Part shown: in pieces, positions 1 to 64,000 of the stretch
Numbering within the stretch: position 1 is the first letter of the stretch
How the letters are laid out: the number at the start of each line of letters is the position of its first letter
Source of the DNA: Thermodesulfobacteriota bacterium
GTDB lineage: Bacteria > Desulfobacterota_D > UBA1144 > Nemesobacterales > UBA2774
Direction: 5' to 3'
Length of the DNA: 64,000 bases
Assembly: GCA_965223335.1 (NCBI GenBank)
Contig: OZ244991.1
Coordinates: forward strand, 324,137-388,136
Made by a program: the position numbers and the translations under genes
Notes under the pieces: model-generated
The model's input: only the letters and a program-made list of their open reading frames with translations
Told to the model about the DNA's origin: nothing
The model's database searches: none

Positions 1-2
1 TT

Positions 3-545
3 TTAAAACTCCTCGATAATCTCTTTTATGATACTCGCCGCATTTTTAATCACATTTATCTTGCGTATCGTCTCTTGCGAGTGTTTCTCAGTGCCCTCCT
101 CAAGCAGTAGTTCCGTGCTCCCTATGATTGTAGCAAGTGCGTTTTCGGTATCCGAAATAAGCTTTCGCTCAATTTCGTTTTTATACAGAGCGATCTCGAT
201 ACTTGTGGAGAGGTCTTTCTCCTCAAAAGGCTTTAGTATATAGCCGTAGGGTTTTGTTTTCTTTGCACGGGTAAGCACCTCGGGGTTAGAATAAGCCGTG
301 AGATAAAGCACAGGGATGTTGAACATGGATTTAATCTCGCCCGCGGCCGTTACCCCATCCATCTTACCCCCAAGCATTATGTCCATAAGTACAAGGTCGG
401 GTTTATGTTCCCGGGCCTTCTCAACAGCAGCCTCACCTGTGGAAACTATAATGGGCTTTTTGTAACCAAGCCCCAAAAGCGTGTCCTCAAGGTCCCTGGC
501 TACTATCAATTCGTCTTCTACTATTAAAATAAGCACGTCCGACAC
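3..545 (-). CDS. Response regulator: CheY-like receiver domain plus C-terminal DHp/HisKA-like helical tail without phospho-His
   Basis: 180-aa ORF with stop TAA at 3-5. REC signatures are LILIVEDE, acceptor Asp in DLVLMDIML, LYLTAYS and YILKPF. The tail ISDTENALATIIGSTELLLEEG..IIKEIIEEF resembles an H-box/DHp helix, but the His position is not His. Confidence 0.85.
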   Translation of the reverse strand: MSDVLILIVEDELIVARDLEDTLLGLGYKKPIIVSTGEAAVEKAREHKPDLVLMDIMLGGKMDGVTAAGEIKSMFNIPVLYLTAYSNPEVLTRAKKTKPYGYILKPFEEKDLSTSIEIALYKNEIERKLISDTENALATIIGSTELLLEEGTEKHSQETIRKINVIKNAASIIKEIIEEF

Positions 546-568
546 TCTATTTTCTCCTAACTCCCATT

Positions 569-2077
569 TTATCGGGGGAATGTAATTTCAAAACAGGTTT
601 TTTCACCCGTCTCCATTTTTACTTCCCCACCCAGCTGCGCAGTAAGGTCGGCAACCAGTCGTAAACCCAGTGTTTCTGAGTTCTCAAGGTCAATATTCTT
701 GACAAAAGATTTACCGTCATTGCCAATCCTCAAACAAAAGGCTGTCTCATCCCTTTCAAACTCTATATTTATGTTCCCTTCCCCACCCTCTGGGAAACCG
801 TGCTGGATGGCATTCGACACAATTTCGTTAATCAATAATGCGCATGGTATAGCAGAGTTGATATCCAAAAGCACTCCCTCGGATCTGATGTGCAGACTTA
901 TATTGTCTGACAAGGGTGAGTATGACCTAATTAGGTCACGGGCCATTTTCTTTATATAGTGCGAGAAATCAATCCTCGACATGTCTTCCGAGCGATAGAG
1001 CAGTTCGTGGAGCATGGCTATGGACTTAATCCTGTTTTGAATATCCTCGCACATCTGGTTAACCTCGGGGTTACTCATCTTTCTCGACTGCAACTTAAGC
1101 AGACTCATTACGATCTGTAAATTATTTTTTACCCTGTGATGCACCTCTCGGAGCAACACCTCTTTCTCTTTTAGCGACGCAGTTGTCTTCTCTTCGGCCC
1201 TCTTACGCTCCGAGACCTCATGCATAAGCATGGCATTGGATTTCACAAGCTCCACGGTACGTGCGTACACGCGTTCCTCCAGCTCCTCTCTAGCCTCCTG
1301 GAGTTCGGCCTGCGACTTCTTGATGGCCTCGGTCTGCCTTACATTGCTAAGCGCAACCTCGATCTGCTGTACTGCAAGCTCAACGAGATCCACGTCGACC
1401 TCACTAAATGCGTATTTCTCGTGTGACTGTATTTGGATACAGCCTTCGACCATGCTCTTGCTAAACAAGGGGACCGATATGTAACTCTTTACCCCTATAG
1501 TTTTCTCCAGGTTCTCCGAAGACGGGTCAAGGTCTGTGTCGGGCACACTCCGTGCGGCGCCCTCGTTGATCGTTAACCATGCCGAGCCTTCGGGGTATGG
1601 CAGTCTATTTAGCTTGCTGATCTCGGTTTCTTCGTACCCGTAGCTACCTTTTAGCAAGAGATCATTGTGGTGTCTGAGATAGATTAATATCTTCTCGGCG
1701 TTAGACATATATTTGCTTATGGTTTCGACAGAGTTAATAAAAACACTCTGTAATTGGCTTGAGGAATGCACGCTCTTTGCAATCGCTCGTATAATTTCCC
1801 CATAATCTCTATTTGTATCTCCCTTTAGGGGTTTTGTCTTGGTTTTATGCCCCACCGGTTCACCCTGAGTACTCTGAAGCTCATCAATCAACATCTCTCT
1901 CTCATGGATCATGTCCTCGAGCTTTTTGCATTTTTTCTCTAATTCCTCGTATTTGGAAAAGAGATCTTCATTCGTGTCGTCTACAGAGACCGACCCGGTG
2001 CTCGATTCCACATTTAACCCCTTTTCTTTTCTACTCATATGATCCATTTTATAAGAGCTTTGTGTTTTTAATGACAT
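569..2077 (-). CDS. Sensor histidine kinase, coiled-coil + GAF-like sensor + HisKA_2/HWE-type H-box + HATPase_c
   Basis: 502 aa. H-box [23 protein letters not shown] is typical of HisKA_2. ATPase motifs are [20 protein letters not shown] and LGLRLV. It lies immediately upstream, same strand, of the receiver gene. Confidence 0.85.
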
Positions 2078-2400
2078 TTAATTCCAAACCATATCTCGGT
2101 TCTTAACCACTTAGTCCCTTAGCTTGCATAATCAATAATTGAGCAACGAATATATATATTTAATATGTTGTAATAAAGACTTTATTTCAACATGGATAAT
2201 TATAACTCCATTGCGGTATTAAAGTTATAGATTGAGAGCAATCAGAAACATACAATTCTTATACAGAGTAACCCGCAATTAAATCGGGTGATACCCCAGT
2301 GCTGCTTTAATACAATATTTATTACTGATGGATGAGCCCGGGGATCTATAACATCTAGTAGAGGGGCACAATAAGCAATAATCGTTTGCTCATCATTTGT

Positions 2401-2452
2401 GGATAAAGAAAAGGCATGATGGATTAAAATATCCATCATGCCTTTATTTTTA
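2401..2452 (-). terminator. Rho-independent terminator downstream of the OMP gene (symmetrical, could act bidirectionally)
   Basis: Perfect 15-bp stem aaaggcatgatggat (2410-2424) / atccatcatgccttt (2431-2445) with T-rich flanks on both strands. Confidence 0.6.
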
Positions 2453-2478
2453 TATTCGGATTTTAAATACTCTTAATA

Positions 2479-3141
2479 CTAGAACCTAAATCCTAGTCTA
2501 CCACCGTATGTTCCAAAGGAACCGTTGGTTCTATCTACCCAGTTGTAGCGGCCTTCTACACCTACAAATACCTTGTGAGTGATATTGAAATCAACTCCGC
2601 CACCGATATGTAGACCAAGCTCGGCATTACCCTGTCCTGAGGGGAACCCGTTACGCTGTAACTCACCTGGCTGTGGAGCAATACCTCCTACGTTGTTACC
2701 AGGATGACTCTCGTTAAGAAATATGTTGAATCCAGGCCCGCCCACTAGATAAGGCTGTACAATCTTATGGGCTTCGATCTTATACTTGAGTCCCAGCAAT
2801 ATTGTTACCGTATCCAGGTTTACACTGGTCTGAGTCGGGAGTGCTCCCGGTACCAAGGCATTGGCAGTAGGCTGAAACGTTACCTTGTCGTCTGTGCTAC
2901 CCCAACCGATACTTACAAGACCCATTACTTTACCAGGCCCCACCGGCTTAAATAGCGGTATACCTAACTCACCTGACATATAGAATCCTGTACCTGTTTT
3001 AAAAGGTCCGGTCTGCGCACCGACTGTCACTGCAAATTCGCCTCCAATAAGACCCTCCTCAGCTTTTGCGGTACTAAATGCAACTAACATAGCTACTGCA
3101 AAAACAACAGTAGCTATATACCTCGGGCTGTTTTTAAGCAT
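2479..3141 (-). CDS. Outer-membrane beta-barrel protein (OmpA-like/OMP_b-brl family)
   Basis: 220 aa with signal peptide ..AFSTAKA/EE, alternating Gly/aromatic beta-strand pattern and C-terminal RLGFRF ending in Phe. SD AAGGAGG lies 9 nt upstream of the ATG. Confidence 0.75.
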   Translation of the reverse strand: MLKNSPRYIATVVFAVAMLVAFSTAKAEEGLIGGEFAVTVGAQTGPFKTGTGFYMSGELGIPLFKPVGPGKVMGLVSIGWGSTDDKVTFQPTANALVPGALPTQTSVNLDTVTILLGLKYKIEAHKIVQPYLVGGPGFNIFLNESHPGNNVGGIAPQPGELQRNGFPSGQGNAELGLHIGGGVDFNITHKVFVGVEGRYNWVDRTNGSFGTYGGRLGFRF

Positions 3142-3291
3142 ATGCTTAAACCTCCTTCATTTTTTATAGGGTTAATTAGAGGCAAGCTGAATGCCATTTG
3201 AGATATATTATTTAATATCAGGGAGTTAGCGAAGAAAATATTAGAAATCACAAAGAAATAACAACAAATATTGTCATAAAATACGACACCA

Positions 3292-3327
3292 GACATAAAA
3301 CAGGTTAATTTTCGTCCGAAACCTGTT
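3292..3327 (-). terminator. Candidate intrinsic terminator of the GTPase operon
   Basis: 8-bp stem aacaggtt (3299-3306) / aacctgtt (3320-3327). On the minus strand it is followed by TTTTATG. Confidence 0.45.
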
Positions 3328-3499
3328 GCAAACACTGTGATTAATGACGTAACTACCTGCAAAAGTATTGCTATAGATTATCAAATTAGGGACTACAGAT
3401 TATAGCTTTGGGTTAGTGAGTTGGAATTAGAGATCACAGCTAAAACCAAATATTTAGGTGGTATGGATTAATAAAACCGCTGCAGTGATTAACACAGTT

Positions 3500-4117
3500 C
3501 TATCTCTCTCTTAGATCCAGGTTATTAATCCTAAATCCTACTTCACTGCTATCCAGAAAATTGTTTACTGCATCTACAAAGGTCTCAAGCACACCGATAC
3601 CTAGACTCGCACTCGATGTAAAAAATGGGAACTGTATGCCTAATTTCTCATTCAAAAACGAAGTGATATCAACTGGTATATGCCCTACCAAATCGTGCTT
3701 GTTATACTGGATCACTAAAGGATAATTCCTCATTGAGTTGCAGCAATGCTTCAAGAGAATGTCCTCTAAATCATGAAAGGCTTCTACATTCTCCTCAAGC
3801 TTCTCGGGCCTAAGATCGATTACGAACACGACTGCGTCTGCATCGGACAATACCTGCTCTCTGATCTGTCTATAGGTTTCCTGCCCCGGGACTGAATACA
3901 CCGACACTTTTAAAAGATTCTTACCTTTGGTAAAAACCTTTTTAGAGATGTGGTCGAAGAACACAGTGCGTTCCCCCTCTTTGGTTAAAAACCCAGTGTC
4001 TATAGCCCATTTCTTGGCAAGCTCACGGACGTTTGTAGTTTTACCAACCTCGGGTGCCCCAGTATACACCAGTTTCATATTATAAAATTTTTTGCTTCCT
4101 ACCTTATGTACTTGCAT
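3500..4117 (-). CDS. mglA: MglA-family Ras-like small GTPase
   Basis: P-loop GAPEVGKTTN, switch I ERTVFFDH, switch II YSVPGQ, G4 VIQYNKHD. This is close to the remembered M. xanthus MglA (GPGLCGKTTN, DRTLFFDF, YTVPGQ, VIQYNKRD). I place the start at ATG 4117 (SD AGGTGA 5 nt upstream) rather than the GTG at 4126 in the ORF track. Confidence 0.75.
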   Translation of the reverse strand: MQVHKVGSKKFYNMKLVYTGAPEVGKTTNVRELAKKWAIDTGFLTKEGERTVFFDHISKKVFTKGKNLLKVSVYSVPGQETYRQIREQVLSDADAVVFVIDLRPEKLEENVEAFHDLEDILLKHCCNSMRNYPLVIQYNKHDLVGHIPVDITSFLNEKLGIQFPFFTSSASLGIGVLETFVDAVNNFLDSSEVGFRINNLDLRER

Positions 4118-4146
4118 TATAATCACCTATGTTCAGCGATGCATAT

Positions 4147-4644
4147 TCATCCCGTCTGTAGAATACTCTCCTTATTTGTATTAATGTCCGTAGGCATACG
4201 ATATAAGTAACAGATGACAGCAATACCGATCAACCCCATCGTAATTTGACCTATTATCATCGGGATAAAGAATATTATTGATGTACTCATCGTAACCGTG
4301 ATCAAAGCAATTGCATACAACTTTGTATTCTTAGGAATTACACCGTGTTTTCTCCAGTTGTGTATATATGATCCGAAAATACGGTTTGTCATTAGCCAAA
4401 CATAAAATCTGCGGGACGACCGCGCCCAGCACGCAGCCGTGAGCAACAAAAACGGAGTTGTGGGCAATATCGGCAAGAAAATTCCCAATAGACCTAATGC
4501 TAAACTCAGCATCCCACCGATTTGGAGCAGGACCCTGGTTACACCGCATTTTGCAAGCGCAACCTCTGCTTCGTAACACACTTGATTATCCTGGCTCTCC
4601 GCCTGTTGTGTAGTAACATCAATCAACCGCATTGTCTCTTGCAT
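4147..4644 (-). CDS. DUF454/YbaN-family inner-membrane protein
   Basis: LGIFLPILPTTPFLLLTAACWARSSRRFYVWL...NWRKHGVIP is the YbaN/DUF454 signature. About 4 TM segments. Overlaps the upstream gene by 22 nt. Confidence 0.75.
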   Translation of the reverse strand: MQETMRLIDVTTQQAESQDNQVCYEAEVALAKCGVTRVLLQIGGMLSLALGLLGIFLPILPTTPFLLLTAACWARSSRRFYVWLMTNRIFGSYIHNWRKHGVIPKNTKLYAIALITVTMSTSIIFFIPMIIGQITMGLIGIAVICYLYRMPTDINTNKESILQTG

Positions 4645-5606
4645 TCTCCAGTATGTGTATGTGAGAGCGTCCTTGCTTTCTTCAGAACCATTGCAAGATT
4701 AGCATCACACGGGACCAGCATACAGAGCACCGTACGCTCATCATTTCTCTGACGAATATATATATAGATATATGATTCCGTGATACACACCATTTCTTTG
4801 AAATAATGTTCCTTCGATACAACACCGTGTGCTCTTTTCCATATTCTCTCAATCTCAGAAACTTTTTCACCCTCGAATAGGCCTATTGCAGCGCTTGTGA
4901 TCACGTTAATTACCTCTACCGGGAGTTCTTGGCTAATCTTGACCGACAATAGATCAGAACTATCCAGATTAATCAAACCGCAAGCTATAACCCCAGGCAC
5001 ATCGTTAATACAATTTTCTACTATCGGATAAGGACTAGTACTTACAAGTGGAATAGTTTTGGATTGAGCAAGCTCGGGTGATTCGTTGAGAGTTTGTTCG
5101 GTGCGTGACTCAACTACCACGGGCGTTTCGTTTGTAGTATTTATACCGCTGTTTTGTTTAATAAAATCTTCGTAGTGATATACGAATTTTTCCTGCGCAT
5201 TAGTCTGGATGTAGCTCCTGTTGCGGCTTCGAATCTCTACTATTGCTTCTTTGGGGGTCCTACCCATAGACACGAGTGTACATGCCAGTATGGTTCCGGT
5301 GCGTCCGAGTCCCGCTTTACAGTGTACGAGCACAGGGACTCCGCAGTTTAGGTTTTTTACAATCTCGCTGCAAATCTTCTCAGCATTCCTGGGTGTTGGA
5401 ATACTCATATCGCGTATTGGAAAATGCCTGACATCAAACCCATTATCCAAGTATAGCGGATCAATTGGATCCTCAGTTAGAGTGACAATCAATTTTATTC
5501 CAATAGAGTCCAGGAACTCTATATCGTTCTCATGCACATCTATGAGACCTGGTCTCCCTGATCCGGCTAACTTTTTAGGTAGTATCCATTTGAATCCAGT
5601 AATCAT
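4623..5606 (-). CDS. Dual-specificity (Cys-based) protein phosphatase fused to a C-terminal Roadblock/MglB-like domain
   Basis: The N-terminal half carries the CX5R active site VLVHCKAGLGRTGT. After a Thr/Ser/Pro/Glu-rich linker, the C-terminal ~130 aa are paralogous to ORF 6645-7040. SD GAAGGA lies upstream. Confidence 0.7.
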   Translation of the reverse strand: MITGFKWILPKKLAGSGRPGLIDVHENDIEFLDSIGIKLIVTLTEDPIDPLYLDNGFDVRHFPIRDMSIPTPRNAEKICSEIVKNLNCGVPVLVHCKAGLGRTGTILACTLVSMGRTPKEAIVEIRSRNRSYIQTNAQEKFVYHYEDFIKQNSGINTTNETPVVVESRTEQTLNESPELAQSKTIPLVSTSPYPIVENCINDVPGVIACGLINLDSSDLLSVKISQELPVEVINVITSAAIGLFEGEKVSEIERIWKRAHGVVSKEHYFKEMVCITESYIYIYIRQRNDERTVLCMLVPCDANLAMVLKKARTLSHTHTGECKRQCG

Positions 5607-5632
5607 ATCGTTGTCCTTCGTCTATTTTATGC

Positions 5633-6427
5633 TCACGAACCCATTCTCACATAATACTTTGCTCTGGGGTGTGAGGGATTAGTAAAGAATTTATCGGCAC
5701 TTGCAGCTTCGATTATCTCTCCATCTACTATAAGAACAACAAAGTCAGCTACTGATTTGCTAAACTCAAGATTGTGCGTTGATAAAATAATAGTTTTTTT
5801 ACCTCGAATATCGTTTAATTTCGTTATTATCCACTCCATATGCTCTTCCCAAAGATTAGTATCGGGTTCATCGAGAACGAGATAGGAAGATCTATTACTA
5901 ACCGCAATTGTAAATAACGCTAATCTCTTCACATACTCCGGTAGCAACTCTAACGGTGTCTCGAGATCCGTTAAAGTTAAAAGAATCCGAGCCGCTTCCG
6001 GAACACACGTCCATGTGCGCTTGATTTTTTGTTTTATGTCACGTGTAGTGGGCCAACTTCTACTAAACAAATGATAAAGCGAAGCTTTTCCTAAATTATG
6101 TTTTTGAGTTAAGTATGATGGCTTACTATTTGGTAAAACTAGCATTCCCTTTCTAAACAGTTTATTGTTATCGTCATTGCTTTTTTCACATTCGATTTTT
6201 TTCTTATTATTATTTTCACGAAAATGGCAATCTTCGATTTCACAGTCTACAGCATCACATTGCCCGGCTAGTACTTTGAGCAAAGTGCTTTTACCGGCTT
6301 TACACAGACCCATCAAAACCGTTGTTTTCTTTTCGGGGAAATCAAATGAGAGGTCCTCAAATATATCGAATTGTCCATAACCAATTTTCACGTTACGTGC
6401 TGTTATCATTGTATTATTCCATCCCAT
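5633..6427 (-). CDS. PstB-like ABC-type ATPase with degenerate signature motif and Cys/Asn/Lys-rich insertion
   Basis: Walker A GLCKAGKST, Q-loop YLTQ, Walker B YLVLDEPD, H-loop LSTHN, PstB-like C-terminus FFTNPSHPRAKYYVRMG. The expected LSGGQ is replaced by LPEYV. An alternative start is ATG 6409. Confidence 0.65.
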   Translation of the reverse strand: MGWNNTMITARNVKIGYGQFDIFEDLSFDFPEKKTTVLMGLCKAGKSTLLKVLAGQCDAVDCEIEDCHFRENNNKKKIECEKSNDDNNKLFRKGMLVLPNSKPSYLTQKHNLGKASLYHLFSRSWPTTRDIKQKIKRTWTCVPEAARILLTLTDLETPLELLPEYVKRLALFTIAVSNRSSYLVLDEPDTNLWEEHMEWIITKLNDIRGKKTIILSTHNLEFSKSVADFVVLIVDGEIIEAASADKFFTNPSHPRAKYYVRMGS

Positions 6428-6644
6428 TCGTCATATATCTTATATGCAACATCCCTATTCCAATTCTGCCCATTCCCCAGATCAGGCATTATCAGTTCTC
6501 TTAATTCCAGTAAAAATGTTTTGTATTTAGGGCATTAAACCTTCTCAGCAACGCCGAGAATGATGTGATTTAATGCCCGTGTAGTCAATTTACTGGTTAG
6601 CTAAGAGAAACAACAAAAAAACTATAGCTAACACATCATAGGCA

Positions 6645-7040
6645 CTAAATAGTTTCGCTTGTGGCTATAGCCTTAGCCTTAGCCAATACCATACCTACGT
6701 TTGCATCTGCACTACATACAACACACATCACAGCTCTATCATTAGAATCCAAACGAGAAAAGTAATGCAATAGATGCTGTGAAAACACTATTATTTGATT
6801 GAAATAGTGTTCGTTTCCTTTCACACCTCTTGCCTTCTTGAAAATGTTCTCGATACTCACAACATTCTCGCCCTCATAGAGGTCCTTTGTGGCTGGTGCA
6901 AGAAGATCAACTACCTCTTGCGGGTGGCTGTCTACAGTCTTGATACCAAAAAGAATTCCAGTATCCAAATCGACTACACCTGCAGCTACAGCCTTAGGTA
7001 CGTCTTTCATACAGCTCTCAATGATCGTATCTACACTCAT
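6645..7040 (-). CDS. Stand-alone Roadblock/LC7 (MglB)-like protein, paralog of the phosphatase C-terminal domain
   Basis: Start moved to ATG 7040 (AAGGAGG 8 nt upstream). The track ORF extends to 7118. Shared motifs with 4623-5606 are DVP..A.G..(D/N)LD, EGE.V..IE.I.K.A.GV..EHYF, R.V.C....DAN..MVL.KA. The fold assignment is by pattern and context only. Confidence 0.6.
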   Translation of the reverse strand: MSVDTIIESCMKDVPKAVAAGVVDLDTGILFGIKTVDSHPQEVVDLLAPATKDLYEGENVVSIENIFKKARGVKGNEHYFNQIIVFSQHLLHYFSRLDSNDRAVMCVVCSADANVGMVLAKAKAIATSETI

Positions 7041-7415
7041 AGATAGATACCTCCTTAAAATTTTATTCAACATTATATCAAGCAACATCCATGCCATCAC
7101 TTGACTGTATGTAACCAATTATAATCATTGAATATAATCAATATGAGAAACTACAAAACAACAAGTTGTGAACCAATTTGGTAATGCTCAACGACAAAAA
7201 TTGTCATACGATAAGACATGACAATGAAGTATGTGAAAGTTTTAATATTGGTGAACTGCAGCACTTGACGCAACACCTCAACATCATTGATTAATACTTG
7301 ATATAGAGTGATAGAATTATGTCTTACAAGAAAGTGTCAGAATTTGCAACATGTAAGACGCGCCCGTAACTTTACCTCAGCACAACCTCAACCTAGAGCA
7401 AATTTCTTTTTTCAA

Positions 7416-7424
7416 TGATATAAT
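7416..7424 (+). promoter_or_regulatory. Extended -10 element (TGaTATAAT) for the cNMP-binding protein gene
   Basis: tgatataat lies 30 nt upstream of ATG 7454. The -35 is weak. Confidence 0.35.
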
Positions 7425-7453
7425 ATATGCGTATTCTATTAATAGCATAGGAG

Positions 7454-7933
7454 ATGCTTAGAATGTCTAACCTAAATAAAATACTTTCGGACCATTTCTG
7501 TTTCAAAGGGCTTCATGATGCAGATCTACAAAACATAATCTCCAGAGCCTCGGAAGTACGGTTTTCGGAAGGTGATTTCATATTCAGCGAAGACGATGTC
7601 GCCGACCGATTCTATATTATATTAGAGGGCAGAGTAGCCCTTGAGACCAAGCTAGCACCCGATAGAGACCCCATTACAATTCAAACACTAGGCGCAAACG
7701 ATGTACTGGGTTGGGCATGGCTCTTTCCGCCACATACGGCACACTTCGATGCAAGAGCGCTCGACGATACCCGTGCAATCTCACTCGATGGCGATTACAT
7801 CCGCAATATGTGCGAGGAAAATCATGACCTCGGCTATGAGCTCTTTAAGCGCTTCACGAAGGTGATGCAGCAAAGGCTCCATGCTGTTAAGCTTCAAAAT
7901 CCCGATATGTATGTAGTGAAATCTAAACCATAG
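7454..7933 (+). CDS. Single-domain cyclic-nucleotide-binding (cNMP/Crp-like effector domain) protein, no HTH
   Basis: 159 aa. Motifs FSEGDFIFSEDDVADRFYIILEGRVALE and GANDVLGWAWLFPP...FDARAL. No DNA-binding domain follows. Confidence 0.7.
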   Translation: MLRMSNLNKILSDHFCFKGLHDADLQNIISRASEVRFSEGDFIFSEDDVADRFYIILEGRVALETKLAPDRDPITIQTLGANDVLGWAWLFPPHTAHFDARALDDTRAISLDGDYIRNMCEENHDLGYELFKRFTKVMQQRLHAVKLQNPDMYVVKSKP

Positions 7934-8009
7934 ACTACACATACCGCCAATACCTGACGCCATCTGGTTAAGAGATACTATCCATATCAAATGGTGCAAG
8001 GGGTAATAC

Positions 8010-8429
8010 CTATGATATATGTGCGCTTACCTCATTCTTAATCCTATTGTAGACGGCACTAAGCCCATAAATGCGCCTTGTCCCCAGTTTTTGAGCCAAC
8101 CCCAACTCATCTAAGAGCGTTTCGGGGGCCTCAAGTACATCTGTAGGGCTAGAGCCGCCAAACGCATCCACAAGCAAAGACACAAATCCCCTCACAGCGG
8201 GTGACTCCCTAGGCACTTGGGCATGTAGCTCCACCACTCCATCTGTGACATCCACCCACAGATATACAGGTGTCTCACATTCCCGGACTCGCTTGGTCTC
8301 ATCGGTTGGAAGGTCTTTTAATACGGGGGGTAGATCGGGAAGATTGTCCGAGTAGTCTAGCAACATAGCCATGGTCTCCTCGGGATCAGCATCCCGGAAT
8401 ATCTCTATGATATCGTCTAGTTTACTCAT
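8010..8429 (-). CDS. sufE: SufE-like Fe-S metabolism/cysteine desulfuration protein
   Basis: 139 aa. Conserved Cys loop VRECETPVYLWV, then AVRGFVSLLVDAF and ..LGTRRIYGLSAVYNRIK, which parallels E. coli SufE. Confidence 0.75.
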   Translation of the reverse strand: MSKLDDIIEIFRDADPEETMAMLLDYSDNLPDLPPVLKDLPTDETKRVRECETPVYLWVDVTDGVVELHAQVPRESPAVRGFVSLLVDAFGGSSPTDVLEAPETLLDELGLAQKLGTRRIYGLSAVYNRIKNEVSAHIS

Positions 8430-8658
8430 GAGCCTCTTTTTGAGCCCTGCACAATTTGTTCTCTAAGGGATTATAGTATTAATAGAGCTCAAAATAGCAA
8501 TATGTTTGTTATTTCGCTAATAAATTCATATTTTTGGTATTTTAAAGCCTTAAACAGCAAATTATGCCTTCTTTTGCTTACTATTTTATGTTATCATAGT
8601 AAGTAGTGTAGGTGGGATACGTACACTCCGTTTAACAATTTAGGGGGTGAGATTATCC

Positions 8659-9120
8659 ATGTTGGAAGATCTAAAGGTAAGAGACCTTATAGGCATAAGA
8701 GACAGAATATTCTTTGTGGAAGCAGAGGATAATGCTGACGTAGCGGCATTAAAACTAAGGAACTTTAACGTAAGGACCATAGGTGTTATGCACGAAGGTC
8801 AAATTGTGGGTGTTGTGGGTCAATCGGATTTTTCCACAAAAATCGTATCCGTTGGAAAGAACCCCTTGGACGTAAAAGTAAAAGATATCATGAGTACTAA
8901 ACTGCATACAGTCTCGTTGGATTCTTCGTTTATAGAGTGTCTGGACCTAATGGACTCGCATAATATATCTCACCTGTTTATATTAGATGAAGACGGTGAT
9001 TATCACGGGATGTTGTCGTGGAGAGACCTACAGCAAAGACTAGTAAAGGAACTCAAATACCAACTCAAGATGGCGCAGGAATATGCATTTGGGCCACACA
9101 TAAACGAAATGAGCAGTTAG
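8659..9120 (+). CDS. CBS-domain pair protein
   Basis: Two CBS-like units (..GVMHEGQIVGVVGQSDF.. and ..HLFILDEDGDYHGMLSWRDL..). ATG 8659 is preferred (AGGGGG 11 nt upstream). The track start is GTG 8647. Confidence 0.7.
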   Translation: MLEDLKVRDLIGIRDRIFFVEAEDNADVAALKLRNFNVRTIGVMHEGQIVGVVGQSDFSTKIVSVGKNPLDVKVKDIMSTKLHTVSLDSSFIECLDLMDSHNISHLFILDEDGDYHGMLSWRDLQQRLVKELKYQLKMAQEYAFGPHINEMSS

Positions 9121-9144
9121 ACCTCGGTTAAAAGGGAACTCACA

Positions 9145-9357
9145 TTGACAGACACAGAATCAACGGAATCAAAAGAAGCAAAACCCACCGAGAGCACCCA
9201 AGTTAAAAAAGGTTTAATGGAGCGGCGTCGGAGTTTCGCTCAATCGAGTGTACCAAATGCTCATAGGGGTTATAGCAAGAAAACCCCTGTGATAATGCTT
9301 ATAATCTATGCGGCTTTTTTCGTCATAAGCATTATTCTGGCAAAGCTCACAGCCTGA
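9145..9357 (+). CDS. Small hypothetical C-terminally TM-anchored protein
   Basis: 70-aa ORF with TTG start and no clear SD. Single C-terminal TM VIMLIIYAAFFVISIILAKL. Confidence 0.3.
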   Translation: MTDTESTESKEAKPTESTQVKKGLMERRRSFAQSSVPNAHRGYSKKTPVIMLIIYAAFFVISIILAKLTA

Positions 9358-9411
9358 TTAATAATTTCAGTAGTCCCCTGCCTAACTCACGAAGAAGTTG
9401 TACGCAAACTA

Positions 9412-10083
9412 CTAAAACTCTCTATCGAAAGAGGGTACTAGGATTAGGACATCTCTCGGCACAACACAAGGCGATTCGTTTGTACACCTTCCGTCGAACT
9501 CACCTATTACTAAGCTATCTTTACCGAACTCAACCCCAATCTGGGGCATGCTTAGACAAGGGCCGTTAAAAAACTGAGTGTTCGAAACCACCTCATTATT
9601 ATTGCAGGGATTTGTGACCACCCCTCCGCTCTCAAATATTTGAGAATTGTTTTTCTCGCATTCGTTAAGTCTGATATCGGTCATGTGGCCTCCGGGGTTT
9701 ATACGCACACTGAGGTCCGCATACCTTGGAGTACACACAAACTCAAAAGGCGAGAGGTCATCGGTCTGGGGAATGGGGGGCTCTTTGCCCAAGTCCGTGG
9801 ATAATGAAGCATCCACAACATCTATATCGTATAACTCTCCGTCCAAGATCATAGTACCCCCGCCACTTACAGATCCGTCTTCACGCGAGGCAAGTATGTT
9901 GATTGCTAGCACTATATCCAGGTTCTCCCCGATCCCGTTTGCATTGAAATCAGGGAGGTTTGCGGGGCTACCACCGTCACTATCAGCATCACTACCGCCA
10001 CCACCACAACCGTAAGTGTAGAGGCCGGGCCCGATTATAAAGCAGATTATCAACATAAACCTAGCGATAGTATCCCAACGCAT
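9412..10083 (-). CDS. Hypothetical lipoprotein
   Basis: Lipobox-like ..YTYGC followed by GGGGSDADSDGG linker. Multiple Cys. No recognised domain. Confidence 0.55.
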   Translation of the reverse strand: MRWDTIARFMLIICFIIGPGLYTYGCGGGGSDADSDGGSPANLPDFNANGIGENLDIVLAINILASREDGSVSGGGTMILDGELYDIDVVDASLSTDLGKEPPIPQTDDLSPFEFVCTPRYADLSVRINPGGHMTDIRLNECEKNNSQIFESGGVVTNPCNNNEVVSNTQFFNGPCLSMPQIGVEFGKDSLVIGEFDGRCTNESPCVVPRDVLILVPSFDREF

Positions 10084-10167
10084 CTCTCTAGAATATGTTA
10101 CGCATATCGAGTCGGATTTCTATATAGTATGGGGAAAAGAGTCGCTATTATGACCTGCCGCTTAAAG

Positions 10168-11988
10168 TCATGCCTGCTCCGAGAGCTCGTCGACCAGTGC
10201 AATTAACTGTTGACCGGGCTGTGGTTTAATGTTCTTATCCGAAGAGATCACCACAAGTTCTCTGTCCTCTTTCACTATAAAGAGTGGGATCGCGCTGTCT
10301 TTATACAACGCGAGGAATGAGTCGTAATCGAACTCATCTGTAAGCAGTGTCTTTTTAAGCACGGCACCTTCATCAAAACGATTTTCCAAATAAGAGTATG
10401 TAGCCTCAGTGTTAAACAACAGCCGTCCCCTCAGGTGTTTGGGGATGCTCTCTTCGCTCGTGGTCTTAAATTTAGACTGCTTGGGCAGCTGATAAACCCC
10501 GGCTCTGCCGAATATATCCAAGAAGTGCAATGCCGAGAGCGAGTTGATTTCGTCGTTTGATGTGAGTGCCATGAGCCTTCCCACTCCGCTAAACTCTATC
10601 TCGTCCATTACCTCTTCCGAGAGCACATTACCGAAATATGCCCTAAGACCCATCTGTCGCGATGACGACACATTTGACCAGTTTGAATCCAGCATAAGCA
10701 CCTCACAACCGCTGTCCTGCAACATCTTGCCGATACCCCTGGCCCATGAGTGTGCACCGACTATAAGTATCCCCTGGGGGTTGGGTGATGCCAATCCTAA
10801 GAGCTTGGCCACAGGGGCTGCTGTTAATCCATATAGCGCCACGGTGCCCGTAATAACCAGAAACGTCATAGGCACTATAACCTGTGCATTAGCATAGTCT
10901 GCCTCCACAAGTCTAAGCGCAAACACAGACGACACCGCGGCTGCAACTATCCCACGAGGTGCCATCCAAGATAAAAACAGCTTTTCTTTAAGCGCCGTCC
11001 CATTTCTAAGACTCGAAATAAACACAGACGCTGGTCTTACTATGAGCACCAGTATAAGGAGGAAAATAATGCTTTTTAGAGTGATTACCCCGTAGATATC
11101 CTCAAGGTTAAGCCCCGATGCGAGTATTATGAAAAGACTCGAGATAAGTAAAACCCTAAGGTTCTCTTTGAACTCTATTATGTGCTTTACGCTCACTACT
11201 TTTTGGTTGGCTAGTATGATACCCATCAATGTAACAGCCAATAACCCGCACTCCGTTTGGAAGTAATTAGATATGGTAAACACCGCTACAACCACCATTA
11301 GGGATACGGGGTTTTGTAAAAAATCAGGCACCCAATGGTATCTAAGCACAAGGATTAAGAGCTGTGCCCCGAGAAATCCTGTAGCCCCGCCTATGGCAAT
11401 GGATTTGATAACAATAAAGATCGTATGCCTGGTCGCCTCCCCTAGACCCCCTGCCAAAATGGCCTCAAACACAAGTAGTGCCAGGATGGCCCCGATAGGA
11501 TCAATTACAATCCCCTCCCACTTAATCACAGACCCCACCCTGCCACTGGGTCTAACGTGTCTAAGAAGTGGAATCACCACTGTGGGCCCAGTCACAACGA
11601 GTACAGCACCGAGTAGCGTTGATAGGCGGAGGTCTAATCCCAACACGAAATAGCTAGCAATTGTTGTAAAAACCCACGAGACCACCACCCCTATACTCAC
11701 AAGGTTCCTGACAATTACCCCCACCTCTTTTAGTTCCGAGAATTTAAGACTTAGCCCGCCCTCAAACAATATTATCGCCACAGACACAGAAACTATCGGC
11801 AGCAGCAGATTACCGAAAAGATCAACAGGCTTTATCCATCCCATAAAAGGCCCCGCTATGAAGCCCCCTATAAGCAGCAGCAGTATTGCAGGCAGCCCAA
11901 GACGCCATGCCAACCACTGAGCCCCGATTCCAAGTCCTATAATAAGCGCTAGTCCTATTAGATAAGTCTCAGCCAACGATCCCTCCAA
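10168..11988 (-). CDS. Na+/H+ (cation:proton) antiporter, CPA1/NhaP type, with C-terminal TrkA-C-like regulatory domain
   Basis: 606 aa. About 12 TM with typical Na_H_exchanger motifs (AILLLLIGGFIAGP, FEGGLSL, MAPRGIVAAAVS), then a soluble tail. Confidence 0.85.
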   Translation of the reverse strand: MEGSLAETYLIGLALIIGLGIGAQWLAWRLGLPAILLLLIGGFIAGPFMGWIKPVDLFGNLLLPIVSVSVAIILFEGGLSLKFSELKEVGVIVRNLVSIGVVVSWVFTTIASYFVLGLDLRLSTLLGAVLVVTGPTVVIPLLRHVRPSGRVGSVIKWEGIVIDPIGAILALLVFEAILAGGLGEATRHTIFIVIKSIAIGGATGFLGAQLLILVLRYHWVPDFLQNPVSLMVVVAVFTISNYFQTECGLLAVTLMGIILANQKVVSVKHIIEFKENLRVLLISSLFIILASGLNLEDIYGVITLKSIIFLLILVLIVRPASVFISSLRNGTALKEKLFLSWMAPRGIVAAAVSSVFALRLVEADYANAQVIVPMTFLVITGTVALYGLTAAPVAKLLGLASPNPQGILIVGAHSWARGIGKMLQDSGCEVLMLDSNWSNVSSSRQMGLRAYFGNVLSEEVMDEIEFSGVGRLMALTSNDEINSLSALHFLDIFGRAGVYQLPKQSKFKTTSEESIPKHLRGRLLFNTEATYSYLENRFDEGAVLKKTLLTDEFDYDSFLALYKDSAIPLFIVKEDRELVVISSDKNIKPQPGQQLIALVDELSEQA

Positions 11989-12170
11989 ACACTCGGTTCG
12001 AGCTATTCACAAATACAATAGTAAATGATCTAAGATGTAAGGTGCGACCCAGAGGTTAACCTTAAACTCTTAATTTTATCGCATATACTATATAAGATTT
12101 GAGGTTTCTATACTAGAGAATATAATCTCTCGTTGAGATTAACAATAACCAAAAAGGCAAGGATTGTCTC

Positions 12171-13487
12171 GTGACAGAGCAATATACTCACCACGTGGTT
12201 ATAATCGGGGGCGGTTTCGGGGGCCTATATGCCGCAAAGAAACTGTCACACCCCTCAATCAAAGTAACTCTAATAGACAAACGCAATTTTCACCTGTTTC
12301 AACCACTTCTCTATCAAGTAGCAGCGGGGTGGCTCTCACCCGGTGACATCGCCTCACCCCTCAGATCGGTCTTAAACGGCTACAAGAACATATATGTCAT
12401 AAAGGCAGAGGCACGAGACATCTTGCCCCGTGAGAAAAAGATCATGCTACGCGACGGCGAGTTGAGTTACGACAGTCTAATCGTGGCCACAGGCTCTACA
12501 CACCATTACTTCGGCAACGACCAGTGGTCCGCATACGCACCGGGATTAAAAACCGTGGAGGACGCCCTTACAATTCGCAGAAACATACTTCTCTCATTCG
12601 AAGCAGCCGAGAGAGAGCCCGACCCACTTAAACAGATGTCGTGGATGACTTTCATTATAGTGGGTGCCGGGCCCTCGGGAGTCGAGATGGCCGGCACTAT
12701 AGGCGAGTTGGCAACCACCACGCTTAGGGGTGATTTTAGAAATATCAATACCACAAGCGCTCGCATTATACTAATAGAGGGCCAAGACCGTGTGCTTCCC
12801 ACATATCCCCCCGACCTATCCGACGAGGCGCTCAAATCACTCAACCACCTAGGCGTTGAGATCCGTCTAAACACTATGGTCACAAATATTTCCCAATATA
12901 GGATCACCGTTGTTGAGAGCGGGGTTGAGGACTATATATCCTCTCGCACCGTGCTATGGACTGCGGGGGTTAAAGCCTCTGGTATGGGGAGGGTACTGGG
13001 TAAGGCCACAGGCTCGGAACTGGACAGTGTGGGAAGGGTGGTGGTGTCCGAGAATCTCACGGTCCCGGGCGAGCCCGATATATTTGTGATCGGTGATCTG
13101 GCACACTCACCAGATAAAAACGGTAACCCATTGCCCGGGGTAGCACCCGTGGCTATGCAGCAGGGCCTATATGTCGCAGAGCTTATCAAAAAACGGTTAG
13201 AGGGTAAAGAATCAGAACCCTTTGTCTACAAAGACAAGGGCAGTCTGTCTGTGATCGGCAGGAACAAGGCCGTGGCCGACTTAGGCGGATATCACCTATC
13301 CGGCTTTCTGGCATGGGTTATGTGGGTTTTTATTCACATTAGATATTTAATAGAATTCGACAACCAGTTAATAGTTCTCTTTAGGTGGGGTTGGAACTAC
13401 TTCACCAGGCGAAGAGGTGCAAGACTCATAACAGGGGACGATTTCTTCCCGCTCATAAACGATAAAAAACCCGATAAAAACCCATAA
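12171..13487 (+). CDS. ndh: Type II NADH dehydrogenase (NDH-2)
   Basis: Two dinucleotide folds (VVIIGGGFGGLYAAKKL and FIIVGAGPSGVEMAG), GDLA motif and C-terminal amphipathic segment. GTG start. Confidence 0.85.
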   Translation: MTEQYTHHVVIIGGGFGGLYAAKKLSHPSIKVTLIDKRNFHLFQPLLYQVAAGWLSPGDIASPLRSVLNGYKNIYVIKAEARDILPREKKIMLRDGELSYDSLIVATGSTHHYFGNDQWSAYAPGLKTVEDALTIRRNILLSFEAAEREPDPLKQMSWMTFIIVGAGPSGVEMAGTIGELATTTLRGDFRNINTTSARIILIEGQDRVLPTYPPDLSDEALKSLNHLGVEIRLNTMVTNISQYRITVVESGVEDYISSRTVLWTAGVKASGMGRVLGKATGSELDSVGRVVVSENLTVPGEPDIFVIGDLAHSPDKNGNPLPGVAPVAMQQGLYVAELIKKRLEGKESEPFVYKDKGSLSVIGRNKAVADLGGYHLSGFLAWVMWVFIHIRYLIEFDNQLIVLFRWGWNYFTRRRGARLITGDDFFPLINDKKPDKNP

Positions 13488-13564
13488 CTCACATAGCAGC
13501 CACCGATTAGTTTTAGATTCGAGACATATTCCATCTGTATTATTTATACAACAAATTTTATATC

Positions 13565-13594
13565 TTGCATTAAATACTTAAAGCATGATATAAT
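13565..13594 (+). promoter_or_regulatory. Sigma70-type promoter of the PilZ gene
   Basis: TTGCAT (13565-70), 18-nt spacer, TATAAT (13589-94) with extended TG at 13586-87. Confidence 0.5.
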
Positions 13595-13648
13595 GTTTTT
13601 CCGTGAGGGAGAAATGCATTAAATCACATTAATGCAAAGGAGAGTGGC

Positions 13649-14089
13649 ATGGCATCAATTTATAAACAGCAGTTACCTATCCAGGATAGCACTTATTCAG
13701 ATGAGGATCATAACTCGGGAATTGATCATGATAACAATAGGTACTCTATACGAGTTGAGTTTGAGAAGAGGATAAAATTTGGTTTTCCCCGTGCCAATAT
13801 ATCGGGATTTACGTTCGACCTTTCCCTAAACGGGGTAGGAATCAACTCCTATAGATCACTCCCGCCGGGCTCAATTATACTGATGAACATATACACAGGC
13901 GACCAAACCCACAGCCTCGAGGGCGAAATCATGTGGGTCCAGAAGGTAAAGCCGGGGGCTTTTATTCAAATGGGTGTAAAGTTCTTGAGCCGGACCGATA
14001 AAATCAGCCAAATCTATGAAAGAGAACTACTCATGACGCTCACCGATTTACACAATGAAGAGGATGAGTTATACCCACAAGCATCATAG
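13649..14089 (+). CDS. PilZ-domain protein (putative c-di-GMP receptor)
   Basis: RxxxR-like NRYSIRVEF... and D/NxSxxG element FDLSLNGVGINS are typical of PilZ. SD AAGGAG. Confidence 0.65.
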   Translation: MASIYKQQLPIQDSTYSDEDHNSGIDHDNNRYSIRVEFEKRIKFGFPRANISGFTFDLSLNGVGINSYRSLPPGSIILMNIYTGDQTHSLEGEIMWVQKVKPGAFIQMGVKFLSRTDKISQIYERELLMTLTDLHNEEDELYPQAS

Positions 14090-14204
14090 TTCCTAGCCAA
14101 GTCCACACACAGCTCTTACATACATTCCGAAGCCGACCGCACTGATCTTGAATGTTGACATAATCATTTGATCTCGGTACTTTATATGTTGAGGGAGAAT
14201 AGAA

Positions 14205-14450
14205 ATGTTTAATTTCGGTGCAACCGAGCTTATTATAATCTTGATTATAGTGCTTTTGATTTTTGGCCCGAGCCGGCTAGGCGACATAGGCTCTTCACTC
14301 GGTAAGGGGATCAAAGGTTTTAGGAAATCCATAAAAGATGATGAGATAGATGTAACCCCCGAGAAACAGGATACAAAGAAAGTAGAAAACAACGAATTCA
14401 GCTCACCCAGAAACTCTCTAGACAAAGAAGAATCCAAACATAGCCAATAA
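14205..14450 (+). CDS. tatA: Twin-arginine translocase subunit TatA/E
   Basis: MFNFGATELIIILIIVLLIFGPSRLGDIGSSLGKGIKGFRKSIKDDE, a canonical TatA N-terminus. Confidence 0.9.
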   Translation: MFNFGATELIIILIIVLLIFGPSRLGDIGSSLGKGIKGFRKSIKDDEIDVTPEKQDTKKVENNEFSSPRNSLDKEESKHSQ

Positions 14451-14561
14451 CCAACTGCTAAAGCTTTTGAGTCCATCTACATTCGAGTAGTATAGATTTA
14501 TATATTGTCCGAGAAAAATTATATTTGCTGCTCTATCACACGCTGTTTGCAAAAGGACTAG

Positions 14562-15002
14562 ATGGATAGTAAATCCATAGATTACCTGCTCAACTCAATA
14601 ATTGCGGTTTGCGCCTTAATTATAGTTATGACCGCCATGTTGGGGCTTTTTAACCCAGTTACCATTCTTCTTTTGGTACTCGGAATATACTTGCTCTTAT
14701 GGTCTGCGTGGACCATGACTTACGGCAAATTCAGAATTTCAGAGGATATCTCACGAAAAACAAGGCTCATGGCAAAGGGCCCCTATAGATACATACGTAA
14801 CCCTATCTATTCGAGCCTAATACTAATTACGCTATCGCTCATACTCACAGATCTGAATACACTGAGGGTTGTGGTGTGGTTAATAATGGTGGGTGTAACT
14901 ATGCTAAGTATAGACAGAACCGAAAAAAGGCTAGCCAAGGAGCTCTCGGACTACTCTCTTTATAAACAAAGAACCAAACGCATTATCCCTTATATATACT
15001 AA
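14562..15002 (+). CDS. Isoprenylcysteine carboxyl/phospholipid methyltransferase-family membrane protein
   Basis: 4 TM and the GPYRYIRNPIYSS motif of the ICMT/PEMT family. Confidence 0.7.
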   Translation: MDSKSIDYLLNSIIAVCALIIVMTAMLGLFNPVTILLLVLGIYLLLWSAWTMTYGKFRISEDISRKTRLMAKGPYRYIRNPIYSSLILITLSLILTDLNTLRVVVWLIMVGVTMLSIDRTEKRLAKELSDYSLYKQRTKRIIPYIY

Positions 15003-15003
15003 A

Positions 15004-16296
15004 TCAGCTCTCCCACACACCCATGTGCGGGTCCTGAAACGGGCATTTACCCAAAGTGATATGCTCCTCGAACTCGGACCTGAAGTTCTTTACGATGGAC
15101 TCAACAGGCATAGCACACCCGTCGGCAAGGGCACAGATCGTAGTACCCCGCATCTGTGAACAGGCATCAAGCAATGTGTCTATGTGGTTCATCCTGCCCC
15201 TCCCGTGCTCTATGTCCGTTAGCATCTTCTCTAACCACCACGTGCCTTCTCTGCATTGAACACACTGCCCACAGGACTCATCCCTGTAAAAATGCGCCAG
15301 GTTCTGTGCCACTCGCACCATGCAGGTCGTCTCATCCATCACCGTCACCCCTGCAGTGCCCAGCATAGATCCGAGTCCAGATAGTGTGTCGAAATCCATT
15401 GATATGTCGAGTTGATCCACGGTGAGTAGTGGTGCCGATGACCCGCCCGGTGACACTGCCTTCACAGCCCTACCTCCGGGGATCCCTCCCCCGTATTCAT
15501 ATATAAGCTCGCGAAGAGTAATGCCCAGCGGGAGTTCGTATAAGCCCGGTTTATTTATATCGCCGCAGAGGCCGAATATTTTTGTACCGGTATTTTTAGG
15601 AATTCCAATCGAGGAAAACCACTCGGCCCCCCTGTTTAGGATATGGGGCACACACGCTAGCGTCTCTACGTTGTTTACAATCGTAGGGCAGCCAAACAAT
15701 CCCACTTGCGCAGGGAATGGCGGCTTGGGACGGGGCTGGCCGTTTTTACCCTCTATCGATTCTATTAACCCTGTCTCTTCCCCGCATATATAAGCCCCGG
15801 CACCCCTAAACAACACAATATCCAGATCAAACCCCGAGTCCAAGATATTTGTACCCAGGTAGCCCCTTTGGTGAGCTTCGTCTATGGCTTGATTTATGAT
15901 TTTAGCACCGTAGGGCATCTCGCCCCTTATATATATGTATGCTTTATGGGAATTGAGCGCATAACAGGCAATGGCAATGCCCTCGAGCATTTGATGGGGA
16001 TCTCGTTCCAGGATCTCTTTGTCCTTAAAACTCCCGGGCTCACTCTCGTCTGCGTTACAACAAAGGTATATGGGTTTTTTAGAGTCCCTTTGAATAAACC
16101 CCCACTTAACTCCAGTGGGAAACCCCGCACCCCCACGCCCCCTGAGGCCCGACTGCTTAATAATCTCTATAATATTCTGGGGGTCCATCCCAAGTGCTTT
16201 GCGATAAGCTATATATCCCCCTGCGGACAAATAAGAATCTATAGTCTCTGAGTTCTCTCTGTCCAGGTAGTTTCGAATGATTCTGGTCTCTGGCAT
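15004..16296 (-). CDS. nuoF: NADH-quinone oxidoreductase subunit F-like flavoprotein (NuoF/51-kDa family)
   Basis: GLRGRGGAGFPTGVKW (FMN/NADH site), the 4Fe-4S ligand motif ESCGQCVQCREG, and a downstream Cys-containing stretch ICALADGC. No nuoE or nuoG is adjacent. Confidence 0.85.
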   Translation of the reverse strand: MPETRIIRNYLDRENSETIDSYLSAGGYIAYRKALGMDPQNIIEIIKQSGLRGRGGAGFPTGVKWGFIQRDSKKPIYLCCNADESEPGSFKDKEILERDPHQMLEGIAIACYALNSHKAYIYIRGEMPYGAKIINQAIDEAHQRGYLGTNILDSGFDLDIVLFRGAGAYICGEETGLIESIEGKNGQPRPKPPFPAQVGLFGCPTIVNNVETLACVPHILNRGAEWFSSIGIPKNTGTKIFGLCGDINKPGLYELPLGITLRELIYEYGGGIPGGRAVKAVSPGGSSAPLLTVDQLDISMDFDTLSGLGSMLGTAGVTVMDETTCMVRVAQNLAHFYRDESCGQCVQCREGTWWLEKMLTDIEHGRGRMNHIDTLLDACSQMRGTTICALADGCAMPVESIVKNFRSEFEEHITLGKCPFQDPHMGVWES

Positions 16297-16511
16297 CTAA
16301 GCAGTAATCCCCTATGTTATTAGTTATATCTTGGGGCAATATTGTAAATGGATAACAAACCTGTTGGCAAGTACAGAGGAGAAAAAACTATAATTAACTC
16401 GTAGAAGGTAAATGTTGATTAGCGAAAAATCGATTGACAATAAATATTCTGATGATAGGTTTTCTTAACGCTCCTGTATAATCAGGTGCTCTACAAGGTT
16501 TGAGAGATAGG

Positions 16512-17702
16512 ATGACAGAGCTAACAGATGTGATGATTATTGGGGGCGGGCCGAGCGGATTACACACTGCCAAGCTACTTTCCGAAAAAGGCGTCCGAGT
16601 AACCCTCTTCGACAAAGACAGTGAAATAGGTAAAGAGGTTGTGTGCTCGGGTGTTGTGAGCAAAGAGGCCTTTAGCAGGTACGACCTTCCTCAAAACGCC
16701 ATACTGGGAGCACTACAGTCAGCTGAGCTCAATTCCCCTAGCAGCATTAATATCGAATATCATCATCCCGAACAAGCCGTAGTTGTAGTGGATAGACATA
16801 AGTTCGATGCCACTCTCTCAGACTATGCCTCCGCATCAGGGGCAGAGATCAGGACAGGGAGCAGGGTATCGAGGTTAAATCTATGCAATGATTATGTCGA
16901 AGCGACTGTTACCCAGAACAGCATCCAATCAGCTATTAGAGCAAAAATAGCTGTTATAGCAACAGGTGTGAGTTTTAACCTTCAGAGCTCACTTGGTCTC
17001 GGCAGGCCCGAGAAAATCCTAAAAGGCATTCAAATTGAGGTAAAAGCCCCTCAAATAGATAAGTTACGTATTCACTGGGGCAGTAACGTATCGGACGGTT
17101 TTTTCGGCTGGGCGATCCCCATTGCCGAAGGCAGGACCCGTGTGGGTGTCATGACTGACGGCAATCCCACAAAGGGGCTACGCAATCTACTCTCCACGAT
17201 CGGCGACTATACCAATATTTGTACGGATCTGGGCAAAGTGAAGCGTCGGGGGATTGCGTTCGGAACAATAAATAAGAGTTTCAGTGACCGTGTTGTTGTA
17301 GTGGGTGAGGCTGCAGGACTTGTAAAGACAACGACAGGGGGTGGAATATACTATGGTCTCATAAGTGGCGAGATGGCTGCGGACACAATTTATATGGCGC
17401 TACAAAACGGTGATACCAGTGCAAAAACACTATCCAACTATGAAAAAATGTGGAAAAAGAGTATTGGCAACGAGATAAGCTTCGGTAAATACTTCCACAG
17501 GTTCTACTCAAAATTAGGTGATGATTCCGTAGATGCGCTATTTGAGGCCGCCGAAAAAGATAAATTGCTGTCCTTCATCGCAGAGCAAGGTAGTTTCGAT
17601 TGGCACAAAAACGCCGTAATAAGAATCCTGCAAAGCCCTAACATAAGAAAGGTACTGCTCTGGGACACCCTGCTCGGTGCTCGAAAAAGAGTATCAATCT
17701 AA
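16512..17702 (+). CDS. FAD-dependent oxidoreductase, geranylgeranyl reductase family
   Basis: DVMIIGGGPSGLHTAKLLSEKG Rossmann motif and GEAAGLVKTTTGGGIYYG. ATG 16512 is preferred over TTG 16500. Confidence 0.75.
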   Translation: MTELTDVMIIGGGPSGLHTAKLLSEKGVRVTLFDKDSEIGKEVVCSGVVSKEAFSRYDLPQNAILGALQSAELNSPSSINIEYHHPEQAVVVVDRHKFDATLSDYASASGAEIRTGSRVSRLNLCNDYVEATVTQNSIQSAIRAKIAVIATGVSFNLQSSLGLGRPEKILKGIQIEVKAPQIDKLRIHWGSNVSDGFFGWAIPIAEGRTRVGVMTDGNPTKGLRNLLSTIGDYTNICTDLGKVKRRGIAFGTINKSFSDRVVVVGEAAGLVKTTTGGGIYYGLISGEMAADTIYMALQNGDTSAKTLSNYEKMWKKSIGNEISFGKYFHRFYSKLGDDSVDALFEAAEKDKLLSFIAEQGSFDWHKNAVIRILQSPNIRKVLLWDTLLGARKRVSI

Positions 17703-18904
17703 TCCGCCCGCTTTTCCCCCACCAACAGATCGACAGAGTATTTCGCAAACGACATCGATGATGTAAACGCGGGGGAAATCGCGTTTAGAATATGCACTGA
17801 GTTTGCATCCTTAATCAGCACAAAATCCATAACTAAGCTCTTTTGGGACCAGTTGACCAACTGTGGGCGGATACCTACTTTGTCAGACGGTACGAGGTCT
17901 GTGGGCCTAAGGTCTCGTATCATGGTACTCGCCTCGTCATAAAAAAAGCGGGAGAGATATTTTTTCAGTTCCCCCGCGGCTGACCTGCGAAAGGCTCCAT
18001 TGCTAAGGAACAGCACGCACTGGCGGGATAATATTGAAAGCGACTCCACAGACAGGTCCTCAAGCCACCTATATTCCTCACGCCCATAGGCAGGCATCGC
18101 CGTGGGACCGGCAAAAACCCTTCCATCCACCCCGCGCGTAAAATGAACACCCAAAAACGGATTCTCCAAATCTGGTACCGGGTATATGTTGCCCTTGACC
18201 AAATAGGACCTGGCTTGATTAAGCTCCTTATATGTACCTTTAATCGGCAATACCCTATACTCCCGCCCTACTCTGAACGAGCCGGCCACCCTGTCGGCAA
18301 AAGTACCCGCAGCATTTACAAACCAATCAAACTCTATTTCACCCTCTGTGGTACGGGCTACCCTTCTGGCTTTGAGGCCCATAAACGAGCAGCCGAACAT
18401 AAACCTTACACACCCCGTGCATTCCAGATCCTCAACTATAGACTGCAAAACAAGCTTTGGGTCGATGACAGAAGTGTCGGGTGAGTAGAGAGCTTTCTCA
18501 TGTGTGATAGCATGAGGTTCAATCTCCCCGAGCTCTTTTTCATCCACCACACTACACCTGGCACCCGCTCCGAGGGCTCGGTCTCTGAGTTCGTATAAAT
18601 TTGGCAGTCTACCCTCATCCGTAACCACTATTACCTTACCCCTGTTCTCAAGGGGAAGGCCTTTATCTCTGCAATAATCCGTGAGCATTCGGTTTCCTTC
18701 AACACAAAATCTTGCTTTAAAACTGTCGGGACTATAATAGATGCCGGCGTGGAGCACACCGCTGTTTCGCCCGCTCGCATGCATACCCGTGCGAGACTCT
18801 TTATCAATTATGACTATATTCTCGAAACCTCGGAGAACTAGCTCTCGGGCCGTAGTCAAACCCGTGATCCCTGCTCCAACGATGAGCACTTCGGTGCCTA
18901 TCAT
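17699..18904 (-). CDS. lhgO: L-2-hydroxyglutarate oxidase/dehydrogenase (LhgO family)
   Basis: VLIVGAGITGL, SGRNSGVLHAGIYYSPDSFKARFC, IYPVPDLENPFLGVHFTR, GIRPQL and HILNAISPAFTSS all parallel E. coli LhgO. Confidence 0.8.
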   Translation of the reverse strand: MIGTEVLIVGAGITGLTTARELVLRGFENIVIIDKESRTGMHASGRNSGVLHAGIYYSPDSFKARFCVEGNRMLTDYCRDKGLPLENRGKVIVVTDEGRLPNLYELRDRALGAGARCSVVDEKELGEIEPHAITHEKALYSPDTSVIDPKLVLQSIVEDLECTGCVRFMFGCSFMGLKARRVARTTEGEIEFDWFVNAAGTFADRVAGSFRVGREYRVLPIKGTYKELNQARSYLVKGNIYPVPDLENPFLGVHFTRGVDGRVFAGPTAMPAYGREEYRWLEDLSVESLSILSRQCVLFLSNGAFRRSAAGELKKYLSRFFYDEASTMIRDLRPTDLVPSDKVGIRPQLVNWSQKSLVMDFVLIKDANSVHILNAISPAFTSSMSFAKYSVDLLVGEKRAD

Positions 18905-18944
18905 ATTTTTCTATCCACTCCGAGTACCCAAATAATTATCTGGG

Positions 18945-19835
18945 TTAAAATCTTTTGAGCCACTCGGTTATGGTGCTGATGGCTACTTGTGGATTTTCCA
19001 TACAGTCGTGTTTGGCGTCGGGAATAAATATGAGCTCCGAATCGCTATTTCCCGATTCTTTTAGGATCGCCAACAGTGCCTCGGGCTCCTCCCCACTTAC
19101 CAGATGATCGTTCTCACCGTGTATAAACAGCACAGGCACATCCAGATCCGGGATAATCTCGTTGGTCTTTGCTTTGTTCGCCTCGGGGCTACGCATGAAC
19201 CACCACGTCCTATAGGTAAACATCTCTGCATCCGCAGGGTTAAAAGTCGGGCCCCATGCACGGTATGTTATGAACACACGGTCGTTTCGGGGGTCGGAGG
19301 GATCGGGTTTTAACACCTTCTGCGCAATCTCGTATATATGGTCGTATGACGGTATGCTGTTCCATTTGGCCAGACGGTTTCTGTGGGATAATGGCAGGGA
19401 GTAGGAGCAACCCTCGAGTATCATCCCTTTTACCCTCGGGTTATGTCTATCTGTTGCATAATAAATACTCTGGTTCCCACCCAAGCTCCACCCGAGTATA
19501 AATATATTGCTAAAACCCTCCTCACATAGATAATCCACGGCGGCTTCAATATCGAATATAGATTCGTCGAATATTCCCTCGCCCAGGATCTGACCCATAA
19601 ACCCCATGCGAGTATTTATGCTAAGCGAGCTAAACCCATTGTCCACAAGTGCATTAGGCACCAGCCTGGGTGTACCCCTGGCCAGGAAGTGCCCCAGCAC
19701 CCCGTGCACCAAGAGCACCACAGGGGTACGGTAGAGATCGTCCTCGCTTTGGAACTCCCCAGCAACAAACAGTCCATTAATCTGAAATCCGTCTTTGGTA
19801 TTAAAAGAAACAAGCTTGCGCTGTCTGGGAACCAT
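18945..19835 (-). CDS. Alpha/beta-fold hydrolase (paralog A)
   Basis: Nucleophile elbow GWSLGG and oxyanion region LLVHGVLGHF. About 40% identical by eye to the neighbouring gene. Confidence 0.7.
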   Translation of the reverse strand: MVPRQRKLVSFNTKDGFQINGLFVAGEFQSEDDLYRTPVVLLVHGVLGHFLARGTPRLVPNALVDNGFSSLSINTRMGFMGQILGEGIFDESIFDIEAAVDYLCEEGFSNIFILGWSLGGNQSIYYATDRHNPRVKGMILEGCSYSLPLSHRNRLAKWNSIPSYDHIYEIAQKVLKPDPSDPRNDRVFITYRAWGPTFNPADAEMFTYRTWWFMRSPEANKAKTNEIIPDLDVPVLFIHGENDHLVSGEEPEALLAILKESGNSDSELIFIPDAKHDCMENPQVAISTITEWLKRF

Positions 19836-19850
19836 AGATTCTACCTGTGA

Positions 19851-20744
19851 TTAGTCTTTGAACCTTCTGTCCAGCCATCGAACGATAATATCTCCAAGCT
19901 CATCTTCCTTGCCGTCAAACTTGTGCCCCGCATTCACATAGAATGCCGATACGTCGTCGTTGCCCGTGGCCAGAGCCAGCTGAGCAAGATCATGTGTCTC
20001 CTGCGGGTCGACAACCTCGTCGTACCAACCCTGTATAAGCAAAATCGGCACACTTATTTTATCAATGCGTTTATAGGCCATTGCGGCCTCGGCCTCAGGT
20101 CCTGCGAGGAACCACCATGTTTTGTAGGTATAGATCTCGGTGTGCTCGGGCTCATATGTGTCGCCGCGTGCCTTGTAAACCAGGATTGTGCGGTCTTCCT
20201 TAGAGCTGTAAGGGTCGGGTTTAAGTATCTCCTTGGCTTCCTCTAGGACCTCGTCGTAGCTGGGCTCACTGCCCCAGCGGTTCCAACGCCGTCGGATAGA
20301 GTCGGGCATGGAATAGGGCGTGGCAAGCGATATAATGCCGCTTAGCTTAGAGCCCTCTTCCCTTGCAAGCTCAGAGGAAGCGTATCTAAGCACAATGCTT
20401 GTGCCCAGGCTATAGCCCGATAGGATAATTTTTTCGTAACCCAGTTCCCCCAGGTACTCGACAACCCGGTGTATTTGGGGAATGGTATCGTCGAGCAGCC
20501 CATACCCAAAGAACAAGCCAAAGTTAGCCATCCGTGTATTTATTGCCAGCGACGAGTAGCCCGACTCTGCCAGTATGGGGGGCAGAAAACGTTGGCTGCC
20601 GTCAAGAAAGTTGCCCAAAAACCCGTGCACATGGATTACTATCGGGCCGGTGTAATCAACCCCCTTCTCCCCAGGGTCCTGGTGGTAAAACAATCCGTCA
20701 ATCTTACTTTGTTTGAAGGGTATCGATACTAGTTCCTGCTCCAT
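19851..20744 (-). CDS. Alpha/beta-fold hydrolase (paralog B)
   Basis: GYSLGT elbow and IHVHGFLGNF. Shares LAINTRM, TYKTWWF and KPDP blocks with 18945-19835. Confidence 0.7.
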   Translation of the reverse strand: MEQELVSIPFKQSKIDGLFYHQDPGEKGVDYTGPIVIHVHGFLGNFLDGSQRFLPPILAESGYSSLAINTRMANFGLFFGYGLLDDTIPQIHRVVEYLGELGYEKIILSGYSLGTSIVLRYASSELAREEGSKLSGIISLATPYSMPDSIRRRWNRWGSEPSYDEVLEEAKEILKPDPYSSKEDRTILVYKARGDTYEPEHTEIYTYKTWWFLAGPEAEAAMAYKRIDKISVPILLIQGWYDEVVDPQETHDLAQLALATGNDDVSAFYVNAGHKFDGKEDELGDIIVRWLDRRFKD

Positions 20745-20967
20745 ATATACGTTAACTCCATCTAAATGGACAATTTAGCTACCTGTTCTGACGAGGTTTT
20801 TGTAAAAGCCGGTTATCTCCCTCCCCCGCCAATATCATATCTGAGAAATCAGTGTTGAAACAGGCTAATACAGTATGATAGGGTTTGCAATATTACGCTA
20901 ATCTATCCAAGTGAAACCAACACTTATGAACGCTCTGTTAGATTAACGGTTTCAGATTGACTCCATT

Positions 20968-21189
20968 TTAACAAAGCAAATCCAATAACTTTTCTTTATC
21001 CTCTGTTACAAGTTGGTCAGCAAAAGCCTTTGCATCCTGCCACGATGCGCATTGACCCAGCAATACCGACCTGCCCGACTTAGCCCCGAGAGCTTTTATC
21101 TCTTTTGAGACCGAGCTCCATATAATTTGCCAATTCTCATCCGATACCCCTCTTATCCAACCGAATGGAAAGGTACCTACCTTATCCAA
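20968..21189 (-). CDS. Small hypothetical protein
   Basis: 73-aa ORF, last gene on the same strand after the ECF cluster. No recognised motif. Confidence 0.4.
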   Translation of the reverse strand: MDKVGTFPFGWIRGVSDENWQIIWSSVSKEIKALGAKSGRSVLLGQCASWQDAKAFADQLVTEDKEKLLDLLC

Positions 21190-21243
21190 TTATCACTAAC
21201 TCCTTTTATTGCTTTGAATAGGTATAAAACGGTTTCTAAAAAC

Positions 21244-21963
21244 TCAATAGACCTCTTTTACAATCTCCTTTGATCCCGAGGTGTTTACAAACACAGCCTC
21301 AACAAACCCACAGTCCTTAATCCGCCTCATTCCTGTGAGGCCCTCGGCATCGTTTTCCAAAAGCGGTTTGATAAACGTACTCTCCGATGCGCAAAACTCA
21401 CATGTGAACACCACAATCTCGTCCAACTCCCCCCTGGTGCTTACCGTAATATTCCTCTGCTCCTCTTCGTACTGTGCATTCCAGTCACTCACACACTCGA
21501 GCCTGTTTGGGTCAGGGAATACACTCGGCACGGGGACAACTATCGTTTGTATCCCCCTGGCCCCCTTGAACTCCGCTTGCACAAACCCACATTTATGTAG
21601 ACGCTCAAGCCCCGTTAGCCCCCTGTACTCAGTGTGTAAAAATGGTTTAACATAATGATCCTCAAGGCTGCAGTCCGGGCAAGTAAACACCACTATTTCA
21701 TCGAATTGACCTTTTGTCGTTACATTAATCTGTGCGTTTTCGCTTTTATAGATACTGTTCCATAGATCTGCACAGTAAATGCGTTGGGGGTTGGGTCCAA
21801 TCTGGGGGCCGAGGTCCTCAACCTCCACTGCCACCTCTTCGGTTACAGTCTCTTCCGGGTCTTCCCCGTTTGCAAAGCTATAGGTGCTAAGCACTGCAAA
21901 TTGAATAGGAAGAAACAGCGAGAGTAAAAAAATATAATATCTCATTATGGTTACCATCCTCAT
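21244..21963 (-). CDS. Secreted protein made of two tandem ~90-aa Cys-containing repeats
   Basis: Signal peptide ..STYSFA/NG. Repeat 1 is RIYCADLWN..DEIVVFTCPDCS..GLTGLERLHKCGFVQAEF and repeat 2 is RLECVSDWN..DEIVVFTCEFCA..GLTGMRRIKDCGFVEAVF. Confidence 0.65.
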   Translation of the reverse strand: MRMVTIMRYYIFLLSLFLPIQFAVLSTYSFANGEDPEETVTEEVAVEVEDLGPQIGPNPQRIYCADLWNSIYKSENAQINVTTKGQFDEIVVFTCPDCSLEDHYVKPFLHTEYRGLTGLERLHKCGFVQAEFKGARGIQTIVVPVPSVFPDPNRLECVSDWNAQYEEEQRNITVSTRGELDEIVVFTCEFCASESTFIKPLLENDAEGLTGMRRIKDCGFVEAVFVNTSGSKEIVKEVY

Positions 21964-22047
21964 TTTTTTTATAATTCTACTACATTTTGTGATTATGGAA
22001 AAGTAGATTAAGTGCTGAGATCGAAAAATTTAGTAACAGGTGCCTTA

Positions 22048-23265
22048 TTATTTAGTAAAACTTGTGGATATGGTCTTTACACCTGGATTGGCTTTGGTGG
22101 ATTTTTGCTGTATGCGCTCTATTCGTCTATTCACCATTTCTCTTCTTTCAGGTGCCATCTGGCGTAGGTTAACGTAATTGATCACAGCCTCATACCACTG
22201 GCCCAACCTCTCATAGCACTCGCCGAGCGATTGATAAGCCTGCTTCATAACCTTGTTGGGAGGTGGGGGGGAATGGGATATTAACGCTTCGTTTGTTTTA
22301 ATAGAAGCATTGCAATCGCCCAATCTCTGATATCTAAGCGCTGTCTGAAGTCGTTCGTTATATTTGTCCATCCTGTATGACGACCTGTTAGCAGAGATTG
22401 AGCTTGGGGTATTAGAAGTAGCAGATATCGGCTCTACCAGAGATGTACCAGCCCCGGCTGCAAACCCAGAGGATTTCATAAAACGTCGGGGGCTTTGTCT
22501 CGCCAGCGATACTTTGGAGAGCCTGGGTTCTTGGGCCCCGACCGAGGGTTCATGTGCACTGTTTAACAGATCCGAGGAAGCAACCTCTTTAGGACTATCC
22601 GCAAGATTATCAGCCGTGACCTGTTCTTTTTTTGAGCTCTTTGCAGCCATCATGGCAGGGGCCGCTTTCCTGCTTTTAATCTCAGCTACCGGTAGGCTCT
22701 CGGGCAAGGGTTCCTCTTGATCTGTAAATAGTTCGTTATTGTCTTTTGTCCGAGCAGTCATCGCACTAACATCATCGACAGCAGCGGGTTTAGCGGGCGC
22801 TTTCTCGACTGTTACCTTGTTTTCTTCCACTAGTTCAGCTTGCAAAGCCCCTTCCGGCATGTCATCTGATTTGCTGTTAATACCAGCTGTTACTCTTCCA
22901 GAGAACTCATTGCTGTTTATAGAAATATCATCTCCATAATGAACCCAGACAGAGAGTGCGATGATCGAGCCCATAGCCGGGACTAGAATCGGGGAGTAAA
23001 ACCATTTTTTCCAAAACGATGGGTCTTTTTCGCTATTTAACTCTTGTTTTGCGGTTTTTAGCAGTCCTGAGACTAAGTGGTTTGATGGGGTTGTGTGGGG
23101 CTCGTCATTTACAACATTTTTAATCTGTATATATTGCGAATACTGCACTGAACACTCGGGACAGGTATCCAGGTGGCGAGTGATCAAGTCGGTATCGTTT
23201 TTATCCAACTCACCGTATATGTAGTCCATTAACAGATCGTTACATGTCTCGCAATTCATATTCAC
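22048..23265 (-). CDS. Anti-sigma factor (zf-HC2 N-terminus, one TM, low-complexity periplasmic region, C-terminal TPR-like module)
   Basis: CETCNDLL...HLDTCPECSVQY zinc-finger anti-sigma motif. TM segment ILVPAMGSIIALSVWV. Separated from the sigma gene by 2 nt. Confidence 0.75.
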   Translation of the reverse strand: MNMNCETCNDLLMDYIYGELDKNDTDLITRHLDTCPECSVQYSQYIQIKNVVNDEPHTTPSNHLVSGLLKTAKQELNSEKDPSFWKKWFYSPILVPAMGSIIALSVWVHYGDDISINSNEFSGRVTAGINSKSDDMPEGALQAELVEENKVTVEKAPAKPAAVDDVSAMTARTKDNNELFTDQEEPLPESLPVAEIKSRKAAPAMMAAKSSKKEQVTADNLADSPKEVASSDLLNSAHEPSVGAQEPRLSKVSLARQSPRRFMKSSGFAAGAGTSLVEPISATSNTPSSISANRSSYRMDKYNERLQTALRYQRLGDCNASIKTNEALISHSPPPPNKVMKQAYQSLGECYERLGQWYEAVINYVNLRQMAPERREMVNRRIERIQQKSTKANPGVKTISTSFTK

Positions 23266-23267
23266 AT

Positions 23268-23903
23268 TTACACCCCTTTTGCTCCCTCTTGTTGCTCGAA
23301 GTAACCCGATTCCTCAAACGACTGCCTTAGCTGCTGAAACGCATACCTAAGGCGGCTCTTAACTGTACCGAGCGGAGCTTCCGTAATTTCTGCAATCTCG
23401 TGAAACGACAGCCCTTGTACTTCTCTTAATAAAAACACTTCTCTAAACTCCTCACGCAGTGCCTGTATCCCGTTGTCTATTAGCACCCGAAGCTCTATAT
23501 CATAAGCCTTGTCCTCGGGGGTTTTCTCTTGGCTGCGGACTATCTCAAGCACCACAGCCCCTTCGCTGTCCTGCCCCTTAAAGGGTGCGTCCAGTGAGTC
23601 ATGCCTTCTATAACTCTCGGATCTAAGGAAATCTATACAGTGGTTTCTAGCAATACTGTATAGCCATGTAGAAAACTGATGGTTAGGATTGTATTTATTG
23701 CGGCGTTCAATAATTTTAAGAAAGATCTCTTGCAATAGGTCCTCGGCCTGCGGTTTATTTGTGCCGACCATCTTCATGATAAATCTGAGCACTCCACCTT
23801 TGTAACGGTCCAAAAGCAGATCAAAACCCCGCGCATCGCCGTTTTGAAACCTTTCCATTGCTTCTTCGTCTGTAAGTACTTTATTCTGTCTTAAGCGAAA
23901 CAC
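23268..23903 (-). CDS. ECF-type RNA polymerase sigma factor (sigma-70 family group 4)
   Basis: Region 2 DLLQEIFLKI...FSTWLYSIARNHCIDFLR and region 4 FLLREVQGLSFHEIAEITEAPLGTVKSRL. GTG start with GGAG upstream. Confidence 0.85.
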   Translation of the reverse strand: MFRLRQNKVLTDEEAMERFQNGDARGFDLLLDRYKGGVLRFIMKMVGTNKPQAEDLLQEIFLKIIERRNKYNPNHQFSTWLYSIARNHCIDFLRSESYRRHDSLDAPFKGQDSEGAVVLEIVRSQEKTPEDKAYDIELRVLIDNGIQALREEFREVFLLREVQGLSFHEIAEITEAPLGTVKSRLRYAFQQLRQSFEESGYFEQQEGAKGV

Positions 23904-24158
23904 AGGGCTCCTCTATCTACACCTTCATATATATTGATACGAACGAACTCAAAAAAAGCTCTAAATCCTACTAAGCACTAGTTAAATAATATAACCCAAT
24001 ATATCAAAATTCATAAAGCAAATCCAATCACAGATGTCACCGGATCACCGCGTAAATCACAGCTTGTGCTTTAAAACCCTCAATTGAGAGTTTATCAAAA
24101 AAGAATGTAGCAATCGCATACTGAGTCCGCGTATACTACATTAGTACCGGGGATAACT

Positions 24159-24839
24159 ATGTGCGGCAGATACACACAGACCATAGACATCGAGAAACTA
24201 CAGCTCCGTTTCGGATTCGAGTTCTTTATGGAAGAGATTGATTCCATACCTAGGTACAACATTGCCCCCACACAACTTGCACCCGTTGTTGTCCACAACG
24301 AAATACGGCTGCTCAAGATGTTTAGATGGGGTCTCGTTCCCTACTGGGCCAAGGACATGAAAATCGGAAGCAAGCTTATAAATGCCAGGGCCGAGACTAT
24401 CACAGAAAAGCCCAGTTTTAAAAAGCCGTTTAAAAACAAACGCTGCCTTGTTGTAACAGACGGATTTTATGAATGGAAAAAATCCGCCGACAAAAAAACC
24501 AAGTCACCTTACAGGTTCACACTAATAAGCCAAGAACCATTCGCATTCGCCGGGCTTTGGGACAGCTGGAAATCACCAGAAGGTGATGAGATAGAGTCGT
24601 TTACAATTATCACCACATCCGCTAACGAGCTCATGCTTCCGATACATCACCGCATGCCTGTAATCTTAAATCAGAAAGACGAAGAGAAATGGATAGACCC
24701 CAATTACAAAGATACCGACAAACTGATTGCTCTACTAAAACCATATGATTCAGATCTAATGAGTGCGTACCCGGTCTCGACAATAGTAAACTCCCCTAAC
24801 AACGACAGTGCCGAATGCATCGAACCCGCTGGTGAATGA
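24159..24839 (+). CDS. SOS response-associated peptidase (SRAP/YedK) abasic-site processing protein
   Basis: N-terminal MCGRYT catalytic Cys2, then NIAPTQ, NARAET and HHRMPVIL motifs. Confidence 0.85.
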   Translation: MCGRYTQTIDIEKLQLRFGFEFFMEEIDSIPRYNIAPTQLAPVVVHNEIRLLKMFRWGLVPYWAKDMKIGSKLINARAETITEKPSFKKPFKNKRCLVVTDGFYEWKKSADKKTKSPYRFTLISQEPFAFAGLWDSWKSPEGDEIESFTIITTSANELMLPIHHRMPVILNQKDEEKWIDPNYKDTDKLIALLKPYDSDLMSAYPVSTIVNSPNNDSAECIEPAGE

Positions 24840-24911
24840 AAATAGAAAAAATTCATACCTATGGCATAATTAAGACTCCGAAATTTTGGACTTAAAGGAG
24901 GACCACTAATT

Positions 24912-26318
24912 ATGGCCAAAAAAGGTTTTAGGACCGAATCCGATTCCATGGGCGAGATGCAAGTCCCCACGCACGCATATTACGGCGCACAGACAGCACG
25001 TGCAATCGAGAATTTCCCAATAAGCGGCATTCGCAAACACAGTCTGTTAGTACAGGCACTCGGCATGATCAAACTCTCTGCGGCCGAGTCCAATATGGAA
25101 CTGGGCTTGCTTAGCAAAAAACTAGGTAGAGCTATAGTAAAAGCAGCCCAAGAGGTCATAGACGGCAAGCTTGACGACCACTTTGTACTCGATGTGTTCC
25201 AGACAGGGTCGGGCACATCTACCAACATGAATACCAATGAGGTAATAGCGAACAGAGCAAATGAGATACTGGGTGCTAAAAAGGGCGATAAGTCGAGTGT
25301 ACACCCCAATGACCACGTCAATATGGGACAATCGAGTAACGACGTATATCCCACAGCACTCCATGTCTCTGCGGTATTGGCAATAAACTCCAACCTGCTC
25401 CCCGCTCTTAAGAAACTGGAACGTACACTCAGATCCAAGGCTAAACAGTTCGATAAGATTGTAAAAATAGGACGCACACACCTACAAGACGCTACGCCTA
25501 TCAGATTAGGCCAGGAATTTAGCGGCTACGAAAGCATGATTAGCCATGGTATTAGGCGCGTAAACAACGCCAAGGTAGAGCTGGCGGAACTGGCGATAGG
25601 CGGCACAGCAGTAGGCACGGGGATTAATACACACCCCAGGTTCTCAAGGCTCGTATGCTCTAAACTGAGTAAACTGGCTGGTGCAAAATTTAGGGAGGCT
25701 GAAAACCACTTTGAGGCCCAGGGCTCTAAAGACGCAGTTGTCGAAACCAGCGGGTCACTTAAAACACTCGCGGTAAGCCTCATGAAGATCGCAAACGATC
25801 TTCGTTGGCTCGGTAGTGGTCCTCGCTGCGGGATAGGGGAGATTCATATCCCCCCTGTACAGCCAGGCTCATCAATTATGCCGGGTAAGGTAAACCCGGT
25901 TATACCCGAGGCCGTTTGCCAGGTTGCCGCACAGGTAATGGGCAATGACCTCACTATCACGATCGGGGGCCAGATGGGCAACTTTGAGCTAAACGTCATG
26001 ATGCCAGTAAAGGGCCACAACCTGCTGCAGTCCATAGACCTCTTGGCCCGTGCTTCAGATGTATTCGCCGATAAATGCATAAAGGGCATTAAAGCCGATA
26101 AAAAGCGCTGCAATGAACTGATCGAACAGAGCCTTGCCATGTGCACAAGCCTTGCACCCGTTATCGGCTACGATAACGCTGCCAGCATAGCAAAAGAGGC
26201 CTATGCCACCGGAAAAACCGTAAGGGAAGTAGCCCTAGAAAACAAAGTGCTGTCTGCGGACAAGCTAAATGAGCTGCTAGACCCATGGTCAATGACAGAA
26301 CCCGGGACAAAAAGCTAA
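24912..26318 (+). CDS. fumC: Class II fumarate hydratase
   Basis: QTGSGTSTNMNTNEVIANRA, VHPNDHVNMGQSSNDVYPTA, VKIGRTHLQDATPIRLGQE, GPRCGIGEIHIP..GSSIMPGKVNP and GNFELNV all match remembered E. coli FumC blocks better than AspA. Confidence 0.9.
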   Translation: MAKKGFRTESDSMGEMQVPTHAYYGAQTARAIENFPISGIRKHSLLVQALGMIKLSAAESNMELGLLSKKLGRAIVKAAQEVIDGKLDDHFVLDVFQTGSGTSTNMNTNEVIANRANEILGAKKGDKSSVHPNDHVNMGQSSNDVYPTALHVSAVLAINSNLLPALKKLERTLRSKAKQFDKIVKIGRTHLQDATPIRLGQEFSGYESMISHGIRRVNNAKVELAELAIGGTAVGTGINTHPRFSRLVCSKLSKLAGAKFREAENHFEAQGSKDAVVETSGSLKTLAVSLMKIANDLRWLGSGPRCGIGEIHIPPVQPGSSIMPGKVNPVIPEAVCQVAAQVMGNDLTITIGGQMGNFELNVMMPVKGHNLLQSIDLLARASDVFADKCIKGIKADKKRCNELIEQSLAMCTSLAPVIGYDNAASIAKEAYATGKTVREVALENKVLSADKLNELLDPWSMTEPGTKS

Positions 26319-26348
26319 GGAGCTATGTTGGGTACAAGGCACCACGAG

Positions 26349-27059
26349 CTAAGATAAAAAACACTCAAAGGCTTTTGAGACTAAGTCCTTCCCCCCAGTG
26401 GGGATAATGTCCCTGTGCGCCAAGAGCACGCGGTCGAAGTCGAGTGATAAGACCTTTTTTGCAGACTCACGCGCTTTTGCTTTGTCCCTTAGAAAAACGT
26501 ATCGGTCGATCCACGGTACTCTGGGCGGGCCGTATAACCCGAAGATTCGGGTAAATAATTTTAGTCCTCGTGGTAGCTCTTTTGGAAAATTAAATAACAG
26601 GTCTGTAAGCATGAGAGTCCTGCTCTCGGGGTGAAAAAACACCGTCTCGTTTAACTTGGGCATACCCCCGAATACAAAATTTTCCAACTCTCCCTGAGTT
26701 CCGAATTGTGTGTCGTCCCCAAGCTCGCCGTCAAAGGTCAAATCCATTCTTTTCTTTGAGAGCCCCGGAGCACCCCATAGCTCGGCCTTGGGGTAAACAT
26801 CGCACAATTGCGCTAAATAGAGATGATGAAATGTATTGGGTCCAACTATAAATTTTACTTCTCCTAAAGAATCCACCTCAGCTCTGAGCTTATCATTTAG
26901 ACTAATGGGAGAGATCAAAACAAGCTCTTTCCCTCCAATCCTAATAACATTCATACGCGTCCCTAAATCGAATCCCATAAACTTGTGTGAGACACTCACA
27001 GTCCAGATGTTATCGGCAAGTTGAATTAAAGATAGCAGTTTTGAGCTCTGATTGTTCAT
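26349..27059 (-). CDS. Hypothetical protein, DUF4336-like
   Basis: 236 aa. The GPNTFHHLYLAQLCDVYPKAELWGAPGL block is as I recall for DUF4336. Family assignment is from memory only. Confidence 0.45.
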   Translation of the reverse strand: MNNQSSKLLSLIQLADNIWTVSVSHKFMGFDLGTRMNVIRIGGKELVLISPISLNDKLRAEVDSLGEVKFIVGPNTFHHLYLAQLCDVYPKAELWGAPGLSKKRMDLTFDGELGDDTQFGTQGELENFVFGGMPKLNETVFFHPESRTLMLTDLLFNFPKELPRGLKLFTRIFGLYGPPRVPWIDRYVFLRDKAKARESAKKVLSLDFDRVLLAHRDIIPTGGKDLVSKAFECFLS

Positions 27060-27227
27060 ACACGAATAGTATAAATGTTCTTTTCTTAATCACTAACTTG
27101 AGCTTATATTAACCAATAACAAGCTTACACCCACTTTATTGTGCATCTGCCTGCATTATTTTTATCGCACAATCTTAACTTCCCGCAAACGCATGATAAT
27201 TTTTTGTGCAATTGCGAAGAAAAACCC

Positions 27228-27256
27228 TTGACAACCCCATATGCAACCATTATATT
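27228..27256 (+). promoter_or_regulatory. Sigma70-type promoter
   Basis: TTGACA (27228-33), 17-nt spacer, TATATT (27251-56), about 37 nt upstream of ATG 27293. Confidence 0.55.
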
Positions 27257-27292
27257 ATAGATAAATCAGAAACTTGCTAGGAGGTCATGAAA

Positions 27293-27712
27293 ATGGCAAC
27301 TGCAACAAAAAGCACTACAAAAACAAAAGATTTCACGGAGCCGCTAAAAGAGTTTTCCGGTCTATTTAAAGAAAATTACAAAAACGGACTGGACTTCACT
27401 TTTTCGGTGCTAGAGCAGAACATCAAAGCTGTCAACGCACAAGTTGATCAGTGGTTTGAGCTCGAGAAGGACTACTTCAACACACTCGACGGTTACTACA
27501 AGGATCTTCCCAGGGAGCTGCCCTTTGTAAACGGCAACATTAAACCAGCTAAAGAACAGCTGGACCGTCTGGTTGCTCTTAGGAAAGATCAGGTAGAAAA
27601 CTTTAAGACCATGTCCGAGAAGGTCCTGAAAGAGACACGCTCATACGCAGAAGAGAACACTGACAAGGCATTCTCGATCTTCGAAGACTACTTAAACACA
27701 CTCAAGATATAA
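27293..27712 (+). CDS. Hypothetical all-helical protein (possibly phasin-like)
   Basis: ATG 27293 is preferred (AGGAGG 8 nt upstream). Charged helical composition with no catalytic motif. Has its own promoter and terminator. Confidence 0.55.
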   Translation: MATATKSTTKTKDFTEPLKEFSGLFKENYKNGLDFTFSVLEQNIKAVNAQVDQWFELEKDYFNTLDGYYKDLPRELPFVNGNIKPAKEQLDRLVALRKDQVENFKTMSEKVLKETRSYAEENTDKAFSIFEDYLNTLKI

Positions 27713-27745
27713 GACCAGCTGATTTCGTAAATACCTCATTCGTTA

Positions 27746-27790
27746 CCCACATCCGATGACTGGCATCGTCGGATGTGGGTTTCATTTTTT
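27746..27790 (+). terminator. Rho-independent terminator
   Basis: Stem cccacatccgatga (27746-59) / tcgtcggatgtggg (27766-79), followed by tttcatttttt. Confidence 0.8.
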
Positions 27791-27897
27791 ACTGCTCTAC
27801 GAATTATCACAACCAATTACCGGATTGCATTTAACCGTCTAGCTATATACTATTTATCCTTAGTCACGTCTATCGAATTGAACGGAGGGCTCTTTGG

Positions 27898-28170
27898 ATG
27901 AGTACACTGTCTAAGCTTATACTACTGGCTTTATTTATCGTATGCGGTTGCAGCTATGCAAAAAGTGGTAAGGAGATCGGTATCGACTCACCGCTAAAAG
28001 AATCGAGAACCAAACAATCTCTGAGCAAGGCCCGCCAGGATGTTGAAGAATCCCGCAGGGACTATGATAAGTGTATGAGCCGATACTCCCAAGACGAAAC
28101 AAAGTGTCAAACCGAAAAAAAGCGGTATGACGAAGACGTAGAGACCTACACATCACTCCAAGCAAAGTAG
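27898..28170 (+). CDS. Small lipoprotein
   Basis: Lipobox LFIVCGC, SD GGAGGG. 90 aa, charged. Confidence 0.55.
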   Translation: MSTLSKLILLALFIVCGCSYAKSGKEIGIDSPLKESRTKQSLSKARQDVEESRRDYDKCMSRYSQDETKCQTEKKRYDEDVETYTSLQAK

Positions 28171-28235
28171 ACCCACGAGAGACAATTCTAGATTTCGTTT
28201 ATCTATGTAGAAATTTGGGTTAAAAGCCGTAAGGG

Positions 28236-28655
28236 TTATCCGGCAAGTCCGGGAATAACACCCAGTTGCTGGAGCAAAGTAAGCCTGTCCCAGTTAATCC
28301 ACACCTCGACAATCTTACCCTCGGCAAACCTATATATTGATGTGCCGGTTACTGAGACCTGCCTGTTGGTAGGGGGTATCCCCATAAACGTACCCTTATG
28401 CGTGAAACGAGTTATCCACCTTGTGGCAACCTTGTCATCCTCAGCTATCTGATCTTCGATGGTGGTGTAATGGTCGGTAAACGAAGTAGAATACGACTTT
28501 ACCAGCTCACGATACTCGTCTCGTGTAAACGAGTTCTGTCCGATATGCACCACACAGTCCTCAGTACAGATCTCATCGGCAATAGCCAGGTTCTGCTTGT
28601 TCTGCATTTCGTTGATGTAAACATATGACATCACTTTATTTTCATCAACCGACAT
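28236..28655 (-). CDS. SnoaL-like/ester cyclase (NTF2-fold) protein
   Basis: 139 aa with the pattern ..DCVVH..., F.D....IEDQIAEDDKVATRW...GTH.G.FMGIPPTNRQV...G..IYRFAEGKIVE.W typical of ester cyclases. Confidence 0.7.
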   Translation of the reverse strand: MSVDENKVMSYVYINEMQNKQNLAIADEICTEDCVVHIGQNSFTRDEYRELVKSYSTSFTDHYTTIEDQIAEDDKVATRWITRFTHKGTFMGIPPTNRQVSVTGTSIYRFAEGKIVEVWINWDRLTLLQQLGVIPGLAG

Positions 28656-28854
28656 CTAATTCTCCTCTTGCATACACGCTCGGGGTTAGGTTATATAATA
28701 AAGTGTTTCACAGATTTTAATCTTGTCAACATAGATGATGTAATTCTAAAGCTTTTCAATGTAATAATCTGTACACATTGCATTATCCGAACATAGATTT
28801 ATTTCAATTGGAGTCGGATAAACAGCCGAGCATAATTACTACCGGAGGAACCAA

Positions 28855-29148
28855 ATGGCCAAATACATAATGCTTAGCGTGCTAACAGACGAGGGCAGAA
28901 AAACCGTAAAAATGAGACCCGAAAGAATTAAAGAGGTAAACACAGAGCTTGAAAAAATGGGTGTTAAGGTGCTAACTCAGTACGCTGTGCTCGGTCCCTA
29001 CGACTTTGTGAATATCGTGGAAGCCCCCGACAACGAGACCATTACCAGGGTATCTACAGAGCTTGGCTCCAGAGGCACATTACAACTTATGACGCTTGCT
29101 GCCATACCAGTGGACGAATTCGAAAAGAAACTCTCCGACCCCGAGTAA
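28855..29148 (+). CDS. GYD-domain protein
   Basis: MAKYIML...GVKVLTQYAVLGPYDFVNIVEAPDNET. Confidence 0.8.
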   Translation: MAKYIMLSVLTDEGRKTVKMRPERIKEVNTELEKMGVKVLTQYAVLGPYDFVNIVEAPDNETITRVSTELGSRGTLQLMTLAAIPVDEFEKKLSDPE

Positions 29149-29187
29149 ATGAACCTTTCCCACTTAACAAGTTTTGCTTGACGCCAT

Positions 29188-30726
29188 TTAGTAACGCATC
29201 TGAATGTCGAACAACAAGCTATAGTCCGCAATATCCTTTGCGGGCCCATGTACAGGGATTTGTACCGCAACCCCGGGGCTGTACTTATTGCCGAACCTTA
29301 TTCCCGGCGCTATATACAGGTCTGTCTTATCAAAGGTATCTGCTGTGGGAAACGTATAGCCGTCGAACTCAAAAAACACTGTAGGTGAAATCACTTCGAT
29401 CGGCACACTAACGCCTACGGCAGAGGAATAATTCAATTTAAGCTCGAAATCATTGCTCTCCAGATTCTTTGCGTTGAATATGAAGTCGGAACTCACACTG
29501 CCCTGAAGACTGAAAGCCCCCTTCCATAGTGCAGCGGATAGATAGGGAGAAGCACTAAAAGCCTGGTACAGGTAATCGGGAACATTCTTGCGGTATTTCA
29601 CGACCTGCTGCAAACGGTCTTGGCTATCTGTAAATGACGTAGGGGTATAAAGATCTAAGCCCCCTGTAAAAAGAAAGTTTCTCGATTTTGCTAATATATG
29701 CTTGGCCCCTAACACTATGTTTCCGAGTTCATAACCGTCCCGTACCCTGATATCGCCGTCATCCACATTGTTTATACCACCGTATGGTATACGCAGATAG
29801 AATGAAAATAACTGGCTTTTATCAGGGAACTCGATTCTGATCGGATAGAGAATAAACTCACCGTTTAAGCCCTCTTTAAGTACCTGTATCTCAAACTGTA
29901 TCCCAATCCTGCCAAGCGGCATGGCAGGTTCGAAGAATAGCGGATATGCTAGGTCTATCCCCTTACCCTTGCTCGGGCTTATTGTAAACGGGCCCTGGAA
30001 CTCAAACGATCCCGACACAGGGTTTATGAGACCGAATTTTCTGTCCTTGGTGTAGATCCTAGAGGTATTGGCCAAATAAGCGGCAAACACAGCCAGTTGG
30101 TTATCCTGCTCTATAAGCCAGTCCGACAGTTTCTCGAAACCGTAGCCAAGCGGCACACCCACAAGTGGGGTAGAGATCAGGTCCTGGGCCGAGGGTCTAA
30201 TCGCCGGGCCTTCAATTGCGTATTCGAAAAGCGTGCTTTGGATAGCAGAACCGAGCGCCGATGCCCAAAAACTATGCCCCCTTGCCCTGTAGTACTGATA
30301 CGAGACCATCCCGAAAAACGGGTGGAGCACCCAGTTGGTAAACCACGCGTCACCGTCCTCCCACACAGGTCCATCGGTAATATTATCCCACCATTTTGAG
30401 AACGAGGAATCAAAAATCTTGACGTTTTTGTCCCTAACATAATAGAGCCTAACCGCCCATGAGGCACCGTAGTATATCGCGGTGTCCTTCATGTAGGCAC
30501 CGAAACCCGGGGGTTTTAGGTCATCTATGTCCGGAGACTCAGCTTTGGGGACTTCCGATGCTTGATTCTCGTCTACCGAATGCTGCTCGGGATCATAAAA
30601 CACATACCTGTCCAAGGGATCGGCCGACACGTTGCCGGTATTACAAACTGTAAAGAGGATAAAAGCCGATAAGATGTATAAAGCTACTCTCAGCACCGAT
30701 ACTTTCTCCGCCGCAATTCGAAACAC
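29188..30726 (-). CDS. Outer-membrane protein: DUF3943-like N-terminal domain + C-terminal beta-barrel (paralog 1)
   Basis: Signal peptide. Conserved block WWDNI..W.DGD.F.N...HP..G..Y...R..GH..W.S..GS...S.LFEY..EG. C-terminal LFDIQMRY ends in an aromatic residue. The start is uncertain (GTG 30726 or GTG 30696). Confidence 0.65.
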   Translation of the reverse strand: MFRIAAEKVSVLRVALYILSAFILFTVCNTGNVSADPLDRYVFYDPEQHSVDENQASEVPKAESPDIDDLKPPGFGAYMKDTAIYYGASWAVRLYYVRDKNVKIFDSSFSKWWDNITDGPVWEDGDAWFTNWVLHPFFGMVSYQYYRARGHSFWASALGSAIQSTLFEYAIEGPAIRPSAQDLISTPLVGVPLGYGFEKLSDWLIEQDNQLAVFAAYLANTSRIYTKDRKFGLINPVSGSFEFQGPFTISPSKGKGIDLAYPLFFEPAMPLGRIGIQFEIQVLKEGLNGEFILYPIRIEFPDKSQLFSFYLRIPYGGINNVDDGDIRVRDGYELGNIVLGAKHILAKSRNFLFTGGLDLYTPTSFTDSQDRLQQVVKYRKNVPDYLYQAFSASPYLSAALWKGAFSLQGSVSSDFIFNAKNLESNDFELKLNYSSAVGVSVPIEVISPTVFFEFDGYTFPTADTFDKTDLYIAPGIRFGNKYSPGVAVQIPVHGPAKDIADYSLLFDIQMRY

Positions 30727-30882
30727 AGTTTAGTTCTGAGGGATTTATTTAAGGTATCCTCCGAAATTACTACCTCCCCCCTCAAAACCAAATTCTAACC
30801 ACAATTCGTCTAAAATGAAAGTTTAATAACTATAATTGTCTGTGTCTTTCATTGGTTATAAAGGCGGCATTAAACCCACTGG

Positions 30883-32394
30883 CTAAAACCTGAGCTGAAA
30901 ATCAAATAGGTAGCTTATGCGAGCTACATCGGTTGAGGGACCCGACATTGGGAGCTGGACCGCAAATCCTGGGCTGTACTTTTTCCAGAGCCTAATACCG
31001 GATGTAAAGAAGTAATCGTTTTTCCCGAATGTGTCTGCAGTTAGCTGCGAATAACCGTTAAACTCGGCAAACAGAACAGGTGATGTAGGTATGGGGATAT
31101 TGGCACCCACAGCAGCATGGTATTTAAGTCTAAACTCAAAGTTGTTGCCCTCTAGGTTCCTTGCGTTAAATACCCAGTCAGTCCCCACATTGGCCTGTAA
31201 GCTAAGGAAATTCTTCCACACAGCCCCCGACAGATAAGGGCTAAACGTAGTCGCACCCTTTAGGTGCAGGGGATAATTCCTCCTAAACAATATTACGGTC
31301 TGAAGCCTATCGATGTTGTCTTTATACGCAGTGGGTAATATCAGATCGGTCCCCGCAGTTAATACAAAGTTACGCGACTTTGCAAGCATGTGCTTGCCAC
31401 CGATCAGCAAGTTGGCAAACTCAAAACCGTCATTTATGACCTCTTCCCCTATAACCACACTGTTTACACCAGCCTGTTGAATCTGAACATATAGTCCCCA
31501 GAGAGTGTTCTTAGACGGCAGGTCGACACGTACAGAGTAAAAAATAAACTCACCATGATCTAGAGACCGCTTTAGGTTAACTACCTCAAGGTCTGCAGTT
31601 GCCCTCCCAATAGGGATTGGCTCTTCAAAGAACAGAGGATATGAGAGCATTATCGCCTCGGATTTATTGGGTGTGAAATCAATCGGGCCGCTTATCGACA
31701 TAAAACTCTTGGCAAGCGGGTTATAAACCCCGAACTGCCTGTCCTTAATAAAGTTACGCATCGGGTTTACAATATGGCCCGCAATCTTTGCCGGCACAAA
31801 ATCTGTCTCGACCAGCCAGTCAGAGGCCTCATAAAACACAAACCCCATAGGTGCACCTATGAGTGGTGTGAATATAAGGTCTTTCATCGACGGGGTCTCC
31901 ACTATGCCCTCTACCGTGTACTCAAACAAAGTGCTCATTAGAACAGAGCCCAGAGCCGAAACCCACTCGTCATGCCCGAGGGTCCGGTACCACAGGTAGT
32001 ACTGTGCGCCTATAATTGGATGCACCACGAAATTTGTGAAAGTTGAGTCCCCATCATCCCATTCGGGCCACTTTGTAATATTGTCCCACCAATCAGATAA
32101 CGATGTATTGAATATCCTGCTGTTTTTGTTCCTGACATAAAAGAACCTCACAGCCCATAACCCTAGATACCCAGCCCCTGTGTCGCGCAAAAATTCCTTT
32201 GTGCCGAGTGACTGCTTCGCAGCCTCCGAGAGTTCCGTATTATCGTTGCTATTATTTGTTAGCTCCGAGGCAAGCGAATACCGCGAATGCGAGTATTCCA
32301 GCAGATCATCCACCGTAATGTCATTGGCTGCAAATGCCACGCATTCCGATACCAATAGAAATAGTATTGCCAATATTAGAGAAATAGACCTCAC
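30883..32394 (-). CDS. Outer-membrane protein: DUF3943-like domain + beta-barrel (paralog 2)
   Basis: About 50% identical by eye to 29188-30726. C-terminus is LFDFQLRF. The start is set to GTG 32394 (AGGAGAG upstream), immediately before the signal peptide. The track ORF extends to TTG 32466. Confidence 0.65.
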   Translation of the reverse strand: MRSISLILAILFLLVSECVAFAANDITVDDLLEYSHSRYSLASELTNNSNDNTELSEAAKQSLGTKEFLRDTGAGYLGLWAVRFFYVRNKNSRIFNTSLSDWWDNITKWPEWDDGDSTFTNFVVHPIIGAQYYLWYRTLGHDEWVSALGSVLMSTLFEYTVEGIVETPSMKDLIFTPLIGAPMGFVFYEASDWLVETDFVPAKIAGHIVNPMRNFIKDRQFGVYNPLAKSFMSISGPIDFTPNKSEAIMLSYPLFFEEPIPIGRATADLEVVNLKRSLDHGEFIFYSVRVDLPSKNTLWGLYVQIQQAGVNSVVIGEEVINDGFEFANLLIGGKHMLAKSRNFVLTAGTDLILPTAYKDNIDRLQTVILFRRNYPLHLKGATTFSPYLSGAVWKNFLSLQANVGTDWVFNARNLEGNNFEFRLKYHAAVGANIPIPTSPVLFAEFNGYSQLTADTFGKNDYFFTSGIRLWKKYSPGFAVQLPMSGPSTDVARISYLFDFQLRF

Positions 32395-32488
32395 TCTACT
32401 CTCCTGCGTAAATAGAGATATATTATATAAACAATTTAGATCAAATTGGGGATGAAGGATACACAAAAAGCATCTTATTTAAAGAGTA

Positions 32489-33646
32489 TTACTTAATACC
32501 AAGCAATCTCTTAGCCCTAGCTTCCCACGTATACCTCCTAGCATCCTCCCCTGCTTTCTTTCCTACCTCCTCAGCTAACGTACTGTTGTTTATTGCCGAT
32601 TCCACTCCCTCAGCAAATGCCTCGCTACTATCGGGTTCAACAACTATTGCGTTCTCCCCGTCGGTCAAGATCTCCAATACAGACGGGATCCCGGTAGCCA
32701 CTATCGGGCGAGCTGCCGCCATATACTCAAATAACTTTATAGGGGACGTAAAATCCGTTGCCCTGGTCCCGTCTTTAATAGTCATCTGTGATGTGTAGGG
32801 CATTACAAGCACATCAGCTGCACTTAAATATGTCGGCACGTCCGCATGCGGCACAAAACCGATGAACCAAACATTATTAAGCCCCTTTGAGTCCACTAAG
32901 CGTGTGTACCTGTCGATGTCCGTATCCAGCCCCCCGACTATAACAAACAGTGCCTGGGGCAGTCGTGATGCAGTATCGATTATCAGCTCTATCCCCCTAC
33001 CTGCGTAGATGTTGCCCGAGTAACACACAATTGTTTTGTCTTGGGGCAAGCCGACTCTATTCCTTGCATCGGTTTTAGGCGGCAGTTCGGTGTAGGCTTC
33101 GAGATCTACTCCGTTTGGAGCTACCATGAGTTTATCTTCGCTTAGTCCCTCATTCACATAAATTTGTCCAAGCCCCTTTGAGTTTGTGCTGAACCTCACG
33201 AGGTGCTCCGAGTCTTTAAACGCCCTAAACATAAAACTTGCCCCTTTAACCAGGGGATGATGAGCATCGTAAACTGTAGGTATGTTGAAATACATAGTTG
33301 ATAAATATGTATAAACAATATTTCTTGTAATTACCAAATCAAATTTTTGCCTGTTCCTCTTAGTATATATCGAGCATGTAATACCGTGGTATATATTCCT
33401 CAGTGATGCGTTATCGAAATAGCGGAACTTAACTATCTCAAAATCCTGCCCGACCCCATAGTACTCGTAAATATCTATATCACTCTGCTTATACGGGATC
33501 AACAGTGTTACCTCAATCCCCATTCGGCTCATTGCACTGCACATTTTCATTATATGCACAGCACTGGCCCCTTTGGTAAAAAGTGGGGGACTTCCAACAT
33601 AAAACACTCTTTTAATCTGAGTCATCATAACAGGATTTTGTCTCAC
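32489..33646 (-). CDS. Glycosyltransferase family 4 (GT-B fold)
   Basis: C-terminal E-x7-E region PIKLFEYMAAARPIVATGIPSVLEIL and the GRG loop YAGRGIELI. Confidence 0.8.
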   Translation of the reverse strand: MRQNPVMMTQIKRVFYVGSPPLFTKGASAVHIMKMCSAMSRMGIEVTLLIPYKQSDIDIYEYYGVGQDFEIVKFRYFDNASLRNIYHGITCSIYTKRNRQKFDLVITRNIVYTYLSTMYFNIPTVYDAHHPLVKGASFMFRAFKDSEHLVRFSTNSKGLGQIYVNEGLSEDKLMVAPNGVDLEAYTELPPKTDARNRVGLPQDKTIVCYSGNIYAGRGIELIIDTASRLPQALFVIVGGLDTDIDRYTRLVDSKGLNNVWFIGFVPHADVPTYLSAADVLVMPYTSQMTIKDGTRATDFTSPIKLFEYMAAARPIVATGIPSVLEILTDGENAIVVEPDSSEAFAEGVESAINNSTLAEEVGKKAGEDARRYTWEARAKRLLGIK

Positions 33647-33779
33647 ACCGACCAGCTACCATAATATACTGCATTCGAAAAAATTAGTATTCGAAATATA
33701 TTATTGGATAGTTATACATAGTAAAATAAATTCGCGCACTATATACTAATTGCACTAAATCAAGTGTCCGGATTTATCA

Positions 33780-35048
33780 ATGAAAATACGATCGATAAGA
33801 GGGTTCCACGATATCCTACCTGAAAGCACTGGGAAGTGGCGGAGGATAGAGGACATCGCCAGCTCTACATTTGAGCTATACGGCTATAATGAGATCCGTA
33901 TCCCCGTGCTCGAGCACACAGAGCTCTTTGCAAGGAGCATCGGGGGCACGACCGATATAGTCGAGAAAGAGATGTACACGTTTGAGGACCGTGACGGCTC
34001 TTCGCTTACACTTCGCCCCGAGGGCACAGCCGGGGTCGTAAGGTCATATATCGAACACTCAATATACGCTAAACAGCCGCTCTCAAAGCTATATTACTCG
34101 GGGATGATGTTTAGGCACGAGAGACCGCAAAAAGGCCGCTTCAGGGGGTTTTATCAAATCGGGGCAGAGCTATTGGGAACCGACGAGGCCGAGGCCGATG
34201 CAGAGATGATAGATATGCTCTGGGCTCTCTTTAAACGCATAGGGCTTGATAGCTCTATTAAAATTGAGATCAACTCGATCGGCGACGAAAACTGCAGGCC
34301 AAAATATAAACAGTTGCTAGTGGACTATTTCCGCTCACAGATATCCGGTCTGTGCGAGGACTGTGTTAAACGACTCGATACCAATCCGCTCCGTATACTG
34401 GATTGCAAAAAACCCGGGTGCCGAGAGGTTGCCCAGGATGCACCTTCGATGCTCGACTCTCTATGCAACGAGTGCAGCTCTCATTTCGGTACGTTAAAAT
34501 CATCACTGGATCTGCTCAAGATCCCCTACAGCATTAATCCGAAAATTGTTCGGGGACTCGATTACTACACAAAAACTGTCTTTGAGCTCACCACCGATAA
34601 GCTCGGGTCCCAAAACGCAGTCGCTGCCGGGGGCAGATATGACCTGTTGGTAGAGGAGATGGGAGGACCCCCCACACCAGCAGTAGGGTTTGCAATGGGC
34701 ATAGAGCGGCTGGTTTTGCTCCACGATACCGTCACCGCCGGTGACCCCGTTCAAGGGATTCAGGTGTTTATTGCCCACCATGGACCGAGCGCGAAACTAA
34801 AAGCCCTCGAACTGGCTAATAAGCTTAGGACCGAGGGTGTATCCACCGATATTGACTACGAAAGCAAGAGCCTAAAGAGCCAATTGAAAAGGGCCAACAA
34901 ACTCAACGCAGATTTTTGTTTCATATTGGGCGAGGACGAGATAACAAACTCAACAGTCACGGTAAGGGATATGAAAAACAGCGAGGAGGAACAAATAGGA
35001 CTCGAAGAAGTTCTGGAAAATCTTTCGCGTTATAGGTCTGGTGGATAA
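33780..35048 (+). CDS. hisS: Histidine--tRNA ligase
   Basis: Class II motifs: GFHDILP, LRPEGTAGVVR, MFRHERPQKGRFRGFYQ, GGRYDLL and GFAMGIERL. Confidence 0.95.
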   Translation: MKIRSIRGFHDILPESTGKWRRIEDIASSTFELYGYNEIRIPVLEHTELFARSIGGTTDIVEKEMYTFEDRDGSSLTLRPEGTAGVVRSYIEHSIYAKQPLSKLYYSGMMFRHERPQKGRFRGFYQIGAELLGTDEAEADAEMIDMLWALFKRIGLDSSIKIEINSIGDENCRPKYKQLLVDYFRSQISGLCEDCVKRLDTNPLRILDCKKPGCREVAQDAPSMLDSLCNECSSHFGTLKSSLDLLKIPYSINPKIVRGLDYYTKTVFELTTDKLGSQNAVAAGGRYDLLVEEMGGPPTPAVGFAMGIERLVLLHDTVTAGDPVQGIQVFIAHHGPSAKLKALELANKLRTEGVSTDIDYESKSLKSQLKRANKLNADFCFILGEDEITNSTVTVRDMKNSEEEQIGLEEVLENLSRYRSGG

Positions 35049-35061
35049 TCACTCGGGCGCA

Positions 35062-35580
35062 CTATTTGGGCTTGTTCACAACCTTATAGTCCTCAATGAA
35101 CAGGTCAACAAGCTCGCCCAAGGCCTTGCCCACACACTCGTTTAAAACCTCGGGGCTACAGGAAAACAGCTTGCCCACACTCCACGTAGAGCCCGTGGTG
35201 GATATACTCTCGCCCAGTTTTGTCCCCATTATTACTATGGCCCGGTTAAGGTCTATATCTATGTACACAGCGTAGTAATTCTCAGACTCCGATTTACTCG
35301 CAATCACCTTTATGTACAGGTAAGAACCCCCAAATACATTAAACCACTTCCTCTCCTCGAGCACATTAATATCGGCGTCGCGCAGTCTGTTTTCGACAAA
35401 TTGCCTTAGCCCCTCTTTGCTAAGCCCGTCTGCAGAGGCTGAGTCAGAGATCTCTTCCAGTATCACCGCGGTTCCCGTAACCCCCCTAAGCGTAGCACTG
35501 CTCGGGAGTGGGTATGCCAGCTTCGCACACAGACCAAAAACAAACAAGCTCATCAGTAGCATTGAGAACAGTTTTATCAT
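35062..35580 (-). CDS. Hypothetical secreted protein
   Basis: 172 aa with signal peptide MIKLFSMLLMSLFVFGLCAKLA. 137 nt downstream of the giant gene on the same strand. Confidence 0.5.
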   Translation of the reverse strand: MIKLFSMLLMSLFVFGLCAKLAYPLPSSATLRGVTGTAVILEEISDSASADGLSKEGLRQFVENRLRDADINVLEERKWFNVFGGSYLYIKVIASKSESENYYAVYIDIDLNRAIVIMGTKLGESISTTGSTWSVGKLFSCSPEVLNECVGKALGELVDLFIEDYKVVNKPK

Positions 35581-35717
35581 AGCTAGAGTTCTCCGAATAT
35601 GTATTCAATATGCCTTATATATCCCATAATATAAACGGCAAATTGTCTTATATGAGAATTTTTATATTTATTAGCTCGACTTTTTTGGGGAAGGAGGGTT
35701 ATGGAGCTTACTCAATG

Positions 35718-38700
35718 TTACTTCTTTCGCGAGAAATCATGGAGTAGGTTTAGGTTTGTGGTTACGAGGTCGTGTACATCGGGAAAATCCTTTTTCGTAA
35801 AAACCTTAAGCGCCTCGTTATAAGCCTCGATCGCTTTTTCGCAATTCCCAGCCTTGTTTTGAATCTCTGCAAGTGTGGTATATGCCCCACCTATGTTGTT
35901 TTGGGTAGTCGCGTACTGCATGGGGTATTGCTCTATTGTGTAGATAATAAGTGCTGTTTCGTAGGCCTTAATCGCTTTTTTACAGTTCCTAGCCTTATCC
36001 TCCGATTCGGCCAAGGTCCTATAAACCACACCTAAGTTGTTCTGTGTACCCGCAAATTGAATCGGAAACTGTTGAATGGAGCGCACCTTGAGTGCTTCCT
36101 CGTATGATTTTATGGCCTTTTTGCAGTTTGCAGTCTTCTCCTCTACATCGGCAAGGGTCCTAAATGCTGTGCCCAGGTTGTTTTGTGTCGAGCCGTACTG
36201 TACCGGGTATTCATCCTTGTTATACACCCTAAGTGATTCGTTATAGGCTTTTATAGCCCTTTTACAGTTCTTGCCCTTATCCAGGGCTTCGGCAAGGGTC
36301 CTGTAAATGACCCCAATGTTGTTCTGCGTGGCAGCATACTCAACCGGGTATTCGTTTACGGTGTAGAATTTGAGTGTTTGTTCATAAGCCTTTATGGACC
36401 TCTTGCAATTGTTCTCGGTATCCTCATACTCAGCAAGGCTCTTATAGAGTGCTCCAAGGTAATCCTGAATAGTAGCATACTCGTCTGGGTAACTCTGGAG
36501 GCTGTAATAATTTGTGCATAACTCATATGCCTCACACGCTTTTTTACAGTTTGCTATTCGGTCCTCCCATTCTGCAAGCGCCCTGTATATATGGCCTATG
36601 TTCCTGTTAATAAGCCCGTAGTCTGCGAGCGAGGTCTCGGGGGTATAGACCTTCAATGCGTCTGTGTACTCAGAGATGGCATTATGATAGTTCTCTTTTA
36701 CCTGCTCGCCGTTCTCGGCAAGTTTACCGTATGCTATTCCGGTATATTTTTTTATCTCTCCATACTCCAGCGGGTTCGTGCTTCTTTTATAAATTTTAAG
36801 CGACTCACGATACGCATTCGTGGCCCTGATATAGTTGGCAATCTCTCCCTCGACTTCTGCAATAATGCTCGAGGCAAGCCCCACATTCTTTTGCACGGCA
36901 CCGTATTCTGCGGGGAATTTATCAGGATCGAAAACTTGGAGCGTCAGCATATAAGAGGTCACAGCCTCTTTATAATGTGTGATCTCTCCCTCAATCTCAG
37001 CAAGTGTGATTAAGATGTCGCCAATATTTTTTTGAATTACACCGAACACAAACGGCGATTTGCCGACTGAGTAAATCTTTAGCGATTCGGTGTAGCAATC
37101 GATCGCCTTTCTCATTTTCTTAATGTCGCTATCGGTCTTGGAATACATATGATACGTATAGCCCAGGTTACGATATACCAACCCGTACTGTGTAGGGTAG
37201 TCGGCTCTATTATAGACCTTTAACGACTCCTCATAGGATTTGATCGATTTCCTAAAAGCATTGGGTTTGGCCCCTTCCTCTGCGATCTTTCGGTATGAAT
37301 TTGCAATCTTATAATGTGCGTCTGCAAATTCTTCGGGCGAGGTCTCAACATCGAGTGATTTGAGCGCATTTTCGTGGAACTGAATAGCTTCTTTGGGATC
37401 CGCAAACTCCTCTGACTCCGCTTGATCGGGCATCTCGGCACTATCGCGCACAGCCTGTTCGGTTGTTTTCTCTACTGTAATGGTCTTTGTGTCTGAAGCA
37501 GCTTTTTTCCTCCTCCGCTCTTTTACCTCTTTTAATTCCACAACTTCTGCAATCTCTTCTTTTTTTGTTTCCGTTTCTTTTTTGTCGGGTGAAGGGATTT
37601 TTGCGGCACGTAAAGATGCTACGGCTTCTTTGGCTTTGTTGTAGACCGACTCGGCATCGTTGTGCAAATCAGGGCTGTCCTTTTTGTTATAAACCAATAG
37701 CGCCTGCCGAGAGGCCTTGAGTACATTGTTGTAGAGTGTCGGGCTTTGATCGAGTTCGGCTAATTGAAGGTAGAGGTTTGAGAGTTTGTACTGCACAAAT
37801 CCATAATCTTCAGGTGAGTTATCTAATGTATAGAATTCCAGTGCTTGCTCGTAGGAACTGATGGCTTTTTGAATATTATTTTTGGAACTCTCTGTTTTCA
37901 GGAGCTCAGTATAGGCAGTGCCTAGGTTCTTATGGGCACACGCAAACTCCTCTGGGCTATCCTCGAGGTTATATCTCTCGGCGGCTTTCTCATAGAATAC
38001 TATATCATTGCCTTCCTCAGACAACACATTTTCCAAGACAATAGGTTCTTCCTCATTCTTGACTTCTTCTGCACGTAACTGCTCGAGGACCTCGTTTGAG
38101 TTCGTTATCCACTCGCGAACTTTTGCCAGTGTATCCTTGTCGGTAATTACTTTTTCCGCTTCCTCAAATGCATCGAGAGCCTTGGTGTGGTTCTCCTCCT
38201 TTTTATCCTCATCCGTGATTGAGCAGAGTGCTATCCCCAGCATAAGTTTTGTCAGTGCATACTCTTGTTCATCCTTTTGGTCCTTATAGTGCTTGAGTGC
38301 CGAGTTATAGTACTCAACGGCCTCATTGTACTTGGAGTGATCTTTATCGCTTGAGGCCTGTGCGCTGTAGGCATCGCCAAGGCGCTTTGAGATCGATGCG
38401 AACCTAAGCGGCATAACTTTTGGGTCTAGTAGTTCCAGTGTTTCTTTTAAAATAGCGAGCTCTTTATCCGGGTCTTTATGGGCCGTTTCAGAGATTAATA
38501 CGAATCTTTCTATGATTTGATCATAAAGCTCAGGGGCATGTTTCTCTAGATTGTGGGTGTTGTAAGCACCAAGTGCATCACGCACATGGCCAAGAGCTGC
38601 CTCGTTATCGTTTGAGTCCTGCGAGCTTTCGGAAAGTCCTAAATAAGCCACTGTGAGCTTTTTAGATACCGAGTCGTAGGGCTCGGGCTCTTTGTCATGG

Positions 38701-41700
38701 TCTAGGTTTTGAAGCACGCTATTGTAATATTCCACGGCCTCGATCAGGTTCGAAGACCTGTCCTTGCTATCGGTATGATTTACGAGTGTATCGGCTAATC
38801 TAAGCTCTAGCCCCCCATAAATCTTAGCCATTGTGCTTTTATCACAAAGAGTTAAAAGTACTTTATAGATCCCGATCTCTTTAACCCTGTCTTTGTGCTC
38901 AACTGAAGAAATCGCATCGCTAAAATCACTTAGATCTTGATCAATCCCCATTTTTTCGGGATCTAGCCCGGCTGATGCAAATGCTTGATATGCATTGTTA
39001 AAGGCTTTAACAGAGTTTATTAAATCCTTGGGCTCACCCTTCTGCTTAGCACAAAGTGCATGTGCCCGCCCAAGCCTACTTTGAGTAAGACCAAAATCCC
39101 CGGGGTTGTGGTCTTCCGTAACATACCCGCTAACGCTTTCGAGATACCTAACGGCATCGGCAGCTTTGTTGTCTCTCAGACACTGCTCTGCCACACGCAT
39201 ATGCAGGTTTCCCAGATTCGTTTTGATACTATCAATATCATCAGCAGCTTCGGCTTCGAGAACCTTATTGTAGTATCCAACAGCACTCGTAAAGTTGTCG
39301 TGTTCACCACTCGTTTCGAATAACTCTTTTTGAATATCCCCTAGTCGCGTGCAAAGTGCGCTATGCTCAACCGCCATCTGAGACTCATCCGTAATCTCGA
39401 GCACACTCTCCAAGAGATCAGTTGAATGCTCTCCTGCTTCTATCTCTTTCTCTAAAACGGTTTTAACAAGACTCTTTATGCCTTCGATTACCTCTTGATA
39501 TTTCTCTGGCTCGTTTTCTTCACTGTACACACTTAGTGAATTCTTATACGCTTCAATTTCGTTTGTTATGTAATCGGATTTAGTATTTAGCTCATTTAGC
39601 AACCCGTAACTATGAGCGATCTGTTTTTGTATCTGGGCGTACTGCTCGGGGTATTTTTCCTGTGTATAGAGGTTTAGTGCCTCGCCTAATGCATCGATAC
39701 CCCCGGTTAATTTGTCTATATCCTTTGCGGACTCCCCTTCCGATAACAACAGTTCCCCTATTATTTTCGTTATCTCTGCATAGTCCTCGGGGTGATCACT
39801 CGAATTATAGAACTCGAGTGCGTCCCGATACCTTGATACTGCTGAGTCTAGGGACTCATCCCGACCGAGTTGGGCAGCAGCTTCAACATAAAGATCCCCC
39901 ACCACACGGTTCACATTTCCCAGCGTTTGCTCTTTGGTGTCTTTAGCCTTGGCTGCGGTGGCTGCCTCATAGAACTGAATGGCACTTAGGTAATCATCTT
40001 TATTCCCTGACTCCCTGGCAAGATCGGTGTATAGGGAACCGAGCTTGATTTGCACCGATTCCAGGTTCTCGCACATAGCATCCACATCAAATTTTTCCAA
40101 GATCTGTTTGTAAAGCAAAACCAGATCATCACTCTCAAGTTCAAGCCCGTTTAACAATTCCACTACCCGTTTTAGTGCAAACGAGATATTCTCCAATCCA
40201 ACTTCATTTTTATCCGCCTCATATGCCACAAGCGCACCGTGGTATGCGTTTAGCGCGTCTGATATGTGGCTCTTATCCTTAGTTCCTTTGGCTTGGTTGG
40301 AGTAAGAGTCCCCAAGGGCCTCTTGAATAGATGCGTAGTTGTCCGGGTGATTGTCTCTATCAAATATCTCAAGGGCCCTAACAAGATACTCCCTGCCCTG
40401 TTCGTATGCATCTTTTTCGACATGGCTTATCCCCGCTTCCAGCAAGGCGTTGCCGAGGCTCTTCTGAGACTCAGTATGCTCTGCACTATCCAAATCCTTA
40501 GCACTTAAATCCCGCGCCTTTTCATAATGCTCCACAGCCCGCTCACTGTTACTCGCGAACTCCTCTTGTCGTGATAGCGTAATATAGGCGTTGCCCATCC
40601 GCAGATGAATACCGGCATGCTCTAGGGGTTGATCACTATCAGCGTAATAATCGAGGCAGTCCGTAAAATTCTCGAGCGCTAATTTATATCTTTCTACATC
40701 ATTTTCCTTCTCGGCAATTAATGCATAGATAGAGCCGATCTCTTTTTTAAGCAGTGCATATTCATCAGGATAATCGTCCTTTCCGTAAACTTTAAGGGCT
40801 TCCTCGTAGGCCTCTATGGCCATTGTACTGTTTTCCACTAAGCCCTTCTCGTCCTCAAACAATCGGTACACGTCACCCAGCTTCTTTAGCGTTGCCGCAT
40901 ACTCAACCGGGGAGTGCTCAATATCGTAGCTCTTTAGTGCTTTTTCATAGAAGCTAATCGCTTGGTAGGGATCGCTTAACTCTGTTTCCCCAACCAGTTC
41001 ATAGCTCTTAGCCAAGAGTTTCTGCAATTCCATGTGCCCTGCGGGGTATTTATCTTCGGTAAACACACCTAGTGATTCCTCAAGATACTGGGCAACTTGA
41101 GTGAGATTAACATCTTGCTCTCGATCCTCATACAATTCCAGATACGCATAACCTAAACCCATATTGATAAACCCATAATTAAGAGGCGAGGCATCTTTAT
41201 CGCATTGCTCCAAAGCGGCTTTTAGCTCTGATATTGCCGCCTCATAGCTATGAGTCTTATGTTCGTGCTCAGCTATGGATAGATAAGCAATGCCAAGATT
41301 CTGCTTTAGCTGCATCCGTGTTGCTTTCAGAGTGTCCTTGGGTTGGGAGCTATCTAACTCTTTATACAGATTAAGAGCTTCTTTGTAACCCTCGGACTCT
41401 TGAGTGCACCAAGCACGCATCAGATGCGTAGAAGCAATATCCATTTCAATCGAACTCTGTTTAGACTCCGCAGCGACCTCGGAATAGATCTCTTTTGCAT
41501 CACTGAGTGCAGTCAAAGAGGTTTTGAAACCCTCCTCTGACGAACACTCTGTTGCAGCGCTTCGTGTATCGAGCCCGATATTTCTATTTAATAACGCTTC
41601 TCGGTACCTATATCCCTCGGCACTGTAAACATCCAAAGAAGATTTGTAGTAATCCAGAGACTTATTAATCCCCTCACTCTCATGGCCGTCTGATAATGAT

Positions 41701-44700
41701 GAGTTCACTACACCGAGGCTATTTTGCGCCCGGGCCCGATCAAGCTCGAACCCCTTATCCTCGTATATATCGAGACTCTGTTCCAGCATCCCATGTGCTT
41801 CCTCGAGATGTTCGGTAGAACTCTCGAGCACAGATAAACCATGTTTTGAGATTGCGAGGTTTGACAAAATGTCGGCTCTCAGCAATTCGTCGTTACCGCT
41901 TTTCACGCTGTTTAGTGCTTGGCTAAGCAGTTGATCAGCCAACTGTGTATCCTTAGAGGACGCTTCTATGGACGATAGGAAATTATGAGCTGCACCCAAA
42001 TTACTCTTTACCGTAGCGCACTTACGTGGATAGCCCTCTATCTCGGGAGTATCTAGAACTTCGTTTAGAATCTCTATGGACTTTTTACAGTTTTTTACAC
42101 TGTCCTCGCAATCGGCCAGTGTTAGGTATGCGGCACCCAGGTTATTACGAATCTTTAGATGGTTAATCACACTATCACCAGAGTCATACTCCCTAAGGGC
42201 CCTCTCGTAGGCCTGAATGGCCTTTCTACTGTTCTTTGCCCTATCCGTTTTTTCGGCCAATGACCTGTAGATATTGCCCAGATTGTTTAGTATCAGAGCC
42301 GAGTATTTTTCGTTGCCCTCTCCATCCAATACTCTAAGAGCATCCTCATATGAGGCCTCGGCCATATCTATTGACTTGGTCTCTTTAGAGATTCTTGCAA
42401 TGTATGAGTAATTTAGGCCCAGTTTGCACTTAAGCTCCCCGTAATCCTCGGGAAAATCGCTCTCGGTAGAGATCTCGAGCGCGGATAAATAGTAGTCAAT
42501 CGATTTCTCAAACTGCTCCAAATCCAGTTTGTATATACCCAGATTTCTATAGATATCGCCTAAATTACTGCAGATCATTGCGTATTGGAGAGGATAATCA
42601 CCAAAAGTATAAAATTTGAGAGCGTTCTCATAGCATTCAATAGCGTCATCAAAATTCCCAGATTCGCTTTGAGCACGGTAAAGCTTTTGTAAAGCAAGGC
42701 CCATGTTGAATTGGATCATGCCAAATTTATCAGGGTAGTCCTCCGAGACATAAACCCTAATTGCCTCTTTATATGAATCTATAGCTTTACTCGAGTTGTG
42801 GGCCTCATCCTCAACATCCGCAAGTGTGCTGTATGCAACACCCAGATTGTTATGGGTCATTGCATAATCCAATGGTGCCTCCTCTATGTTCCTTATCTTA
42901 AGGGATTCTTCATAAGCCTTAATAGCCCTCTTTGAGTTCTCCGCAGCACCGTGTAGTTCGGCAAGCGTGCTGTAAGCGTTGCCCAAATTGTTGTAGGTAG
43001 TCGAGTATTCTTGGGGATATTTGCCAAGGGTATATATCTCTAAAGCCTCACGATAACACCCAATGGCCTTAGTGCAATTAGCGCTATCGTTCTCAATCTG
43101 AGCCAGCATGTCATATGCGGCACCCATATTATTTAGGAGAGATGCATATTCAGCGGTCGATTTATTTTTCTTATAGTAGTTGTATGCAGTGGTATATGAT
43201 TTGATAGCGTCCACACAATTTGCACCCTCACCCTCATACTCGGCTAAAGTCCTGTAGGCATCGCCAAGCAGTTTTGACACAAATGCGTACTGCTCTTTAT
43301 TTTTAAGAGCCTTGTACTGATGCATCGCCTTTTTGTAGGAATCGATTGCTTGCGAGATGTTACTTGCAATGGGTCCGTTGTGTTCAAGCAAGAGGTAAAT
43401 ATCACCTAAGGTTCTTAGTAGCCCTGCACTCTCTTCTTTTTCATCCAAAGCATTAAAAACATCTAAAGCGCTGTTTAGCACCTCGATTGACTCTATTAGC
43501 TGATTCTCTCCCCCGGTGTCTTGTTCACGCGAGAGTTTAAACTGTGCAATCCCCAAGTCTCTGGTTATGGTTGCAAAATCCAATGGATAGTTGTCTTTGT
43601 TAAAATAAGTTAGAGCATCACTAAAGTCTTCAAGTGCAGTCTTTGCGTAATCATTATTTGGTTCCGCCTCTACAAGTGAGATGTGCACATTGCCTTTATT
43701 TCTTTTGATGTCTGCGCATTCGTACGGATTATTACCGGTGATATAAAACTCCAGAGCACTATCGTATGCCGCGAGCGCATTGTTGTAGTTCTCAACCGGG
43801 TTCTCTGCCAACGCCAGCGTTGTAAACGATAGGGCTAGGTTTTGGTTTATTATTGCGTTTATCATAGGGTCTAAGTCACTGGACAATGCGGATTTGTAGT
43901 AAGTAATAGCTTTTTTACAGTTCCTAGTTCTATTGCGGTCAAAGCCTTGTATGGTGTGAGCAAGACCCAAATTGTTATTTATATGAGTGTGAATTGCGGG
44001 GAATTGTTCTTTTGTAAAATAGCCTAGTGCATTCTCGTAATGCTCAATTGCAATATCACAGTTTTCACTCCTGGAACTATACGCAGCCAAAAGCACATAG
44101 AGATCAGCAATATTGCGTCTCGTATTAGACACTACGTCCTCGGCGTGGTCTTCGTTCTCTATAATTCTCGTGAGCAGCCCTAATGCTTTACGATACAATT
44201 TAATTCTTTGCTCGGCACTACAGTCTTCTTCTTTCGCAAGTTCTCTATAGAGATAGCCCAAAAAACTGTTTATTTGCCAAGGCATATCGCTTTTAATTCT
44301 GCTCTCTATGCCCTTTAGCCTTTTTACTATCTTATCCAGCTGATCTACGTTAAAACCTTTTTCATCAAAGTAGATCTCGGACAGTTCGAATGCCAAGTCG
44401 CTGGATTGATTGGTCTTATTCTTGTTTATATTCTTAACCGTTGATAAAGCGTCAACCAGATAGACCTCGATGGTATGGCGTATATATTTAGGCAAATAAT
44501 GGGATATACGCTCGTATGGGCTACCCTGTTCGCTTGATCTAAGGTCGCTATCGACAGTGATTGTTGGGAAGCTGTCGGTCTGGGTTAAGTTAGAGATAAA
44601 GGTTTTTGTTAAACCGGTATCATCACTTTGTTGCGTATGCGATTCGTCTGAGCTAAGAGCCGTTTTTTCATCCTGAATAGTAAGTACGGATGTGTTGTTG

Positions 44701-44996
44701 CCCCTAAGAAAACCGTACTCATATAAAAGTGCCGGGCTATAACCGTCTAGCACCAAAATCCCCAAAGCCGTGTCGGTCGCAAGTTTTTCAAACCGCTCCC
44801 TAAATTGACTGGGGCTAGTATTTTTTTCGGTTATGGATTCAACCTTAAACCCATACGACGACAGGACATCTCTAAGAGGGTTTACAATTTCATTTACATA
44901 CTCTACGTCGCTATGGTCGGGGTGTACGATAAGGCAGGGAATCTCGCCTTGAGTAATCAGCTTGTTTATTGCATTTAGACTTCGGTTCGCTTTCAT
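35718..44996 (-). CDS. Giant (3092 aa) TPR-like repeat protein with N-terminal Rossmann/TIR-like domain
   Basis: Uninterrupted 9279-nt ORF. Most of the length is ~47-aa helical-hairpin repeats with consensus N(C/S)xKAIxxYEEALK(I/V)Yxx..YP..YA.TQNNLG.AY..LA. No signal peptide, TM segment or convincing Walker A seen. Confidence 0.9.
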   Translation of the reverse strand: MKANRSLNAINKLITQGEIPCLIVHPDHSDVEYVNEIVNPLRDVLSSYGFKVESITEKNTSPSQFRERFEKLATDTALGILVLDGYSPALLYEYGFLRGNNTSVLTIQDEKTALSSDESHTQQSDDTGLTKTFISNLTQTDSFPTITVDSDLRSSEQGSPYERISHYLPKYIRHTIEVYLVDALSTVKNINKNKTNQSSDLAFELSEIYFDEKGFNVDQLDKIVKRLKGIESRIKSDMPWQINSFLGYLYRELAKEEDCSAEQRIKLYRKALGLLTRIIENEDHAEDVVSNTRRNIADLYVLLAAYSSRSENCDIAIEHYENALGYFTKEQFPAIHTHINNNLGLAHTIQGFDRNRTRNCKKAITYYKSALSSDLDPMINAIINQNLALSFTTLALAENPVENYNNALAAYDSALEFYITGNNPYECADIKRNKGNVHISLVEAEPNNDYAKTALEDFSDALTYFNKDNYPLDFATITRDLGIAQFKLSREQDTGGENQLIESIEVLNSALDVFNALDEKEESAGLLRTLGDIYLLLEHNGPIASNISQAIDSYKKAMHQYKALKNKEQYAFVSKLLGDAYRTLAEYEGEGANCVDAIKSYTTAYNYYKKNKSTAEYASLLNNMGAAYDMLAQIENDSANCTKAIGCYREALEIYTLGKYPQEYSTTYNNLGNAYSTLAELHGAAENSKRAIKAYEESLKIRNIEEAPLDYAMTHNNLGVAYSTLADVEDEAHNSSKAIDSYKEAIRVYVSEDYPDKFGMIQFNMGLALQKLYRAQSESGNFDDAIECYENALKFYTFGDYPLQYAMICSNLGDIYRNLGIYKLDLEQFEKSIDYYLSALEISTESDFPEDYGELKCKLGLNYSYIARISKETKSIDMAEASYEDALRVLDGEGNEKYSALILNNLGNIYRSLAEKTDRAKNSRKAIQAYERALREYDSGDSVINHLKIRNNLGAAYLTLADCEDSVKNCKKSIEILNEVLDTPEIEGYPRKCATVKSNLGAAHNFLSSIEASSKDTQLADQLLSQALNSVKSGNDELLRADILSNLAISKHGLSVLESSTEHLEEAHGMLEQSLDIYEDKGFELDRARAQNSLGVVNSSLSDGHESEGINKSLDYYKSSLDVYSAEGYRYREALLNRNIGLDTRSAATECSSEEGFKTSLTALSDAKEIYSEVAAESKQSSIEMDIASTHLMRAWCTQESEGYKEALNLYKELDSSQPKDTLKATRMQLKQNLGIAYLSIAEHEHKTHSYEAAISELKAALEQCDKDASPLNYGFINMGLGYAYLELYEDREQDVNLTQVAQYLEESLGVFTEDKYPAGHMELQKLLAKSYELVGETELSDPYQAISFYEKALKSYDIEHSPVEYAATLKKLGDVYRLFEDEKGLVENSTMAIEAYEEALKVYGKDDYPDEYALLKKEIGSIYALIAEKENDVERYKLALENFTDCLDYYADSDQPLEHAGIHLRMGNAYITLSRQEEFASNSERAVEHYEKARDLSAKDLDSAEHTESQKSLGNALLEAGISHVEKDAYEQGREYLVRALEIFDRDNHPDNYASIQEALGDSYSNQAKGTKDKSHISDALNAYHGALVAYEADKNEVGLENISFALKRVVELLNGLELESDDLVLLYKQILEKFDVDAMCENLESVQIKLGSLYTDLARESGNKDDYLSAIQFYEAATAAKAKDTKEQTLGNVNRVVGDLYVEAAAQLGRDESLDSAVSRYRDALEFYNSSDHPEDYAEITKIIGELLLSEGESAKDIDKLTGGIDALGEALNLYTQEKYPEQYAQIQKQIAHSYGLLNELNTKSDYITNEIEAYKNSLSVYSEENEPEKYQEVIEGIKSLVKTVLEKEIEAGEHSTDLLESVLEITDESQMAVEHSALCTRLGDIQKELFETSGEHDNFTSAVGYYNKVLEAEAADDIDSIKTNLGNLHMRVAEQCLRDNKAADAVRYLESVSGYVTEDHNPGDFGLTQSRLGRAHALCAKQKGEPKDLINSVKAFNNAYQAFASAGLDPEKMGIDQDLSDFSDAISSVEHKDRVKEIGIYKVLLTLCDKSTMAKIYGGLELRLADTLVNHTDSKDRSSNLIEAVEYYNSVLQNLDHDKEPEPYDSVSKKLTVAYLGLSESSQDSNDNEAALGHVRDALGAYNTHNLEKHAPELYDQIIERFVLISETAHKDPDKELAILKETLELLDPKVMPLRFASISKRLGDAYSAQASSDKDHSKYNEAVEYYNSALKHYKDQKDEQEYALTKLMLGIALCSITDEDKKEENHTKALDAFEEAEKVITDKDTLAKVREWITNSNEVLEQLRAEEVKNEEEPIVLENVLSEEGNDIVFYEKAAERYNLEDSPEEFACAHKNLGTAYTELLKTESSKNNIQKAISSYEQALEFYTLDNSPEDYGFVQYKLSNLYLQLAELDQSPTLYNNVLKASRQALLVYNKKDSPDLHNDAESVYNKAKEAVASLRAAKIPSPDKKETETKKEEIAEVVELKEVKERRRKKAASDTKTITVEKTTEQAVRDSAEMPDQAESEEFADPKEAIQFHENALKSLDVETSPEEFADAHYKIANSYRKIAEEGAKPNAFRKSIKSYEESLKVYNRADYPTQYGLVYRNLGYTYHMYSKTDSDIKKMRKAIDCYTESLKIYSVGKSPFVFGVIQKNIGDILITLAEIEGEITHYKEAVTSYMLTLQVFDPDKFPAEYGAVQKNVGLASSIIAEVEGEIANYIRATNAYRESLKIYKRSTNPLEYGEIKKYTGIAYGKLAENGEQVKENYHNAISEYTDALKVYTPETSLADYGLINRNIGHIYRALAEWEDRIANCKKACEAYELCTNYYSLQSYPDEYATIQDYLGALYKSLAEYEDTENNCKRSIKAYEQTLKFYTVNEYPVEYAATQNNIGVIYRTLAEALDKGKNCKRAIKAYNESLRVYNKDEYPVQYGSTQNNLGTAFRTLADVEEKTANCKKAIKSYEEALKVRSIQQFPIQFAGTQNNLGVVYRTLAESEDKARNCKKAIKAYETALIIYTIEQYPMQYATTQNNIGGAYTTLAEIQNKAGNCEKAIEAYNEALKVFTKKDFPDVHDLVTTNLNLLHDFSRKK
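35740..37410 (-). repeat. C-terminal block of about 12 well-conserved ~141-bp (47-aa) coding repeats
   Basis: Consecutive units KNCKRAIKAYNESLRVYNKDEYPVQYGSTQNNLGTAFRTLADVEE, ANCKKAIKSYEEALKVRSIQQFPIQFAGTQNNLGVVYRTLAESED and so on. The DNA shows the same period, but copies are diverged. Confidence 0.8.
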
Positions 44997-45151
44997 TTAT
45001 CTGATTATATAGCGCAAAACAATTTCCATTCAACTATTAATTATACACAGGGGGTGGCAATACAAAATTAAAGAATTACTAATTTTTACAGCTAGTTACA
45101 CGGCACGAAGAGAACAAATATCAGGGGTAGTTTGGAACATAAAACTACATA

Positions 45152-45184
45152 GAAGCGGGGTTATGAGTATCCGAATCCCGCTTC
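45152..45184 (-). promoter_or_regulatory. Hairpin directly 3' of the aptamer (candidate expression platform/terminator)
   Basis: RNA GAAGCGGGAUU..AACCCCGCUUC forms an ~11-bp stem, followed by UAUGUAGUUUUAUGUU. Confidence 0.45.
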
Positions 45185-45280
45185 GGCAACCCAGCCGCCG
45201 ACTAGTGCTTATCCAAGCACCTTAGGCCTGTGGTTTTGCGTCCCATCTTTTCAGATGGTTTGCCCCTTCGTTCCGGGACC
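45181..45280 (-). promoter_or_regulatory. c-di-GMP-I (GEMM-I) riboswitch aptamer
   Basis: The minus-strand RNA ..GGGGCAAACCAUCUGAAAAGAUGGGACGCAAAACCACAGGCCUAAGG...GGCUGGGUUGCCGAAG matches the remembered Vc2 aptamer core block by block: GGGCAAACC, GAAA-capped P2, GGGACGCAAA, GGCCUAA, GGGUUxCCGA. Confidence 0.8.
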
Positions 45281-45298
45281 ACCAACTCCCTTATACAA

Positions 45299-45327
45299 AC
45301 CTTATAGCTAGTTTCTATTTGTGTCAA
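45299..45327 (-). promoter_or_regulatory. Sigma70-type promoter driving the riboswitch leader
   Basis: Minus strand: TTGACA (45327-22), 17-nt spacer, TAAGGT (45304-299). The predicted TSS is about 10-15 nt before the aptamer. Confidence 0.45.
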
Positions 45328-45347
45328 TACAACCTACCTGCAACATT

Positions 45348-45379
45348 AAAAAAACTACCCCCTGACCCCGGTCGGTCGG
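45348..45379 (-). terminator. Candidate terminator of the zinc-ribbon gene
   Basis: Minus-strand CCGACC-GACCGG-GGTCAGG hairpin (one bulge), followed by GGGTAGTTTTTTT. Confidence 0.4.
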
Positions 45380-45438
45380 TTGCAATTCCCAGCTGGAAAG
45401 ATCGGTTTATTCAATACGCACCGAACATTACGATTAAA

Positions 45439-45876
45439 TCAAACACCATCGACTTTTTTAAAGCACTTACTACAGAACTCGCTGCCGCTAACAATCTGGT
45501 TGCCGCACTCACACGTGCCCATTATTTCAGGTTTGGAAAGGGCTTTTAATCTCCCAAGCGCTTTTTGGGCATCCTGGTGTACAAGCTCGAGTTCCTCTCT
45601 GCATCTGTCGATCTCTTCATATATCTGCTCGATCTCCTTACATTTCTCCATTACACCGTCTTCGTTTATCTTGCCCTTATACTTGTACATCTTATAGACC
45701 AAATTCCCGACGGCCTCGGTACTTGTCCTTCTGCGTTTAGATAGGCTACGTATCCGGTTTTTTATTCTTATCACCCCATACGCCTCTTTAGACCTTATAT
45801 TTACAATCCTCAACCCCCTCCCAATACCTACCTTTATTTTGTCCAGTATCTCATTCGGTTCGTTTATATCTGTCAT
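45439..45876 (-). CDS. Hypothetical coiled-coil protein with C-terminal zinc-ribbon
   Basis: 145 aa with a basic/coiled-coil middle. C-terminal CECGNQIVSGSEFCSKC (CxC..CxxC). Confidence 0.6.
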   Translation of the reverse strand: MTDINEPNEILDKIKVGIGRGLRIVNIRSKEAYGVIRIKNRIRSLSKRRRTSTEAVGNLVYKMYKYKGKINEDGVMEKCKEIEQIYEEIDRCREELELVHQDAQKALGRLKALSKPEIMGTCECGNQIVSGSEFCSKCFKKVDGV

Positions 45877-46186
45877 ATCCTCATCCTCTGTACCGAAAAA
45901 CCAAGGTGTGCGGTCTATATCAAATAAGATACTTGAACAGACTCAAAGTGGAATACTGGGTTATGAAAATAAGGTGAATTCCACAGCCCGGCACCACAGC
46001 TTAATAACCAGTACAAAATTATGATTAATTAATTGACTAGATCACAAGATCGGATATTTTGTATATATACCAAGGTAAAATCTTCTGTGTAAATGTTAGA
46101 GACAAATAAATTAATTTCAGGGTAATCTCTATACCCAGCCGAAGAAAAACCAATACAAATCCACACTCAAAACCGGAGAACATAGA

Positions 46187-48610
46187 ATGTTTATAGAGAT
46201 AAAACGAATGAGGGAATATAACGCACCGCAGTTTTTTCTATATATAATTGTAGCTGTACTGCTTGTTTCTGGGTTTGCATACCCAAACCAGGCACTTGCT
46301 GATGACGAGTACGAAATCAGTAGACTATTTGCAGCAACTGAGGACCCCGACCCCAAAGTACGCGCCAAAGCACTCCAGCAGATCTCGAAATTAGACGCCC
46401 AAGAGCATATACCCGCGCTCATAGAACTTTTGAACAATAACGATGAAATATATACCATAAACAATGTCTTGGGTGCTCTGGGATCAATGGGCAAAGCCTC
46501 GGAGGCACAGGTCCCTATAATTGCAAAGTACTTAACACACGAGGATAAACGTACCAGGAGTACCGCACTACAGGCGCTTGGACAAATAGGCCGACTGAGC
46601 AACAAACAAGCCGCCCCGCTTATAGCACTGCTTAAAGACCCCAATGTTGCAATAAGGATGGCCGCTTCGAGACAGATAGGTTCCAACCCCGATATTTTTA
46701 AGCAGCACTTACCCAAGATAGTAAAATTGCTAGGCGACGAGAACCCCGATATAAAAACGGCAGCACTAGTTGCATTAGGACAGCTAGGCACCGTATCGTC
46801 GGGCTATAAATCCAAGATTGCAAAACTCACACAAGACGAAAACCCCACGGTCCGTTCAAGTGCGGCTGTGGCACTGGCCGCTATCGGAAACCTTTCTGAG
46901 AGCCAGCTCGATACAATTGTACAACTCACCAACGACAAGGAGAGTTCGGTTAAGGTCCAGGCCATCAATTCACTTGGGATACTAGGGAAAGAAGCCTCGG
47001 CCCAGGCACCAATCGTAATAAGCAACCTTAAGGACAGCAGGAAAAAAGTGCGTTTCGCCGCTACCGATGCGTTGGGAAAGATTGCGAAACAAGACCCTGA
47101 GGTCACTAAATCCGTTGCTAAACTCCTCACAAACCAAAACTACTCAACCCGAGCATTGGGTCTGATAGCACTCAGTGATGTGGGTGAATCGGCAGGGGCT
47201 TACGCCGGGGACGTTGCCAAGAACCTTAAGGACCCCAATATGATAGTCCGTACCTCAGCCCTATCTGTACTATCCAGTATCGGGGAGCAGGGTTATGAGT
47301 ACGCGCCCGATGTGGCAGCGCTACTGGAATCAGAAAATACAAACTTGGCAAAAATCGCTTTGAGCACATTAATAAACATGAAAGGTCCAGCTGGTGATTA
47401 TGCCTCCAACTACTCAGCCCTCTTAACCACACACGACAAACTGCTCAGACTAAACGCCGCCATTGCTTTGGCCAGCATAGGGGACAAAGCAATCCCGGAA
47501 ATCCCCAATATAGTAGAGTTATTGAAAAACCGCGAGATAAAATTTAGAAAAATGGCCTCTTACACCTTGGGGCGTATGGGTGAGCACGCTTCTAGTGCTG
47601 GGCCAATAATCGCAGAGCTACTCAGCGATCCTAACCCCGTGATTCGCTCCTCGGCACTCGATGCACTCGGTAAAATGGGTAAACACGCCACAGATCAAGT
47701 CCCGTCCATCACCCCGCTTCTAGACGATCCCGATAGAGACGTTCGAGCCGATGCGGCGCTAGCACTAGGTCTCATAGGCTCGCTAACCGATGCACAAATC
47801 GACTCCATTGCCAATCTTCTTAATGATAAAGAGAGGGTTGTGCGTGCGAATGCAGCCGAGGCACTGGGCAACCTAAACAAGTCGGCATCGGGCCATGCCC
47901 AAGAAGTAGCGGCACTGCTTAATGACCCCTACCCCCTTGCCAACACAAATGCCGCAAGGACACTTGGGAGTATAGGTATTGCCGACCCCGAGATAACAAA
48001 CGCTCTAGGTCAATTCATTAAATCAAAATCAAACGACTCCGTAACTTACAGAGAAGCGCTCAACGCTGCGCTCGAGTCCCTCAGCTCTCTCGGCAACAGT
48101 GCAAATGAGCAGTCAAAGATAATTGCATCTGTGCTCTATGACCCTGAAGCGGTCATACACCCTCAAGCAAGACTCACACTACAAGACATTGCCCCCCTAG
48201 ACGATGACACAGTGCTCATGATACTGGGACTCACACACAAATACCCCCCGCAAACTGCCGATATTAGAGTGCTTGCGTACAAGATTGCAGGTGATGACCC
48301 CGACACTCTTATTCTCATCAAATGGCTTGGCAGCAGCAAAAACGAGGCTACCGCAGAACTTGCGAAAGATGAAAGAATAAAAATCATTGAGGTTCTGTCT
48401 GCAAAGCTACCTAATAGTGTAATGACCAAAGAACTAAGAGACGAAACCGCCGCTAGAATCTCGAGCCTGATTGAAACCGGCACGGCGAAATGGGCAGCCG
48501 AGGACATCGAAACAGTAGAGTCCGCAGAAACACTCCTTAGGCAGAACGGATACGTAGAGCTGGCCGATAAAGCTGCTGTTACAATTGAGAGCGTGACTAA
48601 AAACAATTAG
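46187..48610 (+). CDS. HEAT (PBS-lyase-type) repeat protein with N-terminal signal/anchor
   Basis: 807 aa. About 20+ repeats of ~31 aa (..D.d..VR..Aa.ALG.iG...a..l..lL.D..). N-terminal hydrophobic segment FFLYIIVAVLLVSGFAYPNQALA/DD. Confidence 0.8.
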   Translation: MFIEIKRMREYNAPQFFLYIIVAVLLVSGFAYPNQALADDEYEISRLFAATEDPDPKVRAKALQQISKLDAQEHIPALIELLNNNDEIYTINNVLGALGSMGKASEAQVPIIAKYLTHEDKRTRSTALQALGQIGRLSNKQAAPLIALLKDPNVAIRMAASRQIGSNPDIFKQHLPKIVKLLGDENPDIKTAALVALGQLGTVSSGYKSKIAKLTQDENPTVRSSAAVALAAIGNLSESQLDTIVQLTNDKESSVKVQAINSLGILGKEASAQAPIVISNLKDSRKKVRFAATDALGKIAKQDPEVTKSVAKLLTNQNYSTRALGLIALSDVGESAGAYAGDVAKNLKDPNMIVRTSALSVLSSIGEQGYEYAPDVAALLESENTNLAKIALSTLINMKGPAGDYASNYSALLTTHDKLLRLNAAIALASIGDKAIPEIPNIVELLKNREIKFRKMASYTLGRMGEHASSAGPIIAELLSDPNPVIRSSALDALGKMGKHATDQVPSITPLLDDPDRDVRADAALALGLIGSLTDAQIDSIANLLNDKERVVRANAAEALGNLNKSASGHAQEVAALLNDPYPLANTNAARTLGSIGIADPEITNALGQFIKSKSNDSVTYREALNAALESLSSLGNSANEQSKIIASVLYDPEAVIHPQARLTLQDIAPLDDDTVLMILGLTHKYPPQTADIRVLAYKIAGDDPDTLILIKWLGSSKNEATAELAKDERIKIIEVLSAKLPNSVMTKELRDETAARISSLIETGTAKWAAEDIETVESAETLLRQNGYVELADKAAVTIESVTKNN

Positions 48611-48670
48611 TATCGCCCCTAATTTCCCAAACAGACTTACTACCAGGTATCATTACCCGGTCAATCAATT

Positions 48671-48710
48671 AGAGCCCCGAGACGACTAATCCGGGCTCTA
48701 TATCTTAATT
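48671..48710 (+). terminator. Weak candidate terminator after the HEAT gene
   Basis: agagccc..15-nt loop..gggctct, followed by a T-containing tract atatcttaattt. Confidence 0.3.
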
Positions 48711-48746
48711 TGCCCTTAATCGACACATTAATATTTAGGTAACAAT

Positions 48747-50009
48747 ATGCAGGAAAGAAAAACTTTTTACGGATGGTATATAGTTGCAGCATCACTGTTT
48801 TTAATCATGCTCGACGGTATGCTGCTATATTCGTTCGGGGTTTTCCTGCCCTATCTAAATGACGACTTCGGTATGTCTCGTGGAGTGGGGTCGTCTCTGT
48901 TCTCATTCAGATCACTAGTGCTTGCGTTCTCTCTCACACTCGCGGGTAAGCTCGTAGATAAATACGACCCGAGGGCGGTTATATTCGGCGGTGGGCTAAT
49001 AACCGCTTTTGGCATGTTCATGTCGGGCTATGCAACCACGGTGTGGGAACTCTATCTATACTACGGATTTGTAGTAGGACTCGGCGACGGTGTCCTATAC
49101 ATAACATGTGTAGCTATTGTAAGCAGGTGGTTTGTAAAAAGAAGGGCATTTGCAATCGGAATTGTAACCACAGGTGTACCGCTTAGCGGGTTGATTACAA
49201 ATCCGCTTACAGCTTGGCTCATAAACGATTTCGGATTTAGAAACGCTCTTTTTATCATAGCCGGGATAGTGCTTCTGGTAAGTTTAAACGCATTTGTACT
49301 CAGGGGATACCCGCACGAAAAGAACCTTAAACCCTACGGGGCTTCAGATGATGATGACCTTCATACCGACGAGAGCGGTGTCAAGGTTAAAACCCGTGAC
49401 TGGACTTTCACCGAAGCGATACGCTCCTCGAGCTTTTGGGTCCTCTATTCTATGTACCTGCTCAGTTTTATAACATTTATTATTGTTGTGACACAGTTTT
49501 ATAATTTCGAGATAGACGTAGGAATATCTGCACTGGCCGCTGCAGGCCCGCCCGCAGCCATAGGAATAGGAAGCATCATAGGACGTGTGGTACTCTCGGG
49601 GCTATTAACTGAGATGATTGATAGCCGAAAAGTGCTATTCATCTGCTATATATTCCAAGGGAGTTCAATCCTCTTGCTGCTTACCCTCGATCAAATATGG
49701 GCTTTTTATATATTCGGTATCATGTTCGGGTTTTTCTATAGCGGCTGTGTTCCCATATTCCCCAATCTATTGGGCCAGTACTTTGGCCTTGCCGCTTTAG
49801 GTACAATATATGGATTCTTCGGCACATCATACTCCATATCCGCCATATCGGGTCCAATTATTGCCGGTACTATTCACGACATAACAGGCAGTTACAACTA
49901 TGCATTCATATTCGCGATGGTCTGCTGCTATCTGGCGGCCGCAGCTAGTTTTTTTGTGAAAGCCCCCAGGAAAAAAGCCCTAATAGAAACAGAACCCACA
50001 TACTCATAA
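48747..50009 (+). CDS. MFS transporter (oxalate/formate antiporter-like)
   Basis: 420 aa, 12 TM in two halves separated by a charged loop (HEKNLKPYGASDDDD). Motif A-like G.L.D.Y.PR. Confidence 0.8.
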   Translation: MQERKTFYGWYIVAASLFLIMLDGMLLYSFGVFLPYLNDDFGMSRGVGSSLFSFRSLVLAFSLTLAGKLVDKYDPRAVIFGGGLITAFGMFMSGYATTVWELYLYYGFVVGLGDGVLYITCVAIVSRWFVKRRAFAIGIVTTGVPLSGLITNPLTAWLINDFGFRNALFIIAGIVLLVSLNAFVLRGYPHEKNLKPYGASDDDDLHTDESGVKVKTRDWTFTEAIRSSSFWVLYSMYLLSFITFIIVVTQFYNFEIDVGISALAAAGPPAAIGIGSIIGRVVLSGLLTEMIDSRKVLFICYIFQGSSILLLLTLDQIWAFYIFGIMFGFFYSGCVPIFPNLLGQYFGLAALGTIYGFFGTSYSISAISGPIIAGTIHDITGSYNYAFIFAMVCCYLAAAASFFVKAPRKKALIETEPTYS

Positions 50010-50077
50010 AATTACTTAGAGGATATAACTAAGTTGTGTTTAGGCTTGTTTAATAAGTCCTGTAAAATTAAATAGCA

Positions 50078-51544
50078 ATGCCAACCCATTCAACTGAACT
50101 CGAAAACCTATTAAGACACATACTAAAAGAATCCTACCATGACCACGGGGGTCTGGTACTTAAAACCGATTATAAATCCATTTTTGAATCCGCACCCGAA
50201 TACTCCGATCCAAGCACCTTCATCTCATTTAGCGCTAGCGACTCGGGGCCCACGGATGCTCCGGCGAATTCAGCCCAGAGACTTTACCGAAACCTCATAT
50301 CCGATCTCTACCTCGATAGCGGGACATCAAATTATCAAGACGAACTAAAATCTTACGAGACCAGCGAGAGTTATTCCATCGACCAACGCCGGATAACGTT
50401 TCGCCAATCTACTGAGGCAATTAAGGAGAGCCCCAAAAAAAACAGCAGACAAGAGATTGAAAACTATCGTGAGCAAACACATAACAAATGGAATCGGATC
50501 AAGACAAAATGGTTAGAAGCCCTATACAAACGACTAGACGACATAGGGCTAGGCGGTAGAAACCCCTACTTTGAAATGAAGACCGGGTTAAATCTCGATC
50601 AACTCCGAGCTAGTGCCTCGAGCTTTCTTAATCAGACCGAGTATGTGTATAAAGACCTGCTAAGATGGTTCCTCAAGAAAAAATTGGGGTTGGATATAAA
50701 GAGTGCCAAGAACCACGACCTCATTTGCCTGCTAAATTCATTTGAACTAGAAGGCCAATTCCCCAATACTAGAGCCGCTGCTTTCATCGCAAAATTCTTA
50801 GACCCGCTTTTTATCGACTCAGAAAACATAACTATTGACGATGCCAAGAGGTCCAACAAAATCCCAAAACCCGTTTCATTTCCACTGGACCCGCCTTCTC
50901 AGATCATCATGAGTATCTATCCCCAAAATGGTATCGAGTTCTACGAATCGCTTCTAAGCTCGCTTGGAACCTCTCTATGCTACTCATTTGCGAACAAAGA
51001 TTATGCCTATCTAAATAGGGTGCTTAGAGACGGTCTTGTTCTGTCCACAATTGGTGAACTACTCCAAGACCTAGCGTACAAACCCCTTTGGCTTAAGAAA
51101 TATATGCACCTCGACCTACAAAAGGACTTTAAGAACTTCCTCTACCTAAGAAAGCTTGCCCGAGTGCGCAGCACAGCAGGTCACCTGCTGTACGAACTAA
51201 CGCTTAATAGCGACATTGACCCCGACAGCTCCGCCCGATACGTAGAAATGATGGGACAGGCAACCCTCTGCCAATGCAACGAATTCGATTACCTGATTGA
51301 GATAGATAAGGATATCGCCCCTGCATACAAATTCGCAGGAATGCAGCTCTCGGCAGTGATGCACAAGGTGCTCAAGGAATCATTTGATGAGCAGTGGTGG
51401 CGCACACCGGAAGCAGGCACCTACCTCAAGAATATATGGGACAAGGGTGGGGATTACGGCATCTCAGATCTACTTGATGCATTGGATATAGATCGCCCCA
51501 AAATAGACCCCGTCGTTAACACCTTCGAAGAGGTGCTGGGATAA
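50078..51544 (+). CDS. Hypothetical protein (no recognised domain)
   Basis: 488-aa ORF with coding-like composition. No TM segment and no catalytic motif that I can recognise. Confidence 0.55.
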   Translation: MPTHSTELENLLRHILKESYHDHGGLVLKTDYKSIFESAPEYSDPSTFISFSASDSGPTDAPANSAQRLYRNLISDLYLDSGTSNYQDELKSYETSESYSIDQRRITFRQSTEAIKESPKKNSRQEIENYREQTHNKWNRIKTKWLEALYKRLDDIGLGGRNPYFEMKTGLNLDQLRASASSFLNQTEYVYKDLLRWFLKKKLGLDIKSAKNHDLICLLNSFELEGQFPNTRAAAFIAKFLDPLFIDSENITIDDAKRSNKIPKPVSFPLDPPSQIIMSIYPQNGIEFYESLLSSLGTSLCYSFANKDYAYLNRVLRDGLVLSTIGELLQDLAYKPLWLKKYMHLDLQKDFKNFLYLRKLARVRSTAGHLLYELTLNSDIDPDSSARYVEMMGQATLCQCNEFDYLIEIDKDIAPAYKFAGMQLSAVMHKVLKESFDEQWWRTPEAGTYLKNIWDKGGDYGISDLLDALDIDRPKIDPVVNTFEEVLG

Positions 51545-51579
51545 AGATTGCATTGCCCCTAAGACTTCATCTGTAAGTT

Positions 51580-52596
51580 CTAAGGGTTTAGAATCACCTT
51601 GCCGAACTGTGTTTTATCCTCTAGCATCTTCTGTGCTGCTATAGCCTCGGATAGAGGGAATTTCTTATCGATCACAGGCTTTATGTTGCCGAGAGATACC
51701 AAGTTAATGACATTTACCAGGTTGCTGCGGGGTGCGTTAAACACAGTTACTCCAAGCACCGATATATCCCGCATTATTACCGGGCCGAAATTAAAGGTGG
51801 TCTGTCCACCCCCAACGACACCGACCAAAAGCAATCGGCCCCCTCCGCAGAGGGACTTGAGGTTATTATCCCAATGTGCTGCCCCAACCAGATCAAATAT
51901 TACATCAACGCCTCTTTTGTCAGTAATGTTTTTGACCTCTTCGGCAAAGTCAGCGGTTTTATAGTTTATTGTATAGTCAGCCCCAATAGCCTTTACCTTC
52001 TCTAATTTTTCATCGCTTCCTGCCGTAGCAATCACCGTGGCACCACCCTCTTTAGCCACCTGTACCGCAGCACTGCCCGTCCCGCTGCCCGCAGCATGCA
52101 CCAAGACAGTCTCACCCTTCTCTAACCCGCCCCTATTAAAGAGCCCGTACCAGGCAGTCACATAACCTACTGGCAACACCGCCGCATCATCAAACGACAG
52201 GTCATCCGGGATGGGAACAACATTACTGGAAGGCACTGCCACGTACTCTGCAAACCCCCCATAGAGGTTGACCCCTACTACCTGAAACCCTTTACCGACC
52301 CTTATCGTGGGGTCTATCAATACCCTTGTACCCTCTTTTAGGTCCTGGACATTCTTGCCGACCGCAGCTACCTCACCCGCAATATCTATCCCGCCTATAT
52401 GCGGCAGGTCCACCGGCCTTGGCGACTTCCCCGACCGCAGCCTTAGATCCAAGTGGTTAAGCGCCACTGCCCTAACACGGACCAATGCTTCATCGTCACC
52501 GATCTCTGGATCCGGCACATCTTCGAATTTCAATACATCTACATCACCGACTTCATGATAACGGATCGCTTTCATAACCCACTGCCTCCTGGTCAA
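51580..52596 (-). CDS. Zinc-type alcohol dehydrogenase/NADPH:quinone oxidoreductase (MDR superfamily)
   Basis: GIDIAGEV, LVHAAGSGTGSAAVQVAK nucleotide fold, and C-terminal FGKVIL. Confidence 0.85.
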   Translation of the reverse strand: MTRRQWVMKAIRYHEVGDVDVLKFEDVPDPEIGDDEALVRVRAVALNHLDLRLRSGKSPRPVDLPHIGGIDIAGEVAAVGKNVQDLKEGTRVLIDPTIRVGKGFQVVGVNLYGGFAEYVAVPSSNVVPIPDDLSFDDAAVLPVGYVTAWYGLFNRGGLEKGETVLVHAAGSGTGSAAVQVAKEGGATVIATAGSDEKLEKVKAIGADYTINYKTADFAEEVKNITDKRGVDVIFDLVGAAHWDNNLKSLCGGGRLLLVGVVGGGQTTFNFGPVIMRDISVLGVTVFNAPRSNLVNVINLVSLGNIKPVIDKKFPLSEAIAAQKMLEDKTQFGKVILNP

Positions 52597-52684
52597 AATT
52601 GGTATGAATCCACACTATTTTACACAGTTTTCAATAAGTTGGACAATTGAAGACACCCCTATCCTATGATACCTTTTCTTTGTT

Positions 52685-52948
52685 ATGTTTGGCGTAGGCA
52701 CAACAGAGATTGCTATCATATTACTAATAGCACTTTTGGTACTGGGGCCCAAAGAGATCCCCAAAATCGCACGTACACTCGGGCGGGGGCTTAGGGAAAT
52801 CGAGAGGGCAAAGGACGAACTAAAAGAGAGCATCGAGTTCGATATTGAAGAGGATAACAAAAAAGAGGTAAAAGAGCCCGAGTCCGCACAACCCAAAGAC
52901 ACAAACCACACTAAATACGAAGACAACCTGGATGAACTCACAAAGTGA
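52685..52948 (+). CDS. TatA/TatB-family Sec-independent translocase subunit (TatB-like)
   Basis: MFGVGTTEIAIILLIALLVLGPKEIPKIARTLGRGLREI followed by an acidic tail. Confidence 0.8.
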   Translation: MFGVGTTEIAIILLIALLVLGPKEIPKIARTLGRGLREIERAKDELKESIEFDIEEDNKKEVKEPESAQPKDTNHTKYEDNLDELTK

Positions 52949-52983
52949 GTTCAACTAAAAATTAGATATATAGTACTATCCGT

Positions 52984-54822
52984 TCAAAATGCCTGGCCGA
53001 TACTTATGAAGAACTGCACTCTTCTAATTCCCGGCTCCGGGTTAAGCGCATAACCGACATCGAAGCGCACAGGCCCTATTATCGTATCGTACCGCAGCCC
53101 TGCCCCAGGTGCATACTTTAAATTGTTGAATTGAAAGTCCCACTCCTTGGTAAACACGTTACCGTAATCCAAAAACGCCACACCCCCGAAGTCCCCGTAA
53201 ATAGGGAACCTAACCTCAAAACTGCCCACAAATAGCGTATTACCACCTAGGGGATCGTTATTTTGATCGAGCGGCCCTAGTTTTTGAAACGGGAAGCCCC
53301 TCATGCTGGTGCTACCCCCTGCAAAAAACCGCTTGAATATAGGAATGTCTAGGGTGCCGGTGGACCCGAAAGGCTGAATCACACCAGTAGTAAGCCGTTT
53401 GGCAAACACCACGTTGTAGAGCTTCTTATAACCCCTAAGCTCTATGGTCCCTTTCAGGTAATTCACATCCGAGGCCAATGCGGTAAATGACGATTCCAAC
53501 CCCGTAGACACAACACTACCTCGTGTGGGGTTGAGCAAGCTGTCTGTGGTGTCGCGCTCAAGGCCAAAGTTAAAGAACGTTAAGAAAAAGTTCTCTCTAC
53601 TTTGCTCCTCAGGAGTCCTGGATGCACTGTTTTCCACTTTTGAAAACTGGATATTGAAAGAGCCGAAAGAGCTGTAGTATTTTTTAAAATCCTTACTGAA
53701 TCTACCAGAACTGAGAAAGCTTTGACCTGTAAAACTAGGCACGTCATCACGCTGAAAATTAAGGCTTGCGGACAACTCCGAGTCCCTACCCCACACAAAG
53801 GGCTGGAATATGGCGGCCTCGACCCTCTGTGTAATAAACGAGAACTTCCCCGACAGTTCAAACCTCCTACCGTCTCCAAAAAAATTCCTCTGTGTCCATA
53901 TGATCTGTCCCCTCAGTTTATCCTCTGTACCAAATCCACCCCCTACTTTGATACTGCCCAGCTTGCGCTCTTTTACCGATATGATGATATTGGCAATATT
54001 TTCCTCGTCCTCATATTCGGTATCAATTACAACAGATCTAAATAGCCCCAACTGAAATATCTTAGCCTGAGTCTCGTTTACCTTCTCTGCGGAGTAACTC
54101 TCACCCTTTTTATATGTAGCCTCGCGGTTTACAATATATGCCTTAACCCTCTTGTTGCCTCTAATCTTGGTAACACCGAAATTGTACGATTCACCCGGTT
54201 CGACATTAAATTTAACTTTTGCCCATTTCTCGCGTCGGTTTACAAGGGCTTCACCTTTAATATCCGATTTTGGGTAGCCGTCGTTGGCCAAGACCTCGGA
54301 CATTACATTCTTGGTCTGCTGATATGCATTGGGAGAAAAAACCTTGCCCTCCTTAAGTGGTATTGCCGATCGAATCTCCTTTTGAATCTCTTTGTCCAGA
54401 GCTCGAATTCCCAGGTTGAGTTTAGTAAGCTCTATAGGCTCTCCTTCATCGATATCTATCTCGATCTTCACCCTGGTTTTATCTTTGTTGTATTCAAGCT
54501 TATAGGTGACTTGCGCATCGTAGTACCCATTGTTTGCGTAGAGCCGCTTAATACGCACCAGGTCGTCTTTTAAAATCTCCTCGTCGAATTCGGGTTTTTT
54601 TGCCCAGGGTTTTATAGAGGGGAAATCGGTGCCAATACTCTCCTGAATATCCTCTTTCGTTACCGCTTCTCCGCCTTTGATCTTAAGCTTGGATATCCTG
54701 ACCGAAGGGATTTGATCCTCTGCTGTTTCTTGGTTTTCCTGCGACAACAAGCTCTTGGGGAGCAGGAAAAAAGCAAACAACATTATGATAATGACTATAA
54801 ATTTAGAGTTAGCGTTAATCAT
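52984..54822 (-). CDS. Omp85-family outer-membrane assembly protein (BamA/TamA-like, about 3 POTRA)
   Basis: 612 aa. Signal peptide, POTRA-like repeats, and a bacterial surface antigen barrel ending FFISIGQAF. Too short for a canonical 5-POTRA BamA. Confidence 0.8.
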   Translation of the reverse strand: MINANSKFIVIIIMLFAFFLLPKSLLSQENQETAEDQIPSVRISKLKIKGGEAVTKEDIQESIGTDFPSIKPWAKKPEFDEEILKDDLVRIKRLYANNGYYDAQVTYKLEYNKDKTRVKIEIDIDEGEPIELTKLNLGIRALDKEIQKEIRSAIPLKEGKVFSPNAYQQTKNVMSEVLANDGYPKSDIKGEALVNRREKWAKVKFNVEPGESYNFGVTKIRGNKRVKAYIVNREATYKKGESYSAEKVNETQAKIFQLGLFRSVVIDTEYEDEENIANIIISVKERKLGSIKVGGGFGTEDKLRGQIIWTQRNFFGDGRRFELSGKFSFITQRVEAAIFQPFVWGRDSELSASLNFQRDDVPSFTGQSFLSSGRFSKDFKKYYSSFGSFNIQFSKVENSASRTPEEQSRENFFLTFFNFGLERDTTDSLLNPTRGSVVSTGLESSFTALASDVNYLKGTIELRGYKKLYNVVFAKRLTTGVIQPFGSTGTLDIPIFKRFFAGGSTSMRGFPFQKLGPLDQNNDPLGGNTLFVGSFEVRFPIYGDFGGVAFLDYGNVFTKEWDFQFNNLKYAPGAGLRYDTIIGPVRFDVGYALNPEPGIRRVQFFISIGQAF

Positions 54823-54970
54823 GTAACGAACTAGAATAGTAAGTGTGAAGTATACTACTTGAAGTAGATTGAACTTTTATTATGCTCAGCTTGCTTTAAT
54901 ATGCAAGTAAAACTTTCTTAAGCCTACATTTAATAACTATTTTATTCACAAAACAATCGCACCGACCCGC

Positions 54971-55000
54971 TTGACAATCACGTATCCATGTCTTTATACT
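54971..55000 (+). promoter_or_regulatory. Sigma70-type promoter of the cytochrome oxidase operon
   Basis: TTGACA (54971-76), 18-nt spacer, TATACT (54995-55000). Confidence 0.45.
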
Positions 55001-55057
55001 CACTTTTGCAAATAACATAAATCCCATATGCATTAACGAATAGCACCACCCATAACT

Positions 55058-55996
55058 ATGGAAAAGTTAGGCGGCATATTCAACCCAAGTTCTTCTGAGA
55101 TGGAAGCGATGGCTGCTCTAACCAACTACACCATATTCATCACAGCCGCTATTTTACTAATAATAGTCGTAGCCCTTGTATATATCATAATTCGTTTCAG
55201 GCATACTTCCGGCGATAATACAGAGCCGTATCAAGATTTCGGCAGTCTCAAACTGGAAATCACATGGACTGTCATACCCATAATTATAGTTGCGGCACTG
55301 TTTTTTCTGACCGTAAAAACGATGCATGCCGTAGACCCTCCGACCAGGGGCAAGGAGCCCGACCTGGTGGTCATAGGTCACCAGTGGTGGTGGGAGCTCT
55401 ACTACCCCAAATCGGGTGTTTTGACCGCAAACGAAGTACACATCCCCGCGGGCAAGAAGCTTTTGGTCCGCCTCGAATCCATAGACGTTATTCACGATTT
55501 CTGGATACCGGAACTGGCCCGCAAAATCGACCTCGTTCCCGGCCATCCCAATCACATATGGATTGAAGCGTCCGAGCCCGGTGTGTACTTGGGTGCGTGT
55601 GCCGAGTTCTGTGGCACACAACACGCCAACATGCGCATAAAAGTAATTGCTCAAACCCAAGAAGAATTTGATACATGGGAAAAAGAGGAACTAAAAGTAC
55701 CGCCCTCCCCCTCATCGGGCGAAGCACAGCTAGGCGCAGAACTGTTCCAGAGCAAGGCATGTATGAACTGCCATACAATACTCGGTACCGGAGCATCCGC
55801 CAGGGTGGGCCCCAGCCTCACCCACCTAGCCAATAGAACAACCATAGGTGCCGGAGTGCTAAGTTATTCACCCGAGAACCTGGCAAAATGGCTTCTTAAC
55901 CCGGAGGCCTATAAACCGGGGTCACTAATGCCCAACATGAAACTCACCGAAGCAGAAGTAAAAGCACTAGTAGCTTATTTAGGAGGGCTTAAATGA
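55058..55996 (+). CDS. ctaC: Cytochrome c oxidase subunit II with fused C-terminal cytochrome c (caa3-type)
   Basis: CuA site HDFWIPEL...CAEFCGTQHANM. Heme-c motif CMNCH (55760-55774) and a distal Met in SLMPNM. Confidence 0.9.
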   Translation: MEKLGGIFNPSSSEMEAMAALTNYTIFITAAILLIIVVALVYIIIRFRHTSGDNTEPYQDFGSLKLEITWTVIPIIIVAALFFLTVKTMHAVDPPTRGKEPDLVVIGHQWWWELYYPKSGVLTANEVHIPAGKKLLVRLESIDVIHDFWIPELARKIDLVPGHPNHIWIEASEPGVYLGACAEFCGTQHANMRIKVIAQTQEEFDTWEKEELKVPPSPSSGEAQLGAELFQSKACMNCHTILGTGASARVGPSLTHLANRTTIGAGVLSYSPENLAKWLLNPEAYKPGSLMPNMKLTEAEVKALVAYLGGLK

Positions 55997-57663
55997 GCAG
56001 CAGGTTGCCCTATGTGCCTGAAAACACTGAATCGTTACCACGGTTGAGCACAAACGAGGGGATGCTTAGCTGGGTCGGTTCAATAGACCACAAACAGATA
56101 GGTATTATGTACCTGATCTGCACGCTATTTTACTTTGTAGTCGGGGGTCTCGAGGCCCTAGTCATAAGGCTACAGCTCGCAAGCCCGGGTAACGAGCTCA
56201 TCTCACCCGAGCTCTATAACCAGCTTTTCACCATGCATGGCACCACCATGGTGTTCCTTGTAGTGATGCCGTTTCTGATAGGGGTGGGAGTCTATCTGGT
56301 ACCGCTTATGATCGGTGCGCGCGATATGGCGTTTCCAAGGCTAAATGCACTCAGCTTTTGGCTGTTCGCATTCGGGGGCATACTTTTGTATTACAGCTTT
56401 TTCACTCAGAGCGGGCCATCGGAGGTAGGGTGGTTCGCATATGCTCCTCTAAGTGAAAAACCGTTCTCGCTTAATAAGGGGCCCACTTACTGGGTGCTCG
56501 GCATATTGGCCACAGGCATAGGCTCTGTAGCCTCGGGACTAAACAACATTGTAACCATACTCACCATGCGCACACCCGGGATGACCATGCGCAGACTCCC
56601 TCTATTTGTGTGGATGATACTGGTTACATCTTTTTTGCTTATTTTTGTACTACCGATTATAACATCCGCATTTGCAATGATGCTGCTCGACAGGCTCTTG
56701 GGTGCAACGTTCTTTACCCCTGCCCATGGGGGCTCAGCTATACTCTGGCAGCATTTTTTCTGGGGATTCGGGCACCCTGAAGTCTACATACTTATTTTGC
56801 CGGCATTCGGAATAATTTCAGAAGTTGTACCAGTGTTTTCGCGTAAACCCATTTACGGTTACGAGTTCGTTGCCGGCTCCACTGTGGCCATCGGGCTACT
56901 GAGCCTGGGTGTATGGGCGCATCACATGTTTGCAGTGGGTCTCGGGAACATTGCCAATGCATATTTTTCTATAGCCAGCATGCTCATCGCAGTCCCCACC
57001 GGGATCAAGGTGTTAAACTGGGTGGCCACGATGTGGGGGGGTAAGATCCGTTTCGCAACACCTATGCTCTTTGCCACAGCATTCATAATCGAGTTTGTTG
57101 TAGGGGGATTGACCGGAGTAGCCATTGCCTCGGTACCCATCGACTGGGTAGTTACCGACAGCTATTTTATTGTGGCACACTTCCACTATGCGCTATTCGG
57201 CGGCTCTATGTTTGCTATATTTGCGGGTGTGTACTACTGGTTCCCTAAATTTTCCGGGCGTATGTTGTCGGAATCACTGGGGAAATGGCATTTTTGGCTC
57301 ACAGTAATAGGCTTTAACCTCACTTTTTTCATACAGCATTTCCTGGGTCTTATGGGTATGCCGAGGCGCACATACACATACCCTGACCTGCCGTACTGGG
57401 GCTCTATGAATTTGGTTTCGACCATAGGTGCCGTGTTACTGGGTGTATCGGTCTTGGTCTTCATTTGGAATATCATAGTCAGCCTTCGTAACGGCAAGAG
57501 AGCTCCTGATAACCCTTGGGACGCATGGACGCTCGAGTGGGCAGCATCGTGCCCGCCAAAAGTAGAGAACTTCGATCTGGTACCGCCTGTGCGCGGGCGC
57601 CGCCCGTTATGGGACCTTGCACACCCGGATATGCCTGACGAGCCGGGAGCAGAGACAGTATAG
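55993..57663 (+). CDS. ctaD: Cytochrome c oxidase subunit I
   Basis: 556 aa. Motifs WFFGHPEVYILILPAFG-type (FFWGFGHPEVYILILPAFGIIS) and HHMF. Overlaps ctaC by 4 nt. Confidence 0.95.
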   Translation: MSSRLPYVPENTESLPRLSTNEGMLSWVGSIDHKQIGIMYLICTLFYFVVGGLEALVIRLQLASPGNELISPELYNQLFTMHGTTMVFLVVMPFLIGVGVYLVPLMIGARDMAFPRLNALSFWLFAFGGILLYYSFFTQSGPSEVGWFAYAPLSEKPFSLNKGPTYWVLGILATGIGSVASGLNNIVTILTMRTPGMTMRRLPLFVWMILVTSFLLIFVLPIITSAFAMMLLDRLLGATFFTPAHGGSAILWQHFFWGFGHPEVYILILPAFGIISEVVPVFSRKPIYGYEFVAGSTVAIGLLSLGVWAHHMFAVGLGNIANAYFSIASMLIAVPTGIKVLNWVATMWGGKIRFATPMLFATAFIIEFVVGGLTGVAIASVPIDWVVTDSYFIVAHFHYALFGGSMFAIFAGVYYWFPKFSGRMLSESLGKWHFWLTVIGFNLTFFIQHFLGLMGMPRRTYTYPDLPYWGSMNLVSTIGAVLLGVSVLVFIWNIIVSLRNGKRAPDNPWDAWTLEWAASCPPKVENFDLVPPVRGRRPLWDLAHPDMPDEPGAETV

Positions 57664-57674
57664 GTGATATAAAT

Positions 57675-58226
57675 ATGGCTAATAACAAAATGGCAATCAG
57701 TTTCTTTATAGCTTCCGAGTCAATATTCTTTCTGATGCTAATCCTAGCATATGTAAATTTCCATGGCACAGTCACCGACGGCCCCACCGCAGCTACGAGC
57801 CTTGACCCTATAAAAACAGGGATATTCAGCCTATTTTTACTCGCAAGCAGTTTTACAATATGGCTAGCCGGCAAGAGCCTTGCGGCCAAAAACCATTTTA
57901 TGCTAAAGGTCTGGATACTGCTTACCATAATACTGGGTGCCACATTCATATACGGACAGGGTAGTGAGTGGGCTGGGCTCATAGAAAAAAACATTACGAT
58001 AAGCACAAACGTATTCGGATCTACGTTTTTTACGCTCACTGGGTTTCACGGACTCCATGTGTGTATCGGGCTTATAATGCTCTCAATACTCCTTGGGCTT
58101 GCGCTATGGGGTGATTTTAAGGGCCCCAGGTCAGATGCCGTAGAGTGTGTGTCGATCTACTGGCACTTTGTAGATGGGGTATGGATAGTGGTATTTTCGG
58201 TTATTTATCTTTGGGCTTTTTTATAG
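57675..58226 (+). CDS. ctaE: Cytochrome c oxidase subunit III (short, 5-TM form)
   Basis: FFTLTGFHGLHVCIGL and YWHFVDGVWIVVF motifs. Confidence 0.9.
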   Translation: MANNKMAISFFIASESIFFLMLILAYVNFHGTVTDGPTAATSLDPIKTGIFSLFLLASSFTIWLAGKSLAAKNHFMLKVWILLTIILGATFIYGQGSEWAGLIEKNITISTNVFGSTFFTLTGFHGLHVCIGLIMLSILLGLALWGDFKGPRSDAVECVSIYWHFVDGVWIVVFSVIYLWAFL

Positions 58227-58243
58227 CAACGAGGGGTTAAGAC

Positions 58244-59089
58244 ATGAACTACTTTGAGATATTCACAAGCACTTGGAACCTGGAACCATGGGTGTTAGTA
58301 AGCAGTCTAGTACTTGTACTATTCTATGCTTACGTATCGGGGTTTAGATCTACACGAAGAACAGTGCTATATCTCGTTGGTGTCGCACTCTTCGTATTGG
58401 CTCTATGCTCCCCACTGGATTACTTTGGCAGGTACTATCTGTTCAGCGCTCATATGGTAGGGCATATGATACTGCTGCTTATAGTGCCGTTATTTCTGCT
58501 CTGGGGTCTAAGTGATGAAGATGCCGTGCGTCTCTACAGAATAAGAGCAGTAAAGAATATTGTAAAACCGCTTAGCAACCCCATCTTGTGTTGGTTCTTG
58601 GGCATAGGGGCAATGTGGGTATGGCACATGCCCGCTATACACAATGCTGTCTTGGCCAATATTAAACTATATATATTCCAACAGCTTAGTTTTTTGGTGA
58701 TCGGCATTCTATTTTGGCTGCCAGTGTTCTCGCCGTTTACACAGCACCGCATCTCGACACTCGGGTCCACGTTATACCTTGCAAGCGCGTGTTTGGGCTG
58801 TACGGTGCTTGGTATATTGATCACCTTTGCCGGGGCCGGGCTATACACCTTTTATATAAACCCTGTGGACACACTCGGGATTCTGCCGTTTTTACGCAAC
58901 GACCTATGCCTAACAGTGGGAGCTGACCAACAGATCGGGGGGCTTATGATGTGGGTACCGGGATGCCTTATCTACCTGGCTGCAAGCATGGTAATACTGG
59001 CCCGGTGGTACAGCACACCCGAAAGTTACGAGTCCAAAAACCCATACTTAATAAAGGATAAGGAGATATATAACGTTGAGTACAGGTAG
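58244..59089 (+). CDS. ctaG: Cytochrome c oxidase assembly factor CtaG (caa3_CtaG family membrane protein)
   Basis: 281 aa polytopic. Motifs AHMVGHMILLLIVP, WVWHMP and GGLMMWVPG, as in Bacillus-type CtaG. Confidence 0.75.
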   Translation: MNYFEIFTSTWNLEPWVLVSSLVLVLFYAYVSGFRSTRRTVLYLVGVALFVLALCSPLDYFGRYYLFSAHMVGHMILLLIVPLFLLWGLSDEDAVRLYRIRAVKNIVKPLSNPILCWFLGIGAMWVWHMPAIHNAVLANIKLYIFQQLSFLVIGILFWLPVFSPFTQHRISTLGSTLYLASACLGCTVLGILITFAGAGLYTFYINPVDTLGILPFLRNDLCLTVGADQQIGGLMMWVPGCLIYLAASMVILARWYSTPESYESKNPYLIKDKEIYNVEYR

Positions 59090-59372
59090 CGAGTTCCAGA
59101 CACCAGGAGCACAAGGTGTACCGCACCATAGCGGAACCGATATACCCCCCGGATGGCACACACCAAAACCCGAGAGGCTTCCGCGCCCGGCCTATTGGCC
59201 AGCAATTATGGCGCTTGGGATTACGTTTATGCTCTGGAGCCTGGCCGTGGGGTTCAACGAGGTTGTAAGCACTATTATTATTCTTTTTTTAGTCGGTCTT
59301 AGTTTATTTGCAGTGGCCCTTGTGGGTTGGATAGGAGACCTAAGAGATGAGCGAAGAGACCAAAACGAATGA
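59076..59372 (+). CDS. Small 2-TM membrane protein (hypothetical), overlapping both neighbours
   Basis: 98-aa ORF with TTG start 10 nt after AAGGAG. Two hydrophobic helices (WPAIMALGITFMLWSLAV and IIILFLVGLSLFAVALVGWI). The start codon is uncertain. Confidence 0.4.
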   Translation: MSTGSEFQTPGAQGVPHHSGTDIPPGWHTPKPERLPRPAYWPAIMALGITFMLWSLAVGFNEVVSTIIILFLVGLSLFAVALVGWIGDLRDERRDQNE

Positions 59373-59853
59373 GTGCAGCCGTAGAGAGTTTTTTACACAC
59401 CTAAGCATTGCTCTAGGCAGCATTGCCGGGGTGCTTGTGGCCATACCGGTTGTGGGCTCGATATTAGCACCTGTGGTAAAAAAACCCAAGCCGATATGGA
59501 GACCTGTGGGTGGGATCGACAGCTTTAAAGTAGGAGAAACGGTAAAGGTAACGTTTGTGGATGCATCCCCGCTGCCCTGGGCAGGGGTCACAGCTGAATC
59601 AGCGGCATGGCTAAGACGTGTGGACGAAGATAATTTCACCGCGTTCTCTGTAAACTGCGCACACTTGGGCTGCCCTGTGAGGTGGGTTGCGGGAGCGCAG
59701 CTTTTTATGTGCCCCTGCCACGGCGGTGTTTACTATTCAGACGGTTCTGTGGCTGCCGGACCACCGCCCCGAGGGCTTTATAAATACCCTGTAAGGGTAT
59801 TGCAGGGAGAGGTCGAGATCTTAACAAGCCCGGTCCCTATCACTACTGTATAA
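59347..59853 (+). CDS. Rieske [2Fe-2S] subunit of a cytochrome bc/b6f-type complex, Tat signal
   Basis: Twin-arginine motif SRREFF and the cluster boxes CAHLGCPV and CPCHGGVY. Confidence 0.9.
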   Translation: MSEETKTNECSRREFFTHLSIALGSIAGVLVAIPVVGSILAPVVKKPKPIWRPVGGIDSFKVGETVKVTFVDASPLPWAGVTAESAAWLRRVDEDNFTAFSVNCAHLGCPVRWVAGAQLFMCPCHGGVYYSDGSVAAGPPPRGLYKYPVRVLQGEVEILTSPVPITTV

Positions 59854-59900
59854 AAGGTTGCATCTATGCAATTTATACGAAGATACAAGGAGCTAAAGCA

Positions 59901-61301
59901 ATGGGAGCGTTAAAGCGTGCGTGGTCGTGGTTCGATGACCGCACAGGCATTGCCGATGCCATAGGCCCCATTGCGAAACACGCGGTACCCCCCAACTCCG
60001 CATCGTGGTTCTACGTATTCGGCAGCGCCACACTATTTGCCTTTTTGCTCCAGGTCGCAACCGGGGTAACACTCGCATTCATGTACGTGCCGTCCGCAGG
60101 GGAAGCATACCAGAGCCTCCAGTATATAACGGACCAAAATGCCTTCGGTAGAATAGTAAGGGGCATGCACAACTGGGGAGCCTCGGCCATGATACTGCTC
60201 GTGGGCTTACACATGATACGCGTCTACCTCACTGCTTCATACAAATTCCCAAGAGAGATGCACTGGATTACAGGCGTTGTGCTGCTGTCTCTTACAGTCG
60301 TAATGGGTTTTACCGGTCAGGTAGTGCGCTGGGACCAGACAGCCGTGTGGTCCACGATAGTAGCCTCTGAGCAGGCCGGCAGGGTGCCGTTTATAGGTGC
60401 GTGGATAGCACAGTTTATCATAGGTGGGGAGACTATCGGAGGGGCTACGCTAAGCCGCATGTTTGCATATCATGTGTTTGTTATACCCGCACTTTTATTT
60501 ATATTCATCGGGTTCCATCTCTACCTGGTCATTAAAAACGGCATCTCCGAATTCCCGAAACCGGGTAAAGCAGTGGACCCTGCCACATACCGAGTAGAGT
60601 ACGAGGAAATGGTAGAGAAAAAGGGTGTGCCGTTTTGGCCTGACGCCGCATGGCGTGATATGGTATTCGGGTTTATCGTTATCACGGTGATACTGCTCAT
60701 TGCAGTTATAGTAGGCCCCCCGGCGCTCGATGCCCCGCCCAACCCGTCTAATATAGACGCTCTACCCGTTCCAGACTGGTATTTTGTGTTTTATTTTGCG
60801 TTTCTTGCACTCATGCCTCCACAGATGGAGACATACCTCATGGTATTCGGCCCTCTATTAATAGGGCTCATTCTATTTTTACTGCCGTTTATCTCCAACC
60901 GGGGCGAGCGAAGCCCACTTAGGCGCCCCTGGGCCGTTGCCATAGTGGCACTGGCAGTGATGAGTATCTCGGGCCTCTGGGCAATCGGGATCACCTCACC
61001 ATGGTCCCCCCATTTCCACGCCACCCCGCTAGATGCCAAAATTATAGGCGAGACAAGCGGGCCTGTTTACGATGGGGGCATGCTCTTTAACGAAAAAGGG
61101 TGTCTATACTGCCATAGGATCTCGGGTCATGGGGGGGAGCGAGGACCCGACCTTACTTACATAGGGGACAGACTTTCCAGCGATGAGCTCACATGGCGCA
61201 TAATGAACGGCGGGCTTAATATGCCCGGGTTCGGCGGCACACTCACCAATGAAGAACTAAGCAATCTTGTGACTTTTCTTAAAACCAGGAAAAAAGAGTA
61301 G
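59901..61301 (+). CDS. Fused cytochrome b6-like / subunit IV-like / mono-heme cytochrome c subunit
   Basis: N-terminal cyt b core (WFYVFGSATLFAFLLQVATG, RGMHNWGASAMIL, HMIRVY), middle PetD/SUIV-like PDWYFVFYF, and C-terminal CLYCH (61101-61115) with a distal Met in LNMPGFG. Confidence 0.85.
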   Translation: MGALKRAWSWFDDRTGIADAIGPIAKHAVPPNSASWFYVFGSATLFAFLLQVATGVTLAFMYVPSAGEAYQSLQYITDQNAFGRIVRGMHNWGASAMILLVGLHMIRVYLTASYKFPREMHWITGVVLLSLTVVMGFTGQVVRWDQTAVWSTIVASEQAGRVPFIGAWIAQFIIGGETIGGATLSRMFAYHVFVIPALLFIFIGFHLYLVIKNGISEFPKPGKAVDPATYRVEYEEMVEKKGVPFWPDAAWRDMVFGFIVITVILLIAVIVGPPALDAPPNPSNIDALPVPDWYFVFYFAFLALMPPQMETYLMVFGPLLIGLILFLLPFISNRGERSPLRRPWAVAIVALAVMSISGLWAIGITSPWSPHFHATPLDAKIIGETSGPVYDGGMLFNEKGCLYCHRISGHGGERGPDLTYIGDRLSSDELTWRIMNGGLNMPGFGGTLTNEELSNLVTFLKTRKKE

Positions 61302-61318
61302 GATTAAAACCTAGACAA

Positions 61319-62623
61319 TCATTCCTTATCCCCGGGGGTCTTGCGATCCCTCATTAGGAACTTGAGCTGAACAATGTCCTTTGACAAAAATATATCCAGG
61401 AACCAATCGAGTGCAATCCTTATTTTGCGGTCTATGCCCGGGAGTTTCCCCAAGTATATGGCACGCCACAATAACCACGCAAAGAACCCAGAGAATTTAT
61501 ATCCCCTAATCTCCGCCACAGCCGATCTGTGCCCAAGCGGGGCTAGCATACCCTGAGTCTGGTAGATAAAAGGCCGTTTATCCTTATCGCGCCCTTTAAT
61601 TGCCGCTGCTACGTTTATTGCAACCCGTTTGCCCTCGCGCGTAGCATGCTGGGCTGTGGGCGGGTAAGGCTTTCCGGAGTGTGGGTCGGGTATCACAGCA
61701 CAGTCCCCAAGCGCCCAAACACCCGGGAAACCCTCAACCTCCATATATTCGTTTACCTCGATCCTCCCCCGTTTGTCCGCGCACGGGAGCTCTGCAATAA
61801 CCGGTTGGGGGGCTGTACCCGCAGCCCATATTGCAGTATGGGTGTTAATCACGCCGCCTTCGTACTCAACCCTATCAGGCTCTACACCGCTTACCCTGGT
61901 GTTGAGTTGGAATTTCATCCCCCTCTCACCAAGTATCTTAAGCCCGTACTCAGCCAAGTTCTCACTCATCTCGTGCATGATCCTGTCCCCAGGGTCAATC
62001 ACCACAACGCTTACTTCGTCGGGCTTTACATTTTTGTAAAACCTCCGGCTCGATCTCACAAAATCGTTTAACTCCGCTGCCACCTCTATCCCCGTATACC
62101 CTCCGCCCACAACAGCAAATGTAAGGAGGCTTCGTCTTAGGTCCGGGTTCTGCTCTATATCCGCTCGCTCAAACATATCAATCACATGGCTCCTTAGCAC
62201 CATTGCGTCTGCGAGGTTCTTAAGCGGGTAAGAATTCTCCTCGGCCCCAGCCACACCGTGATAACCGGTAATAGAGCCGAGTGCGAGTATTAGATAGTCA
62301 TATTCCAGTTTGAACGACTCGCACATGTGGTAGTGAAAACACGTAGCGACCTTGTTTTTGAGGTCAATCTTCTGTACCTCGAGTTCTTTAAATGATGCCT
62401 TTTTAAGACACTCTCTAAGCGGGATCACTATATGTTGGGGCTCTAGGCTGCTGGCTACGACCTCAGCTAGCATCGATGTAAAAATAAGGTAGTTGTTCTT
62501 ATTTACAAGTGTAATCTCAACACTTTGGTCATCGGCAAATATCCTCTCCAGTGTCTGGGCGGCTTCAAGACCCGCAAAACCGCCCCCTAGGATTAGAACC
62601 CTCTTCTTTCCGTCTTCGGACAT
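61319..62623 (-). CDS. Type II NADH dehydrogenase (NDH-2), second copy
   Basis: VLILGGGFAGLEAA, FAVVGGGYTGIEVAAEL and GDCA motifs. Same architecture as 12171-13487. Confidence 0.85.
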   Translation of the reverse strand: MSEDGKKRVLILGGGFAGLEAAQTLERIFADDQSVEITLVNKNNYLIFTSMLAEVVASSLEPQHIVIPLRECLKKASFKELEVQKIDLKNKVATCFHYHMCESFKLEYDYLILALGSITGYHGVAGAEENSYPLKNLADAMVLRSHVIDMFERADIEQNPDLRRSLLTFAVVGGGYTGIEVAAELNDFVRSSRRFYKNVKPDEVSVVVIDPGDRIMHEMSENLAEYGLKILGERGMKFQLNTRVSGVEPDRVEYEGGVINTHTAIWAAGTAPQPVIAELPCADKRGRIEVNEYMEVEGFPGVWALGDCAVIPDPHSGKPYPPTAQHATREGKRVAINVAAAIKGRDKDKRPFIYQTQGMLAPLGHRSAVAEIRGYKFSGFFAWLLWRAIYLGKLPGIDRKIRIALDWFLDIFLSKDIVQLKFLMRDRKTPGDKE

Positions 62624-62829
62624 TGCCGCATTACCCTCCGTATTAATATTATGGAGACTAATCTACTGGTATTGCATCCGATTTACAATGAAACCGTAAC
62701 CCAATTCTCAAATGAATCCCAAGAGCTTGTCAACAAAATAGGGGGTTTCACTGGATTAATTCGTATAGATCTGCGAAAAACTTAAGTGCTAAATATAGAT
62801 CGATATCGCGGTATAACCGATATAGAGGA

Positions 62830-64000
62830 TCAGTTTTTGAGTTCTCCGTTTTTCTTTTCTTTCCTAATGGCGGCATAAATTGTGTTCTCGCCTCTCTTCA
62901 CCAAAAATAGAGCCGTGTTGCCGCCTTTGATACTCTCTAGGGCCTGGGTATAGTCCCCGAGTGTCTTTATAGGCTTTTTATTGATCTCGAGCACTATATC
63001 GCCCGGTCTTAAGCCCGACTCCTCAGCCACAGTCCCCCGCTCCACGTTAACAATAATCACTCCATCGGTCCGGTCCAGATTAAAACGCCTTGAGATCTGC
63101 GGTGTTATCTCCTGTACCGCTATCCCCAGGTCTTCCTCTACTTTCTCCTCTTCGGCCTCGGCACTGCCCGAGTCCGGGTACTCGCCGAGTTTGACCTTGA
63201 TATCTTTTTCCTCACCACCCGCCACCATATTCATACTAACCTCTGTTCCAGGCGGCGATACTGCAACGAGTCTTGTCAGATCGTTTATATCCGAGATCTT
63301 CTCCCCATTAAATTTAACGATTACATCCCCTCTTTTTATCCCCGCTTTTGCGGCCGGGCTATCCTCAGTCACATCACTCACCAATGCCCCCTGCTCAACA
63401 TCTAGATTTAGGCTCTGAGCTATATCCTCTGTTAGAGGCTGAACCAGCACACCCAACCATCCCCTCACAACCTTGCCCCCGTCTTTAATCTGATCAATCA
63501 CATATTCGGCAAGGTCAATGGGTATGGCAAATCCAATGCCCTGCCCCCTAGCTATTATTGCAGTATTTACCCCCACTACCTCTCCCTGCAGGTTAAAGAG
63601 CGGCCCCCCGCTATTACCAGGGTTAAGCGACGCATCGGTCTGTATAAAGTCATCATATGCCCCTAAGCCAAGTGTACGGCCTTTGGCACTCACAATACCC
63701 GAGGTCACAGTGTATCCGAACCCAAACGGGTTTCCGATCGCTATGACCCAATCCCCGATCCTAAGGTTGTCGGAGTTGCCGAACTTAACTGTCTGGAGTT
63801 TGTGGTCAGGCTCGATTTTGAGCACTGCCAAATCCGTTTTAGCGTCTTTACCCACTACCTTGGCCTCATATTCGCTCCCGTCCTCAAGCACTACATCTAT
63901 ATCATCGGCCCTGTGTATCACATGGTTGTTTGTAACAATGTAGCCGTCCTCGCTAATCACAAACCCCGATCCGAGCCCCCGCCTTTTTACATCGGGCTGG
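62830..64000 (-). CDS. HtrA/DegP-family serine protease with two PDZ domains (N-terminus outside window)
   Basis: The frame stays open to the window edge (..RGLGSGFVISEDGYIVTNNHV). Catalytic His, Asp (TDLAVLK) and Ser (GNSGGPL), then two PDZ-like segments. Confidence 0.9.
   Translation of the reverse strand, partial: QPDVKRRGLGSGFVISEDGYIVTNNHVIHRADDIDVVLEDGSEYEAKVVGKDAKTDLAVLKIEPDHKLQTVKFGNSDNLRIGDWVIAIGNPFGFGYTVTSGIVSAKGRTLGLGAYDDFIQTDASLNPGNSGGPLFNLQGEVVGVNTAIIARGQGIGFAIPIDLAEYVIDQIKDGGKVVRGWLGVLVQPLTEDIAQSLNLDVEQGALVSDVTEDSPAAKAGIKRGDVIVKFNGEKISDINDLTRLVAVSPPGTEVSMNMVAGGEEKDIKVKLGEYPDSGSAEAEEEKVEEDLGIAVQEITPQISRRFNLDRTDGVIIVNVERGTVAEESGLRPGDIVLEINKKPIKTLGDYTQALESIKGGNTALFLVKRGENTIYAAIRKEKKNGELKN

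Follow-up and report, generated by a model that had tools for sequence, protein, structure and literature searches.

A rare version of a conserved Roadblock, ABC-type ATPase and phosphatase gene trio beside an MglA-type GTPase

Introduction

Roadblock domains are established platforms for GTPases (PMC3747258, PMC4316618). A bacterial gene cluster in which Roadblock-like domains and an MglA-type GTPase sit with an ATPase, a phosphatase and a small membrane protein raises the question of which components form the functional unit. Such a cluster lies in a 64-kb stretch of DNA from a Thermodesulfobacteriota bacterium, referred to here as the window. An earlier note on this DNA framed the cluster as an MglA operon. 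Comparison with 80 related loci calls for a revision of that framing: the conserved unit is an apparently undescribed trio of a new Roadblock-fold protein (RBL), a signature-less ABC ATPase and a small tyrosine-type phosphatase (PTP). The window is a rare version of this trio, with a second Roadblock copy (RBLc) on the phosphatase, beside an MglA-type GTPase. The note knew of no comparable system, and no description of this module was found in the searchable literature. To Roadblock-based NTPase signalling the module would add an ABC-type ATPase and a Cys-phosphatase as partners.

Organization of the locus

All five co-directional ORFs of the cluster are present as first called (Table 1). The longest ORF of the RBL gene extends to 7118, and the ATG at 7040 was taken as the start because RBL homologs are nearly all 131 aa long. 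The fusion and DUF454 genes share an overlap of 22 nt, as the note had stated, and the gaps are 26 nt between ABC and PTP and 29 nt between DUF454 and GTPase. ‘Tightly spaced’ is therefore apt for these four genes but not for RBL and ABC, which are separated by 217 nt (6428–6644) containing a stable hairpin. This stem-loop has an MFE of -37.7 kcal/mol (z=-4.0; 0 of 200 shuffles as stable), and its arms are perfect 10-nt inverted repeats. No U-tract follows directly 3' of it, and the 217-nt spacer contains no credible small ORF. The hairpin could act in attenuation or stabilise the transcript, so that RBL exceeds the products of the downstream genes, and spacer and hairpin together could uncouple transcription of RBL from that of the remaining four genes. 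Judged from the sequence, the five genes may be co-transcribed.

Upstream of the RBL gene lies a sigma-54-type element, abutted by an extended -10. TGGCAYN5TTGCW has a single exact match in the 64-kb window, with 0.19 expected anywhere in it, and the element is a candidate promoter of the unit. Genes for sigma-54 activators are recurrent neighbours in 18 of the 80 related loci and also in Ca. Uabimicrobium; none is encoded within the 64-kb window. At the other end, the proposed terminator-like hairpin at 3299–3327 had to be abandoned, as its folding equals that of shuffled sequence (z=-0.1) and the terminator scan did not pick it up. The nearest convincing terminator in that scan lies past the next gene, at 2410–2445.

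Table 1. Genes, protein regions and regulatory features of the locus (window positions)
Feature	Position	Strand	Remarks
Extended -10 (TGATATAAT)	7072-7080	(-)	abuts the sigma-54-type element
Sigma-54-type -24/-12 element, TGGCAT-N5-TTGCT	7081-7096	(-)	candidate promoter, 41 nt upstream of the RBL gene
Shine-Dalgarno AAGGAGG	7050-7056	(-)	strong; precedes the RBL gene
RBL (Roadblock-fold protein) gene	6645-7040	(-)	ORF
Stem-loop	6530-6578	(-)	inside the RBL-ABC spacer
ABC-type ATPase gene	5633-6427	(-)	ORF
Phosphatase-Roadblock fusion gene	4623-5606	(-)	ORF
Phosphatase domain, aa 1-152	5151-5606	(-)	VHZ/DUSP23-like
Linker, aa 153-189	5040-5150	(-)	disordered; phosphatase/Roadblock junction
RBLc, aa 190-318	4623-5039	(-)	second, divergent Roadblock-fold copy; phosphatase-fused
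DUF454 gene	4147-4644	(-)	ORF
MglA-type GTPase gene	3500-4117	(-)	ORF

Conservation of the trio across related loci

The order RBL, ABC, PTP on one strand recurs in 59 of the 80 related loci, in at least 8 phyla (Bacteroidota, Myxococcota, Acidobacteriota, Gemmatimonadota, Nitrospirota, Gammaproteobacteria and others). Among 255 PTP homologs, 175 are fused to the ABC protein and 6 to RBL, so that fusions of the window's kind are very rare, with five besides its own. These Rosetta-stone fusions suggest that the phosphatase contacts both partners. A small GTPase, in contrast, occurs within 8 kb in only 20 of the 80 loci, and its absence from the other 60 rules out MglA as the general partner of RBL. 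Two unrelated GTPase types are found among these loci, some of them GTPGQ-type (Group 2-5-like), and GTPase-bearing loci also carry classical Robl_LC7 and DUF4388 genes. Where the GTPase is MglA-type, a second divergent RBL paralog is frequent (10/15 loci versus 4/65; Fisher p=1.4e-6, with phylogenetically related loci counted as independent), which lends statistical support to the proposed tie between a duplicated Roadblock copy and the GTPase. The window fits this pattern through its fused copy. PAS-HATPase kinases neighbour 38 of the 80 loci, and Hanks kinases 10 of them as well as the Ca. Uabimicrobium locus.

Three of the five genes thus keep their order widely, and two relatives retain the fusion-DUF454 pair. 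The earlier note had staked its reading on Roadblock profile matches and on conserved order; the profiles go unmatched, and the order is kept for part of the genes.

RBL and the fused Roadblock copy

RBL, a stand-alone protein of 131 aa, has homologs in 141 clusters, nearly all of exactly this length and sharing 50–70% identity across phyla, and is the founding member of an uncatalogued family to which no Pfam domain could be assigned. Pfam Robl_LC7 matches neither Roadblock-like domain of the window nor any of 32 family members, and the MAPKK1_Int (MP1) profile gives only faint, sub-threshold matches to these domains and the family. The MglB/Roadblock fold is nevertheless supported by structure prediction. 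The AF2 model of RBL (pLDDT 90.5) retrieved MglB, Streptomyces Robl (3kye, the top match), MglC, LAMTOR2/3 and Asgard Roadblocks with Foldseek, the best matches (Roadblock/LC7, MglB) having E=2e-8 to 3e-7 and a TM of about 0.7. Conservation at this level across phyla is unusual for an MglB-like protein and could mean that RBL does something else, for example bind a ligand.

The paralogy of the two Roadblock-like domains is clear, with 36% identity between RBL and RBLc over 125 aa (E=1e-32). RBLc is found by the family HMM at 6e-51, and its model (AF2, pLDDT >90) has the same a-b-b-a-a-b-b-b-a topology as RBL. In the alignment, the SHPQ motif of the family is lost and QELPV stands in its place. 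Given the loss of conserved family residues, RBLc may be a tether only.

The phosphatase domain

The phosphatase half of the fusion has an intact CX5R site, as first read, with catalytic Cys96 and Arg102 (HCKAGLGRT) and Asp66 as the general acid, and is covalently joined to the Roadblock-fold copy. The motifs of the active site do not vary among 63 phosphatase family members. Pfam assigns the domain to Tc-R-P (5.5e-23, 82 bits), PTP-SAK (2e-19, 70 bits), PTP-NADK (2.5e-9) and DSPc (3e-7). Its AF2 model (pLDDT >94) is matched in Foldseek by DUSP23/VHZ, at 33–34% identity and a TM of 0.86, and also by SsoPTP, Tk-PTP, Cdc14, PTPMT1 and PTEN. The pLDDT of the fusion model falls below 50 at residues 166–181, and its pTM of 0.56 indicates no fixed orientation between phosphatase and Roadblock domains. 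The substrate is probably a protein.

The ABC-type ATPase

The ABC protein is matched by Pfam ABC_tran at 3e-7 and by nucleotide-binding domains in the PDB at up to 4e-11. PstB is its best NCBIfam model, yet at 73.8 bits against a cutoff of 343 and mainly over the C-terminal third. Walker A (G40-K46-S47), Q-loop (Q108), Walker B (D186-E187) and H-loop (H218) are recognizable; LPEYV replaces the LSGGQ signature, and a lineage-specific Cys/Asn/Lys-rich insert occupies about residues 58–88. An alignment of 49 family sequences conserves Walker A/B, Q and H, whereas the signature position is unconserved, so the degeneracy noted in the window is family-wide. The recurrent neighbours of the related loci include no permease, and no permease or binding-protein genes adjoin the ABC gene. 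The unconserved signature and the lack of permease neighbours suggest that the protein probably acts as an NTP switch and not as a canonical ATP-sandwich transporter.

The DUF454 protein and the GTPase

The YbaN/DUF454 assignment of the small inner-membrane protein is secure (Pfam DUF454, 1e-37; 128.9 bits, cutoff 35.1). The fusion-DUF454 gene pair recurs in two relatives, L090 and L091, whose DUF454 proteins match that of the window at E=7e-46 and 4e-29, and DUF454 is confined to the fusion sub-lineage. On L090, the closest fusion-bearing contig, no GTPase gene follows DUF454.

The GTPase is short (205 aa), and its gene has an AGGTGA ribosome-binding site 7 nt upstream. Compared with the criteria of PMC4316618, its motifs are Group-1-like: P-loop G20-K26-T27, an intrinsic Arg50-Thr51, G3 S75-VPGQ79 and G4 N139-KHD142. 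Pfam Ras matches at 4e-12, and the best PDB matches are Thermus and Myxococcus MglA at 2e-20, with Rab/Ras at about 1e-7, which upholds its description as MglA-like. Its nearest homolog is only 40% identical, and it clusters with ordinary short canonical MglA proteins, outside the module-linked GTPases. Its linkage to the module may be recent or incidental.

A proposed mechanism and its alternatives

With confidence that stops just short of even, we propose that these genes specify a signalling module located in the cytoplasm and tethered to the membrane, whose core is a complex of RBL, the ABC-type ATPase and the VHZ-like Cys-phosphatase, coupled to the MglA-type GTPase. The ABC protein would serve as an ATP-dependent switch rather than a pump, binding and gating the phosphatase, and the Roadblock dimer of RBL would be an adaptor or regulator platform docking an NTPase, much as MglB docks MglA. 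In the window, RBL and phosphatase-fused RBLc would form a heterodimer that recruits the GTP-bound state of the co-encoded GTPase and stimulates its hydrolysis, for which the GTPase itself would supply Arg50 and Gln79. With DUF454 as the membrane anchor, the state of the GTPase would be linked there to the dephosphorylation of a phosphoprotein by the phosphatase. Consistent with this mechanism are the intrinsic Arg and Gln of Group 1 in the GTPase and the short gaps and overlap that join ABC, fusion, DUF454 and GTPase genes.

Another arrangement, possible if unlikely, has RBL regulating the signature-less ATPase and the ATPase controlling the phosphatase, the MglA-like gene being an independent passenger. 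The trio occurs without any GTPase in 46 of the 80 loci, ABC-PTP fusions predominate, and in phylogeny the GTPase of the window is unrelated to those linked to the module; moreover, the motif for canonical dimer-driven hydrolysis is missing, which makes an external activator plausible. Against this, the gene lies only 29 nt away, with a ribosome-binding site and without a terminator in between. Related loci have repeatedly recruited two unrelated GTPase types, and the strong correlation of the second paralog with the GTPase and the classical Robl_LC7 genes in GTPase-bearing loci also speak against independence.

It is doubtful that the cluster is instead an expanded mglBA operon, in which the two Roadblock copies act as GAPs or GEFs and ABC, phosphatase and DUF454 modulate GTPase cycling. 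The Group-1 hallmarks of the GTPase, its best matches among solved MglA proteins, the MglB-like fold and the correlation of MglA-type GTPases with a second paralog would all agree with such an operon, as would three loci (L002, L005 and L029) that hold RBL paralogs and a GTPase but lack both ABC and PTP within 8 kb. Against it, the near-constant partners of RBL are ABC and PTP, close orthologs of the GTPase are lacking, the nearest contig with a fusion does not carry it, and Ca. Uabimicrobium has no GTPase but encodes protein kinases at the equivalent positions.

We regard as improbable a non-protein substrate, either lipid (PTEN/PTPMT1-like) or a nucleotide-derived phosphate as the PTP-NADK match might suggest, with DUF454 as the membrane link and GTPase and ABC only localising the phosphatase. 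The structural matches include PTPMT1 and PTEN, and a membrane protein is conserved beside the fusion, but in both structure and sequence the protein phosphatases VHZ/DUSP23, SsoPTP, Tk-PTP and Cdc14 match best, protein kinases recur as neighbours, and DUF454 does not extend beyond the fusion sub-lineage. A conflict system with the phosphatase as toxin domain and the other genes as immunity or regulatory parts, to which the description of the best Pfam model, Tc-R-P (‘Polymorphic toxin system, DSP-PTPase’), and the NCBI name of the Ca. Uabimicrobium homolog (‘putative toxin’) allude, is hardly credible, since PADLOC yields generic ABC ATPases only, no domain for delivery or secretion occurs in the proteins, the loci lie on chromosomes amid housekeeping and signal-transduction genes, and the very high cross-phylum conservation is atypical for arms-race genes.

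Comparison with known systems

Among the closest known systems is MglA/MglB, with MglC and RomY, the polarity switch of Myxococcus xanthus and Thermus thermophilus. It shares with the window a GTPase with intrinsic Arg finger and (T/S)VPGQ G3 beside Roadblock-fold proteins, a fold on which the RBL model superposes (MglB, TM about 0.7), and the involvement of more than one Roadblock paralog (MglB and MglC). RBL differs in escaping Robl_LC7 and in being far more conserved than MglB; mglBA lacks the ABC-type ATPase and Cys-phosphatase, and the module has a Roadblock copy fused to a phosphatase and, in most family loci, no GTPase.

Actinobacterial conservons (CvnA sensor kinase, CvnB Roadblock, CvnC DUF742, CvnD GTPase), like the Mfp locus in mycobacteria, are also multi-gene cassettes with Roadblock and small GTPase genes. 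A sensor histidine kinase lies directly upstream in 38 of the 80 related loci, the top structural match of RBL is a Streptomyces Roadblock protein, and some related loci have GTPGQ-type GTPases. The window GTPase is Group-1-like, however, and no kinase lies inside the window's unit; no DUF742/CvnC equivalent was found, and conservons have neither ABC nor phosphatase genes (PMC4316618). In Ragulator/LAMTOR-Rag, Roadblock heterodimers form a membrane-anchored GTPase platform, and LAMTOR2/3 and Asgard Roadblocks match RBL structurally. This resemblance is one of fold and logic, at 10–20% sequence identity; the proposed anchor here is DUF454 and not p18, and there is no Rag-type GTPase.

VHZ/DUSP23, SsoPTP and Tk-PTP have the same catalytic domain of about 150 aa, with the HCxxGxxR(T) P-loop and general-acid Asp (28–34% identity, TM up to 0.86). 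They stand alone, whereas the window phosphatase is fused to a Roadblock copy and most of its relatives to the ABC ATPase. PstB and other nucleotide-binding subunits of ABC transporters share the recognizable domain with Walker A/B, Q-loop and H-loop; unlike them, the ABC protein of the module is signature-less throughout its family and is fused to, or adjoins, a phosphatase.

RBL, a Roadblock-fold family beyond current profiles

The regulation of small GTPases by Roadblock proteins is ancient, with MglB as its bacterial and Ragulator as its eukaryotic example; to our knowledge, little is known of Roadblock partners other than GTPases. The first gene of the five-gene unit encodes RBL, a stand-alone 131-residue protein, and a divergent copy, RBLc, is fused to the phosphatase encoded by the third. 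The two had been proposed to be Roadblock-like paralogs. Paralogy (36% identity, E=1e-32) and fold stood up to analysis, and membership in the Robl_LC7 profile did not: Pfam Robl_LC7 matched neither the window domains nor any of 32 family members, the sole Pfam signal in the family being MAPKK1_Int (E=0.02–0.15). Neither phmmer nor the family profile returned a significant Roadblock match in the PDB, a Robl_LC7 chain appearing at E=1.1 in the profile search. That the family has a Roadblock fold is settled only through structure prediction. The AF2 model of RBL (pLDDT 90.5) displays an alpha-beta-beta-alpha-alpha-beta-beta-beta-alpha topology, shared by the RBLc model, and all 50 matches listed by Foldseek are Roadblock-fold proteins (probability 1.0, query-normalised TM 0.54–0.71), including Streptomyces Robl, MglB, MglC, Asgard Roadblocks and LAMTOR. 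The family comprises 141 unannotated clusters, nearly all exactly 131 residues long, with 50–70% identity across phyla. Its invariant residues include SHPQ, E64, K68, R71-G72, Y79-F80 and R96. The locus reveals a predicted Roadblock-fold family that current profiles miss, with an unusual ABC-type ATPase and a protein phosphatase as fixed partners.

RBL, ABC protein and phosphatase as the conserved trio

RBL is found at 265 or more places among species-representative genomes, and the best 80 of these loci were compared by searching with the window proteins and family HMMs. In 59 of the 80 loci, the genes for RBL, the ABC-like protein and the phosphatase adjoin in this order on one strand, in Bacteroidota, Myxococcota, Acidobacteriota, Gemmatimonadota, Nitrospirota, Acidimicrobiales, Gammaproteobacteria and Sericytochromatia. 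It is this Roadblock-ABC-phosphatase module, widespread and apparently undescribed, that is conserved. In agreement with the earlier note, which knew of no system of this composition, a full-text literature search returned no such module; most subscription journals lie outside its coverage, so the absence of a description is not proof.

Unbiased clustering of the neighbours in the 80 loci yielded recurrent families that are all signalling proteins: PAS-HATPase sensor kinases directly upstream (38 loci), the helical protein X26 (26), sigma-54 response regulators (18), Fer2-globin proteins (13) and Hanks kinases (10). X26, the commonest partner without an identity, is a protein of ~360–400 residues encoded immediately upstream of RBL, mainly in Myxococcota and Acidobacteriota; it lacks a P-loop and any match in Pfam or the PDB. 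The locus of the planctomycete Ca. Uabimicrobium amorphum reads RBL, Hanks kinase, ABC, phosphatase fused to RBL, RBL and Hanks kinase, with kinases at the positions held by GTPases in other loci and a sigma-54 activator upstream. Two genomes have a tandem duplication of the whole trio, and several genomes (Nannocystaceae ST9, Plesiocystis pacifica SIR-1) have at least two dispersed RBL loci, not all of which carry the full trio.

A signature-less ABC protein

Walker A (G40..GKS47), the Q-loop (Q108), Walker B (D186-E187) and the H-loop (H218) of the ABC protein are conserved in a 49-sequence family alignment, and ABC_tran matches at 31.6 bits (cutoff 25). No LSGGQ signature was found in the same alignment, where the window protein reads LPEYV at an unconserved position. 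The description of this ATPase as degenerate is upheld, as a trait of the whole family and not a sign of decay. Identity with PstB or another ABC transporter was rejected, the score being 73.8 bits against an equivalog cutoff of 343.2, and there is no permease in the window unit or among the recurrent neighbour families of related loci. The window copy alone carries an insert of ~30 residues (~58–88), missing from 48 of 48 aligned relatives, with many Cys, Asn and Lys residues (C61, C66, H67, C79), possibly a site for metal or redox chemistry.

The MglA-type GTPase

The nearest solved structures to the GTPase are Thermus and Myxococcus MglA (2e-20, against ~1e-7 for Rab/Ras), as expected of the MglA-like protein it had been taken for, and its Pfam match is Ras (4e-12). 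MglA Group 1 is characterized by a GxxxxGK[ST] P-loop, an NKxD G4 motif, an intrinsic Arg finger beside the G2 Thr, and a G3 motif that reads TVPGQ instead of DxxGQ (PMC4316618). By these criteria the window GTPase is, judged from its translation, MglA Group-1-like: its P-loop is G20APEVGKT27 and its G4 motif N139KHD142, GER50T51 lines up with ERT in MglA of Thermus and Myxococcus, placing the Arg finger, and the G3 motif S75VPGQ79 has no Asp and keeps VPGQ, with Ser for Thr. Upstream of its gene, the fused Roadblock-fold copy lies two genes away and RBL four, neither being Robl_LC7-positive. The closest homolog among 5.8 billion proteins is only 40% identical, marking an isolated lineage.

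An iterated GTPase HMM detected small GTPases in only 20 of the 80 loci. They are of two kinds, one MglA Group-1-like, with (T/S)VPGQ, as in the window, NKxD and usually a long C-terminal tail, the other of the conservon-like GTPGQ type. A second divergent RBL paralog is present in 10 of the 15 loci with an MglA-type GTPase against 4 of the 65 without one (odds ratio ~30, Fisher p=1.4e-6), the loci being related and so not independent samples. The window fits this pattern, with the phosphatase-fused copy as its second paralog. Classical Robl_LC7 and DUF4388 genes also occur in GTPase-bearing loci; of the small ORFs lying between RBL and GTPase genes, two are Robl_LC7, two are DUF4388 and one matches only the MP1/LAMTOR3 model, below the cutoff. 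Orthology of the window GTPase with the long, module-linked GTPases was rejected by a distance tree, which groups it with short canonical MglA homologs. The GTPase is also missing from the fusion contig closest to the window, and it seems to have been recruited independently, possibly recently.

Three loci from gammaproteobacterial MAGs (L033, L042 and L055) encode two different GTPase types together with an ABC-phosphatase fusion. L033 and L042 have two RBL paralogs each and are arranged as GTPGQ-type GTPase, second RBL paralog, RBL, long MglA-type GTPase and ABC-phosphatase fusion; L055 has one, and its fusion gene is on the opposite strand. L033 has a metallophosphoesterase gene directly afterwards, and L042 has one upstream, on the other strand.

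A module built around the ABC protein, with the GTPase as a bystander, is a rather unlikely reading: the seemingly independent recruitment is what it would predict, and the company that MglA-type GTPases keep with second RBL paralogs is not. An expanded mglBA-type operon centred on the GTPase, as the earlier note proposed, is improbable. The MglA-type GTPase and the fused phosphatase on which it drew are both real; what is conserved is the Roadblock-ABC-phosphatase trio, present in far more loci than the GTPases. The finding behind that proposal is real and non-trivial, with most of the domain calls, and part of the interpretation, retained here.

Phosphatase domain and its fusions

The CX5R phosphatase fused to a Roadblock-like domain is confirmed, with H95-C96-KAGLG-R102 and the general acid D66 invariant in 63 homologs and an intact P-loop, HCKAGLGRT. 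Pfam assigns it to Tc-R-P (82 bits) and PTP-SAK (70.5 bits), the cutoff being 27 for each, and its model is closest to small protein phosphatases, namely VHZ/DUSP23 (33–34% identity, TM 0.86), SsoPTP and Tk-PTP. The model of the whole fusion protein consists of two confident domains separated by a disordered linker. Among 255 phosphatase homologs, 175 are fused to the ABC protein, 62 stand alone, 11 have multiple phosphatase domains, 6 are fused to a Roadblock domain and 1 falls outside these four classes; in an exhaustive scan of 1.84 billion representatives, the fusion was matched over its full length by only two other clusters. The next gene was correctly assigned to DUF454/YbaN (full-length Pfam match, 128.9 bits, cutoff 35.1). 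It also follows the fusion directly in two metagenomic relatives, which makes it a conserved partner in the fusion sub-lineage and not in the family at large. The window is a rare variant, which combines the phosphatase-Roadblock fusion with DUF454 and a short MglA-type GTPase.

A substrate other than protein is very improbable for an enzyme whose model is closest to VHZ/DUSP23. A toxin or conflict system, to which the name Tc-R-P might point, can practically be discounted: the protein has no additional N-terminal domains and no delivery or secretion domains, its neighbours are signalling genes, and PADLOC reports generic ABC-ATPase similarity only.

Close relatives have the phosphatase joined to a bacterial globin domain, and the Fer2-globin genes of related loci come after the phosphatase gene. 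These are hints that the module may receive O2, NO or redox signals.

Proposed mechanism and relation to known systems

Because fusions of the phosphatase with either partner occur, Rosetta-stone logic leads us to infer that RBL, the ABC protein and the phosphatase would form one complex. RBL would be the Roadblock dimer platform on which an NTPase docks, and the ABC protein would be an ATP-dependent switch gating the phosphatase, not a transporter. In the window, RBL would heterodimerise with the fused copy and tether the phosphatase to MglA-GTP, hydrolysis may be promoted via the GTPase's own Arg50 and Gln79, and DUF454 would keep the assembly at the membrane. Taken as a whole, this scheme is tentative, with chances slightly short of even.

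Roadblock proteins are established platforms for GTPases (PMC4316618, PMC3747258). The window module would resemble MglA/MglB in its working, as a Roadblock platform for an NTPase; its likeness to conservons and Ragulator, also Roadblock platforms for NTPases, is one of logic. A conservon consists of the kinase CvnA, the Roadblock protein CvnB, CvnC (DUF742) and the GTPase CvnD of GTPGQ type. Membership of the window unit in this class was rejected, as it has no kinase and no DUF742, and its GTPase reads SVPGQ, not GTPGQ. The GAF-HisKA_2 kinase of the window lies past another gene and a terminator, and no DUF742 protein was found among the small ORFs tested in related loci, which lie between RBL and GTPase genes.

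A broader reading, which we regard as doubtful, is that the trio might constitute an unrecognised, phylum-spanning switch, in which a Roadblock dimer regulates a signature-less ABC protein as MglB does MglA, the ATPase gates a tyrosine-type phosphatase, and MglA-type GTPases, sensor kinases, Hanks kinases and globin/Fe-S sensors plug in via extra Roadblock paralogs. If true, the hub would be a prokaryotic counterpart of Ragulator-like Roadblock scaffolds, coupling NTPase state to protein phosphorylation. The coupling itself, if real, would directly link NTPase switching to Cys-phosphatase signalling in bacteria and would give the ABC fold a new role, that of a regulatory switch. The window version, its phosphatase covalently joined to a Roadblock domain beside an MglA-type GTPase, would be the most explicit natural 'wiring diagram' of this coupling. 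Cultured carriers make the system testable (Plesiocystis pacifica SIR-1, Pseudofulvimonas gallinarii, Nannocystaceae ST9 and Ca. Uabimicrobium amorphum).

Layout of the five-gene unit and its surroundings

Coordinates of features in the window and, with L-numbers, in related loci
Feature	Location	Strand	Remark
RBL gene	6645-7040	-	
ABC-like ATPase gene	5633-6427	-	
Phosphatase-RBLc fusion gene	4623-5606	-	
DUF454 gene	4147-4644	-	
MglA-type GTPase gene	3500-4117	-	
Sigma-54-type -24/-12 element	7081-7096	-	41 nt upstream of RBL gene; sole exact consensus match in the 64-kb window
Extended -10 (TGATATAAT)	7072-7080	-	abuts sigma-54-type element
Hairpin in RBL-ABC spacer	6530-6578	-	-37.7 kcal/mol, z=-4.0 vs shuffled sequence
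Hairpin proposed as terminator	3299-3327		z=-0.1
Outer-membrane beta-barrel gene	2479-3141		
Strong bidirectional terminator	2410-2445		perfect 15-bp hairpin; only strong terminator nearby (terminator scan)
Kinase/response-regulator pair	3-2077		
GAF-HisKA_2 kinase	569-2077		
Cyclic-nucleotide-binding-domain protein	7454-7933	+	stand-alone
c-di-GMP-I riboswitch	45182-45274	-	72 bits, E=3e-12
Giant ORF	35718-44996	-	3092 aa
X26 (examples)	L008:6761-7894, L049:6173-7900, L086:5802-7004		
Phosphatase-globin fusions	L086:8079-9155, L087:4599-5675		
Fer2-globin gene (example)	L023:7135-8001		
Ca. Uabimicrobium amorphum locus	L082:5151-11698		AP019860.1
Tandem trio duplications	L054:5541-9649, L059:7968-11970		

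All five co-directional ORFs are present in the window as originally described. Their tight spacing holds for three junctions, with 26 nt between the ABC and phosphatase genes, a 22-nt overlap of the phosphatase and DUF454 genes, and 29 nt, including an AGGTGA ribosome-binding site, between DUF454 and the GTPase. It fails for RBL and ABC, which are 217 nt apart and have a stable hairpin in the spacer; this gap is unusually long, as most related loci have a few to ~100 nt or overlapping stop-to-stop ORFs. The hairpin put forward as a terminator for the unit folds no better than shuffled sequence and is absent from the terminator-scan output. The next gene past the GTPase encodes an outer-membrane beta-barrel protein, and it is after this gene that the strong terminator comes, separating it from the kinase/response-regulator pair. 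With that terminator between them and the unit, the GAF-HisKA_2 kinase and its regulator were rejected as parts of the module; their similarity is confined to kinases located several kb off in four loci and does not extend to the RBL-adjacent ones.

A sigma-54-type promoter upstream of RBL was rejected as a family-wide trait, occurring in 1 of 80 loci against 2.9% of control windows (no enrichment), and no sigma-54 activator with a GAFTGA motif is encoded within the 64-kb window. Divergent from the putative promoter region of the unit lies a gene for a cyclic-nucleotide-binding protein; the RBL neighbourhoods of the 80 related loci showed no homolog of it. The source organism can be placed only tentatively, by a fumarase C that shares 70% identity with its counterpart in a Ca. 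Dadabacteria MAG. Farther along the window, a c-di-GMP-I riboswitch is positioned directly upstream of the giant ORF. The arrangement suggests that a very large protein, perhaps surface or adhesin-like, is under c-di-GMP control.

What the first reader, a model, noticed from the sequence alone, without database searches (positions are those of the whole stretch)
35718..45327. A second-messenger riboswitch wired to a 3092-aa cytoplasmic TPR scaffold: candidate undescribed c-di-GMP-controlled system
As far as I know, described GEMM-I regulons are dominated by pili, flagella, adhesins, chitin-binding proteins, GGDEF/EAL enzymes and, in Geobacter, cytochromes. Here the only gene directly downstream of the aptamer on the same strand is a giant protein with no signal peptide and no TM segment. 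It has a small N-terminal Rossmann/TIR-like domain followed by about 50-60 TPR-like repeats. A small secreted protein (35062-35580) lies 137 nt further on.

The unit looks self-contained. A terminator-like hairpin ends the upstream gene (45348-45379). Then come a dedicated promoter, the aptamer, a hairpin and the ORF. Coupling the cost of a 9.3-kb transcript to c-di-GMP level suggests a lifestyle-switch scaffold or a conflict/defence-type sensor. The function is not inferable from sequence.
Basis: inference. Interest (0 to 1): 0.8.

Follow-up and report, generated by a model that had tools for sequence, protein, structure and literature searches.

The report
c-di-GMP riboswitch gating giant repeat protein
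A genuine c-di-GMP-sensing RNA switch with its own conserved promoter sits in front of a 3092-residue cytoplasmic repeat protein that starts with a degenerate TIR/nucleosidase-like domain; the same pairing recurs in about twenty related uncultured deltaproteobacterial genomes, so it looks like a real, undescribed output of c-di-GMP signalling whose function is still unknown.

Summary
RF01051 matches window 45274..45182 (-) at 72.4 bits. It lies 186 nt upstream of a 3092-aa ORF (44996..35718, -).

Anchoring on the upstream 145-aa gene recovered 40 metagenomic loci. Together with one locus found separately (L007), 21 loci carry a GEMM-I aptamer at the same place. Wherever enough sequence follows, it precedes an orthologous gene of 680 to more than 3190 aa.

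Conserved features:
- an invariant TTGACA promoter
- the G20/A47/C92-equivalent nucleotides
- 11 covarying base pairs
- a hairpin that competes with P1, which suggests a c-di-GMP ON attenuator (inferred)

The protein has a roughly 135-aa flavodoxin-like N-domain, remotely related to Cap12/Pycsar TIR and nucleoside deoxyribosyltransferase/DNPH1 folds. About 60 repeats of 47 aa follow. It has no TM segment, no signal peptide and no P-loop.

The putative catalytic Glu is kept in the window but replaced in most riboswitch-linked orthologs. The locus sits among housekeeping genes. A scaffold or sensor role is therefore more likely than an NADase defence effector.

Orthologs without the riboswitch have a sigma-54 promoter, and in one lineage an adjacent HD-GYP response regulator. 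A weak sigma-54-like site near the window's ATG is a caveat.

Verdict: a new cargo for a known riboswitch class; interest is moderate.

The parts
45439..45876 (-). Upstream anchor gene 'p145': a 145-aa coiled-coil protein with a C-terminal CxC...CxxC zinc ribbon. It is not part of the switch. It is the conserved left border of the module.
   Evidence: ORF. No Pfam or NCBIfam hit. Homologs at 42-57% identity in 40 metagenomic loci, present whether or not the module is there. Alignment A4.
45348..45379 (-). Imperfect GC-rich hairpin followed by a U7 run (45354..45348), after the p145 stop codon. A possible weak terminator.
   Evidence: Sequence. Fold gives -17.9 kcal/mol with z-score -0.76. Not called by the consensus terminator scan.
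45299..45327 (-). Dedicated sigma-70-type promoter. The -35 element TTGACA is at 45327..45322. TATAAG at 45306..45301 gives a 15-nt spacer; reading the -10 as TAAGGT at 45304..45299 gives a 17-nt spacer.
   Evidence: Sequence. TTGACA-N15-TATA[AG][AG] lies at the same distance from the aptamer in all 20 loci examined, from 37% to 62% GC. Function is inferred, not shown.
45182..45274 (-). c-di-GMP-I (GEMM-I) aptamer. An extended P1 pairs UCCCG (45278..45274) with CGGGA (45180..45176).
   Evidence: RF01051 at 72.4 bits. In the 21-sequence alignment A5, 24 pairs are predicted and 11 have compensatory changes. The G20-, A47- and C92-equivalent columns are invariant. The custom CM scores 92.9 bits.
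45136..45184 (-). Expression platform. Hairpin GAAGCGGG (45184..45177) / CCCGCUUC (45159..45152), followed by UAUGUAGUUUUAUGUU (45151..45136). The 5' arm overlaps the 3' strand of P1. Putative attenuator.
   Evidence: Hairpin alone -12.7 kcal/mol; hairpin state -54.2 versus P1-forced -42.7 kcal/mol. Equivalent hairpins with different, complementary sequences occur in the other lineages. The U tract is not canonical, so terminator function is inferred.
44997..45135 (-). Long untranslated spacer between the hairpin and the start codon. No obvious Shine-Dalgarno sequence. Role unknown.
   Evidence: The leader from aptamer to ATG is 225-335 nt in all orthologous loci.
45004..45033 (-). Proximal promoter-like sites. 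A sigma-70-like TTGAAT-18-TATAAT spans 45033..45004. It overlaps a sigma-54-like TGGAAATTGTTTTGC at 45028..45014. A transcript from here would bypass the riboswitch.
   Evidence: The minimal sigma-54 pattern is not enriched in the window (12 found, 8.7 expected). A much better TGGCA-N6-TTGC[AT] is conserved at the same place in L026, L028, L049, L005 and the AT-rich clade.
44592..44996 (-). N-terminal domain of the giant protein (residues 1 to about 135). Four beta-alpha units in a flavodoxin-like fold. Motif LVLDGYSPALLYEYGFLRG, with the putative catalytic Glu at residue 93.
   Evidence: 76 representative homologs, best E 5e-28. 18 of 41 sequences scanned (40 homologs plus the window's domain) hit PF10137 and 6 hit PF05014. 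AF2 model pLDDT 79. Foldseek finds DNPH1, BcmB, NDT, ThsB and TIR domains at TM about 0.5. The window's own domain hits no Pfam family even at E<=10.
35742..44099 (-). Array of about 60 TPR-like repeats with a 47-residue period (residues about 300-3085). A charged, probably disordered linker lies near residues 2490-2560. The C-terminal 400-700 residues are the best conserved part among orthologs.
   Evidence: TPR_12 at 202.9 bits and SNAP at 108.7 bits. Autocorrelation peak at lag 47. Motif spacing in multiples of 47. 38-49% identity to orthologs over the C-terminal part. No DNA-level tandem repeat.
35718..44996 (-). Whole giant ORF, 3092 aa, predicted cytoplasmic.
   Evidence: Orthologs of 680, 1347, 1358, 1520, 1522, 1583, 2807 and at least 3185-3191 aa sit behind the same riboswitch.
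35062..35580 (-). 'p172': a small protein with an N-terminal signal-like hydrophobic segment, 137 nt downstream. Probably co-transcribed.
   Evidence: A homolog (44-53% identity) directly follows the giant gene in all 7 orthologous riboswitch-type loci where the gene end is seen (L007, L022, L041, L045, L047, L052, L055). It is absent after the riboswitch-less L026 gene and present alone in L058. No family hit. The single-sequence AF2 model is unusable, pLDDT 50.

Best explanation
This is a conserved chromosomal module of an uncultured deltaproteobacterial (Desulfobacterota-type) lineage.

Proposed working:
1. A dedicated sigma-70 promoter (TTGACA at 45327..45322) starts a roughly 290-nt leader.
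2. The first structured element of the leader is a canonical c-di-GMP-I aptamer.
3. Without ligand, the segment just 3' of the aptamer (GAAGCGGG) pairs with CCCGCUUC. This forms a hairpin followed by a U-rich stretch and stops transcription.
4. With c-di-GMP bound, the same segment is held in the extended P1 helix (UCCCG/CGGGA). The hairpin cannot form, and RNA polymerase reads on into the 9.3-kb gene and probably into p172. This makes it an ON switch.

The product is a cytoplasmic solenoid of about 60 repeats of 47 residues. It carries an N-terminal TIR/nucleoside-deoxyribosyltransferase-like domain. In this orthologous group that domain most likely serves as a self-association or nucleotide-binding module, not as an obligatory NADase. 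The protein most likely acts as a large interaction scaffold or sensor made only when c-di-GMP is high (the sessile or aggregated state).

Shown: the aptamer, its conservation and covariation, the conserved promoter motif, the synteny, the domain architecture.
Inferred: promoter activity, the terminator function of the hairpin, the ON logic, co-transcription of p172, the scaffold role.
For: Aptamer:
- RF01051 at 72.4 bits.
- In alignment A5 of 21 aptamers, 11 of 24 predicted pairs show compensatory changes. The three ligand-contact-equivalent columns are invariant G, A and C.

Association with the gene:
- The aptamer sits between a p145 homolog and an ORF with the same N-domain plus a TPR array in 21 other loci.
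- The flanking MFS and HisRS proteins in these loci are only 43-68% identical to the window's.
- The aptamer is much better conserved (mean column identity 71%) than the protein it precedes (N-domain about 25-35% identical).

Promoter:
- TTGACA-N15-TATAAG-like motif at a fixed position in 20 of 20 loci.

Platform:
- The 5' arm of the hairpin overlaps the P1 3' strand in the window.
- Other lineages have equivalent but sequence-different arms: GAGGUUGGGA/UUCCACCUUC, GAAGUGGGGACA/UGUCCCUCUUU, GUCGGG/CCCGAU, AAUGGGAUAUU/AAUGUUCCAUU.
- The ligand-free model favours the hairpin by 11.5 kcal/mol.

Independent c-di-GMP link:
- Three riboswitch-less orthologous loci have a divergent response regulator with intact HD...HHExxDGSGYP motifs next to the gene.

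Protein:
-.

Against an enzyme-only role:
- The putative catalytic Glu is Q, F, T, S or K in 14 of the 17 riboswitch-linked orthologs aligned at that position.
Against: - The hairpin is not followed by a canonical U tract (4 U in the first 8 nt), and the terminator scan did not call it.
- In ungapped stem searches, many loci did not beat shuffled controls. The platform covariation rests on RNAfold output and inspection, not on a statistical test.
- About 155 nt of leader with unknown role lie between the hairpin and an ATG that lacks a Shine-Dalgarno sequence.
- A sigma-54-like and a sigma-70-like site lie 8-37 nt upstream of the ATG. Clear sigma-54 promoters occupy that position in relatives. 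Part or all of the expression could therefore bypass the riboswitch.
- Five orthologous loci work without any riboswitch.
- No expression, ligand-binding or protein data exist.
- The window's N-domain keeps the Glu, so catalysis is not excluded here.
Confidence: 0.6

Rival explanations
1. Defence or conflict effector. The giant protein is a TIR-family NADase or nucleotide N-glycosidase. Its TPR array senses an invader or a signal, and c-di-GMP licenses its expression. This would be an RNA-level counterpart of c-di-GMP-activated TIR-STING (Cap12).
For: - The N-domain family is linked through intermediates to PF10137 CAP12/Pycsar TIR (18 of 41 sequences scanned) and to PF05014.
- The best PDB profile hit is Cap12 at the shared RDNVVFEFG motif, but it is weak (E 0.11).
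- Fold matches include ThsB, BtpA and plant TIRs.
- The window protein keeps the Glu in YEYG.
- The module is present or absent at one chromosomal site among relatives, and array length varies from 680 to more than 3190 aa.
- TIR plus TPR sensor architectures are known in Thoeris-type systems (bioRxiv 10.64898/2025.12.03.692087).
- Cap12/Pycsar TIRs are oligomerisation-activated NADases (PMC13142454).
Against: - The Glu is replaced in 14 of the 17 riboswitch-linked orthologs aligned at that position.
- The window's domain hits no TIR Pfam model even at E<=10.
- PADLOC gives only a 13.9-bit generic TPR hit.
- The neighbours are HisRS, an MFS transporter, a glycosyltransferase, fumarase and Omp85. 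No defence or mobile-element genes are present.
- Gene order is conserved across deep divergence, which is unusual for defence islands.
- GC content matches the flanks.
Confidence: 0.15
2. The riboswitch is real but is not the main controller of the giant gene in this genome. The gene is transcribed chiefly from the proximal sigma-54 or sigma-70-like promoter near 45004-45033. The upstream promoter-aptamer-hairpin unit mostly yields a short terminated RNA, which is either a minor read-through input or an sRNA or c-di-GMP sponge.
For: - A conserved sigma-54 consensus TGGCAT-N5-TTGC[AT] lies 35-77 nt upstream of the ATG in the riboswitch-less orthologs L026, L028, L049 and L005, and in the riboswitch-bearing AT-rich clade L056/57/60/61. 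The window has TGGAAATTGTTTTGC with the same spacing at -32.
- A sigma-70-like TTGAAT-18-TATAAT (10 of 12 matches) overlaps it.
Against: - The window's -24 element deviates from consensus (TGGAAA against TGGCAC), and the minimal pattern is at chance frequency in the window.
- A start there would leave a leader of about 8 nt or less.
- The GC-rich riboswitch clades have no such site at all. In them the riboswitch-led transcript is the only visible route.
- Strict co-conservation of the aptamer with this gene in 21 loci is hard to explain if it did not regulate the gene.
Confidence: 0.15
3. OFF switch or non-terminator mechanism. c-di-GMP binding represses the gene, or the hairpin acts through Rho, RNase or long-range translational control rather than intrinsic termination.
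For: - The U tract after the hairpin is poor.
- The leader is long (about 155 nt after the hairpin) and untranslated, which suits Rho-dependent attenuation.
- The clade of L047 and L052 has a second, canonical terminator further downstream (CCGGGAAUUUUCCCGG followed by UCUUUUU in L052; a variant stem in L047). This shows that platform designs differ between lineages.
Against: - The overlap between the P1 3' strand and the hairpin 5' arm means that ligand binding disfavours the hairpin in every lineage. That gives ON logic if the hairpin is the negative element.
- By inspection, in L047/L052 the freed 3' arm (UGUCCC) can pair with the 5' arm of the second terminator (GGGA). This again gives ON logic.
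Confidence: 0.1

Closest known systems
c-di-GMP-I (GEMM-I) riboswitches, Rfam RF01051 (for example Vibrio cholerae Vc2 and Geobacter representatives)
   Same: - Full-length match well above the gathering score.
- Two-hairpin architecture with a GAAA tetraloop.
- G, A and C at the three ligand-contacting positions.
- Location in the 5' leader of a same-strand gene, with a P1-competing hairpin.
   Different: - The cargo. The papers held in the library do not mention TPR or TIR-like giants as GEMM-I targets.
- The leader is unusually long.
- Some relatives also have a sigma-54 promoter between the switch and the ORF.
c-di-GMP-I-GGC variant, Rfam RF03167
   Same: Most orthologous aptamers score slightly better on this model (63.6-73.8 bits against a gathering score of 59), probably because it models P1 and a similar overall sequence.
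   Different: The model consensus has ACGCGAA. All 22 aptamers found here, including the window's, have ACGCAAA. By my reading that is the A47-equivalent position, so they are canonical and not the GGC variant. The meaning of the name 'GGC' rests on my own knowledge; I could not retrieve the paper that describes the variant.
TIR-STING / Cap12 and Pycsar TIR effectors (Pfam PF10137)
   Same: - Flavodoxin-like TIR-type fold.
- Shared ...RPNV.FE.G.L.G... motif in the wider family.
- A functional link to a cyclic nucleotide: Cap12 is a c-di-GMP-activated NADase (my own knowledge), and PF10137 TIRs are oligomerisation-activated NADases (PMC13142454).
   Different: - Here c-di-GMP acts on the mRNA, not on a STING or other protein sensor domain.
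- The window's domain does not reach any PF10137 score.
- The putative catalytic Glu is not conserved among orthologs.
- The partner is a 2900-aa repeat array.
- There is no CD-NTase or cyclase operon.
Nucleoside 2'-deoxyribosyltransferase / DNPH1 / BcmB N-glycosidases (PF05014 superfamily)
   Same: - Best structural matches: DNPH1 and BcmB at TM 0.50-0.56 and E about 1e-3.
- 21 of 32 short stand-alone relatives hit PF05014 weakly.
- The Glu-x-Gly motif after strand 4 corresponds to the catalytic nucleophile motif of these enzymes (my own knowledge).
   Different: - Sequence identity is 13-18%.
- No hit reaches the gathering threshold.
- The domain is fused to a giant repeat array.
- The Glu is often substituted.
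TIR- or effector-linked TPR sensor proteins (TPR-S; Thoeris ThsI) and bacterial STAND NB-ARC-TPR proteins
   Same: An N-terminal effector-like domain is followed by a long TPR_12-type array. Four family relatives hit PF20308 TPR-S. TPR is proposed as a ligand or sensor platform in ThsI.
   Different: - No P-loop NTPase and no Walker A motif.
- No partner TIR signal-producer gene.
- Repeat period of 47 aa.
- Size up to more than 3190 aa.
- Conserved housekeeping context.

Membership tests
c-di-GMP-I riboswitch (RF01051, GEMM-I) | Covariance-model score at or above the curated gathering score over the full model | tested here: met
   72.4 bits against 35, model positions 1-87 of 87, E 2.9e-12.
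c-di-GMP-I riboswitch (RF01051, GEMM-I) | Two hairpins (P2 with a GNRA tetraloop, and P3) maintained by compensatory changes | tested here: met
   RNAalifold on 21 orthologous aptamers predicts 24 pairs, 11 with double compensatory changes. The GAAA loop is invariant.
c-di-GMP-I riboswitch (RF01051, GEMM-I) | Ligand-contacting nucleotides G20, A47 and C92 (an A at position 20 marks c-AMP-GMP variants) | tested here: met
   Alignment columns 23 (G), 50 (A) and 102 (C) are invariant in A5. The mapping to Vc2 numbering is my own derivation. The role of the position-20 nucleotide in G-versus-A selectivity is stated in PMC9481103.
c-di-GMP-I riboswitch (RF01051, GEMM-I) | Binds c-di-GMP and changes expression of the downstream gene | not testable with these tools
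   This needs in-line probing or ITC plus transcription or reporter assays.
c-di-GMP-I riboswitch (RF01051, GEMM-I) | Expression platform whose alternative pairing involves the P1 3' strand | tested here: inconclusive
   The overlap of P1 (45180..45176) with the hairpin 5' arm (45184..45177) is seen directly, and analogous hairpins occur in other lineages. However, the U tract is non-canonical, and ungapped stem statistics are weak in many loci.
c-di-GMP-I-GGC variant (RF03167) | G instead of A at the A47-equivalent position (model consensus ACGCGAA) | tested here: not met
   The window and all 21 orthologous aptamers have ACGCAAA.
CAP12/Pycsar TIR domain (PF10137) | Profile score at or above the gathering score (24.7 bits) | tested here: not met
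   The window's N-domain and 7 riboswitch-linked orthologs give no hit even at E<=10. The link is only transitive: 18 of 41 sequences scanned hit it, best E 2.5e-7, and 17 of 32 short relatives hit it below threshold.
CAP12/Pycsar TIR domain (PF10137) | Catalytic glutamate conserved | tested here: inconclusive
   The Glu is present in the window (YEYG), L041, L045 and four of the five riboswitch-less orthologs (L053 has Cys). It is replaced by Q, F, T, S or K in the other 14 riboswitch-linked orthologs aligned. Equating this Glu with the catalytic residue is an inference from motif alignment to Cap12.
TIR / nucleoside deoxyribosyltransferase-like fold | Flavodoxin-like beta-alpha fold that superposes on solved members | tested here: met
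   The AF2 model has pLDDT 79 with four beta-alpha units. Foldseek probability is 1.00 with TM 0.45-0.56 to DNPH1, BcmB, NDT and ThsB, and 0.38-0.45 to BtpA and plant TIR domains.
TPR repeat proteins (PF13424 TPR_12) | Profile score above the gathering score; helical hairpin repeats | tested here: met
   202.9 bits against 30.1. The unit is 47 residues, not 34 or 42.
STAND NTPase-TPR proteins | Central P-loop NTPase (NB-ARC/NACHT) domain | tested here: not met
   No such Pfam hit. No Walker A motif anywhere in the 3092 aa.
Known anti-phage defence systems (PADLOC-DB) | Match to a defence-protein model and a location among defence genes | tested here: not met
   Only a 13.9-bit generic TPR hit at E 0.0063. 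The neighbours are housekeeping genes.

The most novel reading that the evidence does not exclude
The module is a previously unrecognised c-di-GMP output of sulfate-reducer-type Desulfobacterota. At high c-di-GMP the cell builds a megadalton-scale cytoplasmic solenoid. Its TIR/NDT-like head oligomerises or binds (and in some species cleaves) a nucleotide. The solenoid works with the secreted p172 partner to organise an aggregation, filament or envelope programme. The family as a whole is wired to c-di-GMP in two interchangeable ways: a riboswitch in some lineages, and sigma-54 plus an adjacent HD-GYP regulator in others. This would be a new class of second-messenger effector and an RNA-level parallel to TIR-STING.
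Probability: 0.2. Interest if true: 0.8.

Novelty: new variant of a known kind. Interest (0 to 1): 0.52.

Why it matters
c-di-GMP riboswitches are well understood as RNAs, but much of what they control is not. This case gives a deeply conserved and therefore clearly functional pairing between a canonical c-di-GMP-I aptamer and an uncharacterised family of giant cytoplasmic repeat proteins with a TIR/nucleosidase-like head. It occurs in a poorly studied group of anaerobic deltaproteobacteria, including contigs from the human oral metagenome.

It offers a concrete handle on the function of such giant TPR proteins: a ligand, a promoter and a predicted ON logic, all testable in vitro.

It also shows two alternative regulatory solutions for the same gene. 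One is the riboswitch. The other is sigma-54, in one lineage with an adjacent HD-GYP regulator.

Finally, it raises the question of whether a TIR-type domain has been repurposed from NADase to structural or sensor module.

If the protein proves to be only a generic scaffold, the result remains a useful extension of the GEMM-I regulon and no more.

Tried and rejected
1. The search for homologous proteins with the N-terminal 260 aa found nothing. With the whole protein at E<=1e-10 it also found nothing. The word index was swamped (8000 candidates), and the threshold I chose was too strict.
2. A genome-contig scan with the N-terminal 500 aa found no relatives. Alignment A2 was too diverse to give a search pattern. 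The closer alignment A3 found only one close genome, a Deltaproteobacteria MAG that is the same contig as L005, plus distant Acidobacteriota and archaeal members.
3. An exact-sequence look-up of the window's HisRS found nothing, so the source genome is not in the collection. The organism is therefore placed only loosely.
4. Sequence searches of the N-domain against PDB, Pfam, NCBIfam and PADLOC gave nothing direct.
5. The last word-indexed search, run with profile A2, returned only 32 short stand-alone relatives and not the TPR fusions.
6. p172 structure. The single-sequence model has pLDDT 50, so I ran no fold search.
7. I first searched for the sigma-54 pattern with the wrong spacing (N9) and corrected it to N8.
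8. The paper describing the RF03167 variant could not be retrieved.
9. Reading the aptamers as GGC variants or c-AMP-GMP riboswitches is rejected on the invariant G, A and C positions.
10. A STAND NTPase reading is rejected because there is no P-loop.
11. A recent repeat expansion is rejected because there is no DNA-level tandem repeat.
12. A mobile or defence island reading is considered unlikely. GC content equals that of the flanks, and synteny is conserved.

Full report
**Observation.**
- The only Rfam hit in the 64-kb window is RF01051 (c-di-GMP-I) at 45274..45182 on the minus strand. It scores 72.4 bits against a gathering score of 35 and covers the full model.
- The next same-strand ORF runs 44996..35718 and encodes 3092 aa.
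- Pfam sees only TPR-type families in it: TPR_12 at 202.9 bits and SNAP at 108.7 bits.
- There is no TM segment (maximum 19-mer hydropathy 1.26), no signal peptide and no Walker A motif.
- BLOSUM autocorrelation has a single sharp peak at a lag of 47 residues (0.565, against a background near -0.5, with a second peak at 94). The array is therefore about 60 units of 47 aa, not 34-aa TPRs.
- The repeats are old. Tandem Repeats Finder sees nothing at the DNA level.
- A 172-aa ORF with a hydrophobic N-terminus follows after 137 nt.
- GC content of the gene (0.43-0.46) matches its flanks.
Only the 'terminator' after the upstream gene is weak: an imperfect hairpin plus U7, z-score -0.76, not called by the scan.

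**Finding relatives.**
- Direct searches with the protein failed.
- An exhaustive phmmer search with the first 210 residues found 76 cluster representatives, best E 5e-28. They match residues about 12-135 and are mostly at the N-terminus of 500-1350-aa proteins.
- One of them, P0057 (1347 aa), lies on a contig (L007) with the same gene order as the window: MFS transporter, HEAT-repeat protein, a 143-aa protein, a gap, the TIR-like/TPR gene, then a 181-aa protein.
- The gap in L007 holds a GEMM-I-clan aptamer at 68.3 bits.
- I then used the small upstream gene (p145, a coiled-coil zinc-ribbon protein) as an anchor for the single metagenome scan. This gave 40 loci.

**Census.**
- A regular expression, Rfam on 14 loci (all 14 above gathering, 63.6-76.1 bits) and a purpose-built covariance model over 711 kb agree. 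There are 22 aptamers: the window, L007 and 20 of the 40 anchor loci. There are none elsewhere.
- Each aptamer lies about 90-245 nt downstream of the p145 homolog on the same strand.
- Each also lies 225-335 nt upstream of an ORF that starts with the same N-domain (hmmsearch E 1e-7 to 1e-33) and continues as a TPR array.
- Array-bearing ORF lengths are 680, 1347, 1358, 1520, 1522, 1583 and 2807 aa. Four are at least 3185 aa and run off the 10-kb flank.
- The wider neighbourhood is conserved: p488, MFS, HEAT, p145, [switch, giant gene, p172], HisRS, GT4, then two DUF3943 proteins. MFS and HisRS are 59-68% identical to the window's in most loci. MFS is only 43-44% identical in an AT-rich clade.
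- The pairing has therefore been kept over deep divergence.
- The pairing is not universal:
  - L026 and L028 have p145, a 750-nt gap and a 2917-aa ortholog, with no aptamer.
  - L005 (the same contig as L008), L049 and L053 have the ortholog behind a divergent regulator, with no aptamer even at E<=1.
  - Nine loci go straight from p145 to HisRS and lack the module.
  - L058 keeps only p172.
- More distant family members (L001-L006 apart from L005, and L009-L021) have no riboswitch.

**The RNA.**
- In the 21-sequence alignment A5, RNAalifold recovers the two GEMM-I hairpins. Eleven of 24 pairs show double compensatory changes.
- The columns I map to Vc2 G20, A47 and C92 are invariant G, A and C. 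The mapping is my derivation from the Vc2 sequence.
- PMC9481103 states that the position-20 nucleotide contacts the G or A base of the ligand and distinguishes c-AMP-GMP variants. The expected ligand here is therefore c-di-GMP.
- Many orthologs score slightly higher on RF03167 (the 'GGC' variant). All of them carry ACGCAAA where that model has ACGCGAA, so they are not that variant.
- An invariant TTGACA lies upstream, 15 nt before TATA[AG][AG]. In most lineages an AT-rich stretch precedes it. This holds in 20 of 20 loci across 37-62% GC. In the window it is at 45327..45322 and 45306..45301.

**Expression platform.**
- In the window the extended P1 pairs UCCCG (45278..45274) with CGGGA (45180..45176).
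- The same CGGG is part of GAAGCGGG (45184..45177). That segment pairs with CCCGCUUC (45159..45152) to form a -12.7 kcal/mol hairpin, followed by UAUGUAGUUUUAUGUU.
- The two structures are mutually exclusive. Without ligand the model favours the hairpin state, -54.2 against -42.7 kcal/mol.
- Other lineages have a hairpin at the same place with different but complementary arms:
  - L022 and L024: GAGG-UUGGGAUUG / CAGUUCCA-CCUUC
  - L047, L048 and L052: GAAGUGGGGACA / UGUCCCUCUUU
  - L007, L046 and L055: GUCGGG / CCCGAU
  - AT-rich clade: AAUGGGAUAUU / AAUGUUCCAUU
- I read this as a conserved attenuator and an ON switch. Two caveats apply. The U tracts are poor, so the scan does not call the window's hairpin. 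My ungapped stem search beats shuffles clearly only in some loci.
- In L047 and L052 a second, canonical terminator follows. By inspection the freed 3' arm could act as its anti-terminator, which again gives ON logic.

**A second promoter.**
- TGGCAT-N5-TTGC[AT], the sigma-54 consensus with correct spacing, lies 66-77 nt upstream of the ATG in the riboswitch-less orthologs L026, L028, L049 and L005.
- It also lies 35-38 nt upstream in the AT-rich riboswitch clade. There the spacer varies while both elements are invariant.
- The window has TGGAAATTGTTTTGC at 45028..45014.
- The window's site is weak. It occurs at chance frequency (12 found, 8.7 expected) and would leave almost no leader. I treat it as a caveat rather than a feature.
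- The GC-rich riboswitch clades have no such site.

**The protein head.**
- The N-domain family (alignment A2, 51 sequences) has the motif LGIVILDGxRPNVLFExGxLxGK.
- Of 41 sequences scanned (40 full-length homologs plus the window's domain), 18 hit PF10137 (CAP12/Pycsar TIR, best E 2.5e-7), 6 hit PF05014 (nucleoside deoxyribosyltransferase), 17 hit TPR_12 and 4 hit TPR-S.
- A set of 32 short stand-alone relatives aligns to A2 with hhalign probability 99.9%. They hit PF05014 (21 of 32) and PF10137 (17 of 32) only weakly.
- The A2 profile's best PDB hit is Cap12 (9lmq) at RDNVVFEFGLFLGR, at E 0.11.
- The AF2 model (pLDDT 79) has four beta-alpha units. It superposes on DNPH1, BcmB and NDT at TM 0.45-0.56, and less well on ThsB, BtpA and plant TIR domains at about 0.38-0.48.
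- The window's own domain and seven riboswitch-linked orthologs hit no Pfam family even at E<=10.
- I therefore file the domain as an unclassified family of the TIR/NDT-like fold, not as a member of PF10137.
- The Glu that aligns with the Cap12 and NDT catalytic motif is kept in the window (YEYG), in L041 and L045, and in four of the five riboswitch-less orthologs (L053 has Cys). In the other riboswitch-linked orthologs it is replaced:
  - Q in L007, L042, L046 and L055
  - F, T and S in L022, L023 and L024 respectively
  - K in L047, L048 and L052
  - S in the AT-rich clade
- A function shared by the orthologous group is thus unlikely to be catalysis. Self-association or nucleotide binding are the plausible conserved roles. 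This is an inference from what TIR-type domains do; PMC13142454 describes oligomerisation-driven activation of PF10137 TIRs.

**Other links.**
- p172 follows the giant gene in all 7 orthologous riboswitch-type loci where the gene end is visible. The gaps are 59-509 nt. It has no recognisable family.
- In the three riboswitch-less loci L005, L049 and L053, the gene is preceded by a divergent response regulator with intact HD and HHExxDGSGYP motifs. This is the HD-GYP class of c-di-GMP phosphodiesterases. It is a second, independent genomic association of this gene family with c-di-GMP.
- PADLOC gives nothing meaningful. The neighbours are housekeeping genes: HisRS, an MFS lactate-type transporter, fumarase, Omp85 and an ADH.

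**Interpretation.**
- Best explanation (0.6): a sigma-70 promoter drives a leader in which a canonical c-di-GMP-I aptamer gates read-through, ON at high c-di-GMP, into the giant gene and probably p172. The product is a cytoplasmic 47-aa-repeat solenoid. Its TIR/NDT-like head is mainly a non-catalytic association or binding module.
- Rival 1 (0.15): a TIR-type NADase or N-glycosidase defence effector licensed by c-di-GMP.
- Rival 2 (0.15): expression mainly from the proximal promoter, with the riboswitch a minor or separate input.
- Rival 3 (0.1): OFF logic or a non-terminator mechanism.

**Comparison and novelty.**
- The RNA is an ordinary member of a known class.
- What is new is the cargo and the conserved module around it: promoter, switch, giant TIR-like/47-aa-repeat protein and p172. 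Also new is the apparent interchange of a riboswitch with sigma-54 (and in one lineage an HD-GYP regulator) as regulatory inputs for the same gene.
- Full-text searches found no paper that joins GEMM or c-di-GMP riboswitches with TPR or TIR proteins.
- The source organism is not identified. The window's HisRS is not on record in the assembly collection. The nearest named genome with a family member is a groundwater 'Deltaproteobacteria bacterium' MAG. One orthologous contig comes from a human oral metagenome.
- I rate the finding a new variant of a known kind, with moderate interest. It is real, conserved and testable, but the function is still inferred.

Noticed in passing
L005 8631-9710 (-), L049 4678-5757 (-), L053 6439-7539 (-): In the three orthologous loci that lack the riboswitch, a response regulator with intact HD and HHExxDGSGYP (HD-GYP, c-di-GMP phosphodiesterase-type) motifs is transcribed divergently from the giant TIR-like/TPR gene. 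This is a second link between the gene family and c-di-GMP.
   Followed up: partly
L026 ~11131-11146; L028, L049 and L005 (66-77 nt upstream of the ATG); L056, L057, L060 and L061 (35-38 nt upstream); window 45014-45028 (-): A sigma-54-type promoter (TGGCAT-N5-TTGC[AT]) is conserved just upstream of the giant gene in riboswitch-less orthologs and in an AT-rich clade that has the riboswitch. The window has only a weak version (TGGAAATTGTTTTGC).
   Followed up: partly
window 35718-44996 (-): The 'TPR' array has a strict 47-residue period (about 60 units) rather than 34 or 42. The most regular blocks are residues 516-990 and 2631-3090. Adjacent repeats are 10-48% identical, and there is no repeat at the DNA level.
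   Followed up: yes
L048 10625-13845; L060 10791-20349; L051 3872-7658: In three orthologous loci the giant ORF is broken. L048 and L060 have two consecutive ORFs, and L051 has in-frame stops soon after the N-domain. These are either pseudogenes or assembly or frameshift errors.
   Followed up: no
window 45439-45876 (-) and 40 loci L022-L061: p145 is a conserved small protein of unknown family, with a coiled coil and a C-terminal CxCG...CxxC zinc ribbon. It is always next to a large HEAT-repeat protein (window 46187-48610, +) and is kept whether or not the riboswitch module is present. Some lineages have a 117-aa form without the zinc ribbon.
   Followed up: partly
L025, L027, L029, L030, L032, L034, L035, L036, L044 (module absent); L058 (p172 only): The switch, giant gene and p172 block is a presence/absence polymorphism at one fixed chromosomal site, between p145 and a convergent HisRS. 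L058 keeps p172 alone.
   Followed up: partly
window 29188-30726 (-) and 30883-32466 (-): Two adjacent paralogous proteins of about 520 aa each carry a DUF3943 domain, downstream of a GT4 glycosyltransferase. They are conserved in synteny with the module site.
   Followed up: no
window 3182-3196 (-) and 7082-7096 (-): Two good sigma-54 consensus matches elsewhere in the window: TGGCATTCAGCTTGC and TGGCATGGATGTTGC. I did not examine them further.
   Followed up: no
window 44997-45135 (-); the equivalent leaders in L040, L041, L042 and L045, and in L056-L061: The 150-200-nt stretch between the attenuator hairpin and the start codon contains blocks conserved within clades. Examples are GTTTGCC.ATA..CCGAAA.CGG in GC-rich loci and GAGGTTGGGCTTAAACTTAAAGTG in the AT-rich clade. 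Their role is unknown; they could be a second regulatory element.
   Followed up: no

Follow-up and report, generated by a model that had tools for sequence, protein, structure and literature searches.

Riboswitches of the c-di-GMP-I class occur in many bacterial genomes, and a very large gene under c-di-GMP control would usually be expected to encode an adhesin or surface protein. The type 1 aptamer Vc2 of Vibrio cholerae (RF01051), which precedes tfoY, is a two-hairpin RNA with a GAAA tetraloop and a CCUAAG receptor side, in which A47 serves as the intercalating adenine in ligand recognition. Ligand identity is further read by G20, which contacts G-alpha at its Hoogsteen edge, and by C92, which forms a Watson-Crick pair with G-beta of c-di-GMP; the cGAMP-sensing GEMM-Ib RNAs have A at position 20 (PMC6140456). 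Both polarities of control have been described at the level of the expression platform. The GEMM-Ib RNA upstream of pilM in Geobacter metallireducens is an ON switch with mutually exclusive terminator and aptamer folds, where the terminator sequesters the C92 equivalent and ligand binding gives read-through (PMC9262584). The c-di-GMP-I riboswitch Cd1 of Clostridioides difficile is an OFF switch, whose terminator can form alongside the aptamer and in which termination is favoured by ligand binding (PMC9262584).

Here we describe a candidate riboswitch and its target gene in a 64-kb window, by which we mean the whole stretch of DNA that was analysed. The window aptamer has the two-hairpin fold of Vc2, together with its GAAA tetraloop and the CCUAAG of its receptor side; the cores GGCAAA and GACGCAAA are likewise shared, as are equivalents of G20, A47 and C92. 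It differs from Vc2 by a longer distal second hairpin, a 2-nt insertion in the 3' half of the receptor, and an unrelated downstream gene. The likeness to pilM lies in the inferred regulatory logic, as the 5' arm of a putative terminator overlaps the 3' strand of the aptamer. Whereas position 20 of the cGAMP-sensing pilM RNA is A, it is G in the window element, whose putative terminator also differs in its large loop and its poor U-tract. With Cd1 the element has in common the aptamer class, followed by a platform that would act at the level of transcription, whereas the opposite polarity is predicted because the hairpin and P1 in the window share bases. On the protein side, the closest described systems are the CAP12/Pycsar TIR-like effectors (PF10137) and the NDT/DNPH1 fold, the likeness being drawn from domain matches of the homologues, a D..P....E.G motif, and AF2 and Foldseek results. 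Unlike in the CAP12/Pycsar effectors, the head domain in the window is fused to ~2,900 aa of TPR repeats and not to a cyclic-nucleotide sensor domain. A full-text literature search with incomplete coverage returned nothing relevant that connects TPR or TIR proteins with riboswitches of the GEMM or c-di-GMP kind.

The aptamer and its predicted ligand

The aptamer is located in a 442-nt gap between the minus-strand ORFs 45876..45439 and 44996..35718, which places it in the 5' leader of the latter gene, on the same strand. It comprises the following elements.

45182..45274, minus strand: c-di-GMP-I (GEMM-I) aptamer, covering the full RF01051 model with canonical pairs
45258-45243, minus strand: tetraloop hairpin CCAUCU GAAA AGAUGG of the aptamer (RF01051 alignment)
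45235-45188, minus strand: second hairpin of the aptamer, with the receptor side CCUAAG (RF01051 alignment)

The initial annotation had proposed a GEMM-I aptamer in the leader of this 9.3-kb gene, to be checked by a search of the minus strand with RF01051. Our cmscan comparison of both strands of the whole window with the 4,227 families of Rfam 15 gave a single match at the gathering threshold. It is to RF01051, covers 45274..45182 of the minus strand and scores 72.4 bits, where the gathering score is 35 (E 2.9e-12). The alignment spans model positions 1-87 of 87 and is not truncated. A permissive rescan of positions 44900-45500 (601 nt) returned the same single RF01051 match (E 2.7e-14), and the sister models of the RF01051 clan match the aptamer with lower scores than the canonical model, which is the best in its clan.

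The 22 base pairs of the model are canonical throughout (GC:GC, CCAUCU:AGAUGG with the GAAA cap, AACC:GGUU, CAG:CUG, GCC:GGC and GUGC:GCAC), and no non-canonical marks appear in the RF01051 alignment. The invariant junction strings GGCAAA and GACGCAAA are kept, and both hairpins are recovered in an unconstrained minimum free energy (MFE) fold of 45290-45170. The single deviation concerns the 3' half of the tetraloop receptor, which reads UAGUC-GG against the consensus uAu-Gac and thus contains a 2-nt insertion; the GAAA tetraloop, which in type 1 aptamers, as a GNRA loop, docks into a receptor of the other hairpin, and the CCUAAG half are present, so that docking is a prediction for the window aptamer. 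The minus-strand letters quoted earlier for 45270-45181 agree exactly with our direct reading, and the distance of 185 nt from the aptamer to ATG 44996 was correctly given. The core motifs listed in the initial annotation (GGCAAACC, GGGACGCAAA, GGCCUAAGG and GGGUUGCCGAA), its P2 hairpin CCAUCU-GAAA-AGAUGG and its extended distal hairpin GUGCUU..AAGCAC were all found and aligned to the corresponding consensus columns. The covariance model match, at a level far beyond chance, confirms the aptamer, and we read the element as a genuine c-di-GMP riboswitch of class I (GEMM-I) and of type 1, with its GAAA tetraloop. As an RNA it does not stand out within this well-known family, and the target gene alone is unusual.

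The alignment also identifies the positions that recognize the ligand. The equivalent of Vc2 G20 is the G at 45264 (model column 11, just 5' of the first paired GC), as had been aligned by eye in the earlier work, and the equivalent of C92 is the C at 45186 (model column 83, the first C past the last helix). The A47 equivalent is contained in the AA at 45237-45236. Since all three equivalents are present, c-di-GMP is the predicted ligand and is favoured over 3'3'-cGAMP, which is also the preference that had been expressed at the outset; the A that characterizes GEMM-Ib RNAs at the G20 equivalent was not found.

Candidate promoter, proposed expression platform and alternative outputs

The elements that surround the aptamer, in the direction of transcription, are listed below.

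45348..45384, minus strand: hairpin after the upstream gene (stem -11.4 kcal/mol) with a U7 run, tail GUUUUUUUA (hairpin/U-tract scan and fold)
45322..45327, minus strand: -35 hexamer TTGACA, 6/6 matches (direct reading)
45299..45304, minus strand: -10 candidate TAAGGT, 3/6 matches to TATAAT with A2 and T6 kept (direct reading)
45274..45278, minus strand: candidate P1 5' strand UCCCG, complementary to CGGGA at 45180-45176
45176..45180, minus strand: candidate P1 3' strand CGGGA, the putative switching sequence, common to the 5' arm of the downstream hairpin
45152..45184, minus strand: terminator-like hairpin GAAGCGGG-(17 nt)-CCCGCUUC, -12.7 to -13.9 kcal/mol
45136..45151, minus strand: interrupted U-rich tail UAUGUAGUUUUAUGUU (direct reading)
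44997..45135, minus strand: rest of the leader, AT-rich, C-rich and G-poor near its 5' end, with no Shine-Dalgarno (SD) sequence (direct reading and scans)

The upstream ORF 45876..45439 has a good SD sequence and encodes a 145-aa protein with no match in PADLOC or NCBIfam. The hairpin with the U7 run at 45348..45384 is likely the terminator of this gene, isolating the riboswitch transcription unit, which makes a separate promoter for the riboswitch the most likely arrangement. The TTGACA-17-TAAGGT promoter suggested by the initial annotation is plausible. Its hexamers and 17-nt spacer are as originally read, and the aptamer begins 25 nt downstream of it; however, the -10 element is weak, and a consensus promoter scan that requires at least 4/6 matches in the -10 hexamer did not list the site. 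The window contains 6 sites of the form TTGACA-N16-18-TANNNT where 1.9 would be expected; three or more of them, including the one that precedes the riboswitch, are situated just upstream of co-directional genes. Judged from the position of the promoter, transcription would begin near 45292, which is 14 nt ahead of the candidate P1, and the aptamer would form the first third of a ~296-nt leader.

The sequences that flank the aptamer can fold in two ways. The inner CG at 45270-45269 may join the 5' strand of P1, and P1 with this CG:CG step (45270-69 : 45185-84) adds -7.8 kcal/mol to the consensus aptamer fold, the candidate helix comprising just 5+2 bp with a 3x3 internal loop. The terminator-like hairpin starts one base after C93 of the aptamer, has an 8-bp stem with 6 G-C pairs and a 17-nt loop, and forms with a pairing probability of ~1.0 in the ligand-free ensemble. 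P1 and the hairpin are mutually exclusive, as they use the same bases (45184 and 45180-45177), and the evaluated energies are -18.9 kcal/mol for the aptamer with P1 and -24.7 kcal/mol for the aptamer with the hairpin. A marginal UUGC/GUAG extension, which would bring the hairpin flush against UUUU, would also sequester the C92 equivalent; we did not rely on it, given a context-dependent gain of ~0.5 kcal/mol. The tail UAUGUAGUUUUAUGUU contains 10 U in 16 nt and is a weak U-tract, because only 5 U are among its first 9 nt. The hairpin at 45184-45152 was not reported by a built-in terminator scan limited to loops of 3-8 nt, and it did not pass a stricter custom scan for hairpins with U-tracts.

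These elements suggest the following mechanism. With its G20, A47 and C92 equivalents, the aptamer would take up c-di-GMP, which would stabilize P1, that is, the pairing of UCCCG (45278-45274) with CGGGA (45180-45176) and the CG:CG pairs beside the pocket. The candidate 3' strand of P1 doubles as the 5' arm of the stronger default hairpin (about -13 kcal/mol) that is followed by the U-rich tail. At low c-di-GMP this hairpin would terminate or attenuate transcription, and in the presence of the ligand P1 would be captured co-transcriptionally, so that RNA polymerase reads through into the giant gene and a high level of c-di-GMP would yield more of its TIR-like/TPR protein. We prefer the ON model because the layout matches that of Geobacter pilM with its exclusive aptamer and terminator folds, and we hold the step of hairpin competition, as a reasoned inference, with moderate confidence. 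As a whole, a class-I switch that is transcribed from its own promoter and turned ON by terminator competition, with increased expression of the giant gene as the output, appears to us reasonably probable.

Several other readings of the leader have to be weighed against this model. The reading that the aptamer senses another dinucleotide (3'3'-cGAMP or a variant ligand) or is a non-binding, decaying relic is very improbable. It draws on the fact that ligand specificity is here deduced from the sequence only, on the departure of the receptor 3' half from consensus (UAGUC instead of UAU) and on the lower-scoring matches of models from the same clan; however, the canonical c-di-GMP-I model tops that clan, the column of position 20 holds G and not A with the C92 and A47 equivalents retained (PMC6140456), and a relic is disfavoured by a score of twice the threshold and by base pairing that is intact at 22/22 pairs. 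A genuine c-di-GMP aptamer could also have a different output, such as Rho-dependent termination, translation or mRNA stability, maybe with OFF polarity, and the hairpin at 45184-45152 would then act as a competitor of P1 only and not as an intrinsic terminator. The weak U-tract fits such an output, as does the absence of an SD sequence before ATG 44996, and the first 78 nt past P1 are C-rich and G-poor, their C/G ratio (1.75) exceeding the 95th percentile for windows of the minus strand, a composition that is compatible with a Rho utilisation (rut) site. In the MFE fold of the full leader, moreover, the aptamer 5' half CGAAGGGGCAAAC pairs with UUUGUUCUCUUCG, ~90 nt further downstream, but this long-range pairing is not distinguishable from chance (z -1.4). 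No alternative helix joins the switching strand to the start-codon region, and the freed 3' arm of the hairpin yields no second terminator, the next hairpin having -4 to -5 kcal/mol and being followed by CCCUGAU. We regard a Rho-dependent or post-transcriptional output as unlikely, if worth keeping in view.

The remaining reading uncouples the RNA from the gene: the riboswitch transcript would mostly be a short stand-alone RNA that binds or buffers c-di-GMP, and the giant gene would be expressed leaderless from a proximal promoter. Bdellovibrio merRNA, reportedly a highly expressed and terminated GEMM-I RNA, offers a precedent for such a c-di-GMP-binding or buffering function. The ~150 nt of leader past the hairpin, which itself forms by default, hold a promoter-like site that could independently express the gene, TTGAAT-18-TATAAT (10/12 matches, 45033-45004, minus strand), which ends exactly 7 nt before the SD-less ATG 44996. 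On the other hand, promoter-like sites in the AT-rich leader barely exceed the shuffle expectation (3 found against 1.5 expected), about half of the window genes have no SD sequence anyway, and an aptamer followed by a competing hairpin and a co-directional gene is the usual cis-regulatory layout; we consider the stand-alone RNA improbable. The same part of the leader contains a 15-codon uORF (AUG UUC CAA ... GUG UAA, 45096-45140, minus strand), located just past the hairpin; it has no SD sequence and may be a chance occurrence.

The presumed target gene, its relatives and its genomic setting

Two features describe the gene downstream of the riboswitch.

35718..44996, minus strand: putatively regulated gene, encoding a 3,092-aa protein that consists nearly entirely of TPR_12-type repeats (ORF; Pfam TPR_12, 6.6e-61)
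44637..44948, minus strand: N-terminal TIR / nucleoside 2-deoxyribosyltransferase (NDT)-like domain, aa 17-120 (homologues and fold)

The start codon at 44996 is backed by family alignments, in which 10-25 residues precede a GEIPC motif. The N-terminus has no Pfam match within its first ~135 residues, nor for aa 1-257 at E<=10, and the first 200 aa have no match in PADLOC or NCBIfam. An exhaustive HMMER search of 1.84 billion representatives defined a head-domain family of 75 proteins, the closest of which is 41% identical; the longest has 1,347 aa, so that the giant protein, at 3,092 aa, is more than twice its length. The head-domain motif LDGYSPALLYEYG keeps D84, P88, E93 and G95, corresponding to the family motif LDG-x-RPN-x3-E-x-G. 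When 23 family members were scanned, PF10137 (CAP12-PCTIR_TIR) was found in 12 of them, with a best E-value of 7e-6, and PF05014 in 3 of them; most of the 23 carry TPR_12 or TPR_10 repeats.

An AF2 model of the head domain, built on the family alignment, is confident, with a pLDDT of 82.8 and a pTM of 0.78. Foldseek matched it best, within the PDB, to TIR domains from plants and bacteria and to DNPH1, NDT and the CMP N-glycosidase BcmB, with E-values from 2.6e-4 and moderate TM-scores of 0.4-0.55 on the query; at the sequence level, the domain alignment used as a profile had no significant match in the PDB. Transitive homology and the modelled fold together point to a TIR/NDT-like head domain. 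We use this name and do not assign the protein to PF10137, because the homologues alone match that family. The expected adhesin or surface protein was rejected as the target, as Pfam shows only TPR-type repeats and the N-terminus is a TIR-like α/β domain and not a signal peptide.

In word-indexed protein searches, neither aa 1-307 nor the full-length sequence of the giant protein retrieved a close homologue or one of full length, and the first 500 aa had no relatives in a genome search. Despite the repetitive nature of the protein, no tandem DNA repeats were detected in the giant gene. Metagenomic loci of the family, collected with a narrower seed alignment because the first alignment was too divergent, show the TIR-like and TPR_12 parts either fused (locus L106) or encoded by adjacent genes (L097 and L111). 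The split TIR-like/TPR_12 pair of L097 (675-4661) follows GmrSD_N and RiboL-PSP HEPN genes, a context that resembles a defence island, and that of L111 (2441-4563) is situated between ProRS and PheT, which may be compared with the window gene adjoining HisRS.

Carriage of the riboswitch does not extend to the protein family at large. By Rfam, GEMM-I was absent from 20 metagenomic loci of the family, chosen as those in which most DNA is available upstream, and strict and loose regular expressions for the GEMM-I core motif gave nothing convincing in 80 of 80 family loci, so that a family-wide association with the riboswitch was rejected. Given that none of the 80 sampled relatives has the core motif, the riboswitch may be a recent recruit in this lineage. 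The exact aptamer 45-mer is absent from 185,579 species genomes, and a 23-mer of the aptamer core was found in only two unrelated Paenibacillaceae loci. Aptamer-word, protein and genome searches likewise yielded no orthologous leader in which covariation of P1 and the hairpin could be followed. The HisRS of the window is at most 53% identical to its counterparts across the 185,579 species representatives, with the best matches in Nitrospirota and Desulfobacterota MAGs and no record of the exact sequence; close relatives of the source organism are absent from the reference collections.

With a GC content of ~45%, the window appears to be part of the chromosome of a diderm bacterium, and it encodes Omp85, an OMP beta-barrel protein, an aa3-type cytochrome oxidase, NDH-2, HisRS and fumarase. 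Among the window ORFs scanned there were no genes of CBASS or Pycsar systems. A 172-aa ORF (35062-35580, minus strand), located 137 nt downstream of the giant gene, may be co-transcribed with it. This ORF has a hydrophobic, signal-peptide-like N-terminus (MIKLFSMLLMSLFVFGLC) and no family match except for a sub-threshold PDDEXK_6 (E 0.067); PADLOC and NCBIfam gave none. Three proteins of eukaryote-like signalling or scaffold type are encoded at 3500-4126 (minus strand), 4623-5606 (minus strand) and 46187-48610 (plus strand), namely a Ras/Arf-family small GTPase, a DSP-PTPase (Tc-R-P / PTP-SAK type) and a HEAT-repeat protein; the latter (807 aa) is on the opposite strand and starts ~300 nt beyond the small ORF 45876-45439. 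Tandem DUF3943 paralogues (512 and 527 aa) adjoin a family-1 glycosyltransferase at 29188-33646 (minus strand). Two perfect and very strong hairpins with U-tracts were also seen elsewhere in the window: GCAUGAUGGAU..AUCCAUCAUGC at 2386-2441, read on both strands as a bidirectional terminator that separates ORF 569-2077 from ORF 2479-3141, and CCCACAUCCGAUGA..UCGUCGGAUGUGGG at 27745-27779 (-24.5 kcal/mol).

Implications for c-di-GMP signalling

As an RNA, the element adds one more instance to its class and nothing new on c-di-GMP sensing. Its value is that of an annotation anchor, by which an orphan gene that is otherwise hard to interpret is predicted to belong to a c-di-GMP regulon. The smaller relatives of the giant protein, with their split TIR-like/TPR gene pairs and, in one case, GmrSD and HEPN neighbours, resemble modules that pair an effector with a sensor in conflict or programmed-cell-death systems. 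Full-text literature, covered incompletely, gave no description of a TIR/NDT-like effector as a member of a c-di-GMP regulon.

That c-di-GMP directly switches on a giant TIR/NDT-like-TPR protein through this riboswitch is, taken as a complete statement, a tentative proposal to which we give rather low odds. If true, it would tie the messenger of sessility and biofilm formation to an effector that targets NAD+ or nucleotides. Should both the ON logic of the leader and an enzymatic activity of the head domain hold, the locus would provide a testable link between c-di-GMP and the biology of TIR-like effectors.
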